This document shows, in pieces, positions 1-64,000 of a stretch of DNA of 64,000 nucleotides (position 1 is the first letter of the stretch; every line of letters starts with the position of its first letter). The translations under genes and the position numbers were made by a program. The DNA is taken from the IMG/VR virus record IMGVR_UViG_3300022218_000001, positions 7,179 through 71,178 of that record. The stretch is one strand, 5' to 3'. Source of the stretch: a virus (lineage: Duplodnaviria > Heunggongvirae > Uroviricota > Caudoviricetes). The notes beneath the pieces are model-generated. The model worked only from the letters and a program-made list of their open reading frames with translations. It searched no databases and was not told where the DNA came from.

Positions 1-414
1 TTGGACATCGCCGTAGCTACGCGGGACAGTGCGATGATTGCAATGATTCTTTCTATGACAGAGATTGGCCGGCTTTATTATGAGATCCACGGTGAGCCCT
101 TCAATAATGTATACCAACAACTTGCCGCAACAGCGCAGCTCGATGGTATTTTGACCGAAGACATCCGAGAAAAAGAGTTCCGCAACGATTGGCTGTACGA
201 CATGGATGTCCTCGTCGTACGAGCAAACGGACTGCTTCGTAGAGAGCTAATCAAAGGTTGGACCTATGAGATTGACATGCTCGATGATCCATTCGTCGAG
301 ACTGATGACATCATCCAGATAGACTCCCTTAAGTTCTACATCACCTCGATCCAAAAAAGGCTTAGTCGCCCAGGTGATGGCAGGATGCGCCTCACGGCAT
401 GGAGGCTCGCATGA
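1..414 (+). CDS. hypothetical protein (5' partial at window edge)
   Basis: ORF runs from window start; no recognisable motif. Confidence 0.35.
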   Translation: MDIAVATRDSAMIAMILSMTEIGRLYYEIHGEPFNNVYQQLAATAQLDGILTEDIREKEFRNDWLYDMDVLVVRANGLLRRELIKGWTYEIDMLDDPFVETDDIIQIDSLKFYITSIQKRLSRPGDGRMRLTAWRLA

Positions 415-1067
415 CACGAGAGTTCTCAATAATCAGGGAGATGGCCAGGCGTGAAGTCGAGCAGCACGCAAAACGGTTCATCGGTATCGTCGTAACAGAA
501 CCCCGCTTCACGACTGCTGATGATAACGGACTCACAGAATGGGTTTGTGACATTCGTGTCGGCGTCGAAGGTGGGTGGGCTGTAATCACAAATGTTCTTA
601 TCGCACAGTGGGCGCTCGGCGTAGTCACTGACATAAACATCCCGGTTCTCTGCGAAAGATCAGAGGCAGGGCGGGTGACAGTGGTGGCGCGTAGTGAGGT
701 CGCGCTGCCTGACATCCGCCTCGACACCTATACGTATGAAGAACTACGGTTCAATTTCATGCGGAACTTGGAAATCCTTGCAGATGGCTCAGTCGTTGAC
801 GGCTTCGGCTATGAGTTCGCCGGACCCGGGCATGTCCAAGTCGACGACTTGGATATCGAGCCGGAGGAGCAAGATGACGTTGTTGTCCCTGGCCTGAGTA
901 CGAAAGACGGCCCAAAGAACATTCGCCCTGTCTTCCGGAACGAGCTGATCGAGTGGGGCTCGACGGATTTTGAATACGGGATAACCCCATTCGGCGCACG
1001 TCACCAGTATTGGATCGGCGTGCGTCAGCCAAGGTTCGAAGTGCAGCTTCCAGAGCTGGAAGCTTAA
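411..1067 (+). CDS. hypothetical protein
   Basis: ATG at 411 overlaps upstream stop (ATGA); long ORF in coding-like composition; no motif recognised. Confidence 0.4.
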   Translation: MTREFSIIREMARREVEQHAKRFIGIVVTEPRFTTADDNGLTEWVCDIRVGVEGGWAVITNVLIAQWALGVVTDINIPVLCERSEAGRVTVVARSEVALPDIRLDTYTYEELRFNFMRNLEILADGSVVDGFGYEFAGPGHVQVDDLDIEPEEQDDVVVPGLSTKDGPKNIRPVFRNELIEWGSTDFEYGITPFGARHQYWIGVRQPRFEVQLPELEA

Positions 1068-1082
1068 AAAGGAGATAGAGAG

Positions 1083-2162
1083 ATGGCATTTCGCCGGCCA
1101 GCACTTTTTACGACGATTGACCCTCAGAAGTACGAGGACCAGATCAACGTTAATTTTAGCAAGATCGATGAGTCATTCGTGGCCATCCAGAACGACATTG
1201 CGGTCCTCCTCGGGCAGCAGACCACGAGTTATTCGAATCTTGCTTTCGTCGACAAGCTCCTGCTCCCAAACGGCCCGGTCGGGCATGATTCGTTTGAGCT
1301 TGACTGGCAGCAGGGAACCGATGGTGACTGGTCGGTGCAGCTCAACCGCTCGACTCCAGACGGGGTCCAGCAAGCCGTCGTCCAGAACCTCCTGCATGAA
1401 TTCCCGTCCAATGACAGGCCCATCCTGGACGTGAGCGCGGTTGCTCCAAACGGGGATGGGCCGCATCGCATGATTATCGGGCTCTCAAGCGAGGGAGCCC
1501 CGCAGATGAGGGCCTCTGTTGTTTCGAACGAGCAGCCCTTCTCGACAGACACAGAAGATACGGACTTCGTCGACTTGGTACTTTACGAGTTCGAGTACTC
1601 GGTCGAAACCGATGGTCCGCTTATCCGCAATGTCCGTCGTGTCGCGCAGCCGGTCATTTCGAACACTGCTTTCCAGCGGCATGAGAACATGGTCGAAACG
1701 CTGGAGCTAAGAATTCCAGGCATCTTGCAGGCAGATGACAGCGATGCCCCCAACTACTTCATTATGCCCTATGATTGCGAAGTCGTAGAGGCCTCTGCAA
1801 TGCTGAATATTGGGCCACAGGACAATGAAAACGTGGAGGTTGCCCTTTTCCGTTTTGGCTGGACCGAGTTCACCGCTAACGACAGGGCTGAGAATGTCCT
1901 TCGGCGGTCTTTCATTTGGGGAGCAGACACGGACGCTGGCCCCGCAGTCCAGGACGACGCATCCAGCTCCGATGGCGTTCAGGTAGTGCCTGGGCCGGCC
2001 GAGGGCCTCGTGCAGCTCGACAAGGACGATTACATCAACCTGCGATTTATACAGACGGACGGGATCATTAGTGGTAATTTCACAGATGCGCAGGCATCCG
2101 GCCTGACAATCCAGCTTCGCATTCGTAGAATCAGCCATGATTCCAGGAGATATCCGGAATGA
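1083..2162 (+). CDS. hypothetical protein (possibly virion/tail-associated)
   Basis: Strong RBS aaaggagatagagag before ATG 1083; 359 aa; no enzymatic motif. Confidence 0.45.
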   Translation: MAFRRPALFTTIDPQKYEDQINVNFSKIDESFVAIQNDIAVLLGQQTTSYSNLAFVDKLLLPNGPVGHDSFELDWQQGTDGDWSVQLNRSTPDGVQQAVVQNLLHEFPSNDRPILDVSAVAPNGDGPHRMIIGLSSEGAPQMRASVVSNEQPFSTDTEDTDFVDLVLYEFEYSVETDGPLIRNVRRVAQPVISNTAFQRHENMVETLELRIPGILQADDSDAPNYFIMPYDCEVVEASAMLNIGPQDNENVEVALFRFGWTEFTANDRAENVLRRSFIWGADTDAGPAVQDDASSSDGVQVVPGPAEGLVQLDKDDYINLRFIQTDGIISGNFTDAQASGLTIQLRIRRISHDSRRYPE

Positions 2163-2911
2163 CCAGAGTCACCCATGAGCCGGTAGTAAAGGTCGACCGG
2201 TTCCAATGGCAGCCGCTCGCAATCATCGGTGCTGGGCCAAGTTATGATCGAGACCTTGTTCAAAGGCTCATGAGCGCCGGCAAAGAAGTGAATGTCTTCG
2301 CGCTAAATCACACCATCTGCGAGCTTTTCCGCCACCCTCGGCACTGGTGGGTTTCCAACGACCACGACCGGACATTCGGCAATGTAAACATCGCCAAAGG
2401 CATCAAACCCCGCATCGCTAAGTACGCCCCATGGCGGACAATCACTCAGCGACTCTTCATCCCAGGAAGTTTCGGTGACCACATCTGGTTTGATGGACAT
2501 GGGAAAAGACAAAATCCGTTAAAGTTCCGCCTCCCCTGCCCCGATGGAACCCATGTCGCCTGGTACCTCGGCGGTCATGAGCGCAATGTGCAGGCCTACG
2601 GCTATGTCCGTAACGGCCATTCCGTACTGGAGTTGGCGCTGGAGGTAGCCACACTCTGGGGCTTTGACCCCATCTTTCTTTTTGGTTGCGACCTTCATCT
2701 TGAGACCCCGGAGACCTACTACGCGGATCCATTCCGCTGGAAAGAGACCCCTGCGAAGATTGTCCGGGGTAAGCTTCCAATTTCTCGCCGGTCTATTGCG
2801 GACAACCGGTGGCGTTGGCCAGAGAACATTTTTCATGTCTCTTCTTACTGGAAAGACAGCCCTTTTGAGACTGTCAGCATGGCAGAGGCGATTTCAAGGC
2901 TTTGCTTGTAG
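2159..2911 (+). CDS. MptE/DUF115-like (Maf-type) protein
   Basis: N-terminal IIGAGPS glycine loop and central ALEVATLWGFDPIFLFGCDLH motif, shared with five other paralogs in this window. Confidence 0.45.
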   Translation: MTRVTHEPVVKVDRFQWQPLAIIGAGPSYDRDLVQRLMSAGKEVNVFALNHTICELFRHPRHWWVSNDHDRTFGNVNIAKGIKPRIAKYAPWRTITQRLFIPGSFGDHIWFDGHGKRQNPLKFRLPCPDGTHVAWYLGGHERNVQAYGYVRNGHSVLELALEVATLWGFDPIFLFGCDLHLETPETYYADPFRWKETPAKIVRGKLPISRRSIADNRWRWPENIFHVSSYWKDSPFETVSMAEAISRLCL

Positions 2912-2921
2912 CAGGAATTCA

Positions 2922-3245
2922 ATGGGACGACAGAGAGAAAGTAATCTTGGCAGCCGGGTGGACAGGTGGCTCACAGCTCAGCCTGACATCTTCTTTTTCA
3001 ACGTCCATGGCCATGCAATGCAGAAGAAAGGTGTCCCAGATCGCGTCGGTAATTGTGGGCTCGTCGCGTTCTACATTGAGCTTAAAAATCCTGGTGAGCG
3101 CCTCAAGCCCATCCAGGAAGCTATCGCTCGGAAGATTCGCCGCAGTGGTGGAGAAGTGGCGTGCTGTGAGTCTCTTGTAGAGGTGCAGGATTTTATTCAA
3201 AAACTTCGCGCCTTAGCTCTTGACGGTGCGGGCTTCATCTTGTAA
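2922..3245 (+). CDS. VRR-NUC domain nuclease
   Basis: KGVPDRVGNCGLVAFYIELKNPGERLKPIQ...GGEV matches VRR-NUC signature; internal ATG 2922 right after upstream stop. Confidence 0.65.
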   Translation: MGRQRESNLGSRVDRWLTAQPDIFFFNVHGHAMQKKGVPDRVGNCGLVAFYIELKNPGERLKPIQEAIARKIRRSGGEVACCESLVEVQDFIQKLRALALDGAGFIL

Positions 3246-3305
3246 TCTCTCCCTCCCCAGCGCCGAATGGATCGGCGCCGAACCAATCGAGAGGGAGTAA
3301 AGAGA

Positions 3306-5057
3306 ATGCCGATCACCACCAACGGGATAGGCGTTGAGACACGCCGAGGACGTTTTTACTGCGACACACCATACGCCCTGAAGGATATCCTCAAAACCCT
3401 CCCTGGGCACCGTTGGCATAAGCAAGAGAAGATGTGGAGCTGGCCGGCAACTCCGCGAACTGTTAAGGCTCTTGACTTCCGCTTTTCTACGCACTCCAAA
3501 GACTACGGGGCAGATGAAACATTCCGGTATTTACTCAATTACGTCAAGGCCGGGAACTACTGTACCAATTGGCTCGAAGAAGGACTTGAGCTTCCTCCCA
3601 TCCCGAAAAGCCGCTATAATCTGAAGCATTGGCACTGCCAGCGACAAAGCTTTTGGCATGCAGTTGAGCGGTTCGGTGGGCTGAGCAAACATGCCCGTGG
3701 CGGTGCCACCCTCGAGCTTGACATGGGGTGCGGAAAGACTCGAGTCACGTACGATCTTATTTCAAATTTTCGCTGGTGGCGTACCCTCGTCGTCTGCCCC
3801 GCAAAGGTCATTCCAGCTTGGGAGAAGAATTATCGGCGATGGGCGTCTATCCAAATGAAGGTCGTCAATCTTCCAACAAAGTGGCGAATGCAGAAACGCG
3901 CCGATGCGATCCGGCAGTGCACGGAGTTCCAGAATACTCCTGTCGTTGTGGTCCTTAACTACGAATGCTTGGACCATGCTGTGATCCGTGACTGTCTAAA
4001 GGAAATTCGTTGGAATACAATTGTCCTCGATGAGGGCCATAGGGTTAAAGACCCAGGCGGCAAGCGATCAAAGTTCCTCGGTGGTGACCATCGCTCCGAT
4101 GGGCTCGGCGACCTGGCTGAATGCCGCCTGGAGCTTACAGGGACCTTTCTTCCGAACGGGCCACTTGATGCATATGGTCAGGCTCGGTTCATCGATGCAT
4201 CGCACTGGGGCTATAGCTTTGCAAGATACCGAGCGCAGTATGCTATCTTGGCGCCTGCTGGGCGGGACGGTCCTATGGTTGCGGTGAAGGGATACCAAAA
4301 CGAGGAAGACCTTGGGCGCCACCTTTCGGAGTTCTCAATCCAGGTCGATGCAGAGGATACAGAGCAAGATCTTCCTGGAGAGCATCATATTGACATCCCG
4401 GTTCACCTTGACGAGGCAGAGGCGAAGGCCTATAAGGCGATGGAGGATGACTTTGTTGTTTTCTTGTCTGATGACGAAGAGGTCACGGCCGCTAACGTTC
4501 TCGTAAAGATCGGGAAGCTCCAAGAGATCACCGGTGGTTTTCTCCGGAACCCAGAAACCAAATCACTGACAGCGGTCGGTGACTCCAAGGCTCAAGCGAT
4601 GAAAGAAAAAATGGAAGACTTGCCTCCAAACGAGCAGATTGTCGTCGCTTGTCGCTTGCGACCTGATCTCGACAAACTGGAGGCTATAGCAAAAGAGCTT
4701 GGGCGGGAGTACTACGAGGTCTCAGGTAGGAGGAACGATCTGGCTGCGTGGCAAGAGGCCAATGACAATGGAATCCTTGGCTCGCAGATTGCCGCAGCTA
4801 AAGAAGGCGTCGATCTTGGGATGTCGCGCTGGTGCTTCTTTTACTCGCTTGGCTACCAGCCTGGCGAGTTTCGTCAATTCAAGAAAAGGCAGAATCGCCC
4901 AGGAGAGACCGGGGAAAAGAGGTGGGACCGAATCAATTATTTCCACCTGGTTGCCCAGGAAACCGTAGATGAAGACATTTACGATGCAATCACAACAAAG
5001 GGCAATGTGATTGACTTCGTCAAGCGAGTTGCGAAAAGAGGTCGAGGAGAGCTATGA
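3306..5057 (+). CDS. SNF2-family DEAD/DEAH helicase
   Basis: Motif I DMGCGKTRV, motif II VLDEGHRVKD, motif III LELTGTFLPNGPLD, C-terminal helicase motifs; RBS agggag before ATG 3306. Confidence 0.8.
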   Translation: MPITTNGIGVETRRGRFYCDTPYALKDILKTLPGHRWHKQEKMWSWPATPRTVKALDFRFSTHSKDYGADETFRYLLNYVKAGNYCTNWLEEGLELPPIPKSRYNLKHWHCQRQSFWHAVERFGGLSKHARGGATLELDMGCGKTRVTYDLISNFRWWRTLVVCPAKVIPAWEKNYRRWASIQMKVVNLPTKWRMQKRADAIRQCTEFQNTPVVVVLNYECLDHAVIRDCLKEIRWNTIVLDEGHRVKDPGGKRSKFLGGDHRSDGLGDLAECRLELTGTFLPNGPLDAYGQARFIDASHWGYSFARYRAQYAILAPAGRDGPMVAVKGYQNEEDLGRHLSEFSIQVDAEDTEQDLPGEHHIDIPVHLDEAEAKAYKAMEDDFVVFLSDDEEVTAANVLVKIGKLQEITGGFLRNPETKSLTAVGDSKAQAMKEKMEDLPPNEQIVVACRLRPDLDKLEAIAKELGREYYEVSGRRNDLAAWQEANDNGILGSQIAAAKEGVDLGMSRWCFFYSLGYQPGEFRQFKKRQNRPGETGEKRWDRINYFHLVAQETVDEDIYDAITTKGNVIDFVKRVAKRGRGEL

Positions 5058-5311
5058 CGATGAGCGAATGGGAGGCGCAAAACCCAATCGTCCGGTGGAG
5101 GGCAAGCAAGAAAAAAAGCCAGCAGGATGTGGCTGTGGCGACTGACAGCTCTAACTCCCTTGTCCGCGACTGGGAAAAAGGCCGGGTGTTCCCGAGCTGG
5201 GTAAAGGTAGAAGCCTTGGCTGCGCTGATGGAGCGCAACGCTGCCAAGCTGGAACATACGCTCCGACTATGGTGGCTCGGGAGACCAGAGCCGCAGGAGG
5301 TGACTGCATGA
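5054..5311 (+). CDS. XRE-family helix-turn-helix transcriptional regulator
   Basis: SQQDVAVATDSSNSLVRDWEKGRVFPS resembles HTH_3 helix-turn-helix. Confidence 0.5.
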   Translation: MTMSEWEAQNPIVRWRASKKKSQQDVAVATDSSNSLVRDWEKGRVFPSWVKVEALAALMERNAAKLEHTLRLWWLGRPEPQEVTA

Positions 5312-5859
5312 TGGCTGATTGTGACAATGGAGAGCCGACCCTTGCTGGCTCTGTCGATCTGGCTCTCTGCCGGGAGTTGGCAGATTTAGAAAAGGAGAAG
5401 ACGCTCTTAGAAGAGAGGGAGAAGCTCGTCAAGAAGAAGATCGAAGCTTTGTGGTCGAGGCTGTACCCTCAGCTTGTTGGCCGCAAGGCTCAGCATCTCG
5501 AGGATGGAATACGGCTTCAGCCGAAGCGGTCCATCCTGGTGTCGAAGAAGAAAGGCATCTCCACTGAAGAGGCGGTAGAGGCACTCAGGGCCAGCGATGA
5601 TCTTTCTTGGCTCATCCGTGAAGACTACCAAAGTGGGAAGCTCCGCGAGCACGTAGCTGAATTAGACAAGGCCGCCCAGGAGGCCGGCGACATACCAGAT
5701 ACCCCATCGGACCTTCTCCCAGAGGAGTTGGCGCCGTACTTCCAGGTGTTAGAGAAGACCGCCGTTGTTGTGTACGGCGTTAAACAGAAGGCGAAGGCCA
5801 TAGTGGCCGCTGAAGAAAAACGAAAGGATGAGGACCGTGGCGAAAGAAAAGCCGACTGA
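5308..5859 (+). CDS. hypothetical coiled-coil protein
   Basis: RBS caggagg; ATGATG start overlapping previous stop; Lys/Glu-rich heptads. Confidence 0.4.
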   Translation: MMADCDNGEPTLAGSVDLALCRELADLEKEKTLLEEREKLVKKKIEALWSRLYPQLVGRKAQHLEDGIRLQPKRSILVSKKKGISTEEAVEALRASDDLSWLIREDYQSGKLREHVAELDKAAQEAGDIPDTPSDLLPEELAPYFQVLEKTAVVVYGVKQKAKAIVAAEEKRKDEDRGERKAD

Positions 5860-6685
5860 AACCCTGCCTGCAACCATTCAGGACTCACCGTACGCAGTAG
5901 TGAAGGCTGACCCAGAGAGAGTCAGGGATATCATCTCATTGAACCTTGGCGGAAAGGAGATCACGCCATTTAAGCTTGACAGAATCCGGATCCCCGATGG
6001 CCAATCGGACTTCTGGACTGTCCCTACACTGGATGGCTCAGAGCCAGTCAAGGAGCTTAGCGGAATTATTGTTCACAAAAAGGACATGCGAGCATGGTGG
6101 CCTGACATAGATCCGAGTGGCAAACCTCCGAACTGTAAGAGCGACGATGCGATTAGCGGCGTTGGTATCCGCACTGTCGGAGAGCACTACCCAAACGACA
6201 AGGCCGATAATGTTCATTCATGCCGAATGTGCAAGTTCTCCGATTACGAAACTGACCCCAAGGGGCGAAAGGGTCAGTGGTGTAAGGAGATGCGGGCTGT
6301 CTTCATTCTCCGCGAGAAGACGTTCCTCCCTACGGTCTTATTCCTTCCACCAACATCCCTTGGAAACTTCGACGATTATCTCCTTCGCCTGGCAACCTAC
6401 GGCATGCCATTTAACCGTCTGGTTGTTGCCTTCGAGCTTGCAAAAGACAAGAACGACAAAGGCGACATGTACAACAAGTGCACCATCAAGAAGTTCCGCG
6501 AGCTTACCGAGCCTGAATTCGGTGTTATCCGTTCCTACACCGAACAGATCCGTCCAGCCTTGGACAAGGTGAAGCTCGAGGCGGACGACTACAATACGCA
6601 AGCCCACGGCGCGCAGAAAGGAAGCACGGTCAAAAAGCCCGAGACCGGCGACAAAGAAGAGGTGGTAGCTTCAAACGACCCTTGA
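5828..6685 (+). CDS. hypothetical protein with CxxC zinc-ribbon
   Basis: CRMCKFSDYETDPKGRKGQWC motif; sits in replication module. Confidence 0.4.
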   Translation: MRTVAKEKPTETLPATIQDSPYAVVKADPERVRDIISLNLGGKEITPFKLDRIRIPDGQSDFWTVPTLDGSEPVKELSGIIVHKKDMRAWWPDIDPSGKPPNCKSDDAISGVGIRTVGEHYPNDKADNVHSCRMCKFSDYETDPKGRKGQWCKEMRAVFILREKTFLPTVLFLPPTSLGNFDDYLLRLATYGMPFNRLVVAFELAKDKNDKGDMYNKCTIKKFRELTEPEFGVIRSYTEQIRPALDKVKLEADDYNTQAHGAQKGSTVKKPETGDKEEVVASNDP

Positions 6686-6760
6686 TCTGATGGTGGTGGC
6701 GGCTCGGCGTTAGGAATAACGCCGGGTCGTTTTTTTGCTTTAGAGAGGAGGTGAAGGGTC

Positions 6761-8833
6761 ATGCTGGAACGTGCACTGGAGCTATTACAGGGGGGGCTTT
6801 CCATTCTTCCTGTGAAGGCAGATGGCACAAAAGCGCCAGCGATCCGCACCTTCGATCAGTTCAAGACCGAGCGGCGCGCAACAGAGCAAGAAGTCCGAGA
6901 GTGGTATGCGGACGGAGAAGAGAAGGGCGTTGGGGTTCTCTGCGGACGCCTGTCTGGGAACCTTGTTGTACTCGACTTCGAAACAAAGGCCGTCTTCGCT
7001 GCATGGGCTGAACTGACCGAAGGGGAGATCGAGGACTGGGGTGAGCTGCCCTGCGTAAACAGCCCGAGGGGTGTCCACATCTATGCAAGGCTCCCTGAGC
7101 CCATCCCGGGAAGGCGCTTGGCCACAGAGTTCATAGAAGAAGAAGACAAGGACACAGGGAAGAAGGTTCAAAAGCGTCAGACTCTTATCGAGTTCCGAGG
7201 CGATGGGCAATACGTTGTCGGGCCGGGCTCGCCTGGAGGTTGCCACCCATCTGGTATTGGCTGGGTGCTGCGGGGCGGGGTGGATGTCTTTGAGACTCCA
7301 GAAATATCGATGCGGGACTGGAATGTGCTCTGTCGTGTGGCCATGTCATTCAACCAGGCGCCCGAGTCTGCGCACATCGTTACTGGGATGGCGAAGATCT
7401 CAAAAGACGATGTCCGCCCGGGGACAGATTACTGCTATCGTAGTGGTCTGTCTGATTGGAGGGAGCTTCTGGAGCGCCACGGCTGGGAGTGTATCCGGGA
7501 AGACCGCAACGGGCGTCAAATCTGGAAGCGGCCCGGAAAAGAGGAGCCTGGGGGCTCTGCCACGCTGGGCTTCTGCACGACTGACCTTGGGCTCGTCCTT
7601 TATGTCTTCTCGACTAACGCCGACCCGTTCCGTGAAGATCGAGCGTACAACATTTTCTCTGCCCGCGCGCTTCTTGAGTTCGACGGGAATTACTCTGACA
7701 CTTCCAGGGCTCTTCAGAAAGAAGGCTACGGAGAGGCTGCGCGCGAGGAAATTCGGAACGAAGTTAAAGCCCAGATTGACAAGTTGAAGACCCTCAAGGG
7801 CGAGGACGCTCTCGGCATGCAAGACCAGATCGATAACTGGTGTGCTGCCTCTCGCAAGTTCAAAGAGCTATGGGAGCGGAAGCGGAAGGACATTGGGGAG
7901 GACATTCATCGTTATGAGATTTGTCTTCTCCTCTTTGCCTACCAGAAGCTTGGCACCCCGGATGAGTCTGGTATCGTCAAGGGGCTCCGCATCGTGCGAT
8001 TGTGGCGAGAGAAATACGACGAGGATCCAGACCAGATCTTCGATGCGGACTACGCTTCGCGGAAGATAGAATGGATTTTGAATCGGCCAGATAGGAAGGA
8101 TGAGGGTGACATCCTCCGTGAGCATGAGGCAGAAAAGGCCGGGAAGACTCCAGACAGCCGCTTTGCCTGGCTTTCCATGCGCCTGGGCTTTCCGGTAAAG
8201 CGATTTGTCCAGGTAGGTCCAAACCGCAAGGAGGCGACTTACTATTTCGTGACTGAGCATCGCCGCTGGATCCATCTTGGAACGATAGATGACGTGGAGG
8301 ACGTGAAGCGGTGCCAAGGGGCTGTCCGGGCCGATGTGGATGAGGATGGGGACGGTGTTCCTGGGTTTTCCGGAGCCTTCCGAGAGGAAGTTCGCACCCG
8401 GGTGAGCTGGGAGGGGATCCTTGCGGTGCTTTTTGACTGCCGGAAGGAGACGAGAATCCGTGAGGTGGAGGACGCCAGTGGCCGAAAGCACTCGGTCCTT
8501 GGTTGGGTTGAGGAGTACTGTGAGTCGAAAGGGGCCTACGGACAAACCGAAGAGGACCAAGTCAAGGCGGCAATCAGGGGCCATCGTCCATACCTTGAGG
8601 ACGCTTCGGTGTGCGTCCAGCTCGAGCAGTTCCAGGAATTTGTCCGCAATGCCCGGGGGCAGCGATTCACCGATATCTCGATGCGGGATCTCTTTCGTGC
8701 CGCTGGAATGAAGAAATTCAAGAAGAACATCCGGGTCGATGGGAAGCAGGTCTCACGCCACTATTGGCGCATCCCACTGTCGAGGCTTCCGTCGAACTCG
8801 GGCAATGGAACCGAACCGGAATCAGCCAGATGA
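6761..8833 (+). CDS. bifunctional primase-polymerase (Prim-Pol N-terminal domain) protein
   Basis: N-terminus LSILPVKADGTKAPAIRTFDQF...GVGVLCGRLSGNLVVLDFE matches Prim-Pol domain signature; 690 aa. Confidence 0.7.
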   Translation: MLERALELLQGGLSILPVKADGTKAPAIRTFDQFKTERRATEQEVREWYADGEEKGVGVLCGRLSGNLVVLDFETKAVFAAWAELTEGEIEDWGELPCVNSPRGVHIYARLPEPIPGRRLATEFIEEEDKDTGKKVQKRQTLIEFRGDGQYVVGPGSPGGCHPSGIGWVLRGGVDVFETPEISMRDWNVLCRVAMSFNQAPESAHIVTGMAKISKDDVRPGTDYCYRSGLSDWRELLERHGWECIREDRNGRQIWKRPGKEEPGGSATLGFCTTDLGLVLYVFSTNADPFREDRAYNIFSARALLEFDGNYSDTSRALQKEGYGEAAREEIRNEVKAQIDKLKTLKGEDALGMQDQIDNWCAASRKFKELWERKRKDIGEDIHRYEICLLLFAYQKLGTPDESGIVKGLRIVRLWREKYDEDPDQIFDADYASRKIEWILNRPDRKDEGDILREHEAEKAGKTPDSRFAWLSMRLGFPVKRFVQVGPNRKEATYYFVTEHRRWIHLGTIDDVEDVKRCQGAVRADVDEDGDGVPGFSGAFREEVRTRVSWEGILAVLFDCRKETRIREVEDASGRKHSVLGWVEEYCESKGAYGQTEEDQVKAAIRGHRPYLEDASVCVQLEQFQEFVRNARGQRFTDISMRDLFRAAGMKKFKKNIRVDGKQVSRHYWRIPLSRLPSNSGNGTEPESAR

Positions 8834-9146
8834 GTTCGCGAACCTGGAGCTTAGTTCGCGAACCAGGACACCGAACCCCTGACACGCCAAAGTTACTGGC
8901 CTATATTACATGTCTCCGGAAAAAAACTTTCTAAGAAAAAAAATCTCCACAGGGTGGCAGCGGCAGCAATGACACTTAAGCCGAGTACTCATTTTAGTTT
9001 ATCGGTGTTACCGGGTGCTGGCAGCGGTGGCAGCAGGGAACAGTTAACCGGTTTCGCTATGGGTATTTACGGCATGAGAGATTGCGTGAGTGCTGCCACC
9101 TTCCCAAAATGTAGCATGGAGCGACATTTAACGAAGCGGACAAAAA

Positions 9147-10754
9147 ATGCCAAAAGAGTTTAGAATTTTCGGATGTCCGGGGACGGGCAAGACTACGAAC
9201 CTCTCAAAGAAAATAACGGCATCCGCAAAAAAATTTGGTTCGCAGCATGTGATGGTGGCGAGCTTTACAAAGACAGCCGCTATCGAGCTTGTTGGCCGTG
9301 ACTTACCGCTTCCAAAAGACAACGTCGGAACCCTGCACTCCTTCGCCTTCCGAGCTATCGGACATCCGGAAATAGCGGAGGCCCCAAAGCACCTGGCCGA
9401 GTGGAACAAGTGGATCGACTTCCCAGACTGGCGCATTTCCGGCGGTAAAACGTCCATTGATGACCCTTACGGCGAGATGATTGTCGGGAAGACTGAGGGG
9501 GACCGCTGCCTCCAGGAGCTATCGAGGCTGCGCACCAAGTTGGCAGCACGGCAGCAGTGGCCACCTGGGGTCCAGCAGTTCGAGAGCAAGTGGACCGCTT
9601 GGAAAAAAGAAACGAACCGTCTTGATTTTACAGATCTCATCTCGGAGGCGTACGAGAGATGCCCGTCGCCTCCCATTGCGGCAGTTGTTGGGTACTTCGA
9701 TGAGGTGCAGGACTTCTCTCCGCTGGAGCTTTCGCTGATCCGACAGTGGGGAGAGACGATGAGCTTCATCGTCCTTGCTGGCGACGACGACCAGACCATC
9801 TACAGCTTCCGTGGGTCCATACCCGATGCGTTCCTCGATCCACCCATCCCAGACGAGCAAAAAATCGTGCTTCCAATTAGCTTCCGACTCCCCCGCGTCG
9901 TAAAGAGCCGCGCCGAGGAATGGATCCGGGGTGTCTCGAGACGAGAGGACAAGCCGTTCGAGGCCCGTGACGCCGAGGGGTCGATCGACGAAAGCGATGC
10001 GACCTGGGCGATGCCCGATCGCATCGTGGTCGATGCGATAGCCGAGGCGAAAAAAGGTCACACTTGCATGATTTTGGCGAGCTGCGGTTACATGCTGGAG
10101 CCGACCGTGGTCGCCTTGAAGACTCGAGGCGCCACGTTTCACAATCCCTATCGTGTGAAACAGGGCTTCTGGAACCCCCTCCGTGGGGGCGTAGACCGCC
10201 TCCTGTCCTTCTGCCGGCCAGACCGCAGGGTTTGGGGCGAGGACGCGCACAGCCACACCTGGGCGAGCCTGCGGCCCTGGTTCGAGCACCTCGATATCCA
10301 GAAGACCGGGCTGCGCAGAGGTGCGAAGAAAAAAGTCATGGACCGAGCGGCCGATGAAGAGTGGAAAGACCAGTTCATCACGCTCTCTGACTTTCGAGAC
10401 TTCGGCATTGACGACCCACCGATACGCTCAGACTGGAAGTGGCTACGTCAGCGTCTCCGTGACAAGGTCCGTCCTCGCTACGCCTACGCCTTCGAAGTCT
10501 GCGAAGCTCACGGAAGCCCCGCTGCGCTGCGGGACAAGCCGAACATCGTTATAGGCACTATTCACAGCGTGAAAGGTGGGCAGGCCGACACTGTTTTTTT
10601 GTTCCCAGACTTGTCTCTCGCGGCAAGCCAAGAAAAAGAGGAGAGCGTTGCAGGTGAAGATGCCGTGCGGCGCATGTTCTATGTCGGCATGACGCGCGCA
10701 GCCAACCGGCTTGTGCTCTGTCAGCCGTCTGATTTTTACTCTGTTGCACTGTAA
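9147..10754 (+). CDS. UvrD/Rep-like superfamily 1 DNA helicase
   Basis: Walker A GCPGTGKTT, motif II FDEVQDFSPLE, motif V/VI TIHSVKGGQADTVFLF. Confidence 0.75.
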   Translation: MPKEFRIFGCPGTGKTTNLSKKITASAKKFGSQHVMVASFTKTAAIELVGRDLPLPKDNVGTLHSFAFRAIGHPEIAEAPKHLAEWNKWIDFPDWRISGGKTSIDDPYGEMIVGKTEGDRCLQELSRLRTKLAARQQWPPGVQQFESKWTAWKKETNRLDFTDLISEAYERCPSPPIAAVVGYFDEVQDFSPLELSLIRQWGETMSFIVLAGDDDQTIYSFRGSIPDAFLDPPIPDEQKIVLPISFRLPRVVKSRAEEWIRGVSRREDKPFEARDAEGSIDESDATWAMPDRIVVDAIAEAKKGHTCMILASCGYMLEPTVVALKTRGATFHNPYRVKQGFWNPLRGGVDRLLSFCRPDRRVWGEDAHSHTWASLRPWFEHLDIQKTGLRRGAKKKVMDRAADEEWKDQFITLSDFRDFGIDDPPIRSDWKWLRQRLRDKVRPRYAYAFEVCEAHGSPAALRDKPNIVIGTIHSVKGGQADTVFLFPDLSLAASQEKEESVAGEDAVRRMFYVGMTRAANRLVLCQPSDFYSVAL

Positions 10755-10768
10755 AGGAGGTGCTGAGA

Positions 10769-11887
10769 ATGGAAGGCGAAAATGTTCCGGCTATCATTGA
10801 AAACAAAGAGCAGGAAGTGATAGACAAAACTGTTGTGCTGTTTGATGCTGCCAGGCGGGCACTCGCGGAGGCGACAACGCTTGATGAGGTTATCGAGCAT
10901 CGAGACAAGGCAGAGACATTCAAGGACTGGACAAAGAGGCGCGGTGCGTCTCTTGATGTCCAAAACGATGCGGCGGAGTTCAAAATTGACTGTGAGCGCA
11001 AAGCCGGCGGGATCATCATGACCGGTGAAGTGCTTGCTGGCCGTGGGCGCCCGAAGCAGAACTCCGATCTTAAAACAGTCGAAGATCTCGGAATCACTCG
11101 AAGTGACTCGAGTCGCTGGCAGCTCATCTATAAGGTAGATGAAGAGACCTACAAAACGTGGGTTCGAGAGACTCGGGCAGCAGGGAAAGAGATCACCACG
11201 GCTGGACTGATCAAACTTGCGAAGCAGATTCAAACGCAGAAAGAGCGCGAGCGACTTGCAGCAGAAACCGCTCAGGCCAAGGAAGAAATGGAGGAGGACG
11301 ATGCGGTCATCTACGATCTCGACAAAGCCGAACGCCTTTTCGGTTCTTGTCGTACGATCTACGCAGATCCACCATGGAAATATGACGACGAGACTGTCAA
11401 GGGTGCAGCCGCGCTTGAGTACCCGACGATGCCACTTGGCGATATTTGTGCGATGGGGGAAACCATCAAGAAACTTGTGCACAAGGACGGAGCTTTTTTG
11501 TGGCTATGGATAACGTGGCCAAAGATTCGCGAAGGCGCGGCACAGCATGTCCTGGACGCCTGGGGCTTTGAGTGGAAGGGAGAGGTTGTTTGGAACAAAA
11601 TGCGGATGGGCCTTGGCCGATGGCTACGTGGCCAAACAGAGATCTGCATTCTCGGTGTGCGCGGCCGACCAAAAAAGCTTGCGGATAATGTCCCAGGTTA
11701 CTTGGAGGCGACACGTCTAAAGCACTCAAAGAAGCCCGACTCAATGTATAAAACAATCGAGTCTTTCGGAGCCGGAGAGTACCTTGAACTCTTCCATCGT
11801 GGAAAGCGCCGCGATGGCTGGAATGTGTTCGGCAATGCAGACCAGAAGCTTACAACAAGCCAGGAGGAGCCGAGTGATCCCAGCTAA
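10769..11887 (+). CDS. MT-A70 family N6-adenine DNA methyltransferase
   Basis: IYADPPWKYDD (DPPW motif IV) and downstream MT-A70 core; RBS aaggagg before ATG 10769. Confidence 0.8.
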   Translation: MEGENVPAIIENKEQEVIDKTVVLFDAARRALAEATTLDEVIEHRDKAETFKDWTKRRGASLDVQNDAAEFKIDCERKAGGIIMTGEVLAGRGRPKQNSDLKTVEDLGITRSDSSRWQLIYKVDEETYKTWVRETRAAGKEITTAGLIKLAKQIQTQKERERLAAETAQAKEEMEEDDAVIYDLDKAERLFGSCRTIYADPPWKYDDETVKGAAALEYPTMPLGDICAMGETIKKLVHKDGAFLWLWITWPKIREGAAQHVLDAWGFEWKGEVVWNKMRMGLGRWLRGQTEICILGVRGRPKKLADNVPGYLEATRLKHSKKPDSMYKTIESFGAGEYLELFHRGKRRDGWNVFGNADQKLTTSQEEPSDPS

Positions 11888-11987
11888 GAGGTGGAGACTT
11901 TAGAGAAAATGCTCGGCACCGACGGCGATCTGAGTGACTCACTGACTTTTTTTTCTTTCCAGGACGTATGATCTAAGGAGTTTTGCC

Positions 11988-12326
11988 ATGAATGAGGAAA
12001 GCATCCCCGAAGGAGTGCCAGGCGAAGATGAGTTTGATCCGATCGGGGCAACGCCACACAGCGTGCCACCAAATCACGCGGGTGCGATGAAGATTGAGAC
12101 TGGGATGGATGAGAAAAACTGCCTGATTATTCTTGGCATTATAACGCCAGACGGAGATCACGTCAGGATGGGACTTCCAGTTGCCGGCGCTCTTCGGCTC
12201 ATTGAGAATCTACTTGGGAAGTGCAACCAGCTTCTCATGGGGCCACCACCCCCCGGCCATGGCCCAGACTCCGACCCAAACCCAGACGGAGAGTCCGGGA
12301 TTATTCTCCCCGGCCAGTACCGATGA
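11988..12326 (+). CDS. hypothetical protein
   Basis: RBS aaggag before ATG; Pro/Gly-rich C-terminus. Confidence 0.3.
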   Translation: MNEESIPEGVPGEDEFDPIGATPHSVPPNHAGAMKIETGMDEKNCLIILGIITPDGDHVRMGLPVAGALRLIENLLGKCNQLLMGPPPPGHGPDSDPNPDGESGIILPGQYR

Positions 12327-12508
12327 ACCCCTTGTGGCTACTGCTTATCGTTCCTACTTCCTTTTGCGCGGGCTTCGTTCTTGCAGGTCTTGTCCTGTCA
12401 AGCTCCAGGGCAGATGACGCCAGGAGAGCTTATACCAAGGGGAGACGCGAAGGTCGCGAGGAGATGCAGGATTGGCTTTTATGTACTGGGAAAAATAGAT
12501 ACAATTAG
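12323..12508 (+). CDS. small membrane protein (single N-terminal TM)
   Basis: MNPLWLLLIVPTSFCAGFVLAGLVL TM segment followed by charged tail; ATGA overlap. Confidence 0.3.
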   Translation: MNPLWLLLIVPTSFCAGFVLAGLVLSSSRADDARRAYTKGRREGREEMQDWLLCTGKNRYN

Positions 12509-12511
12509 GGC

Positions 12512-12539
12512 TTGATCGCCTTTTCTTCGCTGCTATAAT
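12512..12539 (+). promoter_or_regulatory. sigma70-like promoter (TTGATC-16-TATAAT)
   Basis: Near-consensus -35 and -10 hexamers upstream of 12674 gene. Confidence 0.55.
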
Positions 12540-12673
12540 ACGAGCGAACTTTGATAAGAACAGGTGTGATGCTTCACAGGACATGACGCTATAGAGGGAG
12601 GGACAATGCCTATGAACTAAAGCCTTGATTTTTGCCTTTTTGCCTTTTGCTTTTGACTGAAGGAGTCTGACAG

Positions 12674-13990
12674 ATGAAACGGATTTTTTTTCTTGCGGCA
12701 CTGATTGTGGCGATTTCTTGCGTGTTCGCGGCGGCGGACCCTACGGCGTGCAACTTCATACGCGGTGACGCGAACGGTGACGGAACTTTAGGCTTGCCAG
12801 ACGCATCCTATATAGGCAACTGGTATGGGAGCGGGGGGCCGGACCCGACGCCGACGATGGATGCGGGAGACGCGAACGACGATGGTGTCGTAAACATTTC
12901 TGACATCTCTTATATTACGAATTGGTGGCTTGGGGGGCCGAACCCGTCTTCGCCGTATTCTGGCGACTGCATAGAGGGATCAAGCAATACGATCGATTCG
13001 GATGAGTGTGGGACGAACTACCCGTTAGGGTCTTCGTACACATTAACGCAGGGAACTTGCTCATTCACCGAGGAGTCCACTACGGGCTCGGTGGACTTCA
13101 TCTCTACCCCGACAGGATCAGGGCATGCGACGTTGTCGCTCCTGAAGGAGGTGACTTGCAGTCAGTCGATAGGAGCGGACTGTCAAGGAGAGTACAGCTT
13201 CAAGATGCCGATAACCATGAACGCATTGAAGCTCGGGGAACTTGAGGGCCTTGACGATGCTGGCAACACCACCTGGGAACTCCAGACCCGATTTACCTCG
13301 TACATCGATCTCTATCTTGAGGACCGGTGCAAGCATTGCTGGTACAACTACCAGGGAGAGCCAAAAAACGACAATTGTCATAGCGTATGGGCTGAGTGCG
13401 AGGTTTGGCTTGAAGTTGACGTTAATGGAACAAAGTACTCGATCTTGGCAACTGAAAACGGGGAAGACAACCTTCACGAAGGCGGGTCTCCGTTCTCGGA
13501 TCTCCCCAACAGGCTTGTGGCTCCAGTTTGGCAACGAGACTATGAATGCGACTGTGACGCGGCAACAGGGTGGTATCATTTCATAGCAGATCCGAAGACC
13601 ATGAGCGGCTATCCGTACAATAATATGGACTATTCGGACTGGTTCGATTTCTGGGATTACCATTCCTCGCGAACGTTCCAGGATAAAGGAATGACGTGCT
13701 ACTACACCTGTTCACAAGATATAGACCCGCTTGAGTACAGCACACAAGATGAAACGACGCAGGAAATTACCTGGAGCCTCGCCGATATCGTAGCAGGAAT
13801 CACAGGCTCCCATTCGATGGACGACGAAGTCAAGTTCGACTTCATTGAGTTCCGAGAAATGTTTTGGGATATGGACCTCCATCAAGATAGCTTTTACGAC
13901 GACTTCCCGAACTACGAATACAACCTCATAGAGCATACGATTTGGTGCAACTATCTCTACCTCGACGCTACGCAGTGTCCTGGGTCGTAA
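12674..13990 (+). CDS. secreted protein with N-terminal dockerin-type repeats
   Basis: Signal peptide MKRIFFLAALIVAISCVFAAA; two repeats GDANGDGTLGLPDASYIGNWY / GDANDDGVVNISDISYITNWW match dockerin Ca-binding repeat pattern; Cys-rich remainder. Confidence 0.55.
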   Translation: MKRIFFLAALIVAISCVFAAADPTACNFIRGDANGDGTLGLPDASYIGNWYGSGGPDPTPTMDAGDANDDGVVNISDISYITNWWLGGPNPSSPYSGDCIEGSSNTIDSDECGTNYPLGSSYTLTQGTCSFTEESTTGSVDFISTPTGSGHATLSLLKEVTCSQSIGADCQGEYSFKMPITMNALKLGELEGLDDAGNTTWELQTRFTSYIDLYLEDRCKHCWYNYQGEPKNDNCHSVWAECEVWLEVDVNGTKYSILATENGEDNLHEGGSPFSDLPNRLVAPVWQRDYECDCDAATGWYHFIADPKTMSGYPYNNMDYSDWFDFWDYHSSRTFQDKGMTCYYTCSQDIDPLEYSTQDETTQEITWSLADIVAGITGSHSMDDEVKFDFIEFREMFWDMDLHQDSFYDDFPNYEYNLIEHTIWCNYLYLDATQCPGS

Positions 13991-14098
13991 AGTTCTTTGA
14001 TGGTTACTGGTTCATCTTTACGAGTTGGGGTGCTGCCTCCTGGTTGCACAGACGGCGCACCCCGCTCTTTTTTCTTTTCTCTTACAAGGAGGGGAGCT

Positions 14099-14452
14099 AT
14101 GAAGAAGCTCATTGCTATCACGGCACTTTTGCTGTGTTCTGCTTTTGTCTGTGGCCAATGGGAGCCCCCGACGTTTCTTCGTGGGGACGCTAACGCCGAT
14201 GGTGTTGTGGACATGAGCGATGCTGTGTTCACCAGCACGTATCTTCAGTATCACGCCCCTTGGATGCACTATTTCTCGTGCCCGGCCGCCGCTGACTTCA
14301 CCGGGGACGGGGTTATCGACGGGTGGGATATCTACTATCTCACACAATGGCTTTTCAACAGTGGCGCACCTCCGCCCGCACCAGGCCCTTTTAACTGCGG
14401 TGAAGGTCCGCTATATGGGCTACCGTGCTATATCGACATTTGCCCGGATTGA
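14099..14452 (+). CDS. small secreted dockerin-repeat protein
   Basis: RBS aaggagggg; signal peptide MKKLIAITALLLCSAF; repeats GDANADGVVDMSDAVFTSTYL and DFTGDGVIDGWDIYYLTQWL. Confidence 0.55.
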   Translation: MKKLIAITALLLCSAFVCGQWEPPTFLRGDANADGVVDMSDAVFTSTYLQYHAPWMHYFSCPAAADFTGDGVIDGWDIYYLTQWLFNSGAPPPAPGPFNCGEGPLYGLPCYIDICPD

Positions 14453-14538
14453 TCATCATTTAAAACCAGTTGAGGGCGCGCTGGCCAAGGCTCCCCACCT
14501 TCCTGGTGCGCCCTCCTTTTATCAGAGATGGAGGCTCC

Positions 14539-14745
14539 ATGATCAACGGTAGGGATATGGAGGCGATCGTCTATGATGCGCACTCAGAGCAGGCAAGGAA
14601 GCTCGCCGGCTGGTGGGAGCGACACCAGGAGTGGGATAAACGCCGTGTGCGAGAGGAGGAGGAAACGAGGAAAAGGGTCATGGCGAAGGAGCGGGCTCTG
14701 AGAAAGCTCTCACCCGAAGAGATCGAGGCGCTCGGGCTGGAATAG
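14539..14745 (+). CDS. hypothetical small protein
   Basis: RBS gagatggagg before ATG; charged coiled-coil. Confidence 0.3.
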   Translation: MINGRDMEAIVYDAHSEQARKLAGWWERHQEWDKRRVREEEETRKRVMAKERALRKLSPEEIEALGLE

Positions 14746-14778
14746 AAATGAAGCGAAGGAAGAAATAAGAATGTGCCG

Positions 14779-14907
14779 ATGGCCGGCGGATTGCCGGAGG
14801 TCCGGTGTGCTGGCGTCGGCGTTTACTATCCAGAAGGACCGGAATGCGTCTGGGTAAGCGGCGACTTTCTTATTGAAACGGAGACTTTCGTGGAGCACCC
14901 GAAATAG
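14779..14907 (+). CDS. 42-aa Cys-containing micro-protein (paralog A)
   Basis: MAGGLPEVRCAGVGVYYPEGPECVWVSGDFLIETETFVEHPK; second copy at 15341 conserved at protein level with synonymous DNA changes. Confidence 0.45.
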   Translation: MAGGLPEVRCAGVGVYYPEGPECVWVSGDFLIETETFVEHPK

Positions 14908-15337
14908 CATGATGACAGCAGAACTATCGGTCAGGAAGGCCGTGATCGAGATCCGAGTGGTTCGCATCGGCAGGAAGCAGATGACGAAATCCATTTTCAG
15001 GCAGATCCCGGTTCGGCGGGCGTTTATCTTCAATAAAGCCGCGCGCACGCTCAAGATCCGGGAAAACATAGAGGTCTGGGGCTATGCTCGTGGGGTGTCA
15101 GAATTCGATCCAGATAGCTTCGGGGCACACGTTGTTGGCCTTTGGAGTATGGACGGGGAAATGTTCCGATGCATCGTCCCCACATTGCACGAGTCGGGGT
15201 GTCGTCGCGGCGAAGTTTGGATCCCTGCCTGGACAGACGTAAAGTATGACCTCGACGACGATGCGCTCTTGGTTGAGTTCAAGGAATATTTTTTGAGCCA
15301 ATTCGAGGCGGCTGGGCAGTTGTTTGTAGGAGCATGA
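14908..15337 (+). CDS. hypothetical protein
   Basis: ATGATG start immediately after micro-protein stop. Confidence 0.4.
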
Positions 15338-15340
15338 AGA

Positions 15341-15460
15341 ATGACTGAGTTCCCGGATATCGGCTGCGCGGGCGACGTTTACTATCCAGAAGGACCGGAA
15401 TGCGTCTGGGTAAGTGACGACTTTTTAATTGAGACGGAAACGTTTGTCGAGGTGCCTGAA
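15341..15460 (+). CDS. 39-aa Cys-containing micro-protein (paralog B)
   Basis: RBS aggag 8 nt before ATG; MTEFPDIGCAGDVYYPEGPECVWVSDDFLIETETFVEVPE; stop overlaps next ATG (TGAATG). Confidence 0.55.
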
Positions 15461-15945
15461 TGAATGAGGAATGGCTAAATGCTGCGAAGGAACTGACTGC
15501 AAGGCTTGGGGAGAAGATCGGCGAGGGCTCTGACTACTTCTGGCCGATTCTCGTTCGGCATCAGGTTATCAGCGCCAGTGTGGCAATTCTTGCGGGTGTC
15601 TGTGCTGTTGTGGCTGCTGTCTTTTTTATCATGTGGGCCAGGTGGTCCAGGAGGGTTCACAGGCACAAAGATGTGGTGGCGCTCCTCCAGATCGAAGAGC
15701 ACGATAGGAGCAGGCCCGCTGATGGGGAAGGGTCGGCTGAGGATAGGAAGGTTTGGTTTGGAGCGCACGAAACGCTTCTCGAGACAAGCAGGGCGGAGTC
15801 GGCCGCTATAAGTGTCACGTATGTCGTGCAGGCAATAGCGTGCGTGATAATTGGGATCGGGGTTCTTGCTGCTTGTTGCAGTATCTCGCAGATTTTAAAC
15901 CCAGAGTACTTCGCGCTCCATGAAGTGATAGGGATGCTGGAGTAA
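15460..15945 (+). CDS. membrane protein (2 TM segments)
   Basis: Hydrophobic segments ISASVAILAGVCAVVAAVFFIMWARW and VQAIACVIIGIGVLAACC. Confidence 0.45.
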   Translation: MNEEWLNAAKELTARLGEKIGEGSDYFWPILVRHQVISASVAILAGVCAVVAAVFFIMWARWSRRVHRHKDVVALLQIEEHDRSRPADGEGSAEDRKVWFGAHETLLETSRAESAAISVTYVVQAIACVIIGIGVLAACCSISQILNPEYFALHEVIGMLE

Positions 15946-16157
15946 TGGACACGGCCACTTGGAACCACACGTACGGATATGACAACACCTACGACATCCC
16001 AGTTTGCTGTGATTTTTGTGACATGGTTGTTCTAATGTCAGTTCGAGGAGCCATACCAAGCAGGTGGGAGTACGATAGTGGCAAGAAGAAGTGCCACCTG
16101 TGCGTTGAGAAACAGCGCACTGGTTCGGTAGAAGTTGAGGCCCAAGGTGATGTTTGA
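15945..16157 (+). CDS. small zinc-ribbon protein
   Basis: CCDFCD...CHLC cysteine pairs. Confidence 0.35.
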   Translation: MDTATWNHTYGYDNTYDIPVCCDFCDMVVLMSVRGAIPSRWEYDSGKKKCHLCVEKQRTGSVEVEAQGDV

Positions 16158-16800
16158 TGGAAAAGCTGCTGAAATGACCGAGCCGAACGACGTTATCACG
16201 GTTGGGGCGAGTTATTTTTCCACCACCGCACGGGGATCAGCTCGAGCTATGATCCGGTATCTCTCTATCGGGACGAACCCGTTCTACGGGGGGCCGCTCC
16301 CGGAGGGCAGCGTCCAACTGACGCTGGACGATGCCGAGGTCGTCTTAGAGAAGCTCGGCGAGATTGTGCGGAAAATGAAAGCTAAGACCAAGGAGGACCC
16401 CAGCAGTGATCAAAGTGAGGCGAGTCGTAGAGAGCGGGAAGAAACGGAACCGGCCACCCAGATTCTGGCTCGTGGTCGGGGACAAACACCACCAAATATC
16501 GCTGCAGGAAGCGAAGAGTCTCCGGCAGCAGTTGAACCGGTTCAAACTATAGGGGGTATGCCCATGGCGGCCTGGAAGCGTGAGGTATGCGAAAGCTGCG
16601 AGTTTTTTATAAGGCTTGGGGAGATGGATGTGGACAGGGACGTCAATGACGAATGGGTTGGCAGTTGTAGGCAGGCACCGCCCACGCTACGGCATGAACG
16701 GGATTACGACTACCCTCGGATAGCCGAGGGCTTCCCTGCCTGCTCGCAGTTTACTGCGAGAAAATCAGAGATTCCACTCCCGGGCGGTCTTGTTGAATGA
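16135..16800 (+). CDS. hypothetical protein
   Basis: 221-aa ORF, acidic; CESCEFF motif. Confidence 0.4.
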   Translation: MRPKVMFDGKAAEMTEPNDVITVGASYFSTTARGSARAMIRYLSIGTNPFYGGPLPEGSVQLTLDDAEVVLEKLGEIVRKMKAKTKEDPSSDQSEASRREREETEPATQILARGRGQTPPNIAAGSEESPAAVEPVQTIGGMPMAAWKREVCESCEFFIRLGEMDVDRDVNDEWVGSCRQAPPTLRHERDYDYPRIAEGFPACSQFTARKSEIPLPGGLVE

Positions 16801-16803
16801 CAT

Positions 16804-17289
16804 GTGCCATTTGCGCTTGGTTTTCACATTGCCTCTTCTACTTCGACCGGGGCGTCTCGCGCGGCGTCCCGGTCACTTACAGCCATGAGAGAGTCAATCT
16901 TTGGGCACTTCAACATTGAGGCGTGCGCTATCACCAAGCAGCAATGGAGGCGCCGACATCGCCTCTGCTCTGTTTGTGACTATGGGGGTTTTGCGAAGAT
17001 TTGTCATAACTGTAAAGAGGTCTTTTTTTATGAAGGCCCAAAGGTCGAGGAGGAGTCAGGTATGATGACAAGAGAAGAACTGAATCGAGAATTCATTGAT
17101 ACCCACTGCGCTATATCTCTTGGGCTTGTCAGCGATGGGAAGCTTCAGCGTGCTGTGGAGTTATTTCTACAGCAAATGAGAAACCGCCATGACACCATAG
17201 GCCTTGTTGAGGGCGACGTGAGAGCCGATGGGCTCGCAGCCGTCTCACAGGGAGCGGATGCTGTCCGCTCTTGGCTACGAAGATTCTAA
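16804..17289 (+). CDS. hypothetical protein
   Basis: ORF with CxxC pairs (CSVCDYGGFAKICHNC). Confidence 0.35.
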   Translation: MPFALGFHIASSTSTGASRAASRSLTAMRESIFGHFNIEACAITKQQWRRRHRLCSVCDYGGFAKICHNCKEVFFYEGPKVEEESGMMTREELNREFIDTHCAISLGLVSDGKLQRAVELFLQQMRNRHDTIGLVEGDVRADGLAAVSQGADAVRSWLRRF

Positions 17290-17316
17290 AAACGAGTGAT
17301 CTGCTCGCTTTTTTTC

Positions 17317-17344
17317 TTGAGCCCCCATGGCTCGTTCGTATAAT
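17317..17344 (+). promoter_or_regulatory. sigma70-like promoter (TTGAGC-16-TATAAT)
   Basis: Hexamers directly upstream of ATG 17356; implies near-leaderless transcript. Confidence 0.5.
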
Positions 17345-17355
17345 GTGAACAAACA

Positions 17356-17616
17356 ATGAACAGACGCTCATTCTTAAAGTCCTGCCTGATCGGGGCGGTA
17401 ACGGCAATGCTCCCGGGCTCTAATCGGGCATTCTTGCCGCAACCAAAACCGATGCCACTGTGCACGCCTCCGCCTGAGATCTTCGCAAAGCATTGCCTCC
17501 AGTCTTTGAGATCGAACCTGGTTATGGCCAAGCTGGTTCATAAAGACCTTAAAGAAGAGCCTTCTCGCATTTGCAGGAATGTCGAAACTGGGGCCTGGGA
17601 GACGGACAATGCCTGA
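17356..17616 (+). CDS. small protein with twin-arginine (Tat) signal and capsid-N-terminus-like segment
   Basis: MNRRSFLKSCLIGAVTAML = S/T-RR-x-F-L-K Tat motif; PPEIFAKHCLQSLRSNLVMAKLVHKDLKEE aligns with PPEIWAVESLMVLRDNLVMAGLVHRDFENE at N-terminus of 50957 gene. Confidence 0.4.
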   Translation: MNRRSFLKSCLIGAVTAMLPGSNRAFLPQPKPMPLCTPPPEIFAKHCLQSLRSNLVMAKLVHKDLKEEPSRICRNVETGAWETDNA

Positions 17617-17965
17617 ATTTTTAAATTCCGGGGGCACCCATAGGGGGCTTGACGTCGAGAAAGAGAGGCAGCTTCTGCTGGAGATTGGGGAGTCGTCAAA
17701 GGATTTTCGTGATGCTTGCATGGCTCTTCAAGAACTCAGGGTGGACAGCATTGAGCGTGCCGGCAGTAAGCTACCAAAGGACGCTGATTGTCTTTGGAAT
17801 GAACCGCGACCGGACAGGCCGAATCTCGTTTCCGGCCTCGAGAATGAGTGGTGTTACTTCTGCTCTATGAAGAGTGATCGTATGGTTTTCTTCGTTCATA
17901 ATGAGGGCTGCCATGCTGGGATTTGTAAGGAGTGTGCAATCAAGTTGGTATCACTGTTTTTTTAA
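17579..17965 (+). CDS. protein with ClpX-type C4 zinc-finger-like C-terminus
   Basis: CYFCSMKSDRMVFFVHNEGCHAGICKECA resembles ClpX ZB domain pattern CxxC...G..IC..C. Confidence 0.35.
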   Translation: MSKLGPGRRTMPEFLNSGGTHRGLDVEKERQLLLEIGESSKDFRDACMALQELRVDSIERAGSKLPKDADCLWNEPRPDRPNLVSGLENEWCYFCSMKSDRMVFFVHNEGCHAGICKECAIKLVSLFF

Positions 17966-17983
17966 CATATTGAGGAGAACGGC

Positions 17984-18325
17984 ATGAGTTCAAAGTCTAT
18001 AGAGGACGGGATGAAGGGGCTGAAGTTCGTAACTGTTGGGAAGAAGAGGTACATCTGCCTTTTAGACGAAAGCGGCGAGCGGCCAAGGCTCAGCCTCGCA
18101 TCTGAAATCACAGAGGATGACCGATGGGCCGAATGGTGGGTCGCGGAGCAAAACGAAGGGAAACTCCTGACGGTAAAGCTGTCGGCGGACGCTGGTTTCA
18201 CCTTTGTCGAAATGGATCCAAGGGAAAGAATCGAACTAACAAATCAATGGGAGCGAATGCAAGAAATAAAGCGAACGGCTATTACGCACCTTGAGAATAG
18301 CCTTTTCTTTAAAACGAAAATCTAA
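17984..18325 (+). CDS. hypothetical protein
   Basis: RBS gaggagaacggc before ATG. Confidence 0.4.
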   Translation: MSSKSIEDGMKGLKFVTVGKKRYICLLDESGERPRLSLASEITEDDRWAEWWVAEQNEGKLLTVKLSADAGFTFVEMDPRERIELTNQWERMQEIKRTAITHLENSLFFKTKI

Positions 18326-18346
18326 ACGAGCCCCCACCTGTCCCTC

Positions 18347-18389
18347 GGGCGGCCACTTTCTCATTTAAGCTGGCCGCCCGTCTTTTTTT
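18347..18389 (+). terminator. rho-independent terminator
   Basis: gggcggcca...tggccgccc stem followed by T8. Confidence 0.7.
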
Positions 18390-18397
18390 GTTGTAAT

Positions 18398-18563
18398 ATG
18401 AGCGGCAGATTGATCATCGATCCGGAAAACCGAGCGGCGGCGCCTCGCGCGCGCGTGAGTCGGTTTTGGAGACCAAAAGCATGCAAGAGTACACGAGAGA
18501 CAATCAAGCGGCTTGGACATCGCGGCCCCCGTAAGTTGGCATTTGCGCCTGCGTTTGACGGAT
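18398..18563 (+). ncRNA. candidate small non-coding RNA between two terminators
   Basis: ~170-nt GC-rich segment bounded by two intrinsic terminators; only an Arg-rich low-complexity ORF; no RBS. Confidence 0.25.
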
Positions 18564-18598
18564 GGTCCACCTTTCCAGGAGGTGGGCCATTTTTTTTT
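18564..18598 (+). terminator. rho-independent terminator
   Basis: ggtccacct...aggtgggcc stem followed by T9. Confidence 0.7.
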
Positions 18599-18600
18599 AT

Positions 18601-18629
18601 TTGACTTTTTATGTTCGTTCGTGTAATAT
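18601..18629 (+). promoter_or_regulatory. sigma70-like promoter (TTGACT-17-TAATAT)
   Basis: Consensus -35 immediately after terminator; upstream of 18672 gene. Confidence 0.55.
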
Positions 18630-18671
18630 GGACGAAAGTAAACCGTCAAGCGCAGCAGAAAGGAGCCTTCT

Positions 18672-19334
18672 ATGAAGAGACCGAGGGACAGCCAGCGATC
18701 AAAGCTCTACGGCGCAGAGCGCGTGGTCCCGGGCGGCGATCAGTTCGTATCTGTAGAGGAATGCCAGGCGTACGTGGACCGCATTACTGCAAGTGCCTGG
18801 TGGTGCACGTATCAGGTCCCGTGGATTGACAAGGACCCGCCAACAGGGAGGTCTTTGGTGTCTTCTTGCGGGACGCTTACTGTCCAGTTGCATGAGCGTT
18901 CGCCTGCGACCAGGCTTGGCTGGGGTAGCAAAAGTAAGAAGCCACCAAAGAGGGCAAAGGGGATAATCCCATGCAGAGATGAATCAAAGCCAGTGGTCCA
19001 CGTCCTTGACGGCCGTGGTCGAAGCTCCGCCTGTGCCTACGCCGATGTCATCAAGCTTCCATGCTGGGCACGGTGCGAGCGAGTGATTTTGCACGAACTC
19101 TCTCACATAATTCAAACAGAGAACCCAGGGCATGGGCGCCAGTTCGCACGCATTTTTCTTGATATAACCAAGCGTTTTCATTCCAACCGCGAAGCCTGGA
19201 TCACCCTTAAGGCCGCGTACAAAAAGCACAAGGTACGATGGAAGAAGAAGCGGAAGGTGAGCCCGGACAACCCTGGGCTCCGTAAGTTCCGAGAAATAGC
19301 AGCAGCACGGAGAGAAAACGGGAAGACGTCATGA
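18672..19334 (+). CDS. SprT-like HExxH zinc metallopeptidase-domain protein
   Basis: ILHELSHIIQTENPGHGRQFARIF (HExxH ... HG..F) pattern of SprT-like family. Confidence 0.45.
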   Translation: MKRPRDSQRSKLYGAERVVPGGDQFVSVEECQAYVDRITASAWWCTYQVPWIDKDPPTGRSLVSSCGTLTVQLHERSPATRLGWGSKSKKPPKRAKGIIPCRDESKPVVHVLDGRGRSSACAYADVIKLPCWARCERVILHELSHIIQTENPGHGRQFARIFLDITKRFHSNREAWITLKAAYKKHKVRWKKKRKVSPDNPGLRKFREIAAARRENGKTS

Positions 19335-19552
19335 GCTACATGTTTTGCTTCGGGAATTGCATCAACTGTAGAGCGCCGATTAGCTTTGCTCCGAACAAGG
19401 TCCCCAGCATCCGGTTCCCTTCACCCAATGGGCCAAAAGAACCGCTTTGCCGGGGCTGCGCTGAGCAGCTCAACGACATGATTGAGGAGCGCGGCGGAGA
19501 GCGCGTGCCGATTCAGGAAGGGGCCTATGAGCCCGAGGAAGCTGGGATATGA
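19331..19552 (+). CDS. small zinc-ribbon protein
   Basis: CFGNCINC ... CRGC. Confidence 0.35.
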   Translation: MSYMFCFGNCINCRAPISFAPNKVPSIRFPSPNGPKEPLCRGCAEQLNDMIEERGGERVPIQEGAYEPEEAGI

Positions 19553-19740
19553 AAGATCCACGCAAGTGCGATAGGTGCGGCGCAGAGCTTGTCTGGGTGC
19601 GGGCAAAAACTGGACATGCCTGCCGCAATTTTTTCCAATGTAAAAAATGCAGAAAGATGATTTCGCCAAAGCAGTCGACGGCAAGACAGCGAGAGATTGT
19701 AAGCTTTATTTCAAACGGGGGACTGAAAGATGACGGATAG
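19549..19740 (+). CDS. small zinc-ribbon protein
   Basis: CDRC...CKKC. Confidence 0.35.
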   Translation: MKDPRKCDRCGAELVWVRAKTGHACRNFFQCKKCRKMISPKQSTARQREIVSFISNGGLKDDG

Positions 19741-19915
19741 GCAGCCTACGGTTGAAGACATTGCTTCAGACCTACTTGCATACCTCGGATATGGTGGAGT
19801 CGACGATTTCCTGGAGGTGCTCAGTGAGGCTTGCCTTATGGACAATCCGAATACCGAGCTTGTGCGTCTCTACGAAACTGTACGGCTTTTTTACAAGGCG
19901 GAGCACGACGGGTAA
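19730..19915 (+). CDS. hypothetical small protein
   Basis: ATGA overlaps on both sides. Confidence 0.3.
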   Translation: MTDRQPTVEDIASDLLAYLGYGGVDDFLEVLSEACLMDNPNTELVRLYETVRLFYKAEHDG

Positions 19916-20232
19916 TGACGACAACCCTGCCGCTCTACACAGGAGCCCGCCCGTGCCTTCGTTGCGGTTATTGCTGTAAACAGACCCCATGTTGGCTTGG
20001 GCGATGGACTCTGGATGAGACTCAGTGCTGGTACCTGGTAAAAGAACGCTCGGGTGAGTATTCCTGTTCAATTGCCGATGAGATTACAAAGAAGCGCGGA
20101 TGGGAGATAGCCCCTGCCTTCGGTGCTGGGTGTTGCTCACCCCTGAACCAGGACCGTAAAAAAATAGAGGAAAACGCGGATTTAGGGGTTGAACCTCCGC
20201 TGGTTCGCCCGTATAATACGGGCAAAGGTTGA
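19915..20232 (+). CDS. Cys-rich small protein
   Basis: CLRCGYCCKQTPC ... CC motifs. Confidence 0.35.
   Translation: MTTTLPLYTGARPCLRCGYCCKQTPCWLGRWTLDETQCWYLVKERSGEYSCSIADEITKKRGWEIAPAFGAGCCSPLNQDRKKIEENADLGVEPPLVRPYNTGKG
20189..20217 (+). promoter_or_regulatory. sigma70-like promoter (TTGAAC-17-TATAAT)
   Basis: Consensus hexamers inside the recurring TTCGCCCGTATAATACG motif; upstream of ATG 20283. Confidence 0.55.
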
Positions 20233-20282
20233 GCCAGGGGAGCCCAGCCGGAAACCACCAGCTTTTACCAAGGAGCGAAACC

Positions 20283-21560
20283 ATGCAGGATTACGAAAAC
20301 AAGACGGTCGCAGAGTTCAGCAGCTTCCGAGGCCGTGGAAGCCTGGCCGATGTTGTCAAGGAACTGGAGCGCCAGGTCGATAAGGCCTGCGACTTTGTTG
20401 CTGATACGCGCGACATGGAGTGGGCCGTCGACGAGCAAGGCAACCTTGTCCTGAAGCCGAAAAACGACAATCTCCGGGACTTCCTGCCGCAAGAAGGCCT
20501 TCCGCTTCTCGACCAGGCTCTCTCCCAGGTCGCCTCCAAGGCCCCGATCCCATCCTGGTCGGCGCAGGTGCTCGACGGCGACAAGGCCAGGAATGCAGGG
20601 ATCCCCATTCGGTTCTTTCGTGCTGCGCTCAAGAAGCACCCTGCCCGAACGCTCGACTTTTTAAATGGGGTGATGTGGGATGAGGCCAAGAGGCGCATGG
20701 TGCGCTGCCTCGACGACCGGGTGCGCGCTTTTTTGTCTGATCAGTATCGAGACATTCCTACGCTTTCCGTGGCGAAGCACACTCTTGGGATCATCAAGGA
20801 TCTCTCTGGGAAGGTCATCGAGGCGAGCGTCACCGATAGCCATATCCGCATCAAGGTGATTGCGACGGATATTTGGGACAGGATAGAGGCGGCCCGGACC
20901 GACAGGCCTTCTTCTGAGTGGTATGCTGGCGGGCTTGGATCTCAGGAGGCTCTTACCCGCGTCTCTGCTCGCTCACATGACGACCTGCGCCCCTTGAAGG
21001 AAAAGATGAAAGAGCAGGGTGGGGACCAGACCATCTGGCCTTCTGCTACGATTCTGAACAGCCCAACAGGGCACGGCGGCCTTGAGTTCCGGGGCGGATT
21101 TCTCAAGGGGATCTGCTTCAATCTTGCAACGGTCGAGCAAATCATGCGAGAGGTGCATCTTGGCTCGAGGCTCGACACTGGGATCTACAAGCGGGACACT
21201 GTTGAGGCGGAGGCCGATGCCCTTTTCCTGAAGCTCCGCGACAACCTTTCGGCCTGGTTTACCCAGGAAAAATTCACTGAAGTCTGTAACAAAATGCGCG
21301 CCTCGGCTGAAAAGAAAATCGAGCTTCCAAGCGCGGCGGTAAAGCTTCTTGTCGAGAATGATCTCTTGAAGGATTCAGAGCTTGACAATGTCCTCGATCA
21401 TTTCATGAATGAGCACCGAACGGTGCATGGGCTTGGGCAGGCCGTCTCCCGCTACTCTCAGGATGTCGGCGCAGACCGCGCAGAAGATCTGGAAGAGCTT
21501 GCTGGGGCGCTATGCCTTGGCAATGAAAACAAGGTGCTCGCGAAGGCGCTCACCCAATAA
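20283..21560 (+). CDS. hypothetical protein (426 aa)
   Basis: RBS aaggag before ATG 20283; no motif recognised. Confidence 0.5.
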   Translation: MQDYENKTVAEFSSFRGRGSLADVVKELERQVDKACDFVADTRDMEWAVDEQGNLVLKPKNDNLRDFLPQEGLPLLDQALSQVASKAPIPSWSAQVLDGDKARNAGIPIRFFRAALKKHPARTLDFLNGVMWDEAKRRMVRCLDDRVRAFLSDQYRDIPTLSVAKHTLGIIKDLSGKVIEASVTDSHIRIKVIATDIWDRIEAARTDRPSSEWYAGGLGSQEALTRVSARSHDDLRPLKEKMKEQGGDQTIWPSATILNSPTGHGGLEFRGGFLKGICFNLATVEQIMREVHLGSRLDTGIYKRDTVEAEADALFLKLRDNLSAWFTQEKFTEVCNKMRASAEKKIELPSAAVKLLVENDLLKDSELDNVLDHFMNEHRTVHGLGQAVSRYSQDVGADRAEDLEELAGALCLGNENKVLAKALTQ

Positions 21561-21625
21561 AACTCATCGCCTGGCGCTGGCCCCGGGGGAAACTTCGGGG
21601 CAAGCGTCAGTAGAAGGACGAAGCC

Positions 21626-21895
21626 ATGAACTCTGACACTGAAAAAAAGAAAAAAGACCCACGGAGCATGCCCATCTATTTGTGCCCGCATTGCGGCGAC
21701 GGCATCCGAGGGAACGGCTTTGCCAGGCATGAGGCTTCCTGTAAGCGGAAGCTTGAGCTTGGCAAGGTAACAAAGAAACTGTACCCAATTCCGCTTCCAG
21801 TCCTTCGCTATGATGCCTTCTCGGCGTGGTGCCTGGAACGGAATTTGACGCTCGCGGAGGGCGTCGACAAGCTAATAGAAGAGAAGGTCGGTTAG
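21626..21895 (+). CDS. small zinc-ribbon protein
   Basis: CPHCGDG...C motif. Confidence 0.35.
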   Translation: MNSDTEKKKKDPRSMPIYLCPHCGDGIRGNGFARHEASCKRKLELGKVTKKLYPIPLPVLRYDAFSAWCLERNLTLAEGVDKLIEEKVG

Positions 21896-21902
21896 GAGAA
21901 TT

Positions 21903-22160
21903 ATGGCAGACAAGAAGAAGGCTACGAAGGCTTTGAAAAAAGCACCGGGCCAAAAGGCCATAAAGAAGCCAGGCAAGGTTCGGTGTAGTTTCAAGATCGA
22001 TGAGGCGAAGCTGCGGAGGTTCCATGCAAAACTGAAGCGCAGCAACCACGATCTCGATGAGCTGTTTGCGGCCTTTGTCCAAGCGTACGAGAACCGAACG
22101 ATTGCCGGCGCCAAGCTTGGACTGGTGATCACTGTCAAGAGCAAGAAAAAGAAGGCCTGA
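21903..22160 (+). CDS. ribbon-helix-helix DNA-binding protein with basic N-terminal tail
   Basis: VRCSFKIDEAKLRRFHAKLKRSNHDLDELFAAFVQAY: beta-strand plus two helices typical of RHH/Arc fold. Confidence 0.4.
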   Translation: MADKKKATKALKKAPGQKAIKKPGKVRCSFKIDEAKLRRFHAKLKRSNHDLDELFAAFVQAYENRTIAGAKLGLVITVKSKKKKA

Positions 22161-22174
22161 AAGGACCCGAACTC

Positions 22175-22729
22175 GTGGACGAAACTGACCTACTGCAAGA
22201 GCAAAACCGAGTCATTCATTGCCTAAGTGAAAGTGTTCAGTCTTTACGGGAGGAGGTCGCTGACGGACCGAAAGCGGGGCACATCCTTGCCTTGACTCAA
22301 GCGGTTCAGTATAGCGCCCTCCTCCAGTTTCATGACTTGATGCTTCGCTACGGTGGTTCGACTGTTGAAATGTCAAACGAAGAACTGCCGCCCGAGAACG
22401 TTGAGCGAGCCAAGAGGATCCTTATCGCCAGCGGCCTTGCCAAGGTCCCCCCTCCGCCATTTGAGAGATCACTTCGGGCCGCAATGGTGATGGCGAAAAT
22501 CAGGGTCACAGAGGAGGCCGTCGACGATGCTGCCAAGGCCGAGGCTGCGATGAGAGAAGGGGCAGACTCGATCATGACAGAGGCAAGCTGGGCTCATCTG
22601 AGAAAGCTGTGCGAGCGGACCGGCAAAGGGCCAGGGGAGCTGCTCGAGAACTCACTCTGCGAGTCTGTCGCGCTCGAGGCCTCCGCGCACATCCAAAAAG
22701 AGCAAGGGGGTGACGATGGACCCGGATAA
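22175..22729 (+). CDS. hypothetical protein
   Basis: 184-aa ORF. Confidence 0.4.
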   Translation: MDETDLLQEQNRVIHCLSESVQSLREEVADGPKAGHILALTQAVQYSALLQFHDLMLRYGGSTVEMSNEELPPENVERAKRILIASGLAKVPPPPFERSLRAAMVMAKIRVTEEAVDDAAKAEAAMREGADSIMTEASWAHLRKLCERTGKGPGELLENSLCESVALEASAHIQKEQGGDDGPG

Positions 22730-23177
22730 CCCGACTGTAGCCTTCGAGCTAAAGCGTTCAAGCTGGGAGAACATCTTCAGGGTGCTCAAGTGGTGCGCTC
22801 CGATGCACTGTAGCAATGAGGAAGAGTATAAGGCGCAGACCGATGAGTTCTGGAGCCTTGGGAATTTCTGGGCATCTGTTCAATCCCTTCAGGGCCAGCT
22901 TTCTGACCACACGCGCCTCACCGACCTGTACCAGCGAGAGTGGCCACCTCTTCCAGCCGAGGATGCAGAAAACTTTGTGCTTCCCTGTAGCCTCTGTGGT
23001 GCTCGTTTTGTTGAGGGCGATGTGCTTTGTGCTATCGAAATTGAGCCCGCCGATGCAGGTGAGATTCAAAGGAAAAAGCGTGGTGAGGCGTACACGGCCG
23101 CATGCGATGTGGCTCACAAGGCATGCTACGAGAAGGCCGCGCGGGTTGTTCGATTTGTAGAGACTGACAAACTGTAG
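22710..23177 (+). CDS. hypothetical Cys-containing protein
   Basis: 155-aa ORF. Confidence 0.35.
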   Translation: MTMDPDNPTVAFELKRSSWENIFRVLKWCAPMHCSNEEEYKAQTDEFWSLGNFWASVQSLQGQLSDHTRLTDLYQREWPPLPAEDAENFVLPCSLCGARFVEGDVLCAIEIEPADAGEIQRKKRGEAYTAACDVAHKACYEKAARVVRFVETDKL

Positions 23178-23197
23178 GAATGGCATGAAAGGAATTT

Positions 23198-23812
23198 GTG
23201 ATGTTGGTTGAAACCTTTGAGACAACAGAGATAGACAGCTCTTGCAAGGATGCCGAGGCTGCAAGCGAAGAGCAGGTAGAGCTGATGCAAGAGCTTGATC
23301 TTACGGGGCAGCTTGAACTGGTAAGTGGCGCAGGGGAGGACGGAGAGGCCCCGCAGATCTCCCCGTATCGGCTGATGACCGATGAGGAGTACCGGGTCTA
23401 TAAGGTTCTCTGCCCTGAAACGATCAAGCCTAGAGACTTCAACGAGCATGCCATCCCGCTTCGAGTGCTTCAGGTACTCGCCCATGCAACGCAGCTTGGC
23501 ACGCTTGGAGATATAAGAATCTGGGCGAGGAAATCTTCTTATATCAAAGACCCTGTCCTTGTCGGCATCCTCTCTGACTACAACTGGGATCGGAAGATCT
23601 TCCTTCTTGCTCGTTGGGGCGAGGAGCTGCGACCGTTCGAGGAGCTACGCACTCTGGCCGGGAAGCTTTTGAAACAAACGAAGCTCGCCGAGTTCTTAAA
23701 AGTGCTCTCTACTGCAAAGGCCCGGGTTTCTGCGCTTGGAGCCCTTGACGATGAGTTTGTAATTTCATCCGGCGAGAAGATTGGGAAGCCGTCGCTTTCG
23801 GAGGATGAGTGA
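23198..23812 (+). CDS. hypothetical protein
   Basis: 204-aa ORF. Confidence 0.4.
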   Translation: MMLVETFETTEIDSSCKDAEAASEEQVELMQELDLTGQLELVSGAGEDGEAPQISPYRLMTDEEYRVYKVLCPETIKPRDFNEHAIPLRVLQVLAHATQLGTLGDIRIWARKSSYIKDPVLVGILSDYNWDRKIFLLARWGEELRPFEELRTLAGKLLKQTKLAEFLKVLSTAKARVSALGALDDEFVISSGEKIGKPSLSEDE

Positions 23813-24066
23813 TGATGCCTGTCGACTTCCCAGAGCGAACAGTTCTCGTTGCTGAAAAACAGGATGAGTACATTACGCTCCCCGCATTCCAGGACAAGAT
23901 AGAGACAGTCTCCTGCTGGACCTTCACCCTATGGGAGCGTGTGCGCATCTTCTTTGGTGCACGCCTCTGGCTTCGACAGCTCAATTTTGGCAAGAGCCTA
24001 CAGCCACAACTTCCACAGATAAAAAGGCCGTTTGAAAATGATAAGAGCACGCCCGGGACCGAATGA
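23809..24066 (+). CDS. hypothetical small protein
   Basis: ATGA overlap with upstream. Confidence 0.3.
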   Translation: MMMPVDFPERTVLVAEKQDEYITLPAFQDKIETVSCWTFTLWERVRIFFGARLWLRQLNFGKSLQPQLPQIKRPFENDKSTPGTE

Positions 24067-24120
24067 GGTAGAGACTGCTCTACGTTTATACTGCGAGCTT
24101 GAAAAGGACATGCATGGTTT

Positions 24121-24798
24121 ATGAACAGCCAGGAGAAAAGAAAACGCGATGCGGAACTCAACGAAAAGCGAAGGCAGCGCATCCGCGACCGCAGACGAAG
24201 AGAGCTTGAAGACGCTGTTGCCAGCGAGTCAGATAAGCGGCAGCGTGATCTCTTCGAGGGGCGTCTGCTCGTTCACGCCGATGGGCACAGCATCGAGTTC
24301 GAGACAGCGCCGAAATGCTGGCACTGCGGGTCGACCGCCCAGCAGAGACCCTACGTCTCCGATGCGACCTGCCCAAAGTGTGGTCGGGAAGAGGCGTACG
24401 TAAAGCACGAAGATAATCCTCCGGAGCCCGTTGTTGAGCCCCCGGAGCCTCCTGCTAAGCCTGACCATCGCCCGTGGTACCTGCGATTCTTTCGAAAGAC
24501 CGAGGAGGCGTGGGGTATGATTGTTTTGCCGATGGAAAAGCCGGTAGCGATCGAAGATTTTATTATTGAAGCGAAACTCCACGCCCGAAAGCTGGGGGTG
24601 CCGGTTTTGAGGGGCATTCTTTCTGTGGAGTTTTTCGAGCGTTTGTTGATGAGCGATCTTGTATCTTCTGAACAACGTCTGAGGTTGAGGGTGATGGATC
24701 GCCCAGAACTTCGTTTATTTGGTATCGACTTTTCAGTCGATGAGGACCAAGACGATCGCCTTTGCCTCGTGGTAGAGGAAAAGATTCGTCGCCCATGA
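24121..24798 (+). CDS. hypothetical protein with basic N-terminus and CxxC ribbon
   Basis: CWHCG...CPKCG. Confidence 0.4.
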   Translation: MNSQEKRKRDAELNEKRRQRIRDRRRRELEDAVASESDKRQRDLFEGRLLVHADGHSIEFETAPKCWHCGSTAQQRPYVSDATCPKCGREEAYVKHEDNPPEPVVEPPEPPAKPDHRPWYLRFFRKTEEAWGMIVLPMEKPVAIEDFIIEAKLHARKLGVPVLRGILSVEFFERLLMSDLVSSEQRLRLRVMDRPELRLFGIDFSVDEDQDDRLCLVVEEKIRRP

Positions 24799-25008
24799 AT
24801 GACAGGCAGCGGATTGGCAATGACAGATAAAGACAGCCCGAATTTTAAAGAATTCTTAAAAGAGTACACCCAGGAGTTCTGCGGTGATGAGACACCGCGC
24901 ATCGAAGACACGGCGCATTACTTCTACCTTGCTGGGCGAGCCGTCGAACGTAAGAGCTGGGAGAACGCTCGCAACCCGGGCGACTTTGTAGAAGAGGATT
25001 TGTTTTGA
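24799..25008 (+). CDS. hypothetical small protein
   Basis: ORF abuts neighbours. Confidence 0.3.
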   Translation: MTGSGLAMTDKDSPNFKEFLKEYTQEFCGDETPRIEDTAHYFYLAGRAVERKSWENARNPGDFVEEDLF

Positions 25009-25388
25009 GCTGTAGCGAATTCTTACCATTTGAAGAAGAAGCCAGGAAGAACAACCCGCAGAACGTGGATCTCTACCTGGCGACAGAACAGTGGGTCAAG
25101 AAGTACCCAGAGGTCTATGAGATGTTCCGGCGCTTTACACAAGAAGCAATGGCGCGTGGCCGGTCGTTCGGCATTGGGCTTATTGCTGAGCGTGTGCGCT
25201 GGGAGTGCTTTTTTCTCTACGACGAAGAATACAAGATCAATAACAATTACCGCGCCTACATAGCTCGACGCCTTTTGCGAGAATTCCCGAAGCTTTCAGA
25301 CTTCATCAAATTTCGCGAAACGAACTACGGGCCAAAAGGGCAACGCAGCAAGGATCCTTTGGGGAGAAACGATGGGACCGATGAGTGA
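25005..25388 (+). CDS. hypothetical protein
   Basis: 127-aa ORF. Confidence 0.35.
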   Translation: MSCSEFLPFEEEARKNNPQNVDLYLATEQWVKKYPEVYEMFRRFTQEAMARGRSFGIGLIAERVRWECFFLYDEEYKINNNYRAYIARRLLREFPKLSDFIKFRETNYGPKGQRSKDPLGRNDGTDE

Positions 25389-25584
25389 GAGTCAGAAGGC
25401 CGAGATCGATGCGATGAGTTACGAGGACATGCTTCACCTCTATCGTTTTTCACCAATCGGGCATCCCTATTTCGAGATGGGGACAGAGGTAGCCGAGTAT
25501 TTCGCAAAGCGGTTGCAAGAATTAAAGGTGAAGGTCGACCCGACGCTTGCAAGTAAGCGTGTAGGTCACAGGGAAGATGTGTAG
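25372..25584 (+). CDS. hypothetical small protein
   Basis: 70-aa ORF. Confidence 0.3.
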   Translation: MGPMSESQKAEIDAMSYEDMLHLYRFSPIGHPYFEMGTEVAEYFAKRLQELKVKVDPTLASKRVGHREDV

Positions 25585-26926
25585 ACCGCGAAAAGAAAAA
25601 GTTCCAAGAGTCTGCGAGCTGTGCGGGAAAGTAAAGATGCTTCCCCCGAGCCATGCGGCAAGAGGGGATGGTCGATTTTGCTCTCGCGATTGCGCCAGTA
25701 AGGCGCAGAGAAAGCCCAAGCCAAAACCACAAAAGCGGCCATGTCTCTGGTGCGGCAAACACATCGGGGATCTTTACCCAAACAAAAAATTCTGTTCTAA
25801 GGATTGCGGGAAGGCGAATCGGGAGAGATTCAAACCTACAGAATGTCCAGAGTGCGGGGAGTCTTTCAGGCGTTCTCGTGGTAAATATCCAGGGGCCGGG
25901 CGAAGCTTCATTCCGTATTGTTCAAAGCAGTGTGCGGAGCCGTATCTTTGCATACATTGCAATATTGAATTTGCAGGTTACGCCCCTAAGTATTGCTTCG
26001 ATTGCCACTCTGCCCTTTTTGCAGAGTGCCACATGTGCGAAAAATACGTTAGGCATGAGGACGCTGTTAATCTGTGCGACCAGTTCCCGATGCCTACTGA
26101 CTACCCCTATCATCTTGAGCCAAAGCACGGCTATTACCCTGTTTGTAAGTCGTGCTTTGATTCATCCGGTGGGGTAGATCATCGAATCGTGCCGCACAGA
26201 GAGGGCTGTCACGACGCTGAGTGCAAGGTTGAGCTGCCCTGGGGCCTGAGCCTTCGCTACGGGGGAAGAGTCCTTGCTCTTGAAGCTCCGCTGTGCGCTG
26301 CTTCACGTCACAGTTTTAGAGATTTGTATCGGTCTCTTAAGGAAGTTGGCATCAATCCAAGTCACGACCGGGGGCGCGATGCAAGCATTTTTTTTCGCAG
26401 GATTAGAAAGCTGGGCCTTTGTAATGTAATAATCTCCAATAAGTGGGGGCTTTTGTACGACAAAGAGCTTCTCGATAAATCGGCGAAGGAGTGCTGTCGA
26501 TGCGGTGACATCACATTGCTTGAAGGTCTTGACGGCGATGAGGTGTGCGATGGATGCAGGCTTGGTCGGTTCCGTTGTCATGAATGTTGGACTGAGTTTC
26601 CTCTGTCAGATTCCGAACATTCATTTGGCGACGAGTATAGATCGCAGGTAAAGCAGCACTTTTGTTCCGTTGCGTGTTGCAACAAATATGTAAGGAACAA
26701 CCCAGATTCTATCTTTTCGGATCGATACAGAGCCGGGGCTCTGGAGTGTTCTCTTGGTAGGGGCCATGGCGCATTTGGCATTTGCGCTGTCTGCCTCAAA
26801 GTGCGACCCGCTCGCCGTCTTAAATTTTGCAGCGATGAATGCCAGAAGGCTTCCCCTCAGTTGGTGGAGCCGCTCTACGATTGGAACCCATTGAAAGTGA
26901 AGGAGGCACTCGATGCCGTTTGCTGA
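25577..26926 (+). CDS. Cys-rich multi-zinc-ribbon protein
   Basis: More than 12 CxxC pairs spread over 449 aa. Confidence 0.45.
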   Translation: MCRPRKEKVPRVCELCGKVKMLPPSHAARGDGRFCSRDCASKAQRKPKPKPQKRPCLWCGKHIGDLYPNKKFCSKDCGKANRERFKPTECPECGESFRRSRGKYPGAGRSFIPYCSKQCAEPYLCIHCNIEFAGYAPKYCFDCHSALFAECHMCEKYVRHEDAVNLCDQFPMPTDYPYHLEPKHGYYPVCKSCFDSSGGVDHRIVPHREGCHDAECKVELPWGLSLRYGGRVLALEAPLCAASRHSFRDLYRSLKEVGINPSHDRGRDASIFFRRIRKLGLCNVIISNKWGLLYDKELLDKSAKECCRCGDITLLEGLDGDEVCDGCRLGRFRCHECWTEFPLSDSEHSFGDEYRSQVKQHFCSVACCNKYVRNNPDSIFSDRYRAGALECSLGRGHGAFGICAVCLKVRPARRLKFCSDECQKASPQLVEPLYDWNPLKVKEALDAVC

Positions 26927-27551
26927 CCACGAAGACCCGAGATTTAATGTGAAGACTTTCAAGAAGACAATAGAGGAGAACCTCAACGCCTCAAGAGAGA
27001 GCTTTGAGCTTCTCGTCGATGCTTACAATTGGTGGCAGTGGCCAGACAACCTCCGGGAGATGAACAAGGCGTTTCCCCGTATGAGGCGCGAATGGCTACG
27101 TCAACAGATCCAAATGATTTTCAACGCAGACCCTCAGATGCTATCGCGCATTGTTACACGCCTCGCGGGCTCCAAGAGCAGGGGGCCGCGCGCAAAGGCG
27201 TGGATGTTTGCGAAGCGGATTGGTACCTGGGAGCTTTACCATGCTGATCGAGTTCTAAAGCCAGAGCAACTCCGCTCTCTTCCTGGGAAGTTCAACGGCA
27301 AAGGACTTCTTAATCCTGAGCAGGTCCGATCTGTTGTTGACGACATGGCAGAAATCATCAAGAGTCGCCAGAAGATTGCAGACGCAGAGCGGATCAACTA
27401 CCCGCGTGAATACAAAAAGGCACTCGAGCGTGTTGCAGCGTTGCTTTCAGAGAATGCCGCGCTTTTAAAAGAAATCGAGAAGCTTCGAGAGGAGGTTGCT
27501 TGGTTTCGAGAAAACGTCGAGCTGAGGCCTGTCGCAAGTGCGAAGAATTAA
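26913..27551 (+). CDS. hypothetical protein
   Basis: C-terminal coiled-coil KEIEKLREEVAWFREN. Confidence 0.4.
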   Translation: MPFADHEDPRFNVKTFKKTIEENLNASRESFELLVDAYNWWQWPDNLREMNKAFPRMRREWLRQQIQMIFNADPQMLSRIVTRLAGSKSRGPRAKAWMFAKRIGTWELYHADRVLKPEQLRSLPGKFNGKGLLNPEQVRSVVDDMAEIIKSRQKIADAERINYPREYKKALERVAALLSENAALLKEIEKLREEVAWFRENVELRPVASAKN

Positions 27552-27568
27552 AGAGAGGTAGACTTGTC

Positions 27569-27937
27569 GTGGCAAAGAAGAAGAAGAAAAAAGAAAAGAA
27601 GGCTGCCACTACCCCCTCGCCAACAAAGAAGGAGGAACTGTTCCACTTTAAAATTGGCGAGAGGGGCGAAGCGGCCGAAATTTCTACGAAGGTTCTAAGG
27701 GAAGACAAGCGGAGCCGGCGCGTTCACTTTGCTGTGAATGAAGATACGCTGACGAAGTTCCCGAACATATTCCTTCACTGTGGAGACTGGGCCGTTGGTG
27801 AGGAGATGCATCATCTTATAATCCGTATTGACATGAAGAAGATCTACCCCCTTCTCCTGAAGGCTGTGAAGAACAAGACAGGCGGTTCTATTTGCTGCGG
27901 TGGGGTGATGATGCTTCAGACCGGCCGAATTCTGTGA
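27569..27937 (+). CDS. hypothetical protein with poly-Lys N-terminus
   Basis: GTG start after RBS agagagg; KKKKKKEKK tract. Confidence 0.3.
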   Translation: MAKKKKKKEKKAATTPSPTKKEELFHFKIGERGEAAEISTKVLREDKRSRRVHFAVNEDTLTKFPNIFLHCGDWAVGEEMHHLIIRIDMKKIYPLLLKAVKNKTGGSICCGGVMMLQTGRIL

Positions 27938-27953
27938 TGACGGGGAGGCGCAA

Positions 27954-28175
27954 ATGACACTTGATGAACACTGTGAGGCTTTTTTGAGCAAATGGGAGAA
28001 GAAGCTTTCAGATGAAAAAATCGAGCTTGATGCAATGGCAGCTTTCAGGCTCTTGATGATTGATGCTTTCTTCGCTGGCTGGCAGGCGTGTCAAAGTGAG
28101 GCCTCACAGGTACAGAGCCGCCATATTAACAGAATCAAAAATGGGAATGGTAGAAACCTGGAAGGTGGGAAATGA
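27954..28175 (+). CDS. hypothetical small protein
   Basis: ORF. Confidence 0.3.
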   Translation: MTLDEHCEAFLSKWEKKLSDEKIELDAMAAFRLLMIDAFFAGWQACQSEASQVQSRHINRIKNGNGRNLEGGK

Positions 28176-28420
28176 TCAAGCTTGAAATTGACATTGAGCA
28201 ATACGAAGAGTTGAAGAACTCCGAATACGTCCATGTCGTAAGTTATCGAAAGGGTGACGAGGTGACGCGCGCTTGGATTGAGGCGATCGGGACCAAGGAT
28301 GAGTGCGAAGAATCGCAGGCATCCATGGACTGTCATCTCTACATCGTCCCCACGGGCCTAACTATCCACAGCGAGATTGTTGCAGTTGCCGACATCGCGC
28401 CGCCTGCGGAGGTCCCATGA
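28172..28420 (+). CDS. hypothetical small protein
   Basis: ATGA overlaps. Confidence 0.3.
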   Translation: MIKLEIDIEQYEELKNSEYVHVVSYRKGDEVTRAWIEAIGTKDECEESQASMDCHLYIVPTGLTIHSEIVAVADIAPPAEVP

Positions 28421-28872
28421 GTGAGCCTGCTATGAGACTTGAGGAGCTTTGTGAGATCATCAAGAACTCGCTGCCACCCGATGTCGATAGCCTGGTAATC
28501 CTGGCAGCCTCTGGGGCTTCTTCTACTATCCTGAGCGCAGATGAGCCGCTTGCAAATGGAGGGCCTGAGATTATGGGTAACCTTCTGCGGTGTATCTGCG
28601 AGCAGGGCGGTATCAGCCAGGCCGATGCCTTGCGCAGGCTCCAGAATGGTTTCTGGACTCGCAATCCAAATGATGGCGATATCACCAAAGCTACGCTCAT
28701 TGCCAAGCTCCTGTGTGGACCACTCGATGGGCATGTTGTTGAAATCCTGCGGCCCGATCCGATCATTAGTGTCCCATTTAGTTTTAGCAAACATGACGAG
28801 CTACGCTTTGCCGCTTACAGCCTTTCAGGGCAACCGAGCGGTGGTGTTGTCTCGTATCGATATTGGGGATAG
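28417..28872 (+). CDS. hypothetical protein
   Basis: ATG overlapping upstream stop. Confidence 0.35.
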   Translation: MSEPAMRLEELCEIIKNSLPPDVDSLVILAASGASSTILSADEPLANGGPEIMGNLLRCICEQGGISQADALRRLQNGFWTRNPNDGDITKATLIAKLLCGPLDGHVVEILRPDPIISVPFSFSKHDELRFAAYSLSGQPSGGVVSYRYWG

Positions 28873-29375
28873 AAATGTTAGACGTCAACCTGTCAGAACT
28901 CGATGGAATCTGCCGGCATTGTGCCATGAGCTATCAGGTAGATTTTATAGAGGCGGAGTCTTGTTACTCAGCAACGACATCATCGGCCAGCCCTGATGAC
29001 TTCTTCGAGGTAAAAAGGGCGGGCAGCCCACAAGCTGCGGTCAACGAACTTGTGAGGAAGCTTCGAGCCAGCGGAAGAATTGTCCCTCCGGTGCATGCGA
29101 ACACTCCAATTTCGAGGGTTCTTAGAATGCGTATCGATCCAGAGGCCACAGAGATTGACTACCATGTTGTCTACTACCAAGCGAAGGAGCTTTCCAAGCG
29201 ACGGCATTGCTTGAAGAAATACAAAGATCTTAGATCTGTCTTTGGACAAAGCGAGATGGAGGTAGTAGCCCTTGAAGATGAATGGGCAACGTTAACGAAA
29301 AAGATGGAACTTGTCGGGTGGTCCTTGGCTTACGCCCACCACAGAGGCCCTCGCTGGATAAGGAGGAGTTTGTGA
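28863..29375 (+). CDS. hypothetical protein
   Basis: CRHCAMSY motif. Confidence 0.35.
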   Translation: MGIEMLDVNLSELDGICRHCAMSYQVDFIEAESCYSATTSSASPDDFFEVKRAGSPQAAVNELVRKLRASGRIVPPVHANTPISRVLRMRIDPEATEIDYHVVYYQAKELSKRRHCLKKYKDLRSVFGQSEMEVVALEDEWATLTKKMELVGWSLAYAHHRGPRWIRRSL

Positions 29376-29560
29376 TGGAGGGGGACCAGCCACGACTGGC
29401 AGAATCGCCGCTTCTCAAGGCTTCGCGGGCCTTGATTGAGGCTTTTGATTCAAACGACGAAGGTCTAATCGACGATGCGGTAGACGAGCTGCGCCAATTG
29501 ATCGATGTGATTGATGGTGCAAGAAAAAAGTTATTTAGATTTAAAAGGAGGATGTCATGA
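29375..29560 (+). CDS. hypothetical small acidic protein
   Basis: GTGATG overlap start. Confidence 0.3.
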   Translation: MEGDQPRLAESPLLKASRALIEAFDSNDEGLIDDAVDELRQLIDVIDGARKKLFRFKRRMS

Positions 29561-29766
29561 GTCGCTCATACTTTTGTGCTGTCTGCCAGCGGCAGGCTAT
29601 CTTCAACAAGCCGGTGGTTAACCACCTTCTCCATTTTTTCCTGTCCCTTTTTACAATGGGCGCCTGGATTGTAATGTGGTTTCTTCTGGCTCTCTGTTCT
29701 TGCGCATCGCGACCGCGATGTACTCAGTGCGGCCAGACCTACGCCACACAATCCAAGCGACGATGA
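29557..29766 (+). CDS. small membrane zinc-ribbon protein
   Basis: CAVCQRQ ... TM segment ... CTQCGQ. Confidence 0.35.
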   Translation: MSRSYFCAVCQRQAIFNKPVVNHLLHFFLSLFTMGAWIVMWFLLALCSCASRPRCTQCGQTYATQSKRR

Positions 29767-29778
29767 GTCAGAGGAAGT

Positions 29779-30060
29779 ATGTCGAATGTATCAAAAAGCA
29801 ACGAGTGTCAGTCTTGCGGGTACGAGACGCCAGACCTTGTGCAGGATGGGTTCCAGTCGCCAGAAGAGGATCTCTGGCTATGCAGTCTATGTGCTGGGTC
29901 AAACGCTGGCATGATGACCCGGAATCGTACGCTGTTCGGCAGTGGCGACCTTGCCGTTGCCCAGACAGTTTGTTTTTGTGCGAACGTGATTCTTGAGGCC
30001 ATAGAGTCAATGGGCGGCAAACTCACAGAGAAGGATGTTACTGGCGAGGCAAACAAATGA
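29779..30060 (+). CDS. small zinc-ribbon protein
   Basis: CQSCGY...CSLC. Confidence 0.35.
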   Translation: MSNVSKSNECQSCGYETPDLVQDGFQSPEEDLWLCSLCAGSNAGMMTRNRTLFGSGDLAVAQTVCFCANVILEAIESMGGKLTEKDVTGEANK

Positions 30061-30308
30061 GAGAAGGCAGCGGCAGGCCGGAGACGTGTTATAGTTATGC
30101 AGATTGCCTTGAACGCGCTATCGACGCCTACAAAAAAGAGATCGGTAGCCTGCGCGAGGGGAACATAAGGCTGCGGGGGGAGAACGCCAAGCTGCGGGCC
30201 GTGGCCGAGGCGGCTGCCGAAATGATCGACGCTATGGACAATTGCGGCGCGGACGACGAGTGGAGCACTAGCGAGTTGCGTGCAACGCTGGAGTCAATGA
30301 GTTCTTAA
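30057..30308 (+). CDS. hypothetical small protein
   Basis: coiled-coil LREGNIRLRGENAKLRAV. Confidence 0.3.
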   Translation: MREGSGRPETCYSYADCLERAIDAYKKEIGSLREGNIRLRGENAKLRAVAEAAAEMIDAMDNCGADDEWSTSELRATLESMSS

Positions 30309-30326
30309 CCCACAGAGAGGAGTGTT

Positions 30327-30557
30327 ATGAGTGAGACAAACAAATTGGCTCTTGCCGTGGAGATGGTGAACACGTACCGAACGCGGATAGCTGTGATCCA
30401 TGAAAACGACCACCTCCCGTACAGCCGGCGAACGGTGCATGTTGAATTGACACCAGAACAAATGGACGCGATCAAACCTCGGCACCTTGGTGTTGAGTGC
30501 GGGCAGGACGTCTGCGAGGAATACGGGCGGGTGTGGCTTGAGGAAATAGAGTCTTAA
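30327..30557 (+). CDS. hypothetical small protein
   Basis: RBS agaggagtg. Confidence 0.3.
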   Translation: MSETNKLALAVEMVNTYRTRIAVIHENDHLPYSRRTVHVELTPEQMDAIKPRHLGVECGQDVCEEYGRVWLEEIES

Positions 30558-30603
30558 AGACCATGAGTTGTAAATTCACGAAGAGTTTTGTAAGGAGGAT
30601 ATT

Positions 30604-31038
30604 ATGGAAGCTGAAAATCTTGAGGCTCAGACTGTCGAAACATGCCCATCCCTTGTAGAGGCCAAGGAGAGAGGGATAAGGAGGGTTTTTATGGCCCACT
30701 GGCCCGACGGAACGTACATGAGAACCGAGCCGGGCAGTGATGGGGATCTCGTGTTTAATGGATCTGGGAGCCCGATGAAGGTGGCCTTTGAGCAAGAGGG
30801 CGCGGTGTTTTTGCCATATTGCGGGCCATTAGACAAGGCGGATACACTAGGCGACAAGCCGGAAGGCAGCCAACACGATGCGCTGCTTGCCGTGGCGGAG
30901 AATATCACCCAGCTTTTAAAGCACCCGGCCCCAGGGCTCAGGTCGTGGAATGTGATGCTGCTCAGACAATTCTGCATTTTAAGAGACGTCCTCATGGAAA
31001 ATTACGGCATGCCTGAGAACATGCGAGAGTGGGGATAA
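30604..31038 (+). CDS. hypothetical protein
   Basis: RBS aaggagga. Confidence 0.35.
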   Translation: MEAENLEAQTVETCPSLVEAKERGIRRVFMAHWPDGTYMRTEPGSDGDLVFNGSGSPMKVAFEQEGAVFLPYCGPLDKADTLGDKPEGSQHDALLAVAENITQLLKHPAPGLRSWNVMLLRQFCILRDVLMENYGMPENMREWG

Positions 31039-31068
31039 AAAAAATCTTATGCCTGAAAGGAGGTAAAT

Positions 31069-31278
31069 TTGAGCGAAATGGCCGAGGTGTATATCGAAGG
31101 GAAGACCTTTGACTGTAAGGATCAAATCAAGGGGATCACAAGGCTCGAGCGTCGAGTCTTTCAGTGGGATCCGGCAAGCAAGTCCTGGCGAGCCAGGGTC
31201 CACGATGATGAGATTGACGGGCTCGCCGAAGAGGTAGCCGGAAAGTGTGCTGGCTGCGCGCTGCGTGTAGTCGTTTAA
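31069..31278 (+). CDS. hypothetical small protein
   Basis: RBS aaggaggtaaa. Confidence 0.3.
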   Translation: MSEMAEVYIEGKTFDCKDQIKGITRLERRVFQWDPASKSWRARVHDDEIDGLAEEVAGKCAGCALRVVV

Positions 31279-31296
31279 TTTTTAAGACAAGTGTAA

Positions 31297-31539
31297 ATGA
31301 AAGGACACAAACGAATGTCGACCATGACCGATGTTGAACAGGGGATCACGCTACAGGCCTTGGATGCACTCGGGGCAAACCGGCCTGGGCGAAATTGGCT
31401 AAAGGAAAACCTGCCAGTCTGGGCGGAACAGGCGAAGATCTACAGAAAAGAGGCTCAAAAGCTCGACGCATTCTGCACGAAGGCTCAAGAGATCCTCGAC
31501 CAAGCAAAAACAACCCAAACGAACGGCGAAGGTGAATAG
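31297..31539 (+). CDS. hypothetical small protein
   Basis: RBS aaaggacac. Confidence 0.3.
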   Translation: MKGHKRMSTMTDVEQGITLQALDALGANRPGRNWLKENLPVWAEQAKIYRKEAQKLDAFCTKAQEILDQAKTTQTNGEGE

Positions 31540-31574
31540 GCTTTTAGCCTCAACCAGAAAGGAAATACGATTCA

Positions 31575-32456
31575 ATGAAAAAGCTTTATTTCTCAATCGG
31601 TGGATCGGTCGGGGGTGTCTTGCTACTGCTGGCCTGTGCGGTGCTCTTCTCGCAGAGAATCCCAGTTGGCCACGTCGGAGTGGCCACTATGTTCGGAGAG
31701 GTTTCTGGGCATTATGAGGCTGGGCTCCATGTTCCGGTGAATCCATTCTTGAGCTTTACGCTTTTTGATGTTCGGCAGCAGACGATGAAGGAGGAGGTGA
31801 ATGTCCCTTCTCAGGATCAGCTCACGACCACGATTGATTTCTCATTTCAGTACCGGGCCAACCCAGAGATGTGCGAGACGATCTTGGCGGAGACCGGGAC
31901 GCTAAAGCAGGCCGTGGCTGTACACCTCACGCCGATGGCTCGATCCTCTGCCAGAGAGCACGGCAAGGCGGTCGCAAAGGCCGAGGAGTTCTTTCTCGAT
32001 GATAAGCAGCGTGCGCTTCAGCAATCGGTGTTTGATAGTGTCAGGGATTTCGTAGCGCCCAAGGGGATTATCGTCGATGCGGTGCTTATCCGAGACATCT
32101 GTCTTCCGGATTTTATTGTTGAAGCTATCGAGACTAAGAAGGTTCGAGAGCAGAAGGCAGAAGAACAGAAAGCGGAGCTTCTGCGCTACCAGACTGAGCA
32201 AGGGCAGGTCGTCGCCAAGGCAAAGTCTGAAAACGAGGCCGCGACAGAGGACGCTGACAAACGGCAGAAGTTAGCCGACGCTCAGGCCTACGAGATTGAG
32301 GCTATCAACAAGGCCATTGCCCAGAACCCTGCTTATATCCAGCTTGAGGCGTTGAAGACCCTTCAGGCTATCTCCAAGGACCCGGCGGCCAAGATTTACT
32401 TCCTCGATGGAAGCTCGCCGACGCCCCTTCCCTTGATGCACCTTGGGAAGGAATAG
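31575..32456 (+). CDS. SPFH/band-7 (stomatin/prohibitin/HflK-like) membrane protein
   Basis: N-terminal TM then IPVGHVGVATMFGEVSGHYEAGLHVPVNPF core and C-terminal Ala/Glu/Lys coiled-coil. Confidence 0.7.
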   Translation: MKKLYFSIGGSVGGVLLLLACAVLFSQRIPVGHVGVATMFGEVSGHYEAGLHVPVNPFLSFTLFDVRQQTMKEEVNVPSQDQLTTTIDFSFQYRANPEMCETILAETGTLKQAVAVHLTPMARSSAREHGKAVAKAEEFFLDDKQRALQQSVFDSVRDFVAPKGIIVDAVLIRDICLPDFIVEAIETKKVREQKAEEQKAELLRYQTEQGQVVAKAKSENEAATEDADKRQKLADAQAYEIEAINKAIAQNPAYIQLEALKTLQAISKDPAAKIYFLDGSSPTPLPLMHLGKE

Positions 32457-32643
32457 CATGGGAGTTTTAGAGCGACTTCTCGGTGCAGTGGAGAACGGAC
32501 GTGGCGCCAGGCTTTCGAACTCAGATGTGCACGCTCTGTTGCGCTTCCTGGGATTTGCGATGCTGAAGAGCTACGGTCGGAATTGCTCCGAGACTGAACG
32601 TGTCATGGAGACTTGGATCGACTATCATCCCGTGCCGGCGTGA
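32443..32643 (+). CDS. hypothetical small protein
   Basis: ORF overlapping upstream stop. Confidence 0.3.
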   Translation: MGRNSMGVLERLLGAVENGRGARLSNSDVHALLRFLGFAMLKSYGRNCSETERVMETWIDYHPVPA

Positions 32644-32647
32644 GGCC

Positions 32648-32706
32648 GGCTCCCCGTTTCTCTTGGCTCCCTGGGCCTATGTTTTCCTGGGGAGCCGTTT
32701 TTTTTC
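32648..32706 (+). terminator. rho-independent terminator at convergent junction
   Basis: ggctcccc ... ggggagcc stem followed by T9. Confidence 0.6.
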
Positions 32707-32869
32707 TATAATTCTGTCCCCAAAAGCAGGCTCTCAGTGCGCAGTAGTAGAGGGGCTCCACTGGCAACCCTCTTTCCGGCTAACAGCCGAACCCACAAAA
32801 ACCCACTTTGTGAGCCCCTTGAAATTTGTGAGGTTTTAGGCCTTGAGCCCAAAACCTCACATTTTCTAT

Positions 32870-33766
32870 TTAGAGCAGGCCTGCCTCTTTGCACGACTTA
32901 CAGACAAATGGGAGCATCTGGTATTCTGCCCGGATCCAGTCTATTGCCCGGTGGGCCATCTTGGCTGCTTCGATGGGGTTCTCCAGGCACCAGACGATCT
33001 CCCGTATCATGGCTCTGTGGTTACCGATTTCGAACTCTCGGTACATGTGGGGGGCCAGCGGTGTCCAGTTCGTACGCTCAATGACCAAGGGGATGAGCTG
33101 GGGCGCTCCGAGCTGGACGATGCGGGTCGATGGCCAGTTGATACGGTCGCCGGTCCCGGAATGGACGTGAAGGAAGACCTTGGAGCGTAGACCTTCTGCG
33201 ATTTCGCCATCGGTGAGCTTCCGGTTGGTCCTGGGCTCAGCGTAGACATCGAACCCGTTGCGCTCCAGGGCGTTCACAGCACTCCAGCGCCGACTGCGCG
33301 AGCGGACCATGCCCAGAAAGCCTACGTCGTGCGTTGGGGTCTGCACAGGGCGGTCGTAGCTTGGGTGGTAGGCAAAAGGGCAGAAGGTTCGGCGGAAGCC
33401 GCGAGACTCGAATGTGGGGCCGTTCTGGGGGGCATAATCGAAAATCCAGTCCACCCTCTGGGCCTCCCAGCCCGCCCTTTTTCCGAATTTCCGCAATCTA
33501 TTGAACCAGGAGCGCCCGACTGTCTTGGTATAGACTTCGGATGTGTTGTAGAGGCAGACCGTTCCTGGCCATTTACCATGGACCTGGCTGGCTCCAGAGA
33601 CGCTCACTATAAAGAGGGTGTCTGTACGGTCGAGGCCCGTGATTGATGTCCCGCAGGTGACATCGGGGAAACCGAGCTGCCGGAAGCAATCAGCGAAGGC
33701 CTCTGCGACTTTATGCCCCTGCCAGGCGATAGCCCGGGGGCTGTAGAGTACGTGGATTGGTTTCAT
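32870..33766 (-). CDS. CgeB-like glycosyltransferase-like protein (paralog of 55813..56784)
   Basis: Shares DWIFDYAPQN, FCPFAYHPSYD and a C-terminal EAAKMAHRAIDWIRAEY-type block with the 55813 protein; glycosyltransferase assignment is tentative. Confidence 0.4.
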   Translation of the reverse strand: MKPIHVLYSPRAIAWQGHKVAEAFADCFRQLGFPDVTCGTSITGLDRTDTLFIVSVSGASQVHGKWPGTVCLYNTSEVYTKTVGRSWFNRLRKFGKRAGWEAQRVDWIFDYAPQNGPTFESRGFRRTFCPFAYHPSYDRPVQTPTHDVGFLGMVRSRSRRWSAVNALERNGFDVYAEPRTNRKLTDGEIAEGLRSKVFLHVHSGTGDRINWPSTRIVQLGAPQLIPLVIERTNWTPLAPHMYREFEIGNHRAMIREIVWCLENPIEAAKMAHRAIDWIRAEYQMLPFVCKSCKEAGLL

Positions 33767-34050
33767 GTAAGAAATAGGGCCTTTCCCCCTTTATTGGTTA
33801 GGTAGCACTCTGTCATGCAGCAGCGTTCTTTGCCGCGTTGAATGAGACCTTCTCGCTGAAGCTTTCCAAGAAACCCGCCTGCAGCAAAAGCCATCATCCC
33901 TCCCCGAGAGACACCCTTCGGCCCACATTTATGGCATCTATCGTGCCCGTCAGAGGTCGGCCACATCAACTCAGAGAATCGTGCAGGACGTATGCCTGGA
34001 CATCTTCTAATGATCATCAATGCGGTCCATTGAGCTTTTGTGATAATCAC
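33763..34050 (-). CDS. hypothetical small Cys-containing protein
   Basis: ATGA overlap in operon. Confidence 0.3.
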   Translation of the reverse strand: MIITKAQWTALMIIRRCPGIRPARFSELMWPTSDGHDRCHKCGPKGVSRGGMMAFAAGGFLGKLQREGLIQRGKERCCMTECYLTNKGGKALFLT

Positions 34051-34493
34051 CAGTGAAAGCCCTCCGGAATAATTGTGAACGAGTGGCCCGGGTCTATTGG
34101 ACGAAGCTCCCGGTACCAGAGCCGCTGCCTTGGTGCGGTGTGGCTTTCGCCAATATCTCGGAACCCGACCGATGCCCAGACGGCGTTCTCTTCGCGTCCG
34201 TTGAGGATCAGTCCATCAAGTTCTATTTCCGACAACTCCTTGGCGACTTCTTCCATCAAGAGCGAGCAGTACCCCTTCCCTCGCTCATTGGCAAGGGTTG
34301 TAATACCGCCAAGGCCCGCGACCTGCATGGTAGGCTCGTCGGGCCGCTTGAGTTTAAGGTCGAAGCAGTGAACGACAGAGACGAATTGGGTCTGGACCCA
34401 AAGTCCATAGACTGCATCCGGGTGGCGTGCCCACTTCCATTTGTGGAGATGGGCTACATTGCTTGGGGTCACAGGCTGCATGGTTGGTGGCAT
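34047..34493 (-). CDS. GNAT-family N-acetyltransferase
   Basis: ITTLANERGKGYCSLLMEEV acetyl-CoA binding (R/Q-x-x-G-x-G/A) motif. Confidence 0.55.
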   Translation of the reverse strand: MPPTMQPVTPSNVAHLHKWKWARHPDAVYGLWVQTQFVSVVHCFDLKLKRPDEPTMQVAGLGGITTLANERGKGYCSLLMEEVAKELSEIELDGLILNGREENAVWASVGFRDIGESHTAPRQRLWYRELRPIDPGHSFTIIPEGFHW

Positions 34494-35584
34494 GCAAACT
34501 CCTTTACGGCTTGAATGATTCGGCGACGGTCAGAAGGTGTCAGCCACCATCCGCAGGGGATGTTGACTTGACGACGTGAGAATTCATCGAGCCCCTTTGT
34601 TTTCTTGGCATCTGGGAATGCGGTCTTTTTGTCGTTTCGGCTATGAACCTCTGATGCATCAACCCCTCTCTTCGCGAGGTGAGCAATAAAGCCCTCTCGA
34701 TTCTCCACCAACATGGGGAATAACCAATACGAGCAGCCATCGTCGAATGGCAAGCAATGCACTCCGTTTTCAAGCTCAAGGAATGCATCACAGAAGTACT
34801 TGGCGTTTTCTTGTATCTGAGCAAGAAGCCCGGACATGCGCCGAAGGTTCGCAAGGCCGATCGACGCTGCCACATCGTTCATCCCGTACTTGTAGCCAGG
34901 CTCAACAATGTCTTGTCGGCAACGAAACGATGTGTTCTGGGTCCGATCGAGCCCGTACCAACGCAAGAGGAGTGCGCGTTCCCGGTTGACGCCAGGCACG
35001 GCCAGGGCTCCCCCGTCACCACCACAGTTGAGGTGTTTGATCGCTCCGAAGCTCCACATCCGGTAATGCCCCCAGCCTCGAGTCTTGAAGCTCCCAAGGC
35101 TGTGAGCCCCGTCTTGAATAACCGAGCAGCCATAGCTCAACTCGTCGGCTATTTCACGCAGTCGGACATAGTCACAGGTGCGGCCGGCCCAATCTACGGT
35201 GACGATGGCTCGAACGTTTCCATAGGAGTTGACCAGTTCTTCGACATGGTCTGCGTCGATAAGACCGCTCTCCGGGTCGACGTCAGCCCATACAATATTT
35301 GCGAAACGCTGAAGCAAAGGCACGTTAGTGGCTGTACAAGTCATCGGGGTCGAGATGACGGTCGAGCCTGGCTTGATTCCTGCGAGGTGGTACGCCAGGT
35401 CGAGCGCGTGGGTGCCTGTCATCGTTGCGAGGGGGACGGTATCGAGATCTTCGAAGCTCTGGAGGCCTTCTTCGAACTCTCTGACGCGCGGGCCTTGGCC
35501 TGTGTAGCCAGACATGAGCGTCTCTTCGACGCGCTTGATGGCGTCTGGGGCCATAAATACCTTGAAAAGTGGGATACGATCCAT
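34469..35584 (-). CDS. DegT/DnrJ/EryC1/StrS-family PLP-dependent sugar aminotransferase
   Basis: N-terminal MAPDAIKRVEETLMSGYTGQGPRVREFE and WSFGAIKHLNCGGDGGAL (PLP-lysine region); internal Met 35584 just below upstream stop. Confidence 0.8.
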   Translation of the reverse strand: MDRIPLFKVFMAPDAIKRVEETLMSGYTGQGPRVREFEEGLQSFEDLDTVPLATMTGTHALDLAYHLAGIKPGSTVISTPMTCTATNVPLLQRFANIVWADVDPESGLIDADHVEELVNSYGNVRAIVTVDWAGRTCDYVRLREIADELSYGCSVIQDGAHSLGSFKTRGWGHYRMWSFGAIKHLNCGGDGGALAVPGVNRERALLLRWYGLDRTQNTSFRCRQDIVEPGYKYGMNDVAASIGLANLRRMSGLLAQIQENAKYFCDAFLELENGVHCLPFDDGCSYWLFPMLVENREGFIAHLAKRGVDASEVHSRNDKKTAFPDAKKTKGLDEFSRRQVNIPCGWWLTPSDRRRIIQAVKEFACHQPCSL

Positions 35585-35588
35585 GCTT

Positions 35589-36224
35589 TCACTCCTTCTC
35601 TTTTGGGAACGGTGGGTCTTCCCAGCGGCTCGTGGGGTGGAGGAAGACCGTGCCGTCAATCAGGCCTCGAGCTGCGAACTCGTGGATGATCCTCCGATGG
35701 TCTGCCATCCGGTCTGGAGACGCTGGCCGCCAGTCAAATGGCGGCGCGTAGATTGTAGGCTCTCCGGGCGTTCTCTTAAAGTCTGCACCGGCTACGATTA
35801 TTTTCTCGAATGAACAGCGGCTCGCAATGAGGAGTGCTCGGCAGAAAGTACAGCCCTGCGGCCCAGGGAAGTTTGTCCCTTTGAAGCCAAAGAACTTCAC
35901 AGAGCGCCGGCGGATCAGCTCGTCGTTCTCGTGGTACGCAGCGTAGGAAATGACGCGCCATTTTGGATAAAGGGCGTCAAGCCGCTCTCGGAAGGACCTG
36001 TAGTTCTTCTTGTGAAGGAAGGAGTCAATGTGCCCCGCAACCCACATCGTCGAAGGCCGCCTGGCCCATTTCGGGATTTCGACGATGGCCGCATTTACCG
36101 CCCAGATTGTCCAATCCCGGTAGGGCTCGAAGTCTACATCTGCGAAACTCGGGCCACAGGAGGCGATGAGGAGCTTCTTGCCTCGTGATTTACCGTAGAG
36201 TCTCGATACGTCCCGCAGTGTCAT
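35589..36224 (-). CDS. MptE/DUF115-like (Maf-type) protein
   Basis: LLIASCGPSF glycine loop and FCRALLIASRCSFEKIIVAGADFK motif. Confidence 0.5.
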   Translation of the reverse strand: MTLRDVSRLYGKSRGKKLLIASCGPSFADVDFEPYRDWTIWAVNAAIVEIPKWARRPSTMWVAGHIDSFLHKKNYRSFRERLDALYPKWRVISYAAYHENDELIRRRSVKFFGFKGTNFPGPQGCTFCRALLIASRCSFEKIIVAGADFKRTPGEPTIYAPPFDWRPASPDRMADHRRIIHEFAARGLIDGTVFLHPTSRWEDPPFPKEKE

Positions 36225-36805
36225 TTCCAGTGCCTCAGTCCTGTCTTTACGATCGCCGATGCGCTTCGGATGAGCGCATCCGTTGCGTCCACCTCAAGCC
36301 ACGATGCCAGCTCGGCCACGACTTTGCCCGGGGTCTCGACGAGTTCATCGTAGCTGACGGCGAGCCCTGGGTACTGGGAGAAGAACCTGGCCACCTTCAT
36401 TTTGCAGCCATTGTACCGACGTGTGGCTCGGTCCCGAGCCCCTTTGTCCCCGCCCCTCTTCTTGACGAGGCTTTTCATTGTCGGCGCTTTCGGCCTTGTG
36501 GTCTCGATTGTGCGCCAGATATTCAGCCGATTGAGGCAGGGATAGAAGTGGCCCGTTGTGCCGTGGAACTTGAAGCCCGAGAGTCCCGGGCGATTGTGCT
36601 TTTCGACGAAGCGGTCAATGGCCAGGTTGTCTGGGCGTCGAAGCTCAAAGTTCATCTCCGGATCCATGAAGCTCCCGGTCGGCGTGCTCTTCGTCACCAG
36701 GCCACGATCGAACCTCACCCCAAGGTGGCTGACAATTGCAGCCACGACAGACGTCCCTGTTCTCGGTATCCCACAGACCACAACCACGCGGCTCTCCTCG
36801 CTCAT
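36221..36805 (-). CDS. sulfotransferase-like protein (PAPS-binding loop)
   Basis: VVVVCGIPRTGTSVVAAIV resembles 5'-PSB loop (PKSGTTW-type); KKRGGDKGARDRATRRY downstream; start at internal Met with ATGA overlap. Confidence 0.45.
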   Translation of the reverse strand: MSEESRVVVVCGIPRTGTSVVAAIVSHLGVRFDRGLVTKSTPTGSFMDPEMNFELRRPDNLAIDRFVEKHNRPGLSGFKFHGTTGHFYPCLNRLNIWRTIETTRPKAPTMKSLVKKRGGDKGARDRATRRYNGCKMKVARFFSQYPGLAVSYDELVETPGKVVAELASWLEVDATDALIRSASAIVKTGLRHWK

Positions 36806-37473
36806 GGCGTCCACCTCGGGAATGGAGCACCGCCGCGAATACGCGGCCAATCGCTCGTTGGGTGGAGACTGATGGCCCCGGAGAGAAGCCCCTGGCGTGC
36901 GTACTGAGCGATCCGGTCCCGTTGTTCCTTGAGGCGATACGGCACCGGAGCCTTCCACTCGAAGGGTGCCACGTAGTGTGGGGTTCCTCGCATGGGGGTG
37001 CCCTGGATGCGCTTTCGCTGCATGTCGGCGCCGGCAACGACGATCTGCGAGAAGCCCGAGCGCGATGCGGTGTGGAGGGCTCGGCAGAAGACTGAGCCCA
37101 TCGGCCCCGGATGCTCTGCCTGAGCGCCGTTGTAGAAGTAAGCCTCCTGCATTCGCCCCCGGAACCGGGGCATCCAGTACTCGTGGACGATTGCGCGCCA
37201 AACTGGGTAATTTTCGTCCACTCGTCGGCGAAACTCCCTCTGAAGGGGGTTGTCGTACACTGCATCGAGGTGGTTCGCGAACCAAAATGTACGGGGTGAG
37301 GCCAGCATCCATGCCGGCAGGGCGGTGATGGTGGCGTTGACGGCCCATACGTGCCAACCCCGGAACTGCTCCAGGTCGAGACGCGCGAAGCTGTGGCCAC
37401 AACAGAGGAGGGCCAGTCTTTCGGCACGGTACCGTCCGTAGAGCTTCTCTTCGATTCTTCCTTCCTTTTTCAT
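36802..37473 (-). CDS. MptE/DUF115-like (Maf-type) protein
   Basis: ALLCCGHSFARLDL loop and FCRALHTASRSGFSQIVVAGADMQ motif; first gene of minus-strand operon. Confidence 0.5.
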   Translation of the reverse strand: MKKEGRIEEKLYGRYRAERLALLCCGHSFARLDLEQFRGWHVWAVNATITALPAWMLASPRTFWFANHLDAVYDNPLQREFRRRVDENYPVWRAIVHEYWMPRFRGRMQEAYFYNGAQAEHPGPMGSVFCRALHTASRSGFSQIVVAGADMQRKRIQGTPMRGTPHYVAPFEWKAPVPYRLKEQRDRIAQYARQGLLSGAISLHPTSDWPRIRGGAPFPRWTP

Positions 37474-37569
37474 CCTTCTCCGTAGCCAGAAAAGAGACCC
37501 CCCTCTTTTATTTTTTTGATGGGGGGTGGGTCCTTTTCCAGGATCTCCGATTCTCAGTTTGAGGCAAGT

Positions 37570-38170
37570 CCGATTTGCTATGGACTTTTTCCGCGAGCGC
37601 GAGAGCCGATTTGCTATAGGCTTTTTCCGCGAGCGCGGAACTCCTCCAGTTGTGGGCTCGTCTTGCTGGCGAGCATGGCGTCCAGGGAGCTGAATGTTCT
37701 GGAGGCGTGCCAGGTTGCCCGATCGAATCTGCTCTCCACGGTTACGCAGAGCCCCCAGTCTGTGATTGCAACGACAATCCCCGCCGGCCCCCCGTTGCGA
37801 TGGAAGAGCTGCATTCCAATCTCAATCTCGATGCCGTCTGCTGTGCGTGGCGTGATTACGAGCATCTTCCCTTCGCTGTCAGTTTTCATCGATTCCTCTA
37901 TTCCCCGATTTGCTATAGACTTTTTCCGCGAGCGCGAAAGCCGATTTGCTATGGACTTTTCTCATGAGCGCGAGTTTGGGACCTGGGTGTCGTAGCCGAT
38001 GGCGGAAATGCCCGAGAGCCGATTTGCTATAGACTTTTTCCGCGAGCGCGAAAGCCGATTTGCTGTGGAATTTTGGCCAACGTAAAGTCAATTCCTTCAG
38101 AGGAAAACCGAAACCTATTTCGAGGCAAACCCGATTTGCTATAGGCATTTTCCGTAAGCGCGTGTTAGGG
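37570..38170. repeat. array of seven copies of a 36-bp direct repeat CCGATTTGCTATAGACTTTTTCCGCGAGCGCGAAAG
   Basis: Copies near 37570, 37606 (tandem), 37905, 37941 (tandem), 38019, 38055, 38130; partial dyad TTTCCGCG-A-GCGCGAAA inside unit. Confidence 0.85.
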
Positions 38171-38244
38171 GGCCTCGATGACGTGGCTATCGGGCTCCTC
38201 GGGCATCCTGGGCTCCTCGGAATGGCGAAAATCGACCAAACACG

Positions 38245-38340
38245 TAAGTTTCGATGAGACCTCGACTTACGTAAGCTTAGACGAGACGCCAGTTTACGAC
38301 GTTGCCGTAAGCTTTGATGGTAGCTATAGTTATGTAACCA
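38245..38340. repeat. three imperfect 27-bp tandem repeats (GTAAGYTT...TTAC)
   Basis: gtaagtttcgatgagacctcgacttac / gtaagcttagacgagacgccagtttac / gtaagctttgatggtagctatagttat. Confidence 0.6.
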
Positions 38341-38593
38341 TCGCAAACACGGGAGTTTACAGACTTCGGGCGATGAGGCTCCGAAGGACTCCCGAGAGGC
38401 GATGCCACAATATGATTTCATCTGAGCTTTCTGTCTTGGTTGCTTTTCCTCCTGCGGTTTTTGGTTTCGCAGATCTCAGATGCGCGATGTCGCGCGCCGA
38501 TTATGGTTCGCTGAGACTCGCCCGTATTATACGAGCGAGGAGATAAAATTTCGACAAAAAAACTTTTTTCTTGTTTTTTTCCTCATTATCCCT

Positions 38594-38610
38594 TGTTTCG
38601 CCCGTATAAT
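38594..38610 (+). promoter_or_regulatory. promoter-like conserved motif TTTCGCCCGTATAATATG with AT-rich upstream element
   Basis: Same motif as at 20201-20220; -35 weak but preceded by A/T tracts. Confidence 0.4.
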
Positions 38611-38670
38611 ATGGACGAACTAAGTAAATCGGGACAGATCCATTCTACTCAAAACCGCAGGAGGCGAACG

Positions 38671-38904
38671 ATGGCTGGCACGATGGGAATCGACCAAAAC
38701 GGAACATGTTGGCACGAACTAGGCAAGAACCCGCGCGCCGAATTGTTAAGGCGTTTAGACAGGAAATCGGCGAGGAAATTTTACCGCGATTCCAAAGACG
38801 GGGGTTGTCGCCATGTTGGCTATATTGTTTCCGGATTGTGGATCGAACTTTTTACAGTCTGCCCTTGGGATAGCCCGGGACAGAAAACCGCAGGAGGCGA
38901 ATGA
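38671..38904 (+). CDS. hypothetical small protein
   Basis: RBS gcaggagg before ATG 38671. Confidence 0.35.
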   Translation: MAGTMGIDQNGTCWHELGKNPRAELLRRLDRKSARKFYRDSKDGGCRHVGYIVSGLWIELFTVCPWDSPGQKTAGGE

Positions 38905-39323
38905 TGATGAACGGGACAGAGGAGCGCAGGACGCGCGAAAAATTGGATTCATTCGAGCGGGCCTACATCGAATGTGTTCTTTGGTCTTCTTTCGATGAAT
39001 CAGGCGAACCGCTTGATAGGAACTACGAGGCTTTTGACTTTTCCGATGAAGCCTCAGACGACATGCGAGATGTTTGCGCGCAATTCTTGGAACGGTTTTC
39101 GGACGTCGACCTTGACTCCGAACGTGAGACGGAAAGCCCCGAGGATGTCTTATCGCTTGCGGGGCATGATCTGTGGTTATCCCGTAACGGGCATGGTGCG
39201 GGATTCACAGATGGCGATTGGCGGGAGCCTTTTGCATCGCAAGCGGCGGAATTCGCGGCGGAGCTTGGAAAGGCGCATGCTTACGTTGGACGTGATTGCT
39301 ACATTTATTTTTTCGAAGGATAG
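38901..39323 (+). CDS. hypothetical acidic protein
   Basis: Same gcaggaggcgaa leader as upstream gene; ATGATG start. Confidence 0.4.
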   Translation: MMMNGTEERRTREKLDSFERAYIECVLWSSFDESGEPLDRNYEAFDFSDEASDDMRDVCAQFLERFSDVDLDSERETESPEDVLSLAGHDLWLSRNGHGAGFTDGDWREPFASQAAEFAAELGKAHAYVGRDCYIYFFEG

Positions 39324-39335
39324 GAGGGTTTTGCG

Positions 39336-40265
39336 ATGGGTATTTACTGCGATGGCTGCTCTAAGCCTCTCGATGCAAACCGAGAGGAAAACTTGACAGA
39401 AACAGGAGGCTCTCTTTGTTCAGAGTGTAGGAATCCGGCTTGCGATGATTGTGGGAAATCCCTGGCCAAGAGAAATGAGATTGGCGATACGACTTGCGCA
39501 GAATGCCAGGGTATTTCGACGAAAGATGACATCAAGGCAGATGGGCATGAGAGAGGCGCCAACGTTGCATCGTGGCTCGATATTCCAGAGCTTGGATCTG
39601 CGATCGATCGCTTTGAAGCGATGGAGCTTACATGCGCAGGACGATCCGATGTTGTTACTCGCGAGAATTGTGCGGAGCTTATGGAGCTTAGAGCCTACGA
39701 AGGAGAGCTTAACGCCAGGCAATTCTCGCCATTTGAATTTACAGCAAAACGGCTGAATGATCTGGACTCTGAGCTTGAAACGTTGCAAGAATTCGAGCCA
39801 GGGAACGAGGCTCTTGACTACGAGCCATGGGAAGAATTCTACGATGGGATCACAGAGGGGATCCAAGAGGAAATCGCGCGACGAGCCCCTCTTTTCTTCT
39901 CGCCTGCACCAGCACATGATGCGGATGGATCCTCTCGTGTAGGGCTTTTCGTCGCGCGTCCATCTGACCTTGTCTCATGCCTTGGACAACCCCACATCCA
40001 AGGCAAAGAAGGGAAGACTACGGTCGAATGGCGGTTCAGGGATCAACACGGGAACATCTGGACGTTGTACGACTACAAACAAGTTCCCGATGGCGGAGCC
40101 TATTCCTGGCATATCGGCACGGTTGCGGCTGTCAAGGAAAGGGCGGATGAGTTTACTTCCTGGCTCGAAGAGAAAATGAGCCAGGTTAAAAACGGATGTG
40201 ATTCTTGCGAAGCGACAACCATCAACGGCGTCTTTTGTCACGAGACCGGATGCCAGAACGCATAG
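39336..40265 (+). CDS. hypothetical protein with N-terminal zinc ribbons
   Basis: CDGCSKP...CSEC...CDDCG...CAEC. Confidence 0.45.
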   Translation: MGIYCDGCSKPLDANREENLTETGGSLCSECRNPACDDCGKSLAKRNEIGDTTCAECQGISTKDDIKADGHERGANVASWLDIPELGSAIDRFEAMELTCAGRSDVVTRENCAELMELRAYEGELNARQFSPFEFTAKRLNDLDSELETLQEFEPGNEALDYEPWEEFYDGITEGIQEEIARRAPLFFSPAPAHDADGSSRVGLFVARPSDLVSCLGQPHIQGKEGKTTVEWRFRDQHGNIWTLYDYKQVPDGGAYSWHIGTVAAVKERADEFTSWLEEKMSQVKNGCDSCEATTINGVFCHETGCQNA

Positions 40266-40323
40266 AACGAAAATAGCCCAAGATTTTTTGGGCTTCAAAA
40301 CCACAGAACCACCGGAGGATACG

Positions 40324-41076
40324 ATGATGACAGAAGAGAGGACCACAGATGCGGAAACATTTGCGCGCGAAAATTGCCTGGCCTATACGGGCGATGTTGA
40401 CTGCGCCGCATGGGGAGGCTCGTTTCTAAACTTGAACCGAGAACATCACGAGAATGGGTACATTGAATGCTTGCGCGTCCAACGTCTTGACGATGCGCCG
40501 TTCTCATCTCTGATTTTGCTCGAGAGTTTAACACTCCTGATCGATCCTCCTGGATCAGATCATTGGAACGAGGCAGCGACATCATGCGGTCACGCCAAAC
40601 CCGATAGGCTTTCACGGCTTGCGTGCAAGATTGCCAGAACCATAGGACGCAAATGGAAACCAGGATGCATCGCGCGATTCCTGGAGCGATTTGCTCCGCG
40701 TTTTACGCGGTACATCGGAGATGTTTTGATCCGGTTTGCCGTAGCCAGGGAGATGCGCGATATTATCGCGGAAAGAAAGGCGATGCCAGAACGCGAACGT
40801 GTTCAATTCGACGCGGAGCTTTCTCTCTGGTACGGGCGATACGATCCGGCAGAAATGGGATACGACCATCATACATTCGCCGTTCTTACAGAAGAGCTTG
40901 ATGAGGATGCGCTCGAGACTCTTCGATGCGGGAGCCTCGAGCCACAGGCGAATGTCTTCACGGTCGATGAAGACGGCGATGTGATGTTCGACGAGGCTCT
41001 TTTCTTTGAGGCTCTTCAGGACAGAGCAGATGCGACTTTCAGCGACATGACATCGACCGATTGTCTTATTGATTGA
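40324..41076 (+). CDS. hypothetical protein
   Basis: RBS ggagga before ATGATG 40324. Confidence 0.4.
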   Translation: MMTEERTTDAETFARENCLAYTGDVDCAAWGGSFLNLNREHHENGYIECLRVQRLDDAPFSSLILLESLTLLIDPPGSDHWNEAATSCGHAKPDRLSRLACKIARTIGRKWKPGCIARFLERFAPRFTRYIGDVLIRFAVAREMRDIIAERKAMPERERVQFDAELSLWYGRYDPAEMGYDHHTFAVLTEELDEDALETLRCGSLEPQANVFTVDEDGDVMFDEALFFEALQDRADATFSDMTSTDCLID

Positions 41077-41106
41077 AACCCACACAAAACCACAGGGAGA
41101 AAGACC

Positions 41107-42024
41107 ATGACGATAGAACGAACAACCACGATGCGAAGGACCTACGGTTACGGAGCCTACCATGCGGAATTCGAGCCCGATCCAACGACGCCGAATTCCT
41201 TTTTTGCGCAAGCCGTGAACCGAGAAACGGGCGAAAGGCGGGAGCTTGAAACCTCCTGCGAGAAAACAGCCAGAGAGTTTTGCATAGGTGCCACGGATCC
41301 CGAGTCTGCGGCTTTTGAGCTTATCTGGACTCCCGCGCGCCGCAACTACGATGCGATAGAGACGGAGGCGAATGCTACGGCAAACAAGCTTCAAGACACC
41401 TGCCCGATGGAGCCCAAAGAGGAAGGGCGATTTGTCGCGGGTTTTATCTGCGGGTACCGCGATGGCGAAGTGGGCACGCGGAGCATAGCGGCCGATGGTC
41501 TTGATGATCCAGACTGGCTCAAGGGATACCGCGCTGGGCTCAAGAGATTTGAAGAAAGGCGAAATGTCGATTCAAAACTCGAGAACCGCTACCTTGCCAA
41601 CATCCGATCCTTCAAAGAGCCCCATCTGGCCTACGATGCGATGCGCGCCGATGTGCTCGCCTTTCTCGACAGTTTCACCCGATTCTTCACGGAAATGCAT
41701 GAAAGAGCGCGCGGAGGTAAGTCTTGGCCAGCTTGCGGGGACCTTGGCCACATCCGCCAAATCTTGCTCGCAGAGGCGATTGCTTTCGGTCTAATCAACG
41801 ATGAGAAGAGATCAAGGTCAACGGCCGATACCAAAAAGCGAGACCACCGAAGGCTGTACGCGGTTCAGTCAAGCCGTGAAAACGGCCGGCAGTTGCCCAC
41901 ATTCTACCTTGACGCCGATGTTCAAGGACTCACAGACAAGATGGGCGCAGTGCGGGTTGCTCTGGATATTCTCGAAGACGATGCGCCAATAGAGCCCGGA
42001 TCGATTTGCGTCGTTGAACTATAG
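41107..42024 (+). CDS. hypothetical protein
   Basis: RBS agggaga before ATG. Confidence 0.45.
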   Translation: MTIERTTTMRRTYGYGAYHAEFEPDPTTPNSFFAQAVNRETGERRELETSCEKTAREFCIGATDPESAAFELIWTPARRNYDAIETEANATANKLQDTCPMEPKEEGRFVAGFICGYRDGEVGTRSIAADGLDDPDWLKGYRAGLKRFEERRNVDSKLENRYLANIRSFKEPHLAYDAMRADVLAFLDSFTRFFTEMHERARGGKSWPACGDLGHIRQILLAEAIAFGLINDEKRSRSTADTKKRDHRRLYAVQSSRENGRQLPTFYLDADVQGLTDKMGAVRVALDILEDDAPIEPGSICVVEL

Positions 42025-42103
42025 CCAAAACCACCATCGGCGCGCCGCATGTATACGCCAACATCGCATACCGCGCGTCGATGTCGCCACAGGGAGAGAT
42101 GCG

Positions 42104-42316
42104 ATGCTAAAACTCCGATTTTCAACACAAGATGCCAGCTTTGAGAATTTCGAGACATCTGGCTCCGCCGATGTGCTACGGGAGATAGCCGAAAGGCTGG
42201 ATACGTTGACAGTCAACATGGCGGAAGAAGGAGGCGCGATTCACGACGAAAACGGGAACACCATCGGCCGATGGGAATTTGCTCGAGAGCAGAAAGCCGG
42301 AAGGGGAAAACGATGA
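42104..42316 (+). CDS. hypothetical small protein carrying repeat unit
   Basis: RBS gggagaga; contains ANMAEEGGAIHDENGNTIGRWEFAR segment duplicated in next gene. Confidence 0.35.
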   Translation: MLKLRFSTQDASFENFETSGSADVLREIAERLDTLTVNMAEEGGAIHDENGNTIGRWEFAREQKAGRGKR

Positions 42317-42636
42317 ATGACTCGCCTGAAGTTTACATCCACCTGTACTACAAGCCGGATCCCTCGTTGACAGCCAACATGGCGGAAGAAGGAGGCGCGA
42401 TTCACGACGAAAACGGGAACACCATCGGCCGATGGGAATTTGCTCGAGATTACATCCACCTGTACTACAAGCCGGATCCCTACACGAGCCAGGAGGATCA
42501 AATCTGCGCGGTCTGTGGGCTCCCGTTGGATGGTCTTGTCGTTTGCTGTTCCGATGCCACGTACGACGACGGTACGCATGACGGCGCCGTCTGTACCGAT
42601 TGCTGCTATCACAACAAAGAAAGGGCGATGCGATGA
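42313..42636 (+). CDS. hypothetical Cys-containing protein with internal tandem duplication
   Basis: YIHLYYKPDP + ANMAEEGG... unit repeated; C-terminal CAVCGLP...CTDCC. Confidence 0.4.
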   Translation: MNDSPEVYIHLYYKPDPSLTANMAEEGGAIHDENGNTIGRWEFARDYIHLYYKPDPYTSQEDQICAVCGLPLDGLVVCCSDATYDDGTHDGAVCTDCCYHNKERAMR

Positions 42637-42983
42637 AGAAAGGATATGACATTCACGACTTTCGGCGCGCAGCTTGGTTTTGCGCGTACGACAATTTTGA
42701 CGAGATTTTCGACAATAGAACGGGCGAAGCGAACGCAACGCGGATCGCGGAGCTTGCGGCCGACGACCTTGGTCTTGCGGACTATCCCGGGATTCTGGAC
42801 GACGAAACCCATCCCCTTTGGGATATTGCCGTAGATGTGGCCAAGGGGGTTGAGGCTGGTACTCGAGCAGAGGAAATGAGAAGGGCGAGGATCGTCTGTG
42901 GGATAGCCAACAACCATCGGAGAAGGCTCCGTTCGGCGCGCGCTAATTTGTTGCGCGCGGTAGAAAGGGGGGTTTCAAGATGA
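42633..42983 (+). CDS. hypothetical protein
   Basis: ATGA overlap. Confidence 0.4.
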   Translation: MKKGYDIHDFRRAAWFCAYDNFDEIFDNRTGEANATRIAELAADDLGLADYPGILDDETHPLWDIAVDVAKGVEAGTRAEEMRRARIVCGIANNHRRRLRSARANLLRAVERGVSR

Positions 42984-43315
42984 ATGCTCGATTTTGGATT
43001 TATTGGAACGAACCAACGAAGATCACTTTGAAGCCAGGACAGAGGATCCAGCTTTACCGGTTTGAAAAAACCGAAGAGGGATACCACGAAGAATGGATGG
43101 ATTTTGAGTATTTCGCATCTGAGGGGGTTGTCTTTAACCAATACGGGACATCGGGGCGCGATTGTGACGGGGGTTTTGATACGATGGGGATGCGCGATGT
43201 GCGCATAAACCAGCTTCGGGCTGTCTACAATGGCGAGGCGGATGTGTTCTATCCTGAATGGCGAAAAGTGCAGGACGGGCAGCGCGATTTTAGCGCGGAG
43301 AAAGCGGGATACTGA
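42980..43315 (+). CDS. hypothetical protein
   Basis: 111-aa ORF. Confidence 0.4.
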   Translation: MNARFWIYWNEPTKITLKPGQRIQLYRFEKTEEGYHEEWMDFEYFASEGVVFNQYGTSGRDCDGGFDTMGMRDVRINQLRAVYNGEADVFYPEWRKVQDGQRDFSAEKAGY

Positions 43316-43316
43316 G

Positions 43317-43565
43317 ATGAACGCGAAAACATGGACAATTGTCGCTATGCTCCCGTTTCCGGCTGCCTTGGCCGTGTTGCTTTTCATAGCGGGTCGCGCG
43401 CTAAAGAGACGATGCGGGGGTTGTGGGGGGGATAAAACGGCGATGCGGGAGCCTACTGTGGCCGATGGCGAGAAACGGCGATGCGGTAGGCTACGGGGCG
43501 CAGGAGGCGCGCGCGCTTGCGCCGAGACTTCTTTTCGCGCGCGTAAATTCACAATGACAGAATAA
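43317..43565 (+). CDS. small membrane protein
   Basis: TM segment WTIVAMLPFPAALAVLLFIAG then CGGCGG. Confidence 0.35.
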   Translation: MNAKTWTIVAMLPFPAALAVLLFIAGRALKRRCGGCGGDKTAMREPTVADGEKRRCGRLRGAGGARACAETSFRARKFTMTE

Positions 43566-43596
43566 CCACTCTGGATTTGCTTCTTTCTGTGGTTTG

Positions 43597-43634
43597 AGCC
43601 CTTGCGGTATGGTTCCCGTAGGGGCTCTTTTTTT
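43597..43634 (+). terminator. rho-independent terminator
   Basis: gagccc ... gggctc stem + T7. Confidence 0.6.
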
Positions 43635-43691
43635 GCCTGCTCCCTGCGCTCTACGGCGCTGCCCGTTGCTACCGTCCCGCCCTACCCGCAT

Positions 43692-44369
43692 CGCATCGCC
43701 CGTAGTATACAGGCACAACAGCGCCGCTTGTGGGCTCGATGTGGCCATCGAGGTTCAGCCTCAGACCGATCGATCTATTAGACTTACGGAAAATCCTGCG
43801 ACACCGACGGAAATCTGAACCATCATCCCATCGCGCGTTTTGTTCAGGACGCATGATGATAGGCCAGCAACGATCGCATCTCGAGGCTCCCACCACCATG
43901 TGCCCACATCCATCGGCGCCCCCCCCGTTTCTCCGTTTCAATGCTGCGGGGCGACCCCCTTCCACCGTACCGCATCGCCGATGCGGCGCATGGTACTGCG
44001 GAGCCCATCGCATCGCCCCGACCTACTGCGGCGCGCGCCTCCTGAACCCTTCCGCCCGACGTCGAAACCGTCGAAAACGTCGAAAACGTCGAGCCTCCTG
44101 CGGCGCATCGCCGATGCGATGACTCCCCGATGCGGGTTGCGCGCCCTACGCTCCCTTCTATGGAGCCTCGAAGAAGCCTCGACGCATCTGTCGCGCGCGC
44201 CTCTCAAAGCCTCTCAGAGGGGCGCCTCGAGGCTCAGAGGTGGCTGATTTCTCGATGCTAAGGATCGAGATGTCCATTCTGGCCGTGGCGATGGACTGAG
44301 CATGCGTAGTGCATCCAAAAAGGGTTTTTTGACTTTGAGGCTTGACTTTCTCGCCAGAACCGCATCGCC
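43692..44369. repeat. five dispersed copies of CGCATCGCC (two as near-palindrome CGCATCGCCGATGCG) plus 3x tandem GTCGAAAAC
   Basis: Copies at about 43692, 43971, 44009, 44104, 44361; tandem at 44059-44092; region is noncoding. Confidence 0.7.
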
Positions 44370-44428
44370 GTTTCCCCGCAACTGTGGTACGCTGTTACAC
44401 AGACAGAGCAACTTAGGAGGTGAAGAGA

Positions 44429-44743
44429 ATGCGAAAGCGAGAAGCACAATCAGCGGTCTACGCTTCCAAGAACCCCCTTGTAGCGTGCGGCCTTCGCGAA
44501 CCCTTCGCAGACAACAGCCCTGAGCCCCTGGTGTTGAGCTTGAGAATGTTTCCCGACTTCAATGGCCGCTTGGCGATCAAGGCTGGCGGTGGACACATCA
44601 CCATCGCCTGTAGGGACCAGGCCTCTAAAATCGCGCTCCTTTCGGCCATAGAGGACGCGCTCGCATCTCGGAACCTTGATGAGCGCAGGTGGCGTGACTC
44701 TTCGGAGAAGCTTGAGCAGGAGCGCAAGGAAGGACTCTCGTGA
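44429..44743 (+). CDS. hypothetical small protein
   Basis: RBS aggagg 8 nt before ATG 44429. Confidence 0.35.
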   Translation: MRKREAQSAVYASKNPLVACGLREPFADNSPEPLVLSLRMFPDFNGRLAIKAGGGHITIACRDQASKIALLSAIEDALASRNLDERRWRDSSEKLEQERKEGLS

Positions 44744-44836
44744 GTGATCAAGTAGACATGGAAAGTGACCAAGCACAGGTGACCAAGTAGCGGCACAGAA
44801 GCCCATAAATGGCGAAAAGACAAAGGCTAATCAGGA

Positions 44837-46132
44837 GTGACCAAGTTGAAGAAGAATGCAGTCAGCGCGGCCTTTCGCAACCGGGTGAAGGAACTTCGCA
44901 CCGTCCCCGTCCGAGAACTCGTCGCAGACGATGAAAACTGGCGCACGCACCCCCTGAAGCAAGAGCGTGCCATGGAGGGCGTCCTTCGTGAGATTGGCTA
45001 CGCCGATGCGCTCCTCGTCCGGGAGTTGGAGGACGGCACCTTGAAGCTCATCGATGGGCATCTTCGTCAGAGCGTGACTCCGGATCAAGAGGTACCCGTC
45101 CTGGTGCTTGACGTTGACGAGGAGGAGGCCCGGAAGCTCCTTCTGACGTTCGACCCGATTACTTCGTTCGCCGATGCGGAGAAAGAGAAACTTCAAACCG
45201 TCATCGACAAAGTGAAGGCCCGAGAGGAAGGCACCCGTGGGCTCATCGCTCGCATCGCCAGATCGCACAAGCTCGTCGCGCCCGGTGACAAACCGAAGAA
45301 GGGGAGCATCGGAGACGACACCGTCCCCGACTTCGAGAAGAACGTGCTGGGTGTTGAGCCAGGTGACATGTGGCTTTGCGGCGAGCACCGTGTCCTGTGC
45401 GCAGACTGTAAGCGCCCCGAGTCGGTCGCCCTTGTCATGGACGGTGAGGATGTGGCCGTTGTGGTCACAGATCCGCCGTACTGCTCCGGTGGTTTCCAGG
45501 AGTCCTCCAAAGGTGCCGGCACCTGGGGGAAGATTGCGGCCGACAATCTTTCAACACGCGGCTACCAGGCCCTGATTACCGCTGCGCTCGAGGCGGCGCG
45601 CACTCAAGCAGCATACATCTTCACCGACTGGCGCATGTGGACGCCGCTTCTTGACGTGATGGAGAGTTGCGGCGTGGCGGCTCGCTCGATGATTGTTTGG
45701 GACAAGAAGCACCCCGCCATGGGAAACCTGTGGCGCAACCAGCATGAGTTGGTGATGTATGGATGCCGCTCCGGGGGGACGCGCATGAAAGGTATCGGGG
45801 CCAGGGGGAACGTGATTCAGTGCAGTCGGACCAAAAACGAGCTGCACTACACCCAGAAGCCCGTCGAGTTGCTCATGGGGATACTCGACCAGGATTCGAA
45901 ATCTCAGCGCGAGAAGTGCTCAGTGTTGGACCCATTTGCAGGAAGTGGGTCAACGCTCATCGCCTGTGAGAAAATGGGCCGCAAGGCTCGCTGTATTGAC
46001 GTCGAGCCACACTTCGTCGACGTCATGGTCCGCCGCTGGGAAGAGTTCACCGAGCAAAAAGCGGAGAAAGTGAAGACCAATGACTACAAAGCAGATGTCG
46101 AGCCAGCAAAAGAAGAAGCTGGCGCGGTTTGA
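44837..46132 (+). CDS. ParB-like nuclease domain fused to N6/N4 DNA methyltransferase
   Basis: N-terminal ParB-like block (RTVPVRELVADDENWRTHP...), motif IV DPPYCSGG, motif I FAGSGSTLIACEKMGRK. Confidence 0.8.
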   Translation: MTKLKKNAVSAAFRNRVKELRTVPVRELVADDENWRTHPLKQERAMEGVLREIGYADALLVRELEDGTLKLIDGHLRQSVTPDQEVPVLVLDVDEEEARKLLLTFDPITSFADAEKEKLQTVIDKVKAREEGTRGLIARIARSHKLVAPGDKPKKGSIGDDTVPDFEKNVLGVEPGDMWLCGEHRVLCADCKRPESVALVMDGEDVAVVVTDPPYCSGGFQESSKGAGTWGKIAADNLSTRGYQALITAALEAARTQAAYIFTDWRMWTPLLDVMESCGVAARSMIVWDKKHPAMGNLWRNQHELVMYGCRSGGTRMKGIGARGNVIQCSRTKNELHYTQKPVELLMGILDQDSKSQREKCSVLDPFAGSGSTLIACEKMGRKARCIDVEPHFVDVMVRRWEEFTEQKAEKVKTNDYKADVEPAKEEAGAV

Positions 46133-46769
46133 GCGCGCCACAGAGCTGATCCTACAGGGTGTCCGCAGGAAGGACGCCCAGCTTCAACTCCAGGAGGAGT
46201 TCGGCGCTGCCACCACAACCGTCCGTGAGGACTACGAGTCGGCCTACAACTCGTGCATGGAGTTGCGGAAGCTCCGCTGTGAGCAGATGCAGGTCGCCGA
46301 GAGCATGTACATGGGCGGCTTTCGCAACATGCGAATTGCAGAGGCCCTGGTGGCGAACTGGGGGGTCGGCGGAGATGCAGTCGTCGAGAACTACCCCCTC
46401 ACAGAAGAGGAGGCAGACGAGATCGTCCAGTACGCCCGAGAGCGCGTGGACGGTGAGACCCCGCAGACCAAAGAAGGCAAGCGGGCAAGGCTCGCCCTGT
46501 GGTTCGAGGACAAGATGATGAACGCTCAGAAGGACCGAGATCAGATTCGGGCCGCTGCGCTCTACATGCGCCTCGAGGGGCTCGCAGACACCAGCGAGTA
46601 CGAGCCGCCGGCGGACGACATCGTCATCGAGCTGGGAGACTGGAGGAGCACATTCGCAACGCAGCTCAAGGAGGGCAAAGCGCCGAGCGCCTCTCGTCCA
46701 ATCGTGACCCCGCTCAACGGGAACGGGAACGGCAAAAGCAGCGGCATCGAAATCTCGATCGAGGAGTAA
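46080..46769 (+). CDS. putative terminase small subunit
   Basis: Position directly upstream of TerL; N-terminal basic/HTH-like KKKLARFERATELILQGVRRKD. Confidence 0.45.
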   Translation: MTTKQMSSQQKKKLARFERATELILQGVRRKDAQLQLQEEFGAATTTVREDYESAYNSCMELRKLRCEQMQVAESMYMGGFRNMRIAEALVANWGVGGDAVVENYPLTEEEADEIVQYARERVDGETPQTKEGKRARLALWFEDKMMNAQKDRDQIRAAALYMRLEGLADTSEYEPPADDIVIELGDWRSTFATQLKEGKAPSASRPIVTPLNGNGNGKSSGIEISIEE

Positions 46770-46866
46770 GCCTTAAAATGTAGCACAGTGCGACATTTTC
46801 AGGTGGCGTGCTTCCCGGGTGCACGCCGGCCCTCGGTGCGTCAGTGATGGAAGGACTCGGGACTGA

Positions 46867-48255
46867 ATGGCTACACGCGGAACGAGGCACATTGGGCTCA
46901 AGTTCGAGCCCTTCGATAAGCAGATACCGCCTCTGATTTCAAGATCACCGGTAACAATGGCAGTCGCCGGTGCGCGTGGCGGCAAAACACAGGTCGGCGC
47001 GCCCCGCATGCTCCTGGATGCCATCAGCCAGGAAGACATGCACCCTGACGACATTCAGAAAGGAGACCCCTACCTCTGTGCGGTGGGCGCCCCGTCATTC
47101 CCGATGCTTCAGAGGATCATCCTTCCGGCCTTCCTTGCAATGGTTCCCGAAGGGTTGATGATTGGCCCCTACCACCAGACAAGGAAGCGGCTGCGCATCC
47201 GGGGGGTCAAGGGGGAGTCGCATATCTATTTTCTTTCGGGCAAGGCCTTCGAGAGCTGGATGGGCATGAAGCTCTATCGGGTCTGGCTCGATGAGTTCGC
47301 CCAGTGCAAGGAGGCCCTCTACGACGAGATCCGGGTCCGCCTATCGGACCGAAAGGGTCAGCTCTTCTTGACTGGAACGCCGCAAGGGCCGAACTGGGCC
47401 TATCACAGACTCTACAAGCCGTGGGATGAACGTCGGAAGTTGTCACCAGAGGCACGCCTCCAGGACCCAGACCACCCTGGCGCGGAGATCGACTTCTACA
47501 CCTGGAGGACGGTCGACAACCCCCACATCGATAAGCAGTTCATCGAGACGAAGAGAAGGACCATGACGAAAAGGTTCTTCGAGCGGACATTCGAGGCCTC
47601 GTGGGCAACCTTCGAGGGGCAGGTCTACGAAGAGTTCATGGAAGCGGTTCACGTCCAGAAGGTGACAGACTTCACCTTCAAGCTTCCAAACGGCCGGAAG
47701 GTCGGCCGGGGGCCAAATCTGGTGCCCCTCGTGAGTGTCTACGCCGGTGTTGACTGGGGTTTTGCTCAAGGTCACGCAGGGGTCCTCTTGGTTGGAGGGA
47801 AGGACACGGCGGGCCGTTGGTGGCTTTTGGAGGAGTCCGTCGACGAGCGTGTTTTGGTTCATGCAGAGCCAGGCGTTGACTCCTGGGTCACTCGAGCGCA
47901 GACATTGCGGGCCAAGTGGGGTGTAGAGACTTTTTTCTGTGATACAGAGGCGCCGGACAAGATTATTACTTTCAAGCGTGCAGGTCTCCCGGCTGTTGGG
48001 GCGCAGAAAGATGTGAAGGATGGTATTCAGGCCGTTGCGAGGTATCTCAAGGTCGACGAAGAGACCGGGGAGCCAATGATGTACGTTCTAGATCAGTGCC
48101 CAGTCACGATCGATGAGCACACGTACTATCACTGGGAAGAGAACAAAGAGCGGCCTGAGAAAATTGCAGATCATACATGCGATGCGAATCGGTACATGGT
48201 GTACACTGCCGAAGCTCGCGGACGCTTCCGGAGGGAACCGGCATATGCTGGATGA
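46867..48255 (+). CDS. terL: terminase large subunit
   Basis: Walker A-like VAGARGGKTQVG, LFLTGTPQGPNW, C-terminal nuclease acidic residues (GVDWGF, FFCDTEAPD). Confidence 0.85.
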   Translation: MATRGTRHIGLKFEPFDKQIPPLISRSPVTMAVAGARGGKTQVGAPRMLLDAISQEDMHPDDIQKGDPYLCAVGAPSFPMLQRIILPAFLAMVPEGLMIGPYHQTRKRLRIRGVKGESHIYFLSGKAFESWMGMKLYRVWLDEFAQCKEALYDEIRVRLSDRKGQLFLTGTPQGPNWAYHRLYKPWDERRKLSPEARLQDPDHPGAEIDFYTWRTVDNPHIDKQFIETKRRTMTKRFFERTFEASWATFEGQVYEEFMEAVHVQKVTDFTFKLPNGRKVGRGPNLVPLVSVYAGVDWGFAQGHAGVLLVGGKDTAGRWWLLEESVDERVLVHAEPGVDSWVTRAQTLRAKWGVETFFCDTEAPDKIITFKRAGLPAVGAQKDVKDGIQAVARYLKVDEETGEPMMYVLDQCPVTIDEHTYYHWEENKERPEKIADHTCDANRYMVYTAEARGRFRREPAYAG

Positions 48256-48275
48256 CGTCCGGGGAAGGATTAGAC

Positions 48276-49949
48276 ATGGCTCAATCGACCCTTTTTGAAA
48301 AGCTCGATAAGAAGCATCCGGACTATGCCTTGTGGGAAGGAGAGTGGAAGCGGTATCGGGATGTCGTGGGTGACGCCCTTGCCCAGAAGACAGACTACCT
48401 TCCCCGAAATAAGTTTGAGCCGGCGCCCCAGTACGAGTTCCGCGTGGACCTTTCGCAGTTCGTCCCTGAGTCCGGCCTCGCTATCGAAAGACTGATTGGG
48501 GCTCTTTACAAGGAGAAGCCGAAGCGGGACTTTAAGGGCAATGAGTCTGACTTGGCCAGCTTCATAGACAAAGCGAATCGCAAAGGGCAGACTTGGAACC
48601 AGGTCGTCGAAGACATAGCCCATAGGCTTATGTCTTACGGGACGACGCGGGTTTTGATCAATGTGCCGCCTGTCGTGTTCGATGAGCCACCATCGGAGGA
48701 TGGCATTCCCTTGACGGAAGACGGTGGCTTGACCCGGGCAGAAGAACAAGAGGCCGGAATTCGCCCCTTTGTAATTAATTATTCTCCATTTGCCGTGGTG
48801 GATTGGAATCACGACCTGGAGACAGGCGAGCTTATTTATTGTCGCATCAAAGAAGAGCGGACAGTCCGCAACGAGGGTGACAGCGTAAAGAAGTCTCATT
48901 TGAAAGCGGTCCGGTTTCTTGAGTACACTCGATTTACGGTGATATGGACAGATTTCCGTGAGACAGACGAAAGGAATGAGATGGAGCAGGTGGGCACCAT
49001 GGAGGTGCGCACTCACAACCTCGGCATTGTGCCGCTGGTCGTGGAGGATCTCCGCGAGATCAAGCCTCTCATCGGCCATTCCTTCATTCGCTACAGCTCT
49101 CGGGCGGATGTCCGGAAGTTCCAAGCAGAGTCGGATCTCGCATACGACACTTACATGCACGCGCACCCCTTTCTTGCGATTTGGAGCGAGGATGAGCTGA
49201 AGGAGATCGGCGTTGGAGCCTCTACCTACTTGAAGCTCAACCCGGGCTCGGGCTCTACTGGGCGTGAGGACGCGCAATATATTGAGAGTCCGAACAATGC
49301 CTTTGAGGCGCTCCAGCAGGTCATTGAAGAGAATCGGACATTGATCTATCGCCAGGCGCAGGTGGACCCCCTCGGGCAAATCTCCAGCGGGAAGAGCACG
49401 CAGAACTTCCAGGCCTCTGGTGTCTCTCGAGCCTGGTCCTTTGGGACGTCTGAGGCTCGGGTTCTTACGAAGATCGCCGATCGGATGGAGAGCTTAGAGG
49501 CTCGAGTGTTTGAAATTGTCCTTCGATTTATGGACAGCAGTGCCGATACAGCCCCGGCAGAGGATCTGTTCAAGGGAGATGTCCAGTATCCGGAAGAGTA
49601 CGATCTTTCGTCCACCCATCAGCTTATCGAGGAAAGAGCGCAGATTGGAGAGCTTGTCAATTCTCCGACGCTACTTCGCATCATCGACAAGCGCATCGCC
49701 GCATCCAAGGTCGGTGATGCCAGTGCGAAGGACTTGAAAGCTATCAACAAGGAGATCGACGATAACCCCCTTATGGGTACAATGGCTGGGAAACAGAACG
49801 TTGATCCGTTCTCCATGCCGGCGCCGAAGACTGGCAGAGAGGACGAATCTCTCATGTCAGGCGGATCGGAAGTAAGCGGGCGCAAGCAAATTCAAGGAAG
49901 CACACCAGGCGCGCAAGGCCGGCGGCGGACGCCGGCAAATCCAAGTTAA
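48276..49949 (+). CDS. putative portal protein
   Basis: ~558-aa ORF immediately after TerL; synteny only. Confidence 0.55.
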   Translation: MAQSTLFEKLDKKHPDYALWEGEWKRYRDVVGDALAQKTDYLPRNKFEPAPQYEFRVDLSQFVPESGLAIERLIGALYKEKPKRDFKGNESDLASFIDKANRKGQTWNQVVEDIAHRLMSYGTTRVLINVPPVVFDEPPSEDGIPLTEDGGLTRAEEQEAGIRPFVINYSPFAVVDWNHDLETGELIYCRIKEERTVRNEGDSVKKSHLKAVRFLEYTRFTVIWTDFRETDERNEMEQVGTMEVRTHNLGIVPLVVEDLREIKPLIGHSFIRYSSRADVRKFQAESDLAYDTYMHAHPFLAIWSEDELKEIGVGASTYLKLNPGSGSTGREDAQYIESPNNAFEALQQVIEENRTLIYRQAQVDPLGQISSGKSTQNFQASGVSRAWSFGTSEARVLTKIADRMESLEARVFEIVLRFMDSSADTAPAEDLFKGDVQYPEEYDLSSTHQLIEERAQIGELVNSPTLLRIIDKRIAASKVGDASAKDLKAINKEIDDNPLMGTMAGKQNVDPFSMPAPKTGREDESLMSGGSEVSGRKQIQGSTPGAQGRRRTPANPS

Positions 49950-50036
49950 ACGGAATAGTCCTTGTCCGTTTAGCTAATGCGCGATACTATTTTCATTTGA
50001 CAAGCACCTGTCTCTGTGGTGCGTAGGAGTTTTTAG

Positions 50037-50897
50037 ATGGCAAAGAAAAAGGGATCCCAAGTAGACCCCGGGGACAAGGGGGGTCAGGGCGGCTCTGGTG
50101 ATGGCGACGACGATCCTTCGAAAGATGGCAATCTCGATGATGGCAGTCTCGGCGATGATGTCAAAAAGAAGAAGGATAGCGACGACGACGGCACCAAGTT
50201 TGTTACGCCAACGGCACTCCAAGGGGTTATAGATGCGCACAAGCGTACGACCAGTGCGGAGCTAAAGAAGAGCGGGGCAAAGATTGACTCGCTTCAGACA
50301 AGCATCGATGAGATAAAAACGCTCATCGCAGGAAAAAAAGACGGCGACGGGAAAACCGGGGATGACGATAGTCCCTCCGGCAAAAAAGTCGATCCTGAGA
50401 TCGCCGAACTCCGCAGACGCCTCGAGCAAACGGAAAAGGCCCTTCAGACTGAAAAGGCGTCTCGTGCGACGGCTGAGCAGAAAGAAGAGGATTTTCGGTT
50501 CGAGAATACGGTCAAGCAGGCTCTCACATCTGCCAAGTGCGAAAAGCCAGATGCGGCTTTTCTCGTTATCAAACCCCTGCTGAAGAAGAAGGACGATGGG
50601 ACTCCGTTCGCAACCGTCACCCTTGAGGGTGGCTTGGAAACGGATGTCGACCTGGATACCTACATCAAGCGGTACTTCAGCGAAGAAGTCCTTCCTCACG
50701 TCTTCAAAGGAAAGATGCGCACCGGCTCGCCGGCGTCAGGCGAGAGTGGAGAGAGCGGTAGCGGACAAGGGTACGACTACACCTGGGAACAGGTGAAGGA
50801 TCCCGAGTTCTATGCAGCCAACCTCGAGAAAGTGCGCAAAGCAATTGAATCTGGCCGCGTGAAGGGTATGCCAAGGGAAGGAGCCGGCGCTCTTTGA
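50037..50897 (+). CDS. putative scaffolding protein
   Basis: Acidic, Gly/Asp-rich N-terminus and coiled-coil (IAELRRRLEQTEKALQTEKASRA); between portal and capsid. Confidence 0.5.
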   Translation: MAKKKGSQVDPGDKGGQGGSGDGDDDPSKDGNLDDGSLGDDVKKKKDSDDDGTKFVTPTALQGVIDAHKRTTSAELKKSGAKIDSLQTSIDEIKTLIAGKKDGDGKTGDDDSPSGKKVDPEIAELRRRLEQTEKALQTEKASRATAEQKEEDFRFENTVKQALTSAKCEKPDAAFLVIKPLLKKKDDGTPFATVTLEGGLETDVDLDTYIKRYFSEEVLPHVFKGKMRTGSPASGESGESGSGQGYDYTWEQVKDPEFYAANLEKVRKAIESGRVKGMPREGAGAL

Positions 50898-50956
50898 GTC
50901 TTAGCTCCTGACTTCATTTCTTTGTCGCGCGGTAATGAAAAGAGTGGAGAGGCAAT

Positions 50957-51901
50957 ATGGCCCTCGTAAGTTCTATCTATCCGCCCGAAATTTGGGCGGT
51001 CGAGTCCTTGATGGTCCTTCGTGACAATCTTGTCATGGCGGGCCTCGTTCACCGCGACTTCGAGAACGAAGTAGCACAAGTCGGAAACACCGTAAGGACC
51101 AGAAAGCCGCAGAAGCTTACGGTCCAAGATTTCGCACAGCAGTCGGGTACAAACGCAAGTCTCACTGGGTTGACGGTTGAGAACCTGAACGCCCGTGAGA
51201 TCACCGTGGTCCTCGACAAGCACAAGTACACCAGTTTCATCGTCGAAGATCGCGACGAGGCGACCAGCATCAAGGATCTGCGAGAAGAGTTCATCATCCC
51301 GGCGATCGACCCGATCGCACAGCAGGTCGACGATGATATTATGGACGAGTACCAGAACGGCACGGACGTGGCAGGAGACCCTGTCACTCTGGTGGCCGCA
51401 GGTACGCTCGGCGCCGGTAACTCGATGGATGAGAACGATATCATCGAAGCCGACCGAGCCCTCAACGACAGTCAGTGTCCGCGCGCTCAGCGTTCGTTGG
51501 TCTTGGGGACTCAGCACAACGCCGACGTCATCGGTCGCCCGCTGTTCCACCAGGCAAACACCTCCGGGACGACTGCCGCATTGCGCGAAGCGAACCTCGG
51601 CAAGGCGTTCGGGTTCGAGTCGTACATGAGCCAGAATGTCCCGGTCGGGAACAACACGGACAATGCGGGTAACAACCAGTCCTACGCCTTCCATCGGAAT
51701 GTGCTGGCTCTGGTTACTCGCCCGCTTCCGCAGATTCCCGCGAATCTCGGTGCGACATCGTCTGTCGAGACAATCGACAATATCGGCGTGCGTGTCACGA
51801 ACAGTTACGAGCACCAGGCTAAGGGTGTCGTGATCTCGTTCGATGTGCTGTACGGTTTGCAGCTTTTAGATCAGAATCTTGGGGTGATTATCGCCCCTTA
51901 A
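50957..51901 (+). CDS. putative major capsid protein
   Basis: 314-aa ORF after scaffold, followed by strong terminator; RBS agtggagaggc. Confidence 0.55.
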   Translation: MALVSSIYPPEIWAVESLMVLRDNLVMAGLVHRDFENEVAQVGNTVRTRKPQKLTVQDFAQQSGTNASLTGLTVENLNAREITVVLDKHKYTSFIVEDRDEATSIKDLREEFIIPAIDPIAQQVDDDIMDEYQNGTDVAGDPVTLVAAGTLGAGNSMDENDIIEADRALNDSQCPRAQRSLVLGTQHNADVIGRPLFHQANTSGTTAALREANLGKAFGFESYMSQNVPVGNNTDNAGNNQSYAFHRNVLALVTRPLPQIPANLGATSSVETIDNIGVRVTNSYEHQAKGVVISFDVLYGLQLLDQNLGVIIAP

Positions 51902-51960
51902 GCCCTGGTCGAAGTGAAGAGATCTCTCTGTGAGTCTTTATGACTCGGTCACGGTCAGTA

Positions 51961-51997
51961 CCGGCGTGCTTCGGCAGGAGCGCGCCGGTTTTTTTTA
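51961..51997 (+). terminator. rho-independent terminator after capsid gene
   Basis: ccggcg ... cgccgg stem + T9. Confidence 0.75.
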
Positions 51998-52108
51998 GCA
52001 TCGCTGTCTGCCGCTCTCGGCCCCAGTCCACTGGTGTAAACGGCCGTGGTGTTGGAACCCACGGTGGACCGGGAGCGGCGATTCTTATCCTATATTTTGG
52101 TGGGAAGA

Positions 52109-52744
52109 ATGTTGAAACAGATCTCACGGGACTGGATTGATCCAGGCACCTGCGGTTCTGGGGGGAAGCTTCAGCCTGTTTGGCTTTCGAAGCTATTCGA
52201 GGCATCCGAGATCGTTGAGGGCGAAACTGTCCTCGACTATGGGTGTGGAAACGGGCGGCTTGCGAACTTCATCAGCTCAAAGATTGAGCAGTTTCAGTAT
52301 TTTGGCTTGGAGCTGTGGAGCAGCCACGGGAGGGATTGCATTTCAGATGCGAGAGTGTGGCTCGGTGAGGACCCTCGCGTTCAGTTTGGATTCATTGATG
52401 CTGAGCTTGAGGACGAGGCTATCTCTAAGGCTGACGTTGTTGTCCTTGGGAGCATACTCCCTCATCTGTCGGCCGATGATTCCATCACGCTCTTACAGAA
52501 ATTCATCCCGCTACTTGACCGTGGTGGGCGCATTTGCTTTAGCTGTAAGATAGAGGAACGACAGAAGAATTCTGGGTACAGCAAGGCTTACGGGGTCAAC
52601 GGCTGCTTCAACTGGATCATTCATTCCAAGCTGTTCCTTGGCCGGATCAGAAGGGAAGTGGCTCCTTTGCGGAAATGCCCGGTTCATTTTAAGCATCAGA
52701 GATATTCGCATGATTTCTTCATGGTTGAGAGGCCGAGACAATGA
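52109..52744 (+). CDS. class I SAM-dependent methyltransferase
   Basis: VLDYGCGNGRLANF motif I; acidic motif II region. Confidence 0.55.
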   Translation: MLKQISRDWIDPGTCGSGGKLQPVWLSKLFEASEIVEGETVLDYGCGNGRLANFISSKIEQFQYFGLELWSSHGRDCISDARVWLGEDPRVQFGFIDAELEDEAISKADVVVLGSILPHLSADDSITLLQKFIPLLDRGGRICFSCKIEERQKNSGYSKAYGVNGCFNWIIHSKLFLGRIRREVAPLRKCPVHFKHQRYSHDFFMVERPRQ

Positions 52745-52995
52745 AAGAAGACGCGGTCCCTCACGCCCTTGACTGCTGTGCTGGACGGTATCATTTTGCG
52801 GAGGCCAAGTTGACTGAGAAGGAGAGGATCCGGGGGATCACGGCGATTGCCCGCGTGAAGCCTCTTGACCGCGCAGAGCGGCGCGCTGAGCGGCTCGCAC
52901 GGAAGAAAAGAGAACGTCGCATTTATCGTGAACTTCTGGCAAGGTATGCAGCAGTAGCCGAAGATCAGGATATTTTCAATCCCGGGAGGGAATAA
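52741..52995 (+). CDS. hypothetical small basic protein
   Basis: ATGA overlap. Confidence 0.3.
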   Translation: MKEDAVPHALDCCAGRYHFAEAKLTEKERIRGITAIARVKPLDRAERRAERLARKKRERRIYRELLARYAAVAEDQDIFNPGRE

Positions 52996-53005
52996 GGAGT
53001 CGACG

Positions 53006-53830
53006 ATGCAGGCTGTTATCCTTGCTGCTGGATGGGGGACTCGAATAGGTGAGCTTGGAGAGGTGACGCCCAAGCCCCTTTTGCCTCTTGGTCGGGGGTG
53101 CGTCATTGACAGTGTGCTCACTTCGTTGTGGGTTGAGCCAGTCACTCAAATTAGGGTAGTCCACAATAACCATCGAAGCCGGGTGGCTGGGAGCTGGCCA
53201 AAGAGGTTCAAGACCTGGGCTCAGTCTGTCCGCTGGACTCCCGAGCCGGGGCACAATCCGGAGCACCCCCGTATCCGCCTCATCAATGACCAAGTCCAAG
53301 ACCCGGAGCAGAAGATTGGATCGGTCGGCGACATGGCTTTCGCTGTCCGCAAGAACTCAAGGCGAGATCTGCCTATCGTTTTTGCCTGCGGCGATGATAT
53401 TTACTCGAATTCTCACCTCGAGGAGCTGGCCGGTGAGGGTAGTGCGATCGTCGTACGGAACGTTAACGACATGGACCCCCTTGTGGAGAGCGCCAAGCCG
53501 TCCAGGGTGGACGTCAAGGCAGGAATGGTCGATGAGGTTGGCCTTGGCGCAGAGAATACTCCGTGGCGCTTCTGTGGCCCCCTGTGGCTCGCTGGGGAGG
53601 ACATGGGCTTCCTCTTGGAATATGCCGACATCTGGCAGAAGGCCGGAGTTGTACCGGACTCGATTGGCGAATTCATCGAAGCCCTGGTCTCATCTGGTCG
53701 TCCGGTTCGAGCAGTCAAAGCCTCTACGTTTTTTTGGACTGTTGGGAACAAGGATCTCTACAAGATGATAAAAAAGAGGCATGCGCCAATACGTCGAGAG
53801 GTTAGGCGCCTTCGGAGGGTAAACACATGA
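53006..53830 (+). CDS. sugar-1-phosphate nucleotidyltransferase (NTP_transferase family)
   Basis: MQAVILAAGWGTRIGELGEVTPKPLLPL canonical G-x-G-T-R ... K-P-L-L motif; RBS aaggag. Confidence 0.75.
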   Translation: MQAVILAAGWGTRIGELGEVTPKPLLPLGRGCVIDSVLTSLWVEPVTQIRVVHNNHRSRVAGSWPKRFKTWAQSVRWTPEPGHNPEHPRIRLINDQVQDPEQKIGSVGDMAFAVRKNSRRDLPIVFACGDDIYSNSHLEELAGEGSAIVVRNVNDMDPLVESAKPSRVDVKAGMVDEVGLGAENTPWRFCGPLWLAGEDMGFLLEYADIWQKAGVVPDSIGEFIEALVSSGRPVRAVKASTFFWTVGNKDLYKMIKKRHAPIRREVRRLRRVNT

Positions 53831-54516
53831 GTGCTGTGGTTGAACGAAGGGAGCAATTCTGTGAACAAACAACGGAGCTTACACATGGCTCTATTACGCA
53901 GGAAGATTGGGCAGCTCTCCGCCGGACCCTCTTTGATGTCCATGAAGCCTTTTGTTCGCTACCCCGGCCCGGCCTCATTGTGGAAGTCGGAACCCTTGGT
54001 GGACGAACAACGAGAGGGATCTTCGAAGTCCTCAATCGGCTTCGGTGGGATGTCCCTGATGTCGTGACGATCGATACCGATAAAAGGTGCTTGGGTGACG
54101 CAGTCTTCAATCAGTGCCATGGGTTTAAGAATTCCCTCCGCACTTTCCATGGCCGGTCGACAGACTGGAAGCCAGTAGAGCCAATTTGGTGGGCATTTGT
54201 TGATGGCTGTCACTGCCATGAGTGTGTCCTTGCGGACCTGATGCATCTTTCTCGGCACGTCCCTGTTGATGGAGTTATTTGCCTGCACGACGCAGGAGAT
54301 CAAAGAAGCCTGGAGATGCTTGTTCATGAGCGGTATCACGGCTGTGATGGAGTGAGCCGGCTCTATGGGGTCACAAGTGCGATCGATGAATGGCTTGGGT
54401 GCTTTGACGATTTCACATGGGAGCAATTAGAGTGCGTTAAGGCGCAGGAGCGCCCTCGTGGCTCTCCAACGCCACTCTTCGGTGGAGTCCAAGCCTTTAG
54501 GAGGAAAAGGCCGTGA
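53827..54516 (+). CDS. TylF/CmcI-like class I SAM methyltransferase (paralog 1)
   Basis: IVEVGTLGGRTT and FVDGCHCHECVLADL...ICLHD motif (DG-x-H ... hydrophobic-HD). Confidence 0.5.
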   Translation: MSAVVERREQFCEQTTELTHGSITQEDWAALRRTLFDVHEAFCSLPRPGLIVEVGTLGGRTTRGIFEVLNRLRWDVPDVVTIDTDKRCLGDAVFNQCHGFKNSLRTFHGRSTDWKPVEPIWWAFVDGCHCHECVLADLMHLSRHVPVDGVICLHDAGDQRSLEMLVHERYHGCDGVSRLYGVTSAIDEWLGCFDDFTWEQLECVKAQERPRGSPTPLFGGVQAFRRKRP

Positions 54517-55145
54517 AGCTGAATGCTGACTTCGTTGAAAGAATCAAGGCCTATGAAAAGATGGGCCGGCGTTCTTCGCTGGCGCCGACCCATTGGAAGG
54601 ACCACCCGCCATCGATGTTTGAATACATCAAAAAAGTGCTGCCGGCCCCTCATGTTGTTGTTGAAGTAGGATGCTCGCATGGCCGTTGGTCACGAATGAT
54701 GTTGGAATCATTTCCATCGATTGAGCGGTTCTTCGGGATTGATGTCTGGGGTCCAACCGGTACGAGCCGTTGCAGAGGGGCTGACTGGAAGCATGACTTT
54801 GTTTACTTGGCGACAAGCTGGTTTGACCATGTCCGGCCTTGGCTCTTTGAAAAAGCGTTCCCGCTGCCAGGCGACCAAAGGCTGTGGTGCGATGCCTTTC
54901 CAGTTGAAGTCGATATGGTGTTCCTCGATGGGAACCACTCGAAGGAGGTCGTTTTGAATGACCTGCATCGGTGGTGGCCAAAGATTCGATCGGGGGGCTT
55001 AGTCATGGGCCATGACTACTACGATGAAGGTCCAAACATCCGTGTGGCTTGTGAGAATGTCGTCCATGCTGCAAGGGAGTTTTTTGGTGTTGATGGATAC
55101 GAGGCTCACAATGAGTTTCGGGCTTTTTGCAAGATCAAAGATTAG
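54513..55145 (+). CDS. TylF/CmcI-like class I SAM methyltransferase (paralog 2)
   Basis: VVVEVGCSHGRWS; FLDGNHSKEVVLNDLHRWWPKIRSGGLVMGHDY. Confidence 0.6.
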   Translation: MKLNADFVERIKAYEKMGRRSSLAPTHWKDHPPSMFEYIKKVLPAPHVVVEVGCSHGRWSRMMLESFPSIERFFGIDVWGPTGTSRCRGADWKHDFVYLATSWFDHVRPWLFEKAFPLPGDQRLWCDAFPVEVDMVFLDGNHSKEVVLNDLHRWWPKIRSGGLVMGHDYYDEGPNIRVACENVVHAAREFFGVDGYEAHNEFRAFCKIKD

Positions 55146-55816
55146 GAGATGAAGAGATGGTGGATAAGGCTAAAGCGGAAGTCAACGCGCGGAGGCGTGC
55201 ACGCATCAGGGCACAGTCAGGAATCGTGGAGAAGGGGGAGGCTCCTCCGGCATCCGAGCTTGGAGAGTACAGTGAGAATTACATTTCCACTATAATTCCG
55301 GTGAAGGACTTCTCTCCGGCGAACAACTACAAAGCTCAGATGTGGGAGATCATCAAAGAGCACTTTGGAGACAAGGAGCCTGGCATCGCTGTCGAAGTTG
55401 GGGCAAAACGTGGGCACTGGGCGGCTGGCCTGCTTCAGGGCACGAAGAAGACGCAGCTCTTCTGCGTAGACCCATGGGCTGGTCGTCAGGGTCGCCAGAG
55501 CATGGCAGTGTGGTTCAAGCGGTGCGCTCCGCATGTTTTCACGCGATGCCATCCGCTGGTAGGGACATCGCTTGATTGGTCTCGATACTTCCCATACTTC
55601 GTAGATCTTCTTTTCGTCAATGGGCTCCACGATGCGAAGAGCGTGCAGCTCGACCTTCAACGGTGGGCTCCTCGCGTGAAGCCTGGGGGGCTAATCATCG
55701 GTCATGACTATAACGAGGCAGACATTAAGAAGGCTGTCGATGACTTTTTTCCAGATCTGACTGGCGTCCAGAAGCTTGGCCCGGGGGACGCTGTCTCTTT
55801 TTGGAAAGCTTTATGA
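55127..55816 (+). CDS. TylF/CmcI-like class I SAM methyltransferase (paralog 3)
   Basis: IAVEVGAKRGHWA; FVNGLHDAKSVQLDLQRWAPRVKPGGLIIGHDY. Confidence 0.6.
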   Translation: MQDQRLGDEEMVDKAKAEVNARRRARIRAQSGIVEKGEAPPASELGEYSENYISTIIPVKDFSPANNYKAQMWEIIKEHFGDKEPGIAVEVGAKRGHWAAGLLQGTKKTQLFCVDPWAGRQGRQSMAVWFKRCAPHVFTRCHPLVGTSLDWSRYFPYFVDLLFVNGLHDAKSVQLDLQRWAPRVKPGGLIIGHDYNEADIKKAVDDFFPDLTGVQKLGPGDAVSFWKAL

Positions 55817-56784
55817 GCAAGAGCTTCAAACGCATTGTCATTCCGATGCGCAGGGCGATGGTGCATTGGGGGAAAGATTTATTCGCTCTTGCGCTTGCGT
55901 CGTGCTTCAGGTCGCTCGGCTTTAAAGTCATCATGCCGGATGTTAGTGATGTTGGCCCCGGCGACTTCACGCGGAATGACTTTGTTCTTTTTGTAGACTG
56001 GGCATCCGCTCGATCTAAGTTTTCGAATGCGCTGGTGTATGCCCGTCGAAATAAAGCGACGACAGCTCATTACAACATGGAGCCTATAGCACCGGCTCCA
56101 TGGCTTCTTGACTCATTCAACTCAAGATCCAAGCGGTACCGAGAGAAGATTTCCGGCAAGTTTGATATAATCTTCGATTACAACCAAAACACAACAGACA
56201 TCTTGAAGGCGAGGGGGGAGAATGCATATCTTCTCCCAATGGGGTACCATGAAAGCTACGAGGTCGCGTGGCTTCCTCCGTTCGATGTTGGTGCGCATTG
56301 GCTCGGCCTCGAGTACCACCCACCTCCGAAGGGTGCTGAGTACGATCCAAGAATTCTTGACCGTAGGGGCGAGATTTGTAAAGCGATCCGGGAGGCCGGG
56401 GCTCCTTGCTCCAGCCATTTCTTCCGAGGGCTCCCAGGCCGCCTCGACCTAATGCGCAAGATGCTCTCCACCCCAGGTGTCCACCTCAATCTGCATCGCC
56501 CGGGGTCTCCATTTCAGTTCGGCGGAATCCGTGTTATTCAGCTCTTGATGTCAAATCGGAGATTCGTCCTTTCTGAGCCATGCTCTTGGTACCCAGAAGG
56601 GCTTACCCCGGGCGTTCATTGGGATGTTGCTGAGCCAGAACAAATCCCAGAGCATGTTTTGTATTGGCTGAAGAAGCCGATTAAGAGAGAGGCGGTCGCC
56701 AGGGCTGGGTATGAGTTCATTCGAGCCAACCACCGGCTCGATGTCTTTCTCAAGCAGGCTTTAATAGAAGCGGGAGTTATGTAA
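55813..56784 (+). CDS. CgeB-like glycosyltransferase-like protein (paralog of 32870..33766)
   Basis: ATGA overlap; shared blocks with minus-strand paralog; C-terminal KREAVARAGYEFIRANH resembles GT-B C-terminal helices. Confidence 0.4.
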   Translation: MSKSFKRIVIPMRRAMVHWGKDLFALALASCFRSLGFKVIMPDVSDVGPGDFTRNDFVLFVDWASARSKFSNALVYARRNKATTAHYNMEPIAPAPWLLDSFNSRSKRYREKISGKFDIIFDYNQNTTDILKARGENAYLLPMGYHESYEVAWLPPFDVGAHWLGLEYHPPPKGAEYDPRILDRRGEICKAIREAGAPCSSHFFRGLPGRLDLMRKMLSTPGVHLNLHRPGSPFQFGGIRVIQLLMSNRRFVLSEPCSWYPEGLTPGVHWDVAEPEQIPEHVLYWLKKPIKREAVARAGYEFIRANHRLDVFLKQALIEAGVM

Positions 56785-56786
56785 AA

Positions 56787-57143
56787 ATGGCAAAAGTGAT
56801 TTGTTTTGACATCGATGGTTTCTTGACAGTGGACTCAGACATGAAGCGTGCAGATTTGTCAGGAAGCTACATTTATCGAGAGCCTCGAGTTCGTGCAAAG
56901 GAGGTGATGCTTCGAGCCTATGAGGCCGGGTGGTATGTGTTGCTCTTTACTGGTCGCAGAGAGCAGCAACGGCGGATTACTGAGGATTGGCTTCAATCAC
57001 ATGGCTTCCCCTATCATCATCTCCAGATGGGGAAGCCGTACTTCACATACGTCATGGACGATCGCGTTCTTGGCGCTTCAGTAAATGAGCAATTGGACGC
57101 ATTCGAAAAGGTTCTTGAAGAAGAGAAAGCGGATGCAGAGTAA
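56787..57143 (+). CDS. HAD-superfamily phosphatase
   Basis: Motif I ICFDIDGFL (DxD), later T and K, motif IV MDDR. Confidence 0.5.
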   Translation: MAKVICFDIDGFLTVDSDMKRADLSGSYIYREPRVRAKEVMLRAYEAGWYVLLFTGRREQQRRITEDWLQSHGFPYHHLQMGKPYFTYVMDDRVLGASVNEQLDAFEKVLEEEKADAE

Positions 57144-57172
57144 GGGCCGGTGGTTGATCAGAGGAGGTCAAA

Positions 57173-58099
57173 ATGCCTATCAAAAGAGAAGGCTCAAAGG
57201 AGCAGCGAAGGCGTGAGAAGGCAGAGCGCATCCGGGTGGCAATGGAGCGCAGAAAGGGTAAGCGCCCACCGCGCCCTCCTGAATCGGCTCTGGTAAAGGG
57301 TGCCAAGGGGAATGTCCATATGCGGCGCAGGGTGTCGCATTTTTGGGGTAAATATCCGGACTCTGATATTTTTGTCTGTGGGACAGGAACGAGTTTGGCC
57401 GGTTTCGACTGGACGCGGCTTGGAGGCCGAATTACCATAGGCCTTAATGACGCGCTCAAGATTCCCGGGTTTGCACCAGCGTTCTCACTCTTTAGCGATA
57501 TTGGAATTTGGAGCCGATATCGCAATCTGACGCTTGACAAACGAACAATGGTTGTATGCCAGGGCCGGTCACGCGATCAGTTTATGAAGTACGAGAAATG
57601 CAGCTTCAAAGATCAAGTCTGGCACTTCAACCAACAGGCCACTGCGAAGGCTTGCGACTCAAAGAACGACGATCTCTATTGCGCAAGAACGATCGCTTGC
57701 GCTGGCATCATGATGGCTTACAAGCTGGGTGCTCGACGTGTCTTTCTCTTGGGGGTGGACGGCTACAAGCTTTCCGGCAAGGACGGCGGCCAATATTACC
57801 ACGACGGATCTGGGAAGGGGCCAGAGCGCCGCAAAGAGCAGGGCGTCCCGGGAACTACTCAGGTGGTGCAAGACCGTCATGGCTGGTGGGAAACAAACAT
57901 GAAGGAGCTGCGAGACTGGTTCGACAGCCTGGGTGTGTACCAAGAGCCGTTCCGAAAGGGCCGTCACTTCGGGTCGAATGTCTTTACTCTTTCAGGGCTT
58001 TCTACAATACCGCAATGGGAAAAGGTGAAAGTGAAGACCGTTCTTGGGAGGGGGTGTTTTGATACTAAACACAGATCTGTCCGGCATGCTGGACAGTAG
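57173..58099 (+). CDS. MptE/DUF115-like (Maf-type) protein
   Basis: FVCGTGTSL loop; ACAGIMMAYKLGARRVFLLGVDGY motif. Confidence 0.5.
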   Translation: MPIKREGSKEQRRREKAERIRVAMERRKGKRPPRPPESALVKGAKGNVHMRRRVSHFWGKYPDSDIFVCGTGTSLAGFDWTRLGGRITIGLNDALKIPGFAPAFSLFSDIGIWSRYRNLTLDKRTMVVCQGRSRDQFMKYEKCSFKDQVWHFNQQATAKACDSKNDDLYCARTIACAGIMMAYKLGARRVFLLGVDGYKLSGKDGGQYYHDGSGKGPERRKEQGVPGTTQVVQDRHGWWETNMKELRDWFDSLGVYQEPFRKGRHFGSNVFTLSGLSTIPQWEKVKVKTVLGRGCFDTKHRSVRHAGQ

Positions 58100-58124
58100 G
58101 TACCTATCGGCTGGAGGCTAAGCT

Positions 58125-58739
58125 TTGGAAGTTGCAGACCTTATTGGCAAAGTCAAGATACCGCAGTGCCATCCTTTAGAGCTTGCTCCATTTTTGCGTT
58201 CGGTGCTGTATCCGGTTCAGAACGGCATCCCAGGGGTGATGGTAGAAATCGGGACGAACAAGGGGAAGAGCCTGGCTTGTCTTCTACAGACATTAAATCT
58301 TCTTGGTCAGCGTCGAGAGGTTTTTTGTATCGATCCATTTGACAATGCGGCCCGGTTCTTCCCTTCCAGGGTTGAGAAGTTCGCTGGTGAAATTCCAGCG
58401 CAGCTCATTCGCTTGTCATCGCAAGACCCAGAGGCAGTTAAGCGGCTCAAAGGTTCCCCAATCGCATGGCTTCTCATCGACGGTTGCCATTGCTACGATT
58501 GTGTCCTGGCTGATATTGACAGATGGATTCCTGAAGTCATTTCTGGTGGTACGGTCGTTTTTCATGACTTTTGCCCTCGTTTCAATTATGGGAAGCGTGA
58601 TTTTTGTGCTGCGGCAGGCAGCAAACGCCGCTGGGGTGTTTGGCCAGCGTTCAAGATAGCCAAGGCCGCGCGGGCATTGGAGCAGGTCGAACAGAGCCCT
58701 CGCCGAACGCCCGGAATGGCCGTTTTTATGAAGGTTTAA
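58125..58739 (+). CDS. TylF/CmcI-like class I SAM methyltransferase (paralog 4)
   Basis: VMVEIGTNKGKS; LIDGCHCYDCVLADIDRWIPEVISGGTVVFHDF. Confidence 0.6.
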   Translation: MEVADLIGKVKIPQCHPLELAPFLRSVLYPVQNGIPGVMVEIGTNKGKSLACLLQTLNLLGQRREVFCIDPFDNAARFFPSRVEKFAGEIPAQLIRLSSQDPEAVKRLKGSPIAWLLIDGCHCYDCVLADIDRWIPEVISGGTVVFHDFCPRFNYGKRDFCAAAGSKRRWGVWPAFKIAKAARALEQVEQSPRRTPGMAVFMKV

Positions 58740-58741
58740 TC

Positions 58742-59821
58742 ATGGTAAAGGTAGCTCGCTTCGCAGGGGCAAGGCTCACAGGGATCAAAGCTCTTCAGGG
58801 TAAGCACAAAAGGGCAAGCGTTGCGGTGTGCGGCTCTGGTGTGACGTTGAATGATTTAGATCTTAGCAGGATCCCGGATCATTGGATCGTTGTTGCTGTG
58901 AACGAAGCAATCCGGAAGCTTGGTTCAAGGGCTGATTATTGGGTTCTGTCGGATGAGCCCATTGTGCGTGGCTACGCAAAACTCTGCCCGAGAGACGTCA
59001 CGATTCTCGCGATGCATCAAGCCACGATCTCAATCCCAGCCGTGTGCCCACATCACGAGTTCTATACCGTGAACTCAATTAACAAAATCGTGACACCAGA
59101 TGACGGCTTTAATTTCTTCAGTCGTGGTACGGTTTTGATCGGAGCTATCGAGATGCTTCGTTACACAGGGGCAAAGAGGTTCTATTGCTTCGGCCTTGAC
59201 TGTTATCGCACAGAAGAGGCGTACTACTATGATGGCCGCAAGCCGCCGATGGTCACAGAGCAGCGGTGCGATGATAGGGAGAGGGGGCAAGGCGTCCCCC
59301 CTGGAGTCCGTATTTATGTAACATCCAGGCTCCAAAACATGGTCAAAAAGCTCAATGAGCTTAGACGCGAAGGGCTATGGAACGAAGTGGAGATCTTCTG
59401 TGTGAATTCACCTTATTCACAGCAGACTGCGATTCCAAAAATCAGCCCGGAAGAGTTCAAGCAGCAGCGGCAAAGGAGCATCGATAATTTCAAGAGAAAG
59501 CGGAGGAGGAAACATGCAGAGGCACAGGCCGCCATTCAGGAAGGATCCCCGGCTGCCGGGACTGAAGAACCCGAAGTTTTTGACGACTCTGGGAGTGGGG
59601 GGGCAGCTTACGGCGACGGACAGGACGACGCTCTTGTGGTCACTGGAGCAGGTGGTGAAGCTATCGGATCCACCAGTGAGCCCGGAGGGGGACACCCCAC
59701 CGATGGGGGCCTTGAGGAAACCGGTCTTCGTGGAGATCGGGACTCACATGGCGGGGACAGCGATACTGACGATGAAGGCTCTCCAGGGTCTTCGGGCGAT
59801 GGCGATCTTCCGGACGATTGA
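58742..59821 (+). CDS. MptE/DUF115-like protein with long acidic Gly/Asp-rich C-terminal tail
   Basis: AVCGSGVTLNDL loop; LIGAIEMLRYTGAKRFYCFGLDCY; tail ...GSGGAAYGDGQDD...DSDTDDEGSPGSSGDGDLPDD. Confidence 0.5.
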   Translation: MVKVARFAGARLTGIKALQGKHKRASVAVCGSGVTLNDLDLSRIPDHWIVVAVNEAIRKLGSRADYWVLSDEPIVRGYAKLCPRDVTILAMHQATISIPAVCPHHEFYTVNSINKIVTPDDGFNFFSRGTVLIGAIEMLRYTGAKRFYCFGLDCYRTEEAYYYDGRKPPMVTEQRCDDRERGQGVPPGVRIYVTSRLQNMVKKLNELRREGLWNEVEIFCVNSPYSQQTAIPKISPEEFKQQRQRSIDNFKRKRRRKHAEAQAAIQEGSPAAGTEEPEVFDDSGSGGAAYGDGQDDALVVTGAGGEAIGSTSEPGGGHPTDGGLEETGLRGDRDSHGGDSDTDDEGSPGSSGDGDLPDD

Positions 59822-60287
59822 CATCGATTTTTTCAATTGTCCTGGAAAGAACCAGTTCTATCCAAGGGATCGCTGGAAGGAAGTCGGCGTTCCGCTGGCG
59901 AAGCTGATTTCTCCTGAGATCGATGCTGATTTCATTGAATGCCCGGCCGTTGAGGCTGAGCAACAAATCCCGGATCCAATCTATTGGGTTTTCTGCGATG
60001 GCTGTCATTGCCGTGAATGCGTGGATGCTGAAATCGCGGCCTACGGGCCTCGCATCCAGCCTGGTGGTTTCTTCATTTTTCATGACTGTGGTGAAGAGTA
60101 CCGGGGTTATCCACCAGACCAGGAGTATCACGGCGATGCTGCACGGCAATTTGGTGTCATTGAGGGGGTGACTGAGTCCTCTATACTCAAGGAGGACTTC
60201 GAGCTGGTTGCAACTTCAGACAGTCGCCCGATTCGAACAGAGCACTGGTTCGGAGGTGCCTACTTCTTTAGGAGGAAATTGACGTGA
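59514..60287 (+). CDS. TylF/CmcI-like class I SAM methyltransferase (paralog 5), start uncertain
   Basis: VFVEIGTHMAG; FCDGCHCRECVDAEIAAYGPRIQPGGFFIFHDC; 5' region overlaps the tail of 58742 gene in another frame. Confidence 0.5.
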   Translation: MQRHRPPFRKDPRLPGLKNPKFLTTLGVGGQLTATDRTTLLWSLEQVVKLSDPPVSPEGDTPPMGALRKPVFVEIGTHMAGTAILTMKALQGLRAMAIFRTIDIDFFNCPGKNQFYPRDRWKEVGVPLAKLISPEIDADFIECPAVEAEQQIPDPIYWVFCDGCHCRECVDAEIAAYGPRIQPGGFFIFHDCGEEYRGYPPDQEYHGDAARQFGVIEGVTESSILKEDFELVATSDSRPIRTEHWFGGAYFFRRKLT

Positions 60288-60317
60288 ACATTAAAGTAAG
60301 GAGTGCGATAGCCGAGG

Positions 60318-61340
60318 ATGAATAGCTACAATCCAGACCGATGCTCTGCGCAGCTAATAAACAATTCGGCCAGCAGGCTACACCCGAATATTGTGATTAG
60401 CAGAGCCCCCCTTCGTATTTCATTCGTAGGTGGTGGGTCTGACTTGCCGCCAGGAGAAGGGGCTACGGTTTCTTGCGCAATCAATAAGTATGTTTACGTG
60501 GTGGCGAAATGGCGAAATGACGAAAGAGTCATTATGAACTGGAGGGATAAGGAGAACGTCAAAAACGTGCATGCTCTTCAGCACGAGCTTGCACGAGAGG
60601 TCCTCCTGTATTTTGGAGTTCATCAGGGCATAGAGATTTCGACTTTCGCCGATGTCCCAGGTGTTGGCAGTGGGCTTGGAAGCTCCGCTGCTACCACAGT
60701 CGCTCTCGTGCAGTCTGTCGCAGCTCTTACAGGTCTCTGGCTAGACGTTCATCGTTTGGCGAGGATGGCTGTACACATCGAGCTGGAGCGACTCAAGCGG
60801 AGAGGAGGCTCACAGGATCAATGGATTTCTGCTATTGGTGGGCTTTATTTACTTCTGCACAAGAACGGAAGATGTATCGATCAGACCCATCTTGGCCTTT
60901 CTCCTTCGCACTTGGCGCTTCTTGAGCGTCACTTTGCTCTCTTTAGTCCTCCAGATACCGACGTGGGGCGCAAAGCGGATACAGTCCTTGGTTCGAAGGA
61001 CGATAACGATGAGAGTTTTAGGAAGTGTTGCGAGAAGGTCGTTGACGCTTTTGGCTCTGCTCTGAAGAGTGATGATTGGTATGAATGCGGCAATCAGGTT
61101 AGCCAGCATGACAAGCTCAAGCGTTCGATTTTTGGAGAATACTATCCGAGATCTGGCCCTGAGCTTGATAAACTTGGGGTTCACTGGAAGCTTTGCGGGG
61201 CTGGTGGGACGGGGCATGTTCTTGTTGCTGTAAGACCGGAGACGCGCCGCAAAACCGTTAGGTCTATTGAGAAAATTTGGGGCCGCGAGCTGCCATGGAA
61301 GATTTCTGAGGCAGGAGCAGTGATCATTCATGCGAGCTAA
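60318..61340 (+). CDS. GHMP-family sugar kinase (HddA/heptose-7-phosphate kinase-like)
   Basis: ISRAPLRISFVGGGSDLPP N-terminal motif and ATP-binding PGVGSGLGSSAATTVALV motif. Confidence 0.75.
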   Translation: MNSYNPDRCSAQLINNSASRLHPNIVISRAPLRISFVGGGSDLPPGEGATVSCAINKYVYVVAKWRNDERVIMNWRDKENVKNVHALQHELAREVLLYFGVHQGIEISTFADVPGVGSGLGSSAATTVALVQSVAALTGLWLDVHRLARMAVHIELERLKRRGGSQDQWISAIGGLYLLLHKNGRCIDQTHLGLSPSHLALLERHFALFSPPDTDVGRKADTVLGSKDDNDESFRKCCEKVVDAFGSALKSDDWYECGNQVSQHDKLKRSIFGEYYPRSGPELDKLGVHWKLCGAGGTGHVLVAVRPETRRKTVRSIEKIWGRELPWKISEAGAVIIHAS

Positions 61341-61956
61341 TAGTGAGCGATTAGTCACTGGACGGGAGAAGCCTCCACCGAGGTATATTCGAAGGTTTGC
61401 GGTTCCTCGTAAATTAAGGGCTTCTCGTGATCCGATGTTTGAATGGATGGCTGAGGGTAACTGCAAGAAGGTTGTCGAGGTTGGGACTCAGTGGGGCTGG
61501 TGGGCGTATCGCGCGCTTACGCAACTTCCTGAAATTCAGCTTTGGTGTGTAGATCCCTGGCAGACAGATCGTGAGTCTGTTCGCCACTGGCATGGGGCGT
61601 TTAATCGATACGAGTGGCAGGATAATCTTAGCTCGTGGCTTGGGGGACGTGCGTTCGGCCTTCATGGAACAAGCAAGGACGTTGTTGGCTATTTTAGGGA
61701 CGAAGAGCTTGATTGTGTTTTTATAGATGGGGACCATTCGACAAAAGGAGTGGTCATCGATTTGAAGCTGTGGGTTCCAAAGGTTCGAAATGGCGGCCTC
61801 ATTCTTGGCCATGACTGGGATGGAATCTGGGGGAAGCAAGTTCGAGCTGGCGTCGTAGCATACTTCGGAGATTCTTGCCCCATTGATGCTGACATTGGGT
61901 ACTTGACGAAAAAAGGGAAGTCTGCTGTTTGGAAGGTGAAAAAGACATGGGACTGA
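61330..61956 (+). CDS. TylF/CmcI-like class I SAM methyltransferase (paralog 6)
   Basis: VVEVGTQWGWWA; FIDGDHSTKGVVIDLKLWVPKVRNGGLILGHDW. Confidence 0.6.
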   Translation: MRANSERLVTGREKPPPRYIRRFAVPRKLRASRDPMFEWMAEGNCKKVVEVGTQWGWWAYRALTQLPEIQLWCVDPWQTDRESVRHWHGAFNRYEWQDNLSSWLGGRAFGLHGTSKDVVGYFRDEELDCVFIDGDHSTKGVVIDLKLWVPKVRNGGLILGHDWDGIWGKQVRAGVVAYFGDSCPIDADIGYLTKKGKSAVWKVKKTWD

Positions 61957-62645
61957 GTTCGCAAGAAATTGACGCTATCCACAAGCGGGCAAGAAGGCGA
62001 CCGCTTGGCGTATGCGTGCATGAGAAGTTTGGGCATGTTGTTGGAATTCCTCCAGGCCTTCGAGGGTTCAAGGATCCAATCTTCAGTCTCATGCCAGGCA
62101 GCGTGCATGTCGCTGTCGAGATTGGGACATGCCAAGGTTGGTTCGCGTACCGAATGGCAAAATTCCTGCCAGAGACAGCTCGTATTTTTTGCGTCGATCC
62201 TTTCTATGACGATGAGGGTGAAGGGTATGATGGGGAATACAACCTCTCTTGCTGGAAAAAGAATGTCAGGGAGTGGTTTGGAAGAAGAATTTTTCTCAAG
62301 CGTGGGGAAAGTTTCCATGAAGCGGAAAAGTGGGGCAACGGTGTACCTGTTGATTTTCTATTTATCGATGGTGATCATCGGTTCGAAGCTGTGCTCCTCG
62401 ATCTTGAAGGCTGGGTTCCAAAAGTGCGTCCTGGAGGGTTAATTGCAGGCCACGACATTGATGGGAAGTGGGGAGCTAACATCAAGAAAGCGTTGGAGAA
62501 TTACTGTGCAAAGGCTGGTATTGAGCAGGTGCACACAGGGAAAGCTTACAGTTTTACAGGAAAGCAAGTCACTCCATGCTGGTGGTTCTACAAACCGGTG
62601 CCGAAGGAAGCAGGGGGTGACGCAGTTTGGCGTTGGGAAAAATAA
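61929..62645 (+). CDS. TylF/CmcI-like class I SAM methyltransferase (paralog 7)
   Basis: VAVEIGTCQGWFA; FIDGDHRFEAVLLDLEGWVPKVRPGGLIAGHDI. Confidence 0.6.
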   Translation: MEGEKDMGLSSQEIDAIHKRARRRPLGVCVHEKFGHVVGIPPGLRGFKDPIFSLMPGSVHVAVEIGTCQGWFAYRMAKFLPETARIFCVDPFYDDEGEGYDGEYNLSCWKKNVREWFGRRIFLKRGESFHEAEKWGNGVPVDFLFIDGDHRFEAVLLDLEGWVPKVRPGGLIAGHDIDGKWGANIKKALENYCAKAGIEQVHTGKAYSFTGKQVTPCWWFYKPVPKEAGGDAVWRWEK

Positions 62646-62649
62646 GCCG

Positions 62650-63276
62650 ATGGAATTATCGCTTGAGAAAATTGCAGTTTGGAAGGATGCCTATAAGGGG
62701 GAGACAGCATGGATCCTTGGAAGCGGACCGTCCCTTGATGAGCTGCCCCCAGAGAAGGTTGGGCCGCATCGCTTTGCGTTGAATCTTACAATCCTCATTG
62801 AGGCCTATCGGGATTCTTGGTGGATATGTCGTGACGGCAGGGCAATGAAAAAATGGCTTTACTCTAATAGGTCGTCATGTATTGGGGAGGATCGCCGATA
62901 CGCAGATACCCTGTTCACGGATCACGCCGGCACACGGAGGGTGACGGAACTCGACATTGGGCCAGAGAAGCTGCGACGAATTGTATGCACGGGGCAGCGA
63001 TTCTACACAGGGGAGACGATCCTTGTTCTGGCTCTTCAGATAGCGGACTACATGGGCTTTTCTGAGATTGTTCTTGCTGGTGTAGATCTTCTGGATCCGG
63101 GAGGGGTTGCTTATGCGAAGGAGATCAACTGGCAATCGACATTTACGGCTGCCGCCAGGCCTGCGCGCTACAACCGGATGCGTAGAGACGTGGCCAGGCT
63201 GTCTACAGCAATGAATGCGAAGGTGTGGACTGTGTCACCTCATCTTGCTGATATCTTTGAGGAGATAAAGCTGTGA
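62650..63276 (+). CDS. MptE/DUF115-like (Maf-type) protein
   Basis: AWILGSGPSLDEL loop; TILVLALQIADYMGFSEIVLAGVDLL. Confidence 0.5.
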   Translation: MELSLEKIAVWKDAYKGETAWILGSGPSLDELPPEKVGPHRFALNLTILIEAYRDSWWICRDGRAMKKWLYSNRSSCIGEDRRYADTLFTDHAGTRRVTELDIGPEKLRRIVCTGQRFYTGETILVLALQIADYMGFSEIVLAGVDLLDPGGVAYAKEINWQSTFTAAARPARYNRMRRDVARLSTAMNAKVWTVSPHLADIFEEIKL

Positions 63277-64000
63277 AGCGTGATCGGCGTGTGAAGTATC
63301 CGTTGAGCACTTTTATCTCACATCCAAGAAGTGGCCTGACGTGGTTCCGTTTTATGTTCCATGAGATTAGAAAGCGGCATGATCCTGACAATCTTATGCC
63401 TCCACCGAAAAACACAGAAGAGCTGAATCCCCTTATCCTGTTCGATCATGACAACATGGGCACTATTGGTTCGATACTCCGGTTGAACAAAAGAAGGAAG
63501 CCAGAAAGGTGGGTGGGGCGTAAGGTTATTTTCCTCGCAAGAGATCCGAGGGATACGCTTCTCTCTAATTACCACATGCTTTCTGGCAGAGCGCAGCATC
63601 GTTCAGGTGTCAAGAGTCGTCTTGGCAAGACTGTGAAGTCCATGGATGCATTTTTCAGATCCAGGGCATTTGGGATTAAGCGTTATGTCGGCTGGGCTCG
63701 CTGGTGGGATACGCACAAGGGCTCGTGTAAAGACTTCATGCCAATTTACTACGAGGACACCCTTGAAAATCCGTTCTCTTCTTTGAGCTGCGCTCTCGAG
63801 TTTGCAACAGACGAGAACGTCCCGGCTAGCATCATGGAAGCGGCGGTGAGAGCTTCGTCTTTTGGAAAGATGAAACAGCGTGAAATCGATAACGGGCGTC
63901 TTTTCTCAGATCAGCAAGCAGCGGTCAACAATGATCCGCGCTGCCGGATAGTTCGAAAGGGCAAGGCTGGAGCTTGGCGCGATGAGCTTCCTGAAGAGTT
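63273..64000 (+). CDS. sulfotransferase (PAPS-dependent), 3' partial at window edge
   Basis: My own translation from GTG 63273 (GTGA overlap; ORF not in the supplied track): ISHPRSGLTWFRF (5'-PSB), KVIFLARDPRDTL (3'-PB RDPRD), IVRKGKAGAWRDEL C-terminal motif. Confidence 0.75.
   Translation, partial: MKRDRRVKYPLSTFISHPRSGLTWFRFMFHEIRKRHDPDNLMPPPKNTEELNPLILFDHDNMGTIGSILRLNKRRKPERWVGRKVIFLARDPRDTLLSNYHMLSGRAQHRSGVKSRLGKTVKSMDAFFRSRAFGIKRYVGWARWWDTHKGSCKDFMPIYYEDTLENPFSSLSCALEFATDENVPASIMEAAVRASSFGKMKQREIDNGRLFSDQQAAVNNDPRCRIVRKGKAGAWRDELPEE

What the first reader, a model, noticed from the sequence alone, without database searches (positions are those of the whole stretch)
14771..15460. Duplicated micro-protein module: two ~40-aa CxxxxYYPEGPEC peptides, each directly preceding a larger gene
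A roughly 100-bp segment occurs twice, at 14795-14908 and 15357-15462. Both copies translate to conserved peptides (…CAG.VYYPEGPECVWVS.DFLIETETFVE.P.). The DNA differences between them are largely synonymous (ctt att gaa acg gag act ttc versus tta att gag acg gaa acg ttt), which indicates purifying selection on the protein. Copy B has a textbook RBS (aggag-8-ATG), and its stop overlaps the next start (TGAATG) of a two-TM membrane protein. Copy A is immediately followed by ATGATG of another gene. Both peptides fall below the 60-aa cut-off of the ORF track.
Basis: seen in the sequence. Interest (0 to 1): 0.6.

Follow-up and report, generated by a model that had tools for sequence, protein, structure and literature searches.

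The report
Two paralogous phage mini-protein genes
An uncultured 108-kb tailed phage carries two copies of a roughly 40-codon gene for a very acidic mini-protein; comparing the copies shows the protein is under strong selection, but it has no relative anywhere else, so its function can only be guessed.

Summary
The repeat is real. 14817-14895 and 15373-15451 are 87% identical, and homology runs from about codon 5 to the stop codon of two small ORFs. Peptide A is 14773 or 14779 to 14907 (44 or 42 aa). Peptide B is 15341-15463 (40 aa).

Both are almost certainly translated genes:
- omega is about 0.10 (Fisher p = 4e-5).
- 11 of 17 differences fall at third codon positions.
- All indels inside the frame are multiples of 3.
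- Codon-usage scores match real genes.

Outside a central block, synonymous sites are saturated, so the duplication is old. The central 39 nt are identical. Gene conversion is the most likely cause.

No homologue of the peptide exists in 1.84 billion representative proteins or in the viral, metagenome and genome DNA scans. The two downstream genes also have no close relative.

The "module" reading is not supported. The two downstream genes are unrelated, and 56% of gene junctions in this phage abut in the same way.

- ATG 14771 is out of frame with peptide A.
- The next gene after B starts at ATG 15460 (ATGA overlap), not at the "TGAATG" ATG.

My best guess at function is a free-standing acidic binding or inhibitor protein. 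This is inferred and low-confidence. Interest is modest.

The parts
12518..12548 (+). Promoter-like motif (TTGATC-16-TATAAT, with a palindrome around the -10). Probable start of the transcription unit that holds both peptide genes.
   Evidence: 10/12 match, TG extension. family D5: the same motif recurs at 17323, 20196 and 38589.
14539..14745 (+). g68, the 68-aa gene upstream of peptide A (phrog_11759, unknown function).
14756..14762 (+). Shine-Dalgarno-like AAGGAAG serving the start region of copy A.
   Evidence: Spacers are 8 nt to the out-of-frame ATG 14771, 10 nt to the in-frame GTG 14773 and 16 nt to ATG 14779.
14771..14857 (+). Probably a competing or non-functional start created by an 8-nt insertion relative to copy B.
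   Evidence: Its codon score is non-coding-like (off-frames -0.29 and -0.36).
14773..14907 (+). Peptide A gene: 44 aa from GTG 14773, or 42 aa from ATG 14779. Sequence M(PM)AGGLPEVRCAGVGVYYPEGPECVWVSGDFLIETETFVEHPK, pI 4.3. No pipeline called it.
   Evidence: ATG 14779 lies in the stem of a hairpin spanning 14775-14820.
14820..14858 (+). 39-nt core of copy A, identical to 15376-15414. It encodes VYYPEGPECVWV(S).
   Evidence: All 12 codons are identical, including rare GTA and GGA. P = 2.7e-5 if codons were drawn independently; permutation p = 0.004.
14909..15337 (+). g142, a 142-aa orphan gene after peptide A. The N-terminal 55 aa have pI 11.9. There is no well-placed SD, so it is probably translationally coupled to peptide A.
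   Evidence: The AF2 model is unusable (pLDDT 34.8).
15327..15332 (+). Shine-Dalgarno TAGGAG of peptide B, 8 nt before ATG 15341.
   Evidence: The position matches the phage's usual AGGA at -13/-12.
15341..15463 (+). Peptide B gene: 40 aa, MTEFPDIGCAGDVYYPEGPECVWVSDDFLIETETFVEVPE, with 11 acidic and 0 basic residues, pI 4.05. Called as a gene in the public record (P0001).
15376..15414 (+). 39-nt core of copy B, identical to 14820-14858.
15460..15945 (+). tm161, a 161-aa two-TM membrane protein. Its ATG overlaps B's stop (ATGA), and its own GAGG sits at -11 inside B. It has a remote match to phrog_1486, 'membrane protein'.
17293..17307 (+). Terminator-like hairpin plus T-run, just before the next promoter-like motif (17317-17344). 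Probable end of the transcription unit.

Best explanation
These are two genuine paralogous small-protein genes of an uncultured tailed phage with a circular or terminally redundant contig of about 108.6 kb.

**Shown**
- The duplicated unit is the small ORF itself.
- Its amino-acid sequence has been held nearly constant while synonymous sites outside a central block have randomised. The duplication (or acquisition of a second copy) is therefore old, and selection acts on the peptide.
- Both genes sit in one compact, same-strand run of genes. This run lies between a sigma-70-like promoter motif at about 12520 and a terminator-like hairpin at about 17300.
- The run follows the replication genes and also holds two signal-peptide, dockerin-like proteins.

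**Inferred**
1. The central 39 identical nucleotides were homogenised by short-patch gene conversion between the copies (about 0.6).
2. Each small gene is translated in series with the next gene. B to tm161 uses an ATGA overlap. A to g142 has a 1-nt gap, and g142 has no usable SD of its own. This is the phage's ordinary gene packing, not a sign of a dedicated partnership (about 0.65).
3. The product is a soluble, cytoplasmic, beta-rich, two-cysteine, very acidic mini-protein of about 4.5 kDa. It acts on its own by binding another macromolecule, in the manner of small acidic phage early proteins that block or decoy a host or phage protein. The two paralogues differ mainly in charged surface positions and in the N-terminal 8-10 residues, which may tune target specificity (about 0.3; no direct evidence).
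4. Copy A is probably translated from GTG 14773. It is probably made less efficiently than B, because an 8-nt insertion displaced the ancestral ATG from its SD and created an out-of-frame ATG at the optimal spacing.
For: **Coding and selection**
- omega is about 0.10, Fisher p = 4e-5, and 11 of 17 differences are at third positions.
- In the flanks, only 6 of 16 conserved-residue codons are the same codon, against 6.3 expected for independent draws. That is saturation.
- Indels inside the frame are 3 nt each. The only indel not divisible by three (8 nt) lies upstream of ATG 14779.
- DNA similarity stops at the stop codons.
- Codon scores are 0.31 and 0.43 bits/codon in frame, and all other frames score lower (the two off-frames on the same strand are negative; the in-phase antisense frame scores about 0.2).
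- B has a canonical SD and was called as a gene.

**Phage context**
- TerL, portal, major capsid protein, helicases, Prim-Pol and methyltransferases are present.
- Promoter-like and terminator-like motifs bracket the gene run.

**Only the small gene was duplicated**
- The downstream genes are unrelated, as are the upstream ones.
- Abutting junctions are the norm: 35 of 63.

**Product properties**
- pI is 4.05-4.3; B has 11 D/E and 0 K/R.
- There is no hydrophobic segment: the highest 19-aa hydropathy is 0.58.
- The weak AF2 model has three short strands.

**Core**
- 12 of 12 codons are identical, including rare ones.
Against: - No homologue exists, so selection is inferred from a single pairwise comparison of 32 codons.
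- The function has no direct support. There is no family, fold or defence-system match, and the peptide model has pLDDT 57.7.
- Copy A has an ambiguous start. The best-placed start codon is out of frame, ATG 14779 is buried in a hairpin, and no pipeline called A.
- The identical core could reflect a nucleotide-level function rather than gene conversion.
- Both copies do abut the next gene, and g142 lacks its own SD. g142 also has a strongly basic N-terminal half that an acidic peptide could bind. A partner role is therefore not excluded.
Confidence: 0.55

Rival explanations
1. **Partner module.** The peptide is a portable adaptor, neutraliser or chaperone made together with whichever protein follows it. 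One conserved small acidic domain is paired with unrelated cargo genes, as promiscuous antitoxin or immunity domains are (analogy from my own knowledge).
For: - Both copies abut the next gene: ATGA overlap for B, a 1-nt gap for A.
- g142 has no well-placed SD, so its translation probably depends on peptide A.
- The peptides are very acidic. g142 residues 1-55 have pI 11.9, and tm161 has a basic juxtamembrane stretch.
Against: - There are only two instances.
- 56% of junctions in this phage abut in the same way, so both abutting by chance has a probability of about 0.31.
- The downstream genes match no toxin or effector family.
- No other locus shows the pairing.
Confidence: 0.18
2. **Cis-acting leader peptides.** The nascent chain, while still in the ribosome tunnel, stalls or modulates termination at the small ORF's stop codon. 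This would set how much of the next gene is translated (SecM/MifM/TnaC-like logic, from my own knowledge).
For: - The short ORFs end at or next to the next start codon.
- The conserved part is the C-terminal 32-33 residues, about one tunnel length, while the N-terminus varies.
- A proline is conserved at position -2 from the stop in both copies.
Against: - No known arrest motif is present.
- No significant mRNA structure sequesters the downstream starts (z = +0.15 and +1.2).
- Conservation is uniform over the whole 32 residues, not focused near the C-terminus.
- tm161 has its own SD.
Confidence: 0.07
3. **Nucleotide-level element as the selected feature.** The repeat would be an RNA hairpin, a protein-binding site or a recombination site. 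The ORFs would be incidental, or the core would carry a second function on top of coding.
For: - The 39-nt core is identical despite saturated flanks and uses rare codons: GTA 9%, GGA 18%.
- The core can form a hairpin in both copies, CGUUUAC / CCAGA-14 nt-UCUGG / GUAAG(C/U)G, with one G-C to G-U change.
- z = -2.8 for the 51-nt version in copy A.
Against: - Outside the core, amino acids are conserved through synonymous changes, which only coding explains.
- The hairpin is not significant in copy B or for the core alone (z = -1.0 to -1.35).
- There is no compensatory change and no Rfam match.
- The core occurs nowhere else in the window or the DNA collections.
- As the sole explanation I put this at about 0.03. 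As an extra layer on a coding gene I put it at about 0.15.
Confidence: 0.1
4. **Copy A is a decaying or silent copy.** Only peptide B would be functional, with A drifting after its start region was disrupted.
For: - There is an 8-nt insertion between the SD-proximal AAGA and ATG 14779, relative to copy B.
- The optimally spaced ATG 14771 is out of frame.
- ATG 14779 is paired in a hairpin region (14750-14830) that folds at -29.9 kcal/mol.
- No pipeline called A in any form.
Against: - The 44-codon frame is intact, with an in-frame GTG 10 nt from the SD.
- Its codon score is gene-like.
- Long-term conservation of the residues is required by the saturated synonymous sites.
- The start disruption could be recent, however.
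Confidence: 0.2
5. **Exported or modified peptide.** The candidates are a RiPP or bacteriocin precursor, or an arbitrium-like signalling peptide.
For: - Two short paralogous peptides each carry two conserved cysteines.
- They share an operon with secreted dockerin-like proteins and a membrane protein.
Against: - There is no signal or leader sequence and no hydrophobic N-terminus.
- The N-terminus is the variable part.
- No maturation enzyme, transporter or receptor family is nearby.
Confidence: 0.03

Closest known systems
Small acidic phage early proteins that bind and block a host protein, e.g. phi29 p56, PBS2 Ugi, T7 Gp2 and Ocr, and many anti-CRISPRs (from my own knowledge)
   Same: Phage-encoded, very small, strongly acidic (B is 27% D/E with no basic residue), soluble, located in a non-structural operon, and without homologues outside a narrow lineage.
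   Different: No sequence, profile or fold similarity to any of them was found. At 40-44 aa the peptides are shorter than most. The target is unknown. Two paralogues sit 556 bp apart.
Promiscuous antitoxin or immunity domains paired with unrelated toxins, e.g. the PanA 'Panacea' domain, and type II TA operons with an upstream acidic antitoxin overlapping the toxin (from my own knowledge)
   Same: One conserved small acidic gene lies immediately upstream of, and is translationally linked to, two unrelated downstream genes. One of those is a membrane protein.
   Different: There is no DNA-binding or known antitoxin domain, and the downstream genes match no toxin family. There are only two instances. 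Adjacency is the norm in this genome.
Regulatory leader or arrest peptides: SecM, MifM, TnaC (from my own knowledge)
   Same: A short ORF ends at the start of the next gene. The conserved part is the C-terminal stretch of about 30 residues, with a proline near the stop.
   Different: There is no known arrest motif, no N-terminal export or TM segment, and no start-sequestering mRNA structure. Conservation is uniform along the peptide.
PilZ-domain strand motif, as in type IV fimbriae assembly PilZ (3dsg, 3cnr)
   Same: Local match of RCAGVGVYYPEGPEC to RAAGIGVQFPDGPEG.
   Different: E = 0.68, which is not significant. It covers only 15 residues and fits copy A better than copy B. There is no Pfam PilZ hit. 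I treat it as chance.

Membership tests
Any curated protein family (Pfam-A, PHROGs, NCBIfam, PADLOC) | Significant profile-HMM match of the peptide. | tested here: not met
   Both peptides matched 0 families at E <= 0.1-1.
Any protein family in public sequence space | A homologue outside this contig. | tested here: not met
   The word-based search of 5.8e9 clusters found only the peptide itself. The exhaustive HMMER profile search of 1.84e9 representatives found the peptide itself plus two spurious repetitive proteins. DNA and peptide-pattern scans of viral, metagenome and genome contigs were negative or chance. GenBank phages gave nothing.
Type II toxin-antitoxin-like pair | A small upstream gene overlapping or abutting the downstream gene. 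| tested here: met
   ATGA overlap for B and tm161; a 1-nt gap for A and g142. This is also true of 56% of junctions in this phage.
Type II toxin-antitoxin-like pair | A recognisable toxin domain downstream and a DNA-binding antitoxin domain upstream. | tested here: not met
   No Pfam, NCBIfam or PADLOC hit for g142, tm161 or the peptides.
Type II toxin-antitoxin-like pair | Toxicity of the downstream protein, neutralised by the upstream one. | not testable with these tools
   Needs expression experiments.
Ribosome-arrest or leader peptides (SecM/MifM/TnaC type) | A short ORF directly upstream of the regulated gene on the same mRNA. | tested here: met
Ribosome-arrest or leader peptides (SecM/MifM/TnaC type) | The downstream start or SD is sequestered in an mRNA structure that a stalled ribosome would open. 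| tested here: not met
   Folds around ATG 14909 and ATG 15460 are no more stable than shuffles (z = +0.15 and +1.2).
Ribosome-arrest or leader peptides (SecM/MifM/TnaC type) | Sequence-dependent stalling of the ribosome. | not testable with these tools
   Needs toeprinting or cell-free translation.
RiPP precursor peptides | An adjacent maturation enzyme or transporter, and a conserved leader with a variable or defined core. | tested here: not met
   No such Pfam families occur in the operon. The N-terminus is the variable part, and the C-terminal 32 residues are conserved.
Arbitrium-type (AimP) phage signalling peptide | An N-terminal secretion signal and a neighbouring receptor gene. | tested here: not met
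   There is no hydrophobic N-terminus; the highest 19-aa hydropathy is 0.57-0.58. No TPR or receptor family lies nearby.
Zinc ribbon / rubredoxin-like mini-domain | Four metal-binding Cys/His residues in two knuckles. | tested here: not met
   The sequence has only two conserved Cys, spaced 12-13 residues apart.
Structured RNA family (Rfam) | A covariance-model match. | tested here: not met
   No match at E <= 1 in 13500-17500.
Acidic DNA-mimic or inhibitor proteins of phages | Small size and a high density of acidic residues. | tested here: met
   B has 11 D/E in 40 aa and pI 4.05. A has 7 D/E and pI 4.3.
Acidic DNA-mimic or inhibitor proteins of phages | A fold that presents charges like DNA, or demonstrated binding to a target. 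| not testable with these tools
   The AF2 model is low-confidence (pLDDT 57.7). Fold searches gave nothing with E <= 0.001.

The most novel reading that the evidence does not exclude
The conserved mini-gene could be a portable 'front end' that controls whichever gene follows it. It would work either as a promiscuous acidic neutraliser or adaptor for unrelated downstream effectors (a basic-N-terminus protein and a two-TM membrane protein), or as a nascent-chain regulator of downstream translation. The nucleotide-identical 39-nt core would double as the recombination handle that lets the cassette be placed in front of new genes.
Probability: 0.12. Interest if true: 0.65.

Novelty: new member of a known kind. 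Interest (0 to 1): 0.3.

Why it matters
The locus shows that a 40-codon phage gene with no homologue among about 15 billion predicted proteins can still be validated as protein-coding from the genome alone, by comparing it with its own paralogue. The annotation pipelines missed one of the two copies.

If the product proves to be a new acidic inhibitor or adaptor, it would add a family to the small-protein repertoire that phages use against their hosts.

The practical value is limited for three reasons. The phage is uncultured, its host is unknown, and there are no relatives for comparative work.

Tried and rejected
**Homologue searches**
- Peptide by word-based search and by exhaustive HMMER profile. 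The only non-self hits, P0002 and P0003, are long repetitive proteins that score by summing many weak repeats. Rejected.
- DNA-pattern and back-translated scans of viral contigs, metagenome contigs and genome contigs. The one 'hit', L013, is the scan pattern FCVWVSGDFL inside a 520-aa archaeal ORF. Rejected as chance.
- GenBank phages by blastn and tblastn with the region, the peptide, g142 and tm161: nothing.
- g142 and tm161 are singletons, with no relatives in viral contigs.

**Synteny**
- I used the UvrD-type helicase, 5 kb upstream, to find related phages. Nine loci at 22-43% identity came back.
- None carries the peptide.
- None of the 20 window proteins tested, which span 10.8-21.6 kb, is present there.

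**Further copies**
- No further copy was found in about 80 of the 108.6 kb of the genome.

**Structure**
- Peptide model: pLDDT 57.7.
- g142 model: pLDDT 34.8.
- Foldseek against PDB and BFVD gave nothing meaningful.

**Sequence matches to solved structures**
- The PDB sequence profile returned only sub-threshold 15-17-residue matches to PilZ and RsbU. Rejected.

**RNA element**
- No Rfam match.
- The core hairpin is not significant.

**Alternative reading frames and recoding**
- The reverse-strand 119-aa ORF (14710-15069) and the other frames are not conserved in copy B, where stops appear. Rejected.
- Frameshift fusion to the downstream genes is rejected: tm161's frame has a stop immediately before its ATG.
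- An alternative genetic code is rejected: code 11 gives uninterrupted long genes and canonical ATGA overlaps.

**Literature**
- The motif appears in no paper.
Full report
**1. What is in the sequence**

The window carries a direct repeat at 14817-14895 and 15373-15451. It is 79 nt long, 87% identical, with copies 556 nt apart. The 35-nt and 24-nt core strings occur exactly twice in 64 kb and never in 100 shuffles.

Each copy lies inside a short + strand ORF:
- Peptide A runs from 14773 (GTG) or 14779 (ATG) to 14907. Its sequence is M(PM)AGGLPEVRCAGVGVYYPEGPECVWVSGDFLIETETFVEHPK.
- Peptide B runs from 15341 to 15463. Its sequence is MTEFPDIGCAGDVYYPEGPECVWVSDDFLIETETFVEVPE.

A DNA alignment shows similarity starting at about 14791/15350 (L/F-P-E/D-V/I) and ending at the stop codons. 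The repeat is therefore coextensive with the ORF. Profile searches of six-frame translations found no third copy in the window or in the extra 16 kb of the same contig that I could fetch.

**2. Are the ORFs real genes?**

- Over 32 aligned codons there are 10.5 synonymous differences on 20.2 synonymous sites and 6.5 non-synonymous differences on 75.8 sites. This gives omega of about 0.10 with Fisher p = 4e-5. Eleven of the 17 differing bases are at third positions.
- The two indels inside the frame are 3 nt each.
- The other five frames are not conserved, and copy B acquires stops in them.
- I built a codon model from this phage's confident genes. The peptide frames score 0.31 (A) and 0.43 (B) bits/codon. 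Real 40-codon windows score 0.34 +/- 0.15, and off-frames score -0.49 +/- 0.27.
- B has TAGGAG 8 nt before its ATG, which is the usual position of the SD in this phage (AGGA at -13/-12). The public record called it as a gene.

I conclude that both are, or until recently were, translated genes under strong purifying selection on the peptide.

**3.

Outside a central block, synonymous sites are saturated. Only 6 of 16 conserved-residue codons use the same codon, against 6.3 expected if codons were drawn independently from the phage's usage.

The central 39 nt (14820-14858 = 15376-15414, encoding VYYPEGPECVWV) are identical, including the rare codons GTA (9%) and GGA (18%). The probability is 2.7e-5 under independent draws, and the permutation test for the run gives p = 0.004.

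The default explanation is short-patch gene conversion between old paralogues. The alternative is a nucleotide-level function. The core can form a hairpin in both copies, with one G-C to G-U change. That hairpin is not significantly stable in copy B or for the core alone (z = -1.0 to -1.35). It reaches z = -2.8 only for a hand-picked 51-nt stretch of copy A. There is no compensatory change and no Rfam match. Two copies cannot separate the two explanations.

**4.

- The finding's start, ATG 14771, is in another frame. It opens a 28-aa ORF ending at TAA 14855-14857.
- Relative to copy B, copy A has an 8-nt insertion between the shared AAGA and ATG 14779. This leaves the SD (AAGGAAG, 14756-14762) 8 nt from the out-of-frame ATG 14771, 10 nt from the in-frame GTG 14773 (the two overlap as ATGTG) and 16 nt from ATG 14779.
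- ATG 14779 is paired in the stem of a hairpin spanning 14775-14820. The 81-nt region folds at -29.9 kcal/mol with z = -2.0.
- No form of peptide A, nor the 28-aa product, is present in the 15-billion-protein collection.
- Copy A is therefore most likely read from GTG 14773, probably less efficiently than B. It could be a recently silenced copy.
- After B, the membrane-protein gene starts at ATG 15460 and overlaps B's TGA as ATGA. It does not start at the ATG of 'TGAATG'.

**5. Context**

The window is a tailed-phage genome:
- Large terminase at 46867-48255, portal at 48177-49949 and major head protein at 50957-51901.
- Two helicases, a Prim-Pol primase and several methyltransferases.
- TerL is only about 25% identical to any GenBank phage.
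- The source is ENA assembly ERZ27296478, contig k141_3134530 (108,612 bp). The loci fetched for window genes map in a way that only fits a circular or terminally redundant contig.

A promoter-like motif with a palindrome around TATAAT recurs at 12518, 17323, 20196 and 38589. A terminator-like hairpin with a T-run sits at 17293-17307. The peptide genes therefore probably lie in one transcription unit, whose genes in order are:
1. Two signal-peptide, dockerin-like proteins.
2. g68.
3. Peptide A.
4. g142.
5. Peptide B.
6. tm161.
7. A Cys-rich 70-aa protein.
8. g216.

**6. Is there a peptide-plus-partner module?**

- g142 and tm161 share no similarity. g68 and g142, the upstream neighbours, do not either. 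Only the small gene was duplicated.
- g142 has no well-placed SD (GGAG at -17) and starts 1 nt after A's stop. It is probably translationally coupled to A. tm161 has its own GAGG at -11 plus the ATGA overlap.
- Such packing is the rule here. 35 of 63 called gene junctions overlap or lie no more than 3 nt apart, so both copies would abut their neighbour by chance about 31% of the time.
- In favour of a partnership, charges are complementary. The peptides have pI 4.05-4.3, g142 residues 1-55 have pI 11.9, and tm161 has a basic juxtamembrane stretch.
- This is suggestive only. A complex prediction could not be run.

**7. Relatives elsewhere**

There are none for the peptide.
- The word-based search of 5.8e9 clusters found only the peptide itself.
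- An exhaustive HMMER profile search of 1.84e9 representatives found the peptide itself plus two repetitive proteins that score by summing weak repeats.
- Scans of viral, metagenome and genome contigs with back-translated motifs found nothing. The single exception was a chance pattern match inside a long archaeal ORF.
- GenBank phages gave nothing.
- g142 is a singleton with only a weak PHROG hit. tm161 is also a singleton in the protein search, with a remote match to phrog_1486 (1e-11, 'membrane protein') as its only link elsewhere.
- Phages sharing the nearby helicase at 22-43% identity carry none of the 20 window proteins tested from 10.8-21.6 kb.

**8. What the product may do**

The peptides have the following properties:
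- Size of about 4.5 kDa.
- Very acidic: B has 11 D/E and no K/R.
- No hydrophobic or signal segment.
- Two conserved Cys 12-13 residues apart, plus conserved aromatic residues and prolines.
- A weak AF2 model (pLDDT 57.7) with three short strands.

No family, solved structure, defence-system model or fold match was found. The 15-residue resemblance to a PilZ strand has E = 0.68 and is treated as chance.

By analogy with other small acidic phage proteins (my own knowledge), the most likely mechanism is a free-standing binder, inhibitor or decoy of a host or phage macromolecule. I put this at about 0.3. The rivals and my estimates are:

| Rival | Estimate |
|---|---|
| Dedicated partner or neutraliser of the downstream proteins | 0.18 |
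| Cis-acting leader peptide | 0.07 |
| Nucleotide-level element as an added layer | about 0.1 |
| Copy A being silent | 0.2 |
| Exported or RiPP-like peptide | 0.03 |

**9. Verdict**

- The coding and purifying-selection reading is well supported.
- The 'module' reading is not.
- This is a new, lineage-restricted small-protein family of an ordinary kind: phage ORFan mini-proteins with an intragenomic paralogue.
- Interest is modest. The useful points are methodological (validating a 40-codon ORFan from its own paralogue, with one copy missed by pipelines) and the unexplained identical core.

Noticed in passing
window 37540-38162: An iteron-like array of at least 8 copies of a 32-nt unit, CCGATTTGCTATRGACTTTTTCCGCGAGCGCG, some as 36-nt tandem pairs. 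It lies in an apparently gene-poor stretch close to where the ends of the public contig join (about window 37083). It is a candidate replication origin, partition site or regulator-binding array.
   Followed up: no
window 12518-12548, 17323-17353, 20196-20226, 38589-38619: A recurrent promoter-like motif, TTCGCCCGTATAATACGGGCAAA, with a palindrome flanking a perfect -10. Two copies coincide with sigma-70-type scan hits. The motif probably marks the phage's early or middle transcription units.
   Followed up: partly
window 42204-42481: An 85-nt direct repeat (42204-42288 / 42365-42449, 99% identical) and a 35-nt repeat (42330 / 42447, 97% identical). Together they look like a very recent tandem duplication of about 117-161 nt.
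   Followed up: no
window 52000-64000 and on to L002:21023: An unusually large cluster sits directly after the major head gene. It holds at least 7 Methyltransf_24 genes, a glycosyltransferase, a sulfotransferase, NeuB, CTP-transferase (CMP-sugar synthetase-like), a GHMP kinase and nucleotidyl-transferases. It looks like a phage-borne pathway for making and decorating a nonulosonic-acid-type sugar.
   Followed up: no
window 12674-13990 and 14099-14452: Two phage-encoded proteins with N-terminal signal peptides and dockerin type I / EF-hand-like repeats. They are the first genes of the operon that holds the mini-protein genes.
   Followed up: no
window 15335-15343 and 14743-14781: g142 and peptide B are in the same reading frame, separated only by TGA AGA, so TGA read-through would fuse them. 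g68 and peptide A are also in the same frame, but two stops lie between them (TAG 14743, TGA 14749). The chance expectation for both pairs being in frame is 1/9.
   Followed up: partly
window 14775-14820: A stable hairpin in the first codons of peptide A (GCCGAUGGCCGGCG...GCCGGAGGUCCGGU...GCUGGCGUCGGC). The 81-nt context folds at -29.9 kcal/mol with z = -2.0. The hairpin buries ATG 14779. Copy B has no counterpart.
   Followed up: partly
window 15945-16157: A 70-aa protein with a CCxxC...CxxC pattern, likely a zinc ribbon. Its ATG overlaps the tm161 stop codon by one base (15945).
   Followed up: no

What the first reader, a model, noticed from the sequence alone, without database searches (positions are those of the whole stretch)
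32870..37473. Second, minus-strand sugar-modification operon mirroring the late island
Seven tightly overlapped minus-strand genes: two MptE-like proteins, a sulfotransferase-like protein (PRTGTS P-loop), a DegT PLP aminotransferase, a GNAT acetyltransferase, a small Cys protein, and a CgeB-like protein that is a clear paralog of the 55813..56784 product. It is the only long minus-strand unit in the window. It points to biosynthesis of an N-acetylated amino-sugar by the DegT and GNAT pair, which would feed the transferases. Finding the same three families (MptE-like, sulfotransferase, CgeB-like) on both sides of the morphogenesis module suggests one split pathway, or a duplicated and diverged one.
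Basis: partly seen in the sequence, partly recalled or inferred. Interest (0 to 1): 0.75.

Follow-up and report, generated by a model that had tools for sequence, protein, structure and literature searches.

The report
Phage sugar-modification operon with mini-Maf enzymes
A roughly 108-kb uncultured phage carries a conserved reverse-strand operon for an amino-sugar step plus three sugar-transferase-like enzymes, and together with sialic-acid-type genes next to the capsid gene it suggests a bacterial flagellin-style glycosylation system that has not been described in phages.

Summary
Window 32870-37473 carries a compact minus-strand operon, the only one in the window. Six of its seven ORFs are real genes. 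Five of them have orthologues in the same order in related metagenomic phages (56-80% identity, dN/dS 0.10-0.24).

Family calls were checked:
- A true sulfotransferase fold.
- A DegT aminotransferase (E 2e-52) and a GNAT.
- A CgeB-like protein that aligns end to end with 55813-56784.

- The small "Cys protein" is doubtful.
- The sulfotransferase is present only in this phage; relatives carry other genes in that slot.
- The two sulfotransferases share a superfamily but show no pairwise similarity.
- The operon complements the late island rather than mirroring it.

Just past the window end the island also encodes a NeuB-type synthase, a PseF-like CMP-transferase and a seventh Maf-like protein.

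Best reading: one split pathway that builds a nonulosonic-acid-containing, methylated and sulfated glycan, probably attached to virion proteins. The acceptor and the exact sugar are inferred, not shown. No isolated phage in 50,697 records has a relative of the operon's Maf-like or CgeB-like genes.

The parts
36802..37473 (-). m1: first gene of the operon, a 223-aa MptE/Maf-like mini-enzyme (catalytic core only)
36221..36805 (-). m2: compact 194-aa PAPS-type sulfotransferase, present only in this phage
   Evidence: Direct Pfam gives Sulfotransfer_1 at 21.3 bits (cut-off 22), N-terminus only. An exhaustive HMMER search finds 47 homologues, and 43 of 44 hit Sulfotransfer_3. The AF2 model has pLDDT 91.9. 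Foldseek hits 1-32 are all sulfotransferases. In L002 the slot holds a 64-aa ORF, and in L006 three unrelated ORFs.
35589..36224 (-). m3: second MptE/Maf-like mini-enzyme, 211 aa, paralogue of m1
   Evidence: BLASTP to m1 gives E 1e-48. Pfam MptE-like scores 13.8 bits on the GxD motif region. Orthologues are 79-80% identical with dN/dS 0.10.
34469..35584 (-). m4: DegT/DnrJ/EryC1-family PLP sugar aminotransferase, 371 aa
   Evidence: Pfam PF01041 E 2.1e-52 over the full length. The best NCBIfam models are PseC (137 bits) and LegC (113 bits), both far below their cut-offs. The best PDB matches are 4zwv/4xau (204 bits) and CalS13 (174 bits), then ArnB (about 90 bits) and PseC 2fn6 (63 bits). The SFGAIK motif is readable in the translation. 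Orthologues are 64-67% identical.
34047..34493 (-). m5: GNAT acetyltransferase, 148 aa
   Evidence: Pfam Acetyltransf_9 E 2.1e-8, 34.7 bits against a cut-off of 25. There is no NCBIfam hit, including PseH, and no PDB sequence match. Orthologues are 46-53% identical with dN/dS 0.18-0.24.
33763..34050 (-). m6: doubtful small ORF (95 aa at most; the gene caller takes 33763-33894, 43 aa)
   Evidence: It is absent in L002. Only the C-terminal 44 aa are conserved in L006 (55% identity, E 1e-10). It lacks the codon-position GC pattern. It has no family hit.
32870..33766 (-). m7: last gene, a CgeB-like (Glyco_trans_1_2) putative glycosyltransferase, 298 aa
   Evidence: BLASTP to 55801-56784 gives E 8e-10 and 22% identity over 315 aa, with an end-to-end collinear alignment. 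The paralogue reaches Pfam PF13524 at 29.2 bits (cut-off 25). m7 itself scores 12.4 bits on the same region, and 5 of 6 family members hit. Orthologues are 56-72% identical.
37570..38164 (.). Array of 7 copies of a roughly 32-nt direct repeat (CCGATTTGCTATRGACTTTTTCCGCGAGCGCG) in the 1.1-kb intergenic region upstream of the operon. It is a candidate operator/promoter or iteron array.
   Evidence: (6 matches against 0 expected). The same core, in the same position and orientation, occurs upstream of the m1 orthologue in L002 and L006. It occurs nowhere else in about 93 kb of this genome.
32830..32862 (-). Perfect 10-bp stem hairpin (GTGAGGTTTT...AAAACCTCAC) starting 8 nt after the m7 stop codon. 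It is the likely end of the operon transcript.
   Evidence: Read directly from the sequence. It has no strong U tract on the minus strand.
32664..32705 (+). Intrinsic-terminator-like hairpin followed by a T9 run, closing the converging plus-strand genes
55801..56784 (+). Late-island CgeB-like paralogue of m7 (gene call 55813-56784)
57173..58099 (+). Late-island MptE-like paralogue
   Evidence: Pfam MptE-like E 3e-4. tblastn to CcrColossus gp126, annotated 'sialyltransferase-like'.
58604..59821 (+). Late-island MptE-like paralogue with an acidic C-terminal tail
   Evidence: The gene call gives 359 aa.
62443..63276 (+). Late-island MptE-like paralogue, the only one above Pfam's gathering score
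   Evidence: PF01973 at 34.7 bits against a cut-off of 34.6. The gene call gives 208 aa.
2159..2911 (+). MptE-like paralogue in the replication module; within the window it is the closest relative of m1/m3
   Evidence: BLASTP to m1 gives E 2e-4. The A1 profile gives E 1.9e-9. Pfam scores 26.9 bits.
63273..64000 (+). Second sulfotransferase, cut by the window end (the full gene is 264 aa, running to position 64067)
   Evidence: Pfam Sulfotransfer_1 E 4.5e-15. The HPRSGLTW, RDPRD...S and YYEDTLENP motifs are visible. It has no significant similarity to m2.

Best explanation
The operon is the separately transcribed half of a single phage-encoded glycan pathway.

Shown:
- It encodes a sugar aminotransferase (DegT), a GNAT acetyltransferase, two Maf/MptE-fold mini-enzymes and a CgeB-like GT. 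In this phage only, it also encodes a sulfotransferase.
- The five core genes are conserved in order and under purifying selection in related phages.
- The same genome carries a roughly 20-kb island that starts right after the major capsid gene. The island holds five more Maf-like genes, a second CgeB-like gene, a second sulfotransferase, about a dozen methyltransferases, a GHMP sugar kinase, a HAD phosphatase, a nucleotidyltransferase, a NeuB-family synthase and a PseF-like cytidylyltransferase.

Inferred:
- DegT aminates a nucleotide-linked 4-keto sugar and the GNAT acetylates the new amine.
- The acetamido sugar either feeds the NeuB/CMP-transferase steps, giving a pseudaminic/legionaminic-type nonulosonic acid, or serves as a second donor.
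- The mini-Maf enzymes and CgeB-like enzymes transfer these sugars. By analogy with Maf, the transfer is onto Ser/Thr of a protein, most likely a virion protein given the island's position.
- The sulfotransferases and methyltransferases then decorate the glycan.
- The opposite orientation, together with the operon's own conserved upstream repeat array, points to separate regulation.
For: Gene reality and conservation.

DegT and GNAT. The best NCBIfam models for DegT are PseC and LegC, the two nonulosonic-acid pathway aminotransferases.

Maf proteins are flagellin nonulosonic-acid O-glycosyltransferases, and their PF01973 domain is GT42-like (bioRxiv 10.1101/2020.06.03.131540).

Complementarity: DegT and GNAT occur only in the operon. 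NeuB (E 9e-48), the CTP_transf_3/PseF-like gene (79 bits), the kinase, the phosphatase, the NTP-transferase and the methyltransferases occur only in the island.

The island begins 145 nt after the P22-type coat gene 50957-51901.

Sulfotransferase.

Own regulatory region.
Against: - No acceptor protein was identified, and no structural protein in the window is conspicuously Ser/Thr-rich.
- No 4,6-dehydratase (PseB/LegB/RmlB type) and no PseG/NeuC-type hydrolase were seen in the roughly 81 kb inspected. The keto-sugar substrate must therefore come from the host or from the 27.6 kb I could not read.
- By PDB sequence comparison DegT is much closer to 4zwv/4xau and CalS13 (204 and 174 bits) and to ArnB (about 90 bits) than to PseC 2fn6 (63 bits). 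This fits a 4-amino-pentose or 4-amino-6-deoxyhexose better than a Pse precursor.
- The GNAT matches no PseH model.
- The mini-Maf proteins lack the N- and C-terminal domains of true Maf (211-223 aa against 632 aa), and their fold is shared with pyrophosphokinases.
- All equivalog-level scores are far below their cut-offs.
- Expression timing is unknown.
Confidence: 0.5

Rival explanations
1. Independent second glycan. The operon is self-contained and does not feed the NeuB branch. DegT plus GNAT make a 4-acetamido-4-deoxy-pentose or a 4-acetamido-4,6-dideoxyhexose nucleotide from a host keto-sugar. The operon's own three transferases then add this sugar to the same acceptor or a different one.
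For: The best solved relatives of DegT are 4zwv/4xau and CalS13 (204 and 174 bits), then ArnB, while PseC scores 63 bits. From memory, 4zwv/4xau are AtmS13, and AtmS13 and CalS13 act in aminopentose pathways. There is no PseH-type match for the GNAT. The operon has its own transferases and its own regulatory region.
Against: The NCBIfam profile ranking puts PseC and LegC first. A genome with NeuB, a PseF-like enzyme and seven Maf-like genes needs an aminotransferase and an N-acetyltransferase for any di-N-acyl nonulosonic acid, and no others were seen.
Confidence: 0.28
2. The target is the host, not the virion. The enzymes remodel a host surface structure (flagellin, pilin, S-layer or polysaccharide) during infection, for example to block superinfection or to change motility.
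For: All characterised Maf enzymes act on flagellins. The operon sits outside the structural module, next to early and middle genes, and has its own regulation.
Against: The larger part of the pathway lies directly after the coat gene, in the late plus-strand block. The mini-Maf proteins lack the flanking domains of flagellin-specific Maf. An investment of about 25 kb is large for a transient host modification (inference).
Confidence: 0.14
3. The MptE-like proteins are pyrophosphokinases or another nucleotide-binding enzyme rather than glycosyltransferases, so the operon serves a small-molecule or nucleic-acid modification pathway.
Against: The best structural match, and the longest alignment, is to Maf, followed by the GT29 and GT42 sialyltransferases. 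The genomic company is NeuB, a CMP-transferase and CgeB-like GTs. CcrColossus gp126, a homologue at 97.4% hhalign probability, sits between tail genes and glycosyltransferases.
Confidence: 0.07
4. The minus-strand ORFs are non-coding shadows of plus-strand sequence.
For: Long plus-strand ORFs overlap the region, for example 34757-35689 and 36185-36907.
Against: There are domain hits at E 2e-52. Orthologues are conserved with dN/dS 0.10-0.24. Independent gene calls agree. Two AF2 models are confident.
Confidence: 0.01

Closest known systems
Maf (motility accessory factor) flagellin nonulosonic-acid glycosyltransferases and bacterial flagellin glycosylation islands (Campylobacter, Aeromonas, Magnetospirillum, Geobacillus, Clostridium)
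   Same: - The genes co-occur with NeuB-type synthase, CMP-transferase, DegT aminotransferase and N-acetyltransferase genes.
- There are multiple Maf paralogues in one genome. From memory, C. jejuni has maf1-7.
   Different: - The genes are phage-encoded.
- The proteins are 208-359 aa cores without Maf's N- and C-terminal domains.
- No flagellin gene was seen.
- The set is accompanied by two sulfotransferases, about a dozen methyltransferases and CgeB-like GTs.
- No dehydratase or PseG was found.
- Direct Pfam scores for m1 and m3 are below threshold.
Caulobacter jumbo phages CcrColossus gp126 / CcrPW 'alpha-2,3-sialyltransferase-like protein'
   Same: It is a small (216 aa) MptE-like protein in a phage. 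hhalign to this phage's family gives 97.4%, E 1.2e-11. It lies next to structural (tail) genes and other glycosyltransferases.
   Different: It is a single copy. There is no DegT/GNAT/NeuB context in the 16 kb inspected. Identity is only 23-29%. Its function is annotated only, and no paper on it was found.
Mycobacteriophage virion glycosylation (Freeman et al. 2023, Cell Host Microbe; cited in PMC12619734; details from memory)
   Same: Phage-encoded glycosyltransferases and methyltransferases are placed with structural genes and modify capsid and tail proteins. This is the proposed destination here.
   Different: As I recall, those systems use ordinary GT-A/GT-B enzymes and hexoses. They have no Maf-like, NeuB, CMP-transferase, DegT or sulfotransferase genes. 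Glycosylation here is not demonstrated.
Pseudaminic / legionaminic acid biosynthesis (PseB-C-H-G-I-F; LegB-C-H-G-I-F)
   Same: PseC/LegC-like aminotransferase, GNAT, NeuB/PseI-like synthase and PseF-like cytidylyltransferase genes are present in one genome.
   Different: PseB/LegB and PseG/LegG were not found. Every score is far below its equivalog cut-off. The DegT is closer to CalS13- and ArnB-type enzymes in the PDB comparison.
Giant-virus (Mimivirus) fibril glycosylation clusters (from memory)
   Same: They are virus-encoded DegT-type aminotransferase and N-acetyltransferase genes that make acetamido sugars for glycans on the virion surface.
   Different: They occur in a eukaryotic virus, have no Maf-like enzymes and use different sugars (viosamine, bacillosamine, rhamnosamine).

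Membership tests
MptE-like / Maf_flag10 (Pfam PF01973) | Match to the Pfam model above the gathering score (34.6 bits) | tested here: not met
   m1 has no hit and m3 scores 13.8 bits. Only paralogue 62443-63276 reaches 34.7 bits.
MptE-like / Maf_flag10 (Pfam PF01973) | Remote homology to accepted members | tested here: met
   hhalign of the m1/m3 family against the four other paralogues gives 95.9%, E 5.8e-9. The A2 profile hits m1 at E 3.3e-7 and m3 at E 1.9e-5.
MptE-like / Maf_flag10 (Pfam PF01973) | Modified GT-A / Rossmann-like fold of the Maf central domain | tested here: met
   [not shown]
Maf flagellin glycosyltransferase (full-length) | Three-domain architecture of about 600 aa with flanking domains around the PF01973 core | tested here: not met
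   m1 is 223 aa and m3 is 211 aa, while 5mu5 is 632 aa.
Maf flagellin glycosylation system | A flagellin acceptor gene alongside the maf genes | tested here: not met
   No flagellin family appears among the Pfam results or the precomputed Pfam tables for the genes inspected. 27.6 kb of the genome were not read.
Maf flagellin glycosyltransferase (full-length) | Catalytic residues: conserved Ser of the domain and the equivalents of Asp324 and Glu415 of M. magneticum Maf | tested here: inconclusive
   The GxG(P/H)S serine (S28) is nearly invariant, and the GxD aspartate (D150) is invariant in all six window paralogues. Residue-by-residue mapping to 5mu5 was not done.
Maf flagellin glycosyltransferase (full-length) | CMP-nonulosonic-acid-dependent O-glycosylation of Ser/Thr | not testable with these tools
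   This needs enzymology or mass spectrometry.
PAPS-dependent sulfotransferase | Pfam Sulfotransfer_1/_3 match above the gathering score | tested here: not met
   m2 scores 21.3 bits against 22 and 18.7 bits against 27, on the N-terminal 30 residues only.
PAPS-dependent sulfotransferase | Homologues belong to the family | tested here: met
   There are 47 homologues, and 43 of 44 hit Sulfotransfer_3, best E 4.7e-15.
PAPS-dependent sulfotransferase | Sulfotransferase fold | tested here: met
   The model has pLDDT 91.9. Foldseek ranks 1-32 are all sulfotransferases: 4gox, TPST 3ap3/5wrj, StaL and Teg12.
PAPS-dependent sulfotransferase | 5'-PSB loop and 3'-PB Arg/Ser motifs | tested here: met
   GIPRTGTS is present at residues 12-19. 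G12, R15, G17 and S19 are nearly invariant, and R104 is invariant across 44 homologues. The interpretation of these motifs is from established knowledge.
DegT/DnrJ/EryC1/StrS aminotransferase | Full-length Pfam PF01041 match | tested here: met
   E 2.1e-52, residues 14-360 against model positions 6-359 of 360.
DegT/DnrJ/EryC1/StrS aminotransferase | PLP-binding lysine motif (SxxxxK) | tested here: met
   WSFGAIKHL is readable in the translation and conserved in both orthologues. The motif assignment is from established knowledge.
PseC (UDP-4-amino-4,6-dideoxy-AltNAc transaminase) equivalog | NCBIfam TIGR03588 score above 423.5 bits | tested here: not met
   137 bits. PDB PseC 2fn6 scores only 63 bits, against 204 bits for 4zwv.
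GNAT acetyltransferase | Pfam GNAT-clan match above the gathering score | tested here: met
   Acetyltransf_9 scores 34.7 bits against a cut-off of 25.
PseH (Pse pathway N-acetyltransferase) | Match to an NCBIfam PseH model | tested here: not met
   There is no NCBIfam hit at E<=0.01.
CgeB-like Glyco_trans_1_2 (PF13524) | Pfam match above the gathering score (25 bits) | tested here: not met
   m7 scores 12.4 bits, E 0.15, on residues 194-283.
CgeB-like Glyco_trans_1_2 (PF13524) | Homology to a member that passes the threshold | tested here: met
   Paralogue 55801-56784 scores 29.2 bits. m7 against the paralogue gives E 8e-10 and is collinear. 5 of 6 family members hit PF13524.
CgeB-like Glyco_trans_1_2 (PF13524) | GT-B fold | not tested
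The PDB profile search found nothing.
Complete nonulosonic-acid pathway (Pse/Leg type) | 4,6-dehydratase and NDP-sugar hydrolase/2-epimerase steps | tested here: not met
   None was seen in the window, L007 or L008.
Complete nonulosonic-acid pathway (Pse/Leg type) | NeuB-family synthase and CMP-transferase | tested here: met
   Both lie outside the window. L007 18511-19368 is NeuB, E 9e-48. L007 17253-17975 is CTP_transf_3, E 7.6e-17, with PseF as the best model at 79 bits.
Phage virion glycosylation system | Glycan covalently attached to virion proteins | not testable with these tools
   Only the gene position is available: the island starts right after the coat gene.

The most novel reading that the evidence does not exclude
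This phage lineage decorates its own virion proteins with a sialic-acid-like (nonulosonic) sugar. It does so with a family of seven stripped-down Maf enzymes that lost the flagellin-binding domains and were retargeted to phage proteins. The glycan is further O-methylated and sulfated, and the minus-strand operon supplies the diacetamido precursor and two of the transferases. That would be the first Maf-type protein O-glycosylation outside flagella and the first nonulosonic-acid-coated phage.
Probability: 0.3. Interest if true: 0.85.

Novelty: new variant of a known kind. Interest (0 to 1): 0.68.

Why it matters
Known virion glycosylation in phages involves ordinary glycosyltransferases in actinophages. 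Maf enzymes are known only as flagellin-specific nonulosonic-acid transferases.

This phage devotes about 25 kb, close to a quarter of its genome, to a Maf/NeuB/CMP-transferase/DegT/GNAT/sulfotransferase/methyltransferase set. That makes a concrete question testable: do some phages coat themselves with sialic-acid-like, sulfated sugars, for example to mimic a surface, evade adsorption traps or stabilise the capsid?

The 210-220-aa Maf cores would also be the smallest natural versions of this glycosyltransferase fold, which is useful for defining what determines acceptor choice.

In 50,697 deposited phage genomes:
- No relative of the operon's Maf-like or CgeB-like genes exists.
- NeuB occurs in only two uncultured records.

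Tried and rejected
- Megablast of the region against phage genomes found no match.
- PHROGs recognised only the DegT gene.
- Pattern-based searches for m1 relatives in IMG/VR, with a single sequence and with an alignment, and in GTDB genomes found nothing. No host could be inferred.
- Sequence and profile searches of PDB gave only spurious hits for m2, for the m1/m3 family and for the m7 family (pantothenate kinase, TPR repeats, thiolase). The fold searches were needed instead.
- The word-indexed protein search found m2 to be an orphan. The exhaustive HMMER search was needed to find its family.
- I looked for a second sulfotransferase with the m2-family profile. There is none in the window or flanks. 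The second one belongs to a different subfamily and is cut by the window end.
- I looked for a Ser/Thr-rich candidate acceptor among the window proteins and found nothing convincing.
- Rfam finds nothing in 32000-39500, and the window has no tRNAs.
- Literature searches for phage-encoded Maf/MptE-like proteins, and for nonulosonic acid in phages, found no relevant paper. The Freeman et al. paper is not held.
- I considered DNA hypermodification as the purpose and rejected it as the main reading. NeuB, the CMP-transferase, the Maf-like genes and the CgeB-like genes form a glycoconjugate signature, not a nucleobase-modification one (inference).

Full report
**Source and context**

The window is part of a metagenomic phage genome. 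The same sequence is held as an ENA contig of 108,612 bp and a JGI contig of 108,753 bp. Coordinates of three fetched loci show that the ENA contig is a circular permutation of about 108,471 bp, broken inside gene m1 (my arithmetic).

The coat protein is P22-type (Pfam E 2e-25). It is only about 33% identical to those of Gordonia and Streptomyces phages. Nothing in 50,697 deposited phage genomes matches the region at the DNA level.

**Observation**

The seven minus-strand ORFs exist at the stated coordinates. Their junctions are 4-nt overlap, 4-nt overlap, 4-nt gap, 25-nt overlap, 4-nt overlap and 4-nt overlap.

An independent gene call on the ENA contig gives the same genes, including the ATG start of DegT at 35584, but it calls only 43 aa for the small ORF.

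Two related phage contigs carry the same opposite-strand block in the same genomic position: L002 (104.5 kb) and L006 (25 kb). Shorter contigs L003-L005 carry it too. The order is MptE-like 1, a variable slot, MptE-like 2, DegT, GNAT, a variable small ORF, then CgeB-like.

| Gene | Identity to window protein in L002/L006 |
|---|---|
| m1 | 75-78% |
| m3 | 79-80% |
| m4 | 64-67% |
| m5 | 46-53% |
| m7 | 56-57% |

dN/dS is 0.10-0.24 with pS of 0.60-0.76. Codon-position GC follows the plus-strand genes. Coding is therefore not in doubt for these five genes.

The sulfotransferase gene m2 has no counterpart in the relatives, but it has the same codon-position GC pattern and a confident fold.

The 95-aa ORF m6 is doubtful:
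- It has no GC3 signal.
- It is absent from L002.
- Only its last 44 residues are conserved in L006 (E 1e-10).

The other long minus ORF in the window (21564-22082) overlaps two more plausible plus-strand ORFs. All gene calls on L001, L007 and L008 outside the operon are on the window's plus strand. The operon is therefore the only minus-strand unit in the window.

**What the genes are**

*m4* is a full-length DegT/DnrJ/EryC1 aminotransferase (E 2.1e-52), with the SFGAIK lysine motif.

*m5* is a GNAT (Acetyltransf_9, 34.7 bits).

*m1 and m3* are paralogues (40% identity, E 1e-48).
- Direct Pfam evidence is absent or weak.
- Their family profile aligns with the four other MptE-like ORFs of the window at 95.9% hhalign probability. 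One of those ORFs passes Pfam's threshold.
  - thiamin pyrophosphokinases.
- Foldseek ranks human sialyltransferases first.
- They are therefore Maf/MptE-fold proteins reduced to the catalytic core: 211-223 aa against 632 aa for Maf.

*m2* needed the exhaustive HMMER search, because the word-indexed search found only itself.
- 47 homologues were found, and 43 of 44 hit Sulfotransfer_3.
- The model has pLDDT 91.9.
- The first 32 Foldseek PDB hits are all PAPS sulfotransferases.
- The PRTGTS loop and an invariant Arg104 are present.

*m7* aligns end to end with 55801-56784 (E 8e-10). That paralogue passes Pfam Glyco_trans_1_2, the CgeB family (29.2 bits). m7 itself gives a sub-threshold hit on the same segment.

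**Surroundings**

The late island starts 145 nt after the coat gene. Within the window it holds:
- one class I methyltransferase and seven Methyltransf_24 O-methyltransferase-type genes;
- an NTP-transferase;
- the CgeB-like paralogue;
- a small HAD phosphatase;
- three MptE-like genes;
- a GHMP kinase whose best model is the heptose-7-phosphate kinase HddA.

The window cuts the island. Fetching the flank (L007) shows that it continues for at least 8 kb more, with:
- a second sulfotransferase (window 63273-64067; Sulfotransfer_1 E 4.5e-15);
- a seventh MptE-like gene, which is the closest outside relative of m1/m3 (A1 profile E 7e-13);
- four more methyltransferases;
- a cytidylyltransferase whose best model is PseF (79 bits);
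- a NeuB-family synthase (E 9e-48; NeuB 156 bits, PseI 132 bits).

No DegT, GNAT or sugar dehydratase was seen in the island.

**How it most likely works**

The two blocks are complementary rather than redundant. The operon has the only amination and N-acetylation enzymes. The island has the only condensation (NeuB), CMP-activation, phosphorylation and methylation enzymes.

The shared families (Maf-like, CgeB-like, sulfotransferase) are deeply diverged between the blocks: 22-25% identity, or none detectable. They look like specialised transferases, not a recent duplication.

Maf proteins transfer CMP-activated nonulosonic acids to Ser/Thr of flagellins. Their PF01973 domain is GT42-like (bioRxiv 10.1101/2020.06.03.131540).

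I therefore read the genome as encoding a nonulosonic-acid-containing glycan that is methylated and sulfated. The operon contributes an acetamido-sugar step plus three transferases. Because the island follows the coat gene, a virion protein is the most likely acceptor.

All of this beyond the family and fold assignments is inference.

**What weakens it**

- The acceptor is unknown.
- The 4,6-dehydratase and the NDP-sugar hydrolase of Pse/Leg pathways were not found, and 27.6 kb of the genome were out of reach.
- NCBIfam ranks PseC and LegC first for m4, but far below their cut-offs.
- In the PDB comparison m4 is much closer to 4zwv/4xau and CalS13 (204 and 174 bits) and to ArnB than to PseC (63 bits).
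  - From memory, 4zwv/4xau are AtmS13, and AtmS13 and CalS13 are aminopentose-pathway enzymes.
  - The DegT/GNAT pair may therefore make a separate 4-acetamido sugar (rival 1).
- The MptE fold is also that of pyrophosphokinases (rival 3).
- The target could be a host structure (rival 2).

The family calls and the paralogy of the MptE-like and CgeB-like pairs are right. 'Six MptE-like' is correct for the window, with a seventh just outside it.

BLASTP gives E 0.21, with only the YxxLxxxP motif aligned, although each member independently belongs to the superfamily.

The sulfotransferase and the small ORF occupy slots that vary between relatives. In L002 the slot holds a 64-aa ORF. In L006 it holds three unrelated ORFs.

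**Comparison with the known**

The nearest functional analogue is the bacterial flagellin glycosylation island. The nearest phage precedent is CcrColossus gp126 and its CcrPW homologue. gp126 is a 216-aa protein annotated 'alpha-2,3-sialyltransferase-like'. It lies between tail genes and other glycosyltransferases and is homologous at 97.4% hhalign probability. I found no paper on it.

In the deposited phage records:
- m1 and m7 have no relatives.
- NeuB occurs in only two uncultured records.

Literature searches found nothing on phage-encoded Maf-like proteins. I rate this as a new variant of a known kind.

**Regulatory anatomy**

The 1.1-kb intergenic region upstream of m1 holds seven same-orientation copies of a roughly 32-nt repeat, often in pairs 36 nt apart.
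- The same core sits in the same place and orientation in L002 and L006.
- It occurs nowhere else in about 93 kb of this genome.
- It may be an operator/promoter array for the operon or an iteron-type origin. I did not resolve this.

A perfect 10-bp hairpin follows the m7 stop codon. A hairpin followed by a T9 terminator closes the converging plus-strand genes. A GGAG Shine-Dalgarno sequence precedes m1. No Rfam family matches.

Noticed in passing
window 37570-38164; L002 9693-9989; L006 762-1072: Seven same-orientation copies of a roughly 32-nt repeat (core GATTTGCTATRGRC) fill the intergenic region upstream of the operon. The element is conserved in position and orientation in two related phages and absent elsewhere in about 93 kb of this genome. 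It could be an operator/promoter array or a replication-origin iteron set.
   Followed up: partly
window 17356-17616 (+); L002 10672-10866; window coat gene 50957-51901: Two small ORFs carry a roughly 30-aa copy of the coat protein's N-terminal segment (PEIWA..L.VLR.NLVMA.LVHRDFE). The match is 72% identity with E 1e-10 for the L002 ORF, which sits in the operon's variable slot, and 58% identity with E 3e-9 for the window ORF. The window ORF begins with a twin-arginine-like signal (MNRRSFLK). The purpose is unknown.
   Followed up: partly
L007 11944-20496 (equivalent to window 63273-71825, beyond the window end): The late island continues past the window. It holds a second sulfotransferase, a seventh MptE-like gene, four more methyltransferases, a PseF-like cytidylyltransferase, a NeuB-family synthase, and two unannotated proteins of 327 and 341 aa.
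   Followed up: yes
window 58604-59821: This MptE-like paralogue ends in a tail of about 100 aa that is rich in Asp, Glu and Gly and looks disordered. The tail is absent from the other paralogues.
   Followed up: no
window 2159-2911: One MptE-like paralogue sits far from the glycan genes, in the replication block next to a VRR_NUC nuclease, an SNF2 helicase, a Prim-Pol and a UvrD helicase. Within the window it is the closest relative of m1/m3.
   Followed up: partly
window 53827-55816, 58125-58739, 59514-60287, 61330-62645: There are seven paralogous Methyltransf_24 genes (sugar/macrolide O-methyltransferase type) in one island. This is an unusual number for a phage.
   Followed up: partly
window 56787-57143, 60318-61340, 53006-53830: A GHMP kinase (best model HddA, the heptose-7-phosphate kinase), a 118-aa HAD phosphatase and an NTP-transferase form a kinase-phosphatase-nucleotidyltransferase trio. 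The trio resembles the GDP-heptose activation route.
   Followed up: no
window 31575-32456: An SPFH/Band-7 family protein (E 1.9e-24) is the last sizeable plus-strand gene converging on the operon.
   Followed up: no
window 10760-11887 and 44837-46132: There are two DNA methyltransferases: MT-A70 family, and N6_N4_Mtase immediately upstream of the terminase.
   Followed up: no
L009 (Caulobacter phage CcrColossus 98832-99482): gp126, annotated 'alpha-2,3-sialyltransferase-like', is a 216-aa homologue of this phage's MptE-like family (hhalign 97.4%). It lies between tail genes and two other glycosyltransferases.
   Followed up: partly
L002 9565-9706: A GC-rich simple repeat, (GCGCATGC)n-like, lies next to the conserved 32-nt repeats in the relative. 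It is absent from the window.
   Followed up: no
window 37083: The ENA assembly of this phage breaks inside m1. Its ends overlap by the assembler k-mer (141 nt), which implies a circular or terminally redundant genome of about 108.5 kb.
   Followed up: partly

Follow-up and report, generated by a model that had tools for sequence, protein, structure and literature searches.

The divergent junction at 37474-38670 of the window, by which we mean the whole analysed stretch of 64,000 nucleotides of phage DNA, carries an array of seven 36-bp repeat units. The reading that we tentatively favour is that this array is a protein-recognised cis-control element in the transcribed leader of a leftward sugar-modification operon. 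It may resemble a JUMPstart/ops element or an operator in action, yet it would be a member of neither class. As relatives keep the repeat at the matching place, a control element is most likely, rather than a replication origin. The array lies downstream of the leftward promoter and within the untranslated leader, so that it would act on the leftward unit only. The regulatory hub at a divergent junction, which an earlier reading of the sequence alone (the sequence-only reading) had proposed, is supported. The same reading had let the array control divergent transcription. This part is not supported, since the divergent promoters have palindromic operators of their own about 350 nt away.

A scan of the window with a 16-nt core of the unit, allowing up to three mismatches, yielded seven matches against 0.30 expected, and none of 100 shuffles reached seven, which bears out the sevenfold occurrence described before. 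The seven units are co-oriented on the plus strand (37570, 37606, 37905, 37941, 38019, 38055 and 38131) and confined to 37570-38166 within the 64-kb window. In a search with nhmmer that covered 80.9 kb of the 108,471-bp genome, or 75%, no further copy was found. The phage genome is circular, 108.5 kb in length. The minus-strand orientation of the array, used in the following list, was deduced from the direction of the promoter.

37570-37641, minus strand: units w1 (37570-37605) and w2 (37606-37641), a head-to-tail pair with the minus-strand reading CTYTCGCGCTCGCGGAAAAAGYCYATAGCAAATCGG
37905-37976, minus strand: units w3 (37905-37940, GGAAAAA type) and w4 (37941-37976, GAGAAAA type), the gene-proximal module
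38019-38090, minus strand: units w5 (38019-38054) and w6 (38055-38090, decayed; nhmmer E = 3e-5)
38131-38166, minus strand: unit w7, single, from repeat-family comparison

Instead of the two tandem pairs reported initially there are three head-to-tail pairs, the third of which (38019/38055) has the decayed partner, and unit w7 at 38131 is a single, unpaired copy. The remaining gaps measure 263, 42 and 40 nt and not 40-80 nt. The units are organised as two-unit modules with a super-period of about 114 bp, and each unit retains a conserved A-rich tract. Units w7 and w1 share about 30 more gene-proximal bases (38101-38130 and 37540-37569), with 74% identity over the 62-nt copies. This common flank is what remains of the stretch by which a unit was formerly attached to the gene start. 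Homology to the flank at the gene start extends to the flanks that follow w7, w1 and unit rB of the related phage L007, and decayed copies are found in the window (w6) as well as in L007 (rA). The array has clearly grown by tandem duplication, both of single units and of blocks of about 114 bp comprising two units and a 42-nt flank. Assemblies break at this locus, which is variable, rich in repeats and non-coding.

A partial dyad had been noticed in the unit, which gained no support from covariation or folding. The minimum free energy (MFE) z-scores of the units lie between -1.8 and +0.8, with only the copy from L016 lower (-2.95), and 63-68% of cells pair, which is not above shuffled or slid controls in two registers. 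The conservation of the unit is one of sequence, not of structure. An RNA hairpin in the unit was rejected on the MFE z-scores together with the covariation counts in the two registers, and a search of Rfam at E <= 10 returned only chance-level matches to miRNAs, sRNAs and snoRNAs. Coding repeats were rejected as well: the ORFs of 180, 159 and 122 aa that run through the units score negative on codon use. That the repeats could be a miniature element occurring elsewhere had been raised from the outset. No multi-copy matches were detected in public collections and, within the 75% of the phage genome covered, the family is restricted to a single locus; in the absence of copies elsewhere the units are therefore not a dispersed mobile element, and a MITE or REP element was discarded. 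A tandem-core scan yielded only unrelated 18-bp repeats, a scan for the pair pattern in gene-strand orientation no matches, a tandem scan with GATTTGCTA only coding 12-18-nt repeats and chance matches, and BLAST of a unit trimer against plasmids and phages chance matches only.

The region had been described as devoid of a credible ORF. The 263-nt gap, however, is occupied by an ORF whose codon use is that of a gene.

37614-37889, minus strand: 91-aa ORFan, flanked by a repeat pair on either side (codon score 0.097, GC3 0.71)

Its codon score resembles that of the operon neighbours (0.10-0.11), and it is preceded by a GAGGA Shine-Dalgarno sequence. Module w3/w4 ends 15 nt 5' of its ATG and its stop codon falls within unit w2. 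Among 5.8 billion proteins the 91-aa protein matched only itself, comparison with Pfam and PADLOC gave no match, and the AF2 model was unusable (pLDDT 55). The relatives do not contain this ORF, which therefore represents an indel bounded by repeats; recombination between units would account for the extra ORFan in this phage.

The operon that follows the array in leftward direction spans about 4.6 kb and includes two MptE-like genes. It makes or modifies sugars.

36802-37473, minus strand: 223-aa gene, sialyltransferase-like/MptE-like, first conserved gene of the leftward operon (AF2 and fold search)
36224-36805: sulfotransferase-like ORF, downstream of the 223-aa gene
Further downstream, ending at 32870: a 211-aa paralog, a DegT aminotransferase, a GNAT, a 95-aa ORF and a 298-aa ORF
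37475-37527, minus strand: two hairpins between unit w1 and the 223-aa gene (from folding)

For the 223-aa protein an AF2 model with a pLDDT of 80 and a pTM of 0.82 was obtained, the best PDB fold of which is ST8SiaIII (probability 0.98); the MptE-like match is faint. An identity as type III toxin or Rep was rejected by Pfam, PADLOC and the fold search. In this phage, 96 nt separate the w2/w1 pair from the 223-aa gene. The first hairpin in this interval (37497-37527) consists of a G/C stem and a large A-rich loop followed by UCUCUUUUCU, and from these features we infer that it looks like a terminator; the terminator scan made no call here because the loop exceeds 8 nt. The second hairpin (37475-37494) pairs this U-rich UCUCUUUUCU tail with the GGAGAAGG ribosome-binding site.

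Upstream of the array, the junction contains the following elements.

38518-38554, minus strand: leftward promoter P_L, TCGAAA-17-TATAAT (10/12, sigma-70-like consensus scan), overlapping a palindromic operator at 38518-38538
38598-38618, plus strand: rightward promoter/operator copy with a -10 TATAAT at 38606-38611 (motif scan)
38244-38338, no strand assigned: three loose 27-32-nt GTAAG...TTAC units (imperfect hairpins)
38448-38461, minus strand: AAAACCGCAGGAGG box, identical to the ribosome-binding boxes at 38651 and 38884

P_L points into the repeat array, which begins about 350 nt downstream of it. The rightward copy precedes the first rightward gene (38671-38904) by about 55 nt, and an AT-rich spacer (38555-38597) separates the two promoters. 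The two promoter-like CGCCCGTATAATA motifs previously placed at 38526 and 38605 are present, but they are in fact 21-bp near-palindromes (38518-38538 and 38598-38618), both of which contain TATAAT or TATTAT. A scan with the 14-nt motif gave eight matches over two strands against 0.32 expected (12534, 20205/20212, 38518/38525, 38598/38605 and 43696), to which a looser pattern adds 17332. The CGCCCGTATAATA motifs form a class of putative palindromic TATAAT promoter/operators that recurs elsewhere in the genome. The three 27-bp repeats of the sequence-only reading were found at 38244, 38271 and 38307, but they are loose, with 19/27, 18/27 and 15/27 identical positions. They sit in a strongly structured stretch (z = -3.6, minus strand) and have no counterpart in L007 or L017, which makes them phage-specific. 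The AAAACCGCAGGAGG box at 38448 is probably a relic of a lost gene start, as the next ATG is 31 nt away.

Related phages were retrieved via TerL and an alignment of a 292-aa protein; the two flanking proteins, used as queries in IMG/VR, found no relatives, and BLAST of the whole region retrieved no phage sequence. Three related lineages carry the unit family at the matching position. The comparison of copy number among relatives, suggested beforehand, resulted in 7, 5 and 6 units across lineages: L007 and L012-L015 harbor five units (spaced 36, 78, 113 and 36 nt) and L017 six diverged ones (spaced 37, 35, 57, 115 and 35 nt), while L016 contains at least 1.5 units. Modules w3/w4 of the window, rD/rE of L007 and the final pair of L017 are orthologous. 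For this gene-proximal pair, the identity of the window is 80% to L007 (7763-7834 of L007) and 62-73% to L017. For comparison, the adjacent gene is 72-78% identical between lineages, whereas the spacers and the rest of the leader reach 45-53% against a null of 45-50%. Besides the units, only the promoters are shared. Selection therefore seems to act on the units only, although this comparison covers three or four close lineages whose shared ancestry inflates the apparent conservation. The binding array supposed earlier is supported by this behaviour of the repeats, which is that of such an array under selection.

The layout is likewise common to the lineages. A sigma-70-like promoter directed toward the array was called independently in the window, L007 and L017 (10/12, 10/12 and 9/12), and no promoter-like sites were called inside these three arrays. 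The order GAGAAA type, GGAAAA type, gene is kept in three lineages, and the last unit lies 15 nt (window), 11 nt (L007) or about 1-3 nt (L017) from a start codon. In the two relatives with a visible junction, the array ends 1-11 nt before the start codon of the same sialyltransferase-like gene, always in one orientation. A called terminator follows the unit in L016 and precedes further operon genes; between array and gene in L007 and L017 there is no terminator. The first gene of L017 has a weak ribosome-binding site.

On the favoured reading of a cis-control element, the 36-bp units would be recognition sites for a predicted sequence-specific factor, either as DNA or as RNA. Transcription would begin at the conserved TATAAT promoter P_L (38554->38526), and the polymerase would traverse 350-540 nt of non-conserved leader before it reaches the array, the last two-unit module of which adjoins the ribosome-binding region of the first gene. 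Occupancy of a core of about 23 nt, GRRAAANNYCYATAGCAAATCGG on the non-template/RNA strand, would then gate the entry of RNA polymerase and ribosome into the operon. We infer post-initiation activation of the JUMPstart/ops kind as the preferred sub-mechanism: a factor loaded at the units would let the elongation complex pass the terminator-like hairpins, which in the window as well as in L016 come after the units and before further operon genes, and would aid the start of translation. A roadblock or a translational repressor at the same sites is a close alternative. Known ops/JUMPstart elements are single-copy and are not known in 5-7 tandem copies. Like them, the array is located shortly before the first gene of a long sugar-related operon, inside the untranslated leader, has a specific orientation and is conserved as sequence instead of RNA structure, and such control would explain both hairpin read-through and the weak ribosome-binding site in L017. 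Sugar operons of this class, among them polysaccharide operons, use leader-borne ops elements, which belong with RfaH and other specialised NusG paralogs (PMC6391919). In contrast to these, the array lacks the ops consensus GGCGGTAG, is phage-borne and consists of 36-bp units in 5-7 copies and two-unit modules with no NusG paralog identified. The ops core GGCGGTAGnnTG was not detected on the non-template strand of 37474-38670 with up to two mismatches, and window-wide it occurs 53 times versus 49 by chance. No NusG-like or regulator gene adjoins the array, and no NusG paralog was noticed in 80.9 kb.

Several of the same observations would also match a trans-acting RNA or a function at the DNA level (origin, centromere). 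An RNA of this type is an unlikely proposal: the P_L transcript would be cut in the A-tract into monomers of about 36 nt, one complete monomer per two-unit module, which sequester a host protein in the manner of a type III antitoxin mimic such as the pseudo-ToxI of phage PhiTE; that the target is a ToxN-like abortive-infection RNase is equally doubtful. Rather unlikely is also the further step that the array founds a new family of processed repeat RNAs, a constitutive, lineage-conserved counterpart of pseudo-ToxI serving as trans decoy for a host RNA-binding defence protein. The proposal draws on a 36-nt period that matches ToxI_Pa (related antitoxins use 34-35 nt; PMC5086642), on non-coding copies joined head-to-tail without spacer, on the conserved A-rich tract in every unit, on a copy number that varies by lineage and on a phage layout of promoter, repeats, terminator-like hairpin and ORF, including the unit with the called terminator in L016; laboratory-evolved pseudo-ToxI sets a precedent for phage-borne decoy repeats (PMC3475682). 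Type III toxin-antitoxin loci possess an uninterrupted 34-45-nt tandem array directly after the promoter, followed by a terminator and a ToxN, CptN or TenpN gene (ToxIN/CptIN/TenpIN); the toxin excises the antitoxin monomer, which adopts a pseudoknot fold. Here, the array is split into pairs by spacers of 40-42 and 77 nt and by one gene, P_L lies more than 350 nt upstream, and the hairpin is present while the endoribonuclease is absent, the downstream ORF having a sialyltransferase-like fold and no ToxN, Pfam or PADLOC match. Furthermore, L007 and L017 lack the terminator, nested-structure tests gave no structural or covariation signal, and no similar repeat was found in 185,579 genomes, plasmids or phages. 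Under a loose gapped score the similarity to ToxI_Pa seemed significant, but a stricter score with genomic windows as null reduced it to a 9-10-mer. The promoter and this match are on opposite strands, and an equal score is reached by 35 of 2802 random 90-nt genomic windows (1.2%). Far less probable is a CRISPR-like mini-array or an RNA anti-CRISPR made of a solitary repeat (Racr) in imitation of a host CRISPR repeat. The 36-nt repeats, two intervals of spacer length (40 and 42 nt) and the phage-borne location downstream of a promoter recall solitary repeat units (SRUs; PMC10651486), but the full set of intervals (0, 0, 0, 40, 42 and 263 nt) comprises three pairs with zero-length spacers, in agreement with the earlier statement that the array is not CRISPR-like. 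The 40-42-nt "spacers" are duplicated flank and not acquired DNA, a protospacer-like match never exceeds a 13-mer, no cas genes occur in 80.9 kb, and the position adjoining a start codon is conserved. An exact pattern with 21 specified bases, which diverged repeats escape, found one single-copy chance match in a Paenibacillus coding region among 185,579 genomes and none in viral and JGI metagenome contigs.

It is also unlikely that each unit is a promoter, be it for a dedicated sigma factor or phage RNA polymerase or an activator-dependent one, which would produce short or leaderless mRNAs and gene shuffling like that of the PeSL cassettes reportedly found in T4-type phages, with transcription start sites predicted 5-8 nt after ATAGCAAAT in each unit. 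The units end 1-15 nt before start codons, TAGCAT stands 7 nt upstream of the ATG in L017, and the inserted 91-aa ORF has a unit pair of its own while the 223-aa gene keeps another. T7-type promoters contain CTATAG, which the CYATAG of the unit recalls. Against this, no sigma-70-like site was called in the arrays of the window, L007 and L017, unlike a sigma-70 promoter array, the -7 T is missing from the putative -10 in two lineages, 75% of the genome holds no other copy, unlike a phage promoter class, neither an RNA polymerase nor a sigma gene was seen in 80.9 kb, and units in the window and L016 directly precede terminator-like hairpins. As in PeSL, small ORFs are flanked by short, repeated regulatory units that favour gain or loss of cassettes, but PeSL units have a sigma-70 promoter and a stable stem-loop, neither of which was found in the array. 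The stoperators said to occur in cluster A mycobacteriophages are likewise asymmetric, transcription-oriented sites near gene starts; however, they are 13 bp long and genome-wide, whereas the array family occupies one locus. Sigma-54, sigma-28, MotA-box, lambda CII and IHF motifs, compared by eye, seemed not to fit. Improbable is an iteron-type origin or centromere, with an initiator or partition protein bound to the repeats and opening aided by the AT-rich tract and the promoters. In lactococcal phages, intergenic regions of this kind contain the origins, and the locus, at which assemblies break, offers multiple direct repeats, abundant hairpins and a 72% AT tract between divergent promoters. 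The origin proposed initially is not upheld: of the neighbours, the conserved gene is glycosyltransferase-like and no Rep, Par or initiator gene and the other an ORFan, helicase and primase genes are found at 3-11 kb of the window (27-34 kb off), and DnaA-like 9-mers with up to two mismatches stay at chance level (one in 1.3 kb versus 2 per kb window-wide). The AT-rich stretch is limited to about 40 bp (38560-38600) some 400 nt from the array, and the recommended check of GC skew showed no inflection beyond the switch of gene strand, the cumulative curve merely reaching a plateau over the minus-strand genes. Compared with the iterons of plasmid and phage origins and with type II/III centromeres (pSC101, P1, R1 parC and P4 ori/crr), the array shares co-oriented direct repeats upstream of an operon and nearby promoters with an AT-rich tract, but its unit has about twice the usual iteron length, is out of helical phase (3.4 turns) and lies downstream of the promoter instead of overlapping it. 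The fixed orientation and the end 1-11 nt before a start codon in relatives are not demanded of an origin, which leaves them unexplained. Just as improbable is a neutral or selfish expansion, i.e., functionless products of slippage or unequal crossover or recombination scars. Segmental duplication is clear from the flanks after w7, w1 and rB, copies w6 and rA are decayed, and the ORFan indel is bounded by repeats; nevertheless, the conservation of orthologous units equals that of coding sequence, with intervals that have diverged to random level, three lineages share one order of unit types, and no copies occur elsewhere in the 75% of the genome covered or in public collections.

The element is conserved to the degree of coding sequence, yet no described RNA family, operator, iteron or CRISPR repeat was found to match it. 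The array illustrates evolution by duplication of 36-bp units and blocks of about 114 bp and by capture of an ORFan through recombination between units. The decoy-RNA reading is less likely; if true, it would be of wider interest for phage counter-defence. If the control reading is true, environmental phages of about 105-109 kb, which hold an unusually large set of sugar-modifying genes, control an auxiliary sugar-modification operon via a multi-copy leader element. The 23-nt core and the two-unit module would then be a handle for finding the factor that times the expression of phage glycan genes and, should this factor act after initiation, the array would provide a phage example of ops-like control.

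Seven copies of the 36-bp unit CCGATTTGCTATAGACTTTTTCCGCGAGCGCGAAAG are present, always on the plus strand, and the 64-kb window contains no others. A search with its 16-nt core, allowing up to three mismatches, returned seven matches against 0.30 expected, a number reached by none of the shuffles, which bears out the seven direct repeats described in the sequence-only reading. The region had been misdescribed in part, however: two tandem pairs were claimed, and the copies form three head-to-tail pairs and a singleton, with the pair partner at 38055 decayed. Best kept are the first 14-16 bases of the unit; the second half is decayed in copies 4, 6 and 7. The statement that the region contains no credible ORF has to be withdrawn, since a 91-aa ORF between the repeats is gene-like in codon score (0.097 per codon) and GC3 (0.71), in which it resembles the neighbouring minus-strand genes. 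It is preceded by a GAGGA ribosome-binding site and has no homologs among 5.8 billion proteins. ORFs of 180, 159 and 122 aa running through the repeats were rejected as genes because of negative codon scores.

Features of the window (positions, strand, description)
32870-37473 (-): leftward operon, left of the repeat region
36224-36805 (-): 194-aa sulfotransferase-like ORF, weak PAPS-loop match (E = 2e-4, below the Pfam cut-off)
37570, 37606, 37905, 37941, 38019, 38055, 38131 (+): starts of the 36-bp units w1 to w7
37614-37889 (-): 91-aa ORF within the 263-nt gap separating the first two repeat pairs
38448-38461 (-), 38651-38664 (+), 38884-38897 (+): identical copies of the 14-nt ribosome-binding box AAAACCGCAGGAGG
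38518-38538, 38598-38618: 21-bp near-palindromes
12534, 20205/20212, 38518/38525, 38598/38605, 43696: matches to the 14-nt motif
12534-12547 (-), 17332-17345 (+), 20205-20225, 38518-38538, 38598-38618, 43696-43709 (+): palindrome TCGCCCGTATAATAYGGGCGA with central TATAAT

A 13-nt exact word (GCGGAAATGCCCG, 37990-38002) in the 42-nt interval between w4 and w5 recurs at 52669 and was treated as chance, since about 0.07 such matches are expected. Tandem repeats of 9 bp lie at 44059-44092 (ACGTCGAAA, 3.8 copies) and 38190-38220 (TCGGGCTCC, 3.4 copies).

The window is phage DNA encoding helicases, a primase-polymerase, a ParB-like methyltransferase, the large terminase subunit and a portal protein. 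Its source contig (ena:ERZ27296478:k141_3134530) comprises 108,612 bp, and the 141-bp overlap between its ends indicates that the genome assembles as a 108,471-bp circle, with the junction at window position 36942/36943. The leftward operon encodes a 223-aa protein, the sulfotransferase-like ORF, a 211-aa paralog of the 223-aa protein, a DegT-family aminotransferase, a GNAT acetyltransferase and two other ORFs. For the 223-aa protein Pfam gave a faint MptE-like match only; its predicted structure (pLDDT 80, pTM 0.82) has the sialyltransferase ST8SiaIII as best Foldseek match (probability 0.98). The 194-aa ORF, which shares its first 4 nt with the stop end of the 223-aa gene, is masked in the ORF list by a spurious 393-aa ORF. 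Altogether the phage carries a very large sugar and modification gene set (window 32870-37473 and L018, i.e., window ~52000-64000 plus the next 8 kb) with about nine Methyltransf_24-type methyltransferases, sulfotransferases, NeuB, CMP-sugar synthetase-like enzymes, a GHMP kinase, a glycosyltransferase and several MptE-like proteins. A further minus-strand block, composed of small genes and long gaps (L019:1244-7570, within the 9 kb preceding the window), is filled with 12-nt-periodic repeats such as TCGACGACNNNN, where gene calls leave gaps of 0.5-1.1 kb; the periodicity suggests four-residue peptide repeats.

The two promoter-like motifs of the earlier reading do exist, as 21-bp near-palindromes of the form TCGCCCGTATAATAYGGRCGA, each containing TATAAT or TATTAT, but they are not specific to this region. 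A scan of both strands with the 14-nt motif gave eight matches against 0.32 expected, a looser pattern added one at 17332, and the motif is also found in the relatives L004/L007 and L017. The clearest cases lie upstream of gene blocks, and the rightward copy (38598-38618) as well as the one at 20205 has a ribosome-binding site ~55-60 nt downstream. This recurrence and spacing identify the palindromes as a general promoter/operator class of the phage, which looks like a single repressor-controlled promoter class. The two copies of the region face away from each other, and the leftward one was called as a sigma-70-like promoter (TCGAAA-17-TATAAT, 10/12) directed into the repeat array ~350 nt away. 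The intervening leader folds strongly overall (z = -3.6) and contains the three 27-nt repeats noted before, which are present as loose hairpin units. Copies of the box AAAACCGCAGGAGG precede the first two rightward genes; the copy at 38448-38461, downstream of the leftward promoter, has no start codon within 31 nt and is probably a relic ribosome-binding box. The units are followed by a terminator-like hairpin (37497-37527) and then by one pairing with the ribosome-binding site: at 37475-37494 (-) a U-rich tail after a G/C hairpin can form 8 bp with GGAGAAGG, the ribosome-binding site of the 223-aa gene, and could be a translational gate particular to this phage.

Searches of viral, metagenome and reference-genome collections with the unit itself revealed no relative; a single Paenibacillus match was discarded as one copy in coding sequence. 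An unrelated AT-rich viral contig (L024:983-1056, IMGVR_UViG_3300033141_004953) carries two tandem 37-nt copies of ATTTAAGATTTGCTAAAGCTCCTGAACTTTTAAAAAT, which are like type III antitoxin repeats in period and A-rich end. Relatives were reached via proteins: the large terminase led to three syntenic IMG/VR contigs (85% identity), alignment of a 292-aa protein to the 51-kb JGI contig L007, and proteins homologous to the 223-aa one (75-78% identity) to L012-L015, of the L007 species, and to the lineages L017 and L016. Comparison of copy number, as proposed earlier, gave seven units in the window, five in L007 and six in L017.

Repeat arrays of related phages
L007: five units, spacing 36, 78, 113, 36 nt; 11 nt to the start codon of the homologous gene; same divergent promoter pair as the window, ~850 nt from the gene
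L017: six more diverged units (CGCACGRARAAYGCCYATAGCAWTC), spacing 37, 35, 57, 115, 35 nt; last unit reaches the ATG; promoter pair ~800 nt upstream
L016: contig begins inside a unit pair; unit, then called terminator and convergent gene, operon beyond

Besides the units, only the two promoters can be aligned between lineages. The gene-proximal two-unit module is 80% identical between window and L007 and 62-73% identical to that of L017, spacers and remaining leader reach 45-53% against a null of 45-50%, and the adjacent gene 72-78%. The invariant core, ~23 nt when read on the gene strand, is GRRAAANNYCYATAGCAAATCGG. In three lineages a GAGAAA-type unit is followed by a GGAAAA-type unit and then the gene, and anchor distances of 112-115 nt, corresponding to two units plus a ~42-nt spacer, recur in all three. 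The flanks after w7, w1 and the L007 unit rB are homologous to the L007 flank between the final unit and the start of the gene, which indicates that the array grew as single units and ~114-bp blocks were duplicated. L007 and L017 lack the 91-aa ORFan, which sits between two modules in the window phage and so represents an indel bounded by repeats. In the L007 leader ~85 bp of alternating purine-pyrimidine (CATG/CGCG) repeats (L007:8092-8177) replace the hairpin repeats of the window; CACAGGGCGC repeats occur as well, a 101-bp segment recurs 221 bp downstream with 97% identity (L007:8263-8363 and 8484-8584), and several assemblies break at these leader repeats.

A partial dyad had been seen in the unit, and a conserved structure is not supported. 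Minimum free energies lie at z = -1.8 to +0.8 relative to shuffles, with a lower value (-2.95) only in the L016 copy, the hairpin register differs between phages, and in the 13-unit alignment only 63-68% of the cells pair, which does not exceed shuffled or slid controls. What is conserved is therefore the sequence, suggesting that a protein recognises the units. The same conservation against a randomised background contradicts a purely neutral expansion.

A trans-acting decoy RNA of the type III antitoxin kind shares with such antitoxins the 36-nt period, head-to-tail copies and A-tract, and in the window phage a promoter, the repeats, a terminator-like hairpin and an ORF also follow one another in the same order (PMC5086642, PMC3475682). 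We consider it unlikely, because the downstream ORF is not a toxin, the arrays are interrupted, and the likeness to ToxI shrinks to a shared 9-10-mer, on the strand opposite the promoter, with a score that 1.2% of windows drawn at random from the genome also reach. The short distance from unit to start codon would suit units that are themselves promoters, but consensus scans were negative and the copies then expected elsewhere were not found in the 75% of the genome examined. In the relatives, the scan called the leftward-equivalent promoter directed into the array (L007 10/12, L017 9/12) and none inside the arrays of L007 and L017. Of the two functions suggested earlier, the iteron-like replication origin is not supported: there is no adjacent initiator, DnaA boxes are no commoner than chance, the GC-skew check gave no signal, and the array's orientation and abutment to a start codon would be left unexplained. 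The binding array is supported. The array is also not CRISPR-like, as had been stated, given zero-length spacers, spacers that arose by duplication, and no matching repeat in the genomes and contigs scanned.

We tentatively propose, as a possibility still short of an even chance, that the array controls the leftward sugar-modification operon in cis and that a putative sequence-specific factor binds it. This reading derives from a single locus with fixed orientation and selection on sequence, from the position downstream of a conserved promoter in an otherwise drifting untranslated leader, and from an end a few nucleotides ahead of a start codon. At the units, post-initiation activation like that by ops/JUMPstart would be preferred, with a roadblock or translational repressor as a close alternative. 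The ops core is absent here, and we know of no description of multi-copy tandem ops-like sites. Post-initiation activation is preferred because terminator-like hairpins follow the units in the window phage and L016, because no ribosome-binding site can be recognised for the first gene in L017, and because of the precedent in long sugar-operon leaders, where ops/JUMPstart elements bring in specialised NusG paralogs, which also aid ribosome loading (PMC6391919). The 36-bp element belongs to none of the testable named families and is most aptly seen as a novel form of cis-control repeat, of the leader-borne or operator type.
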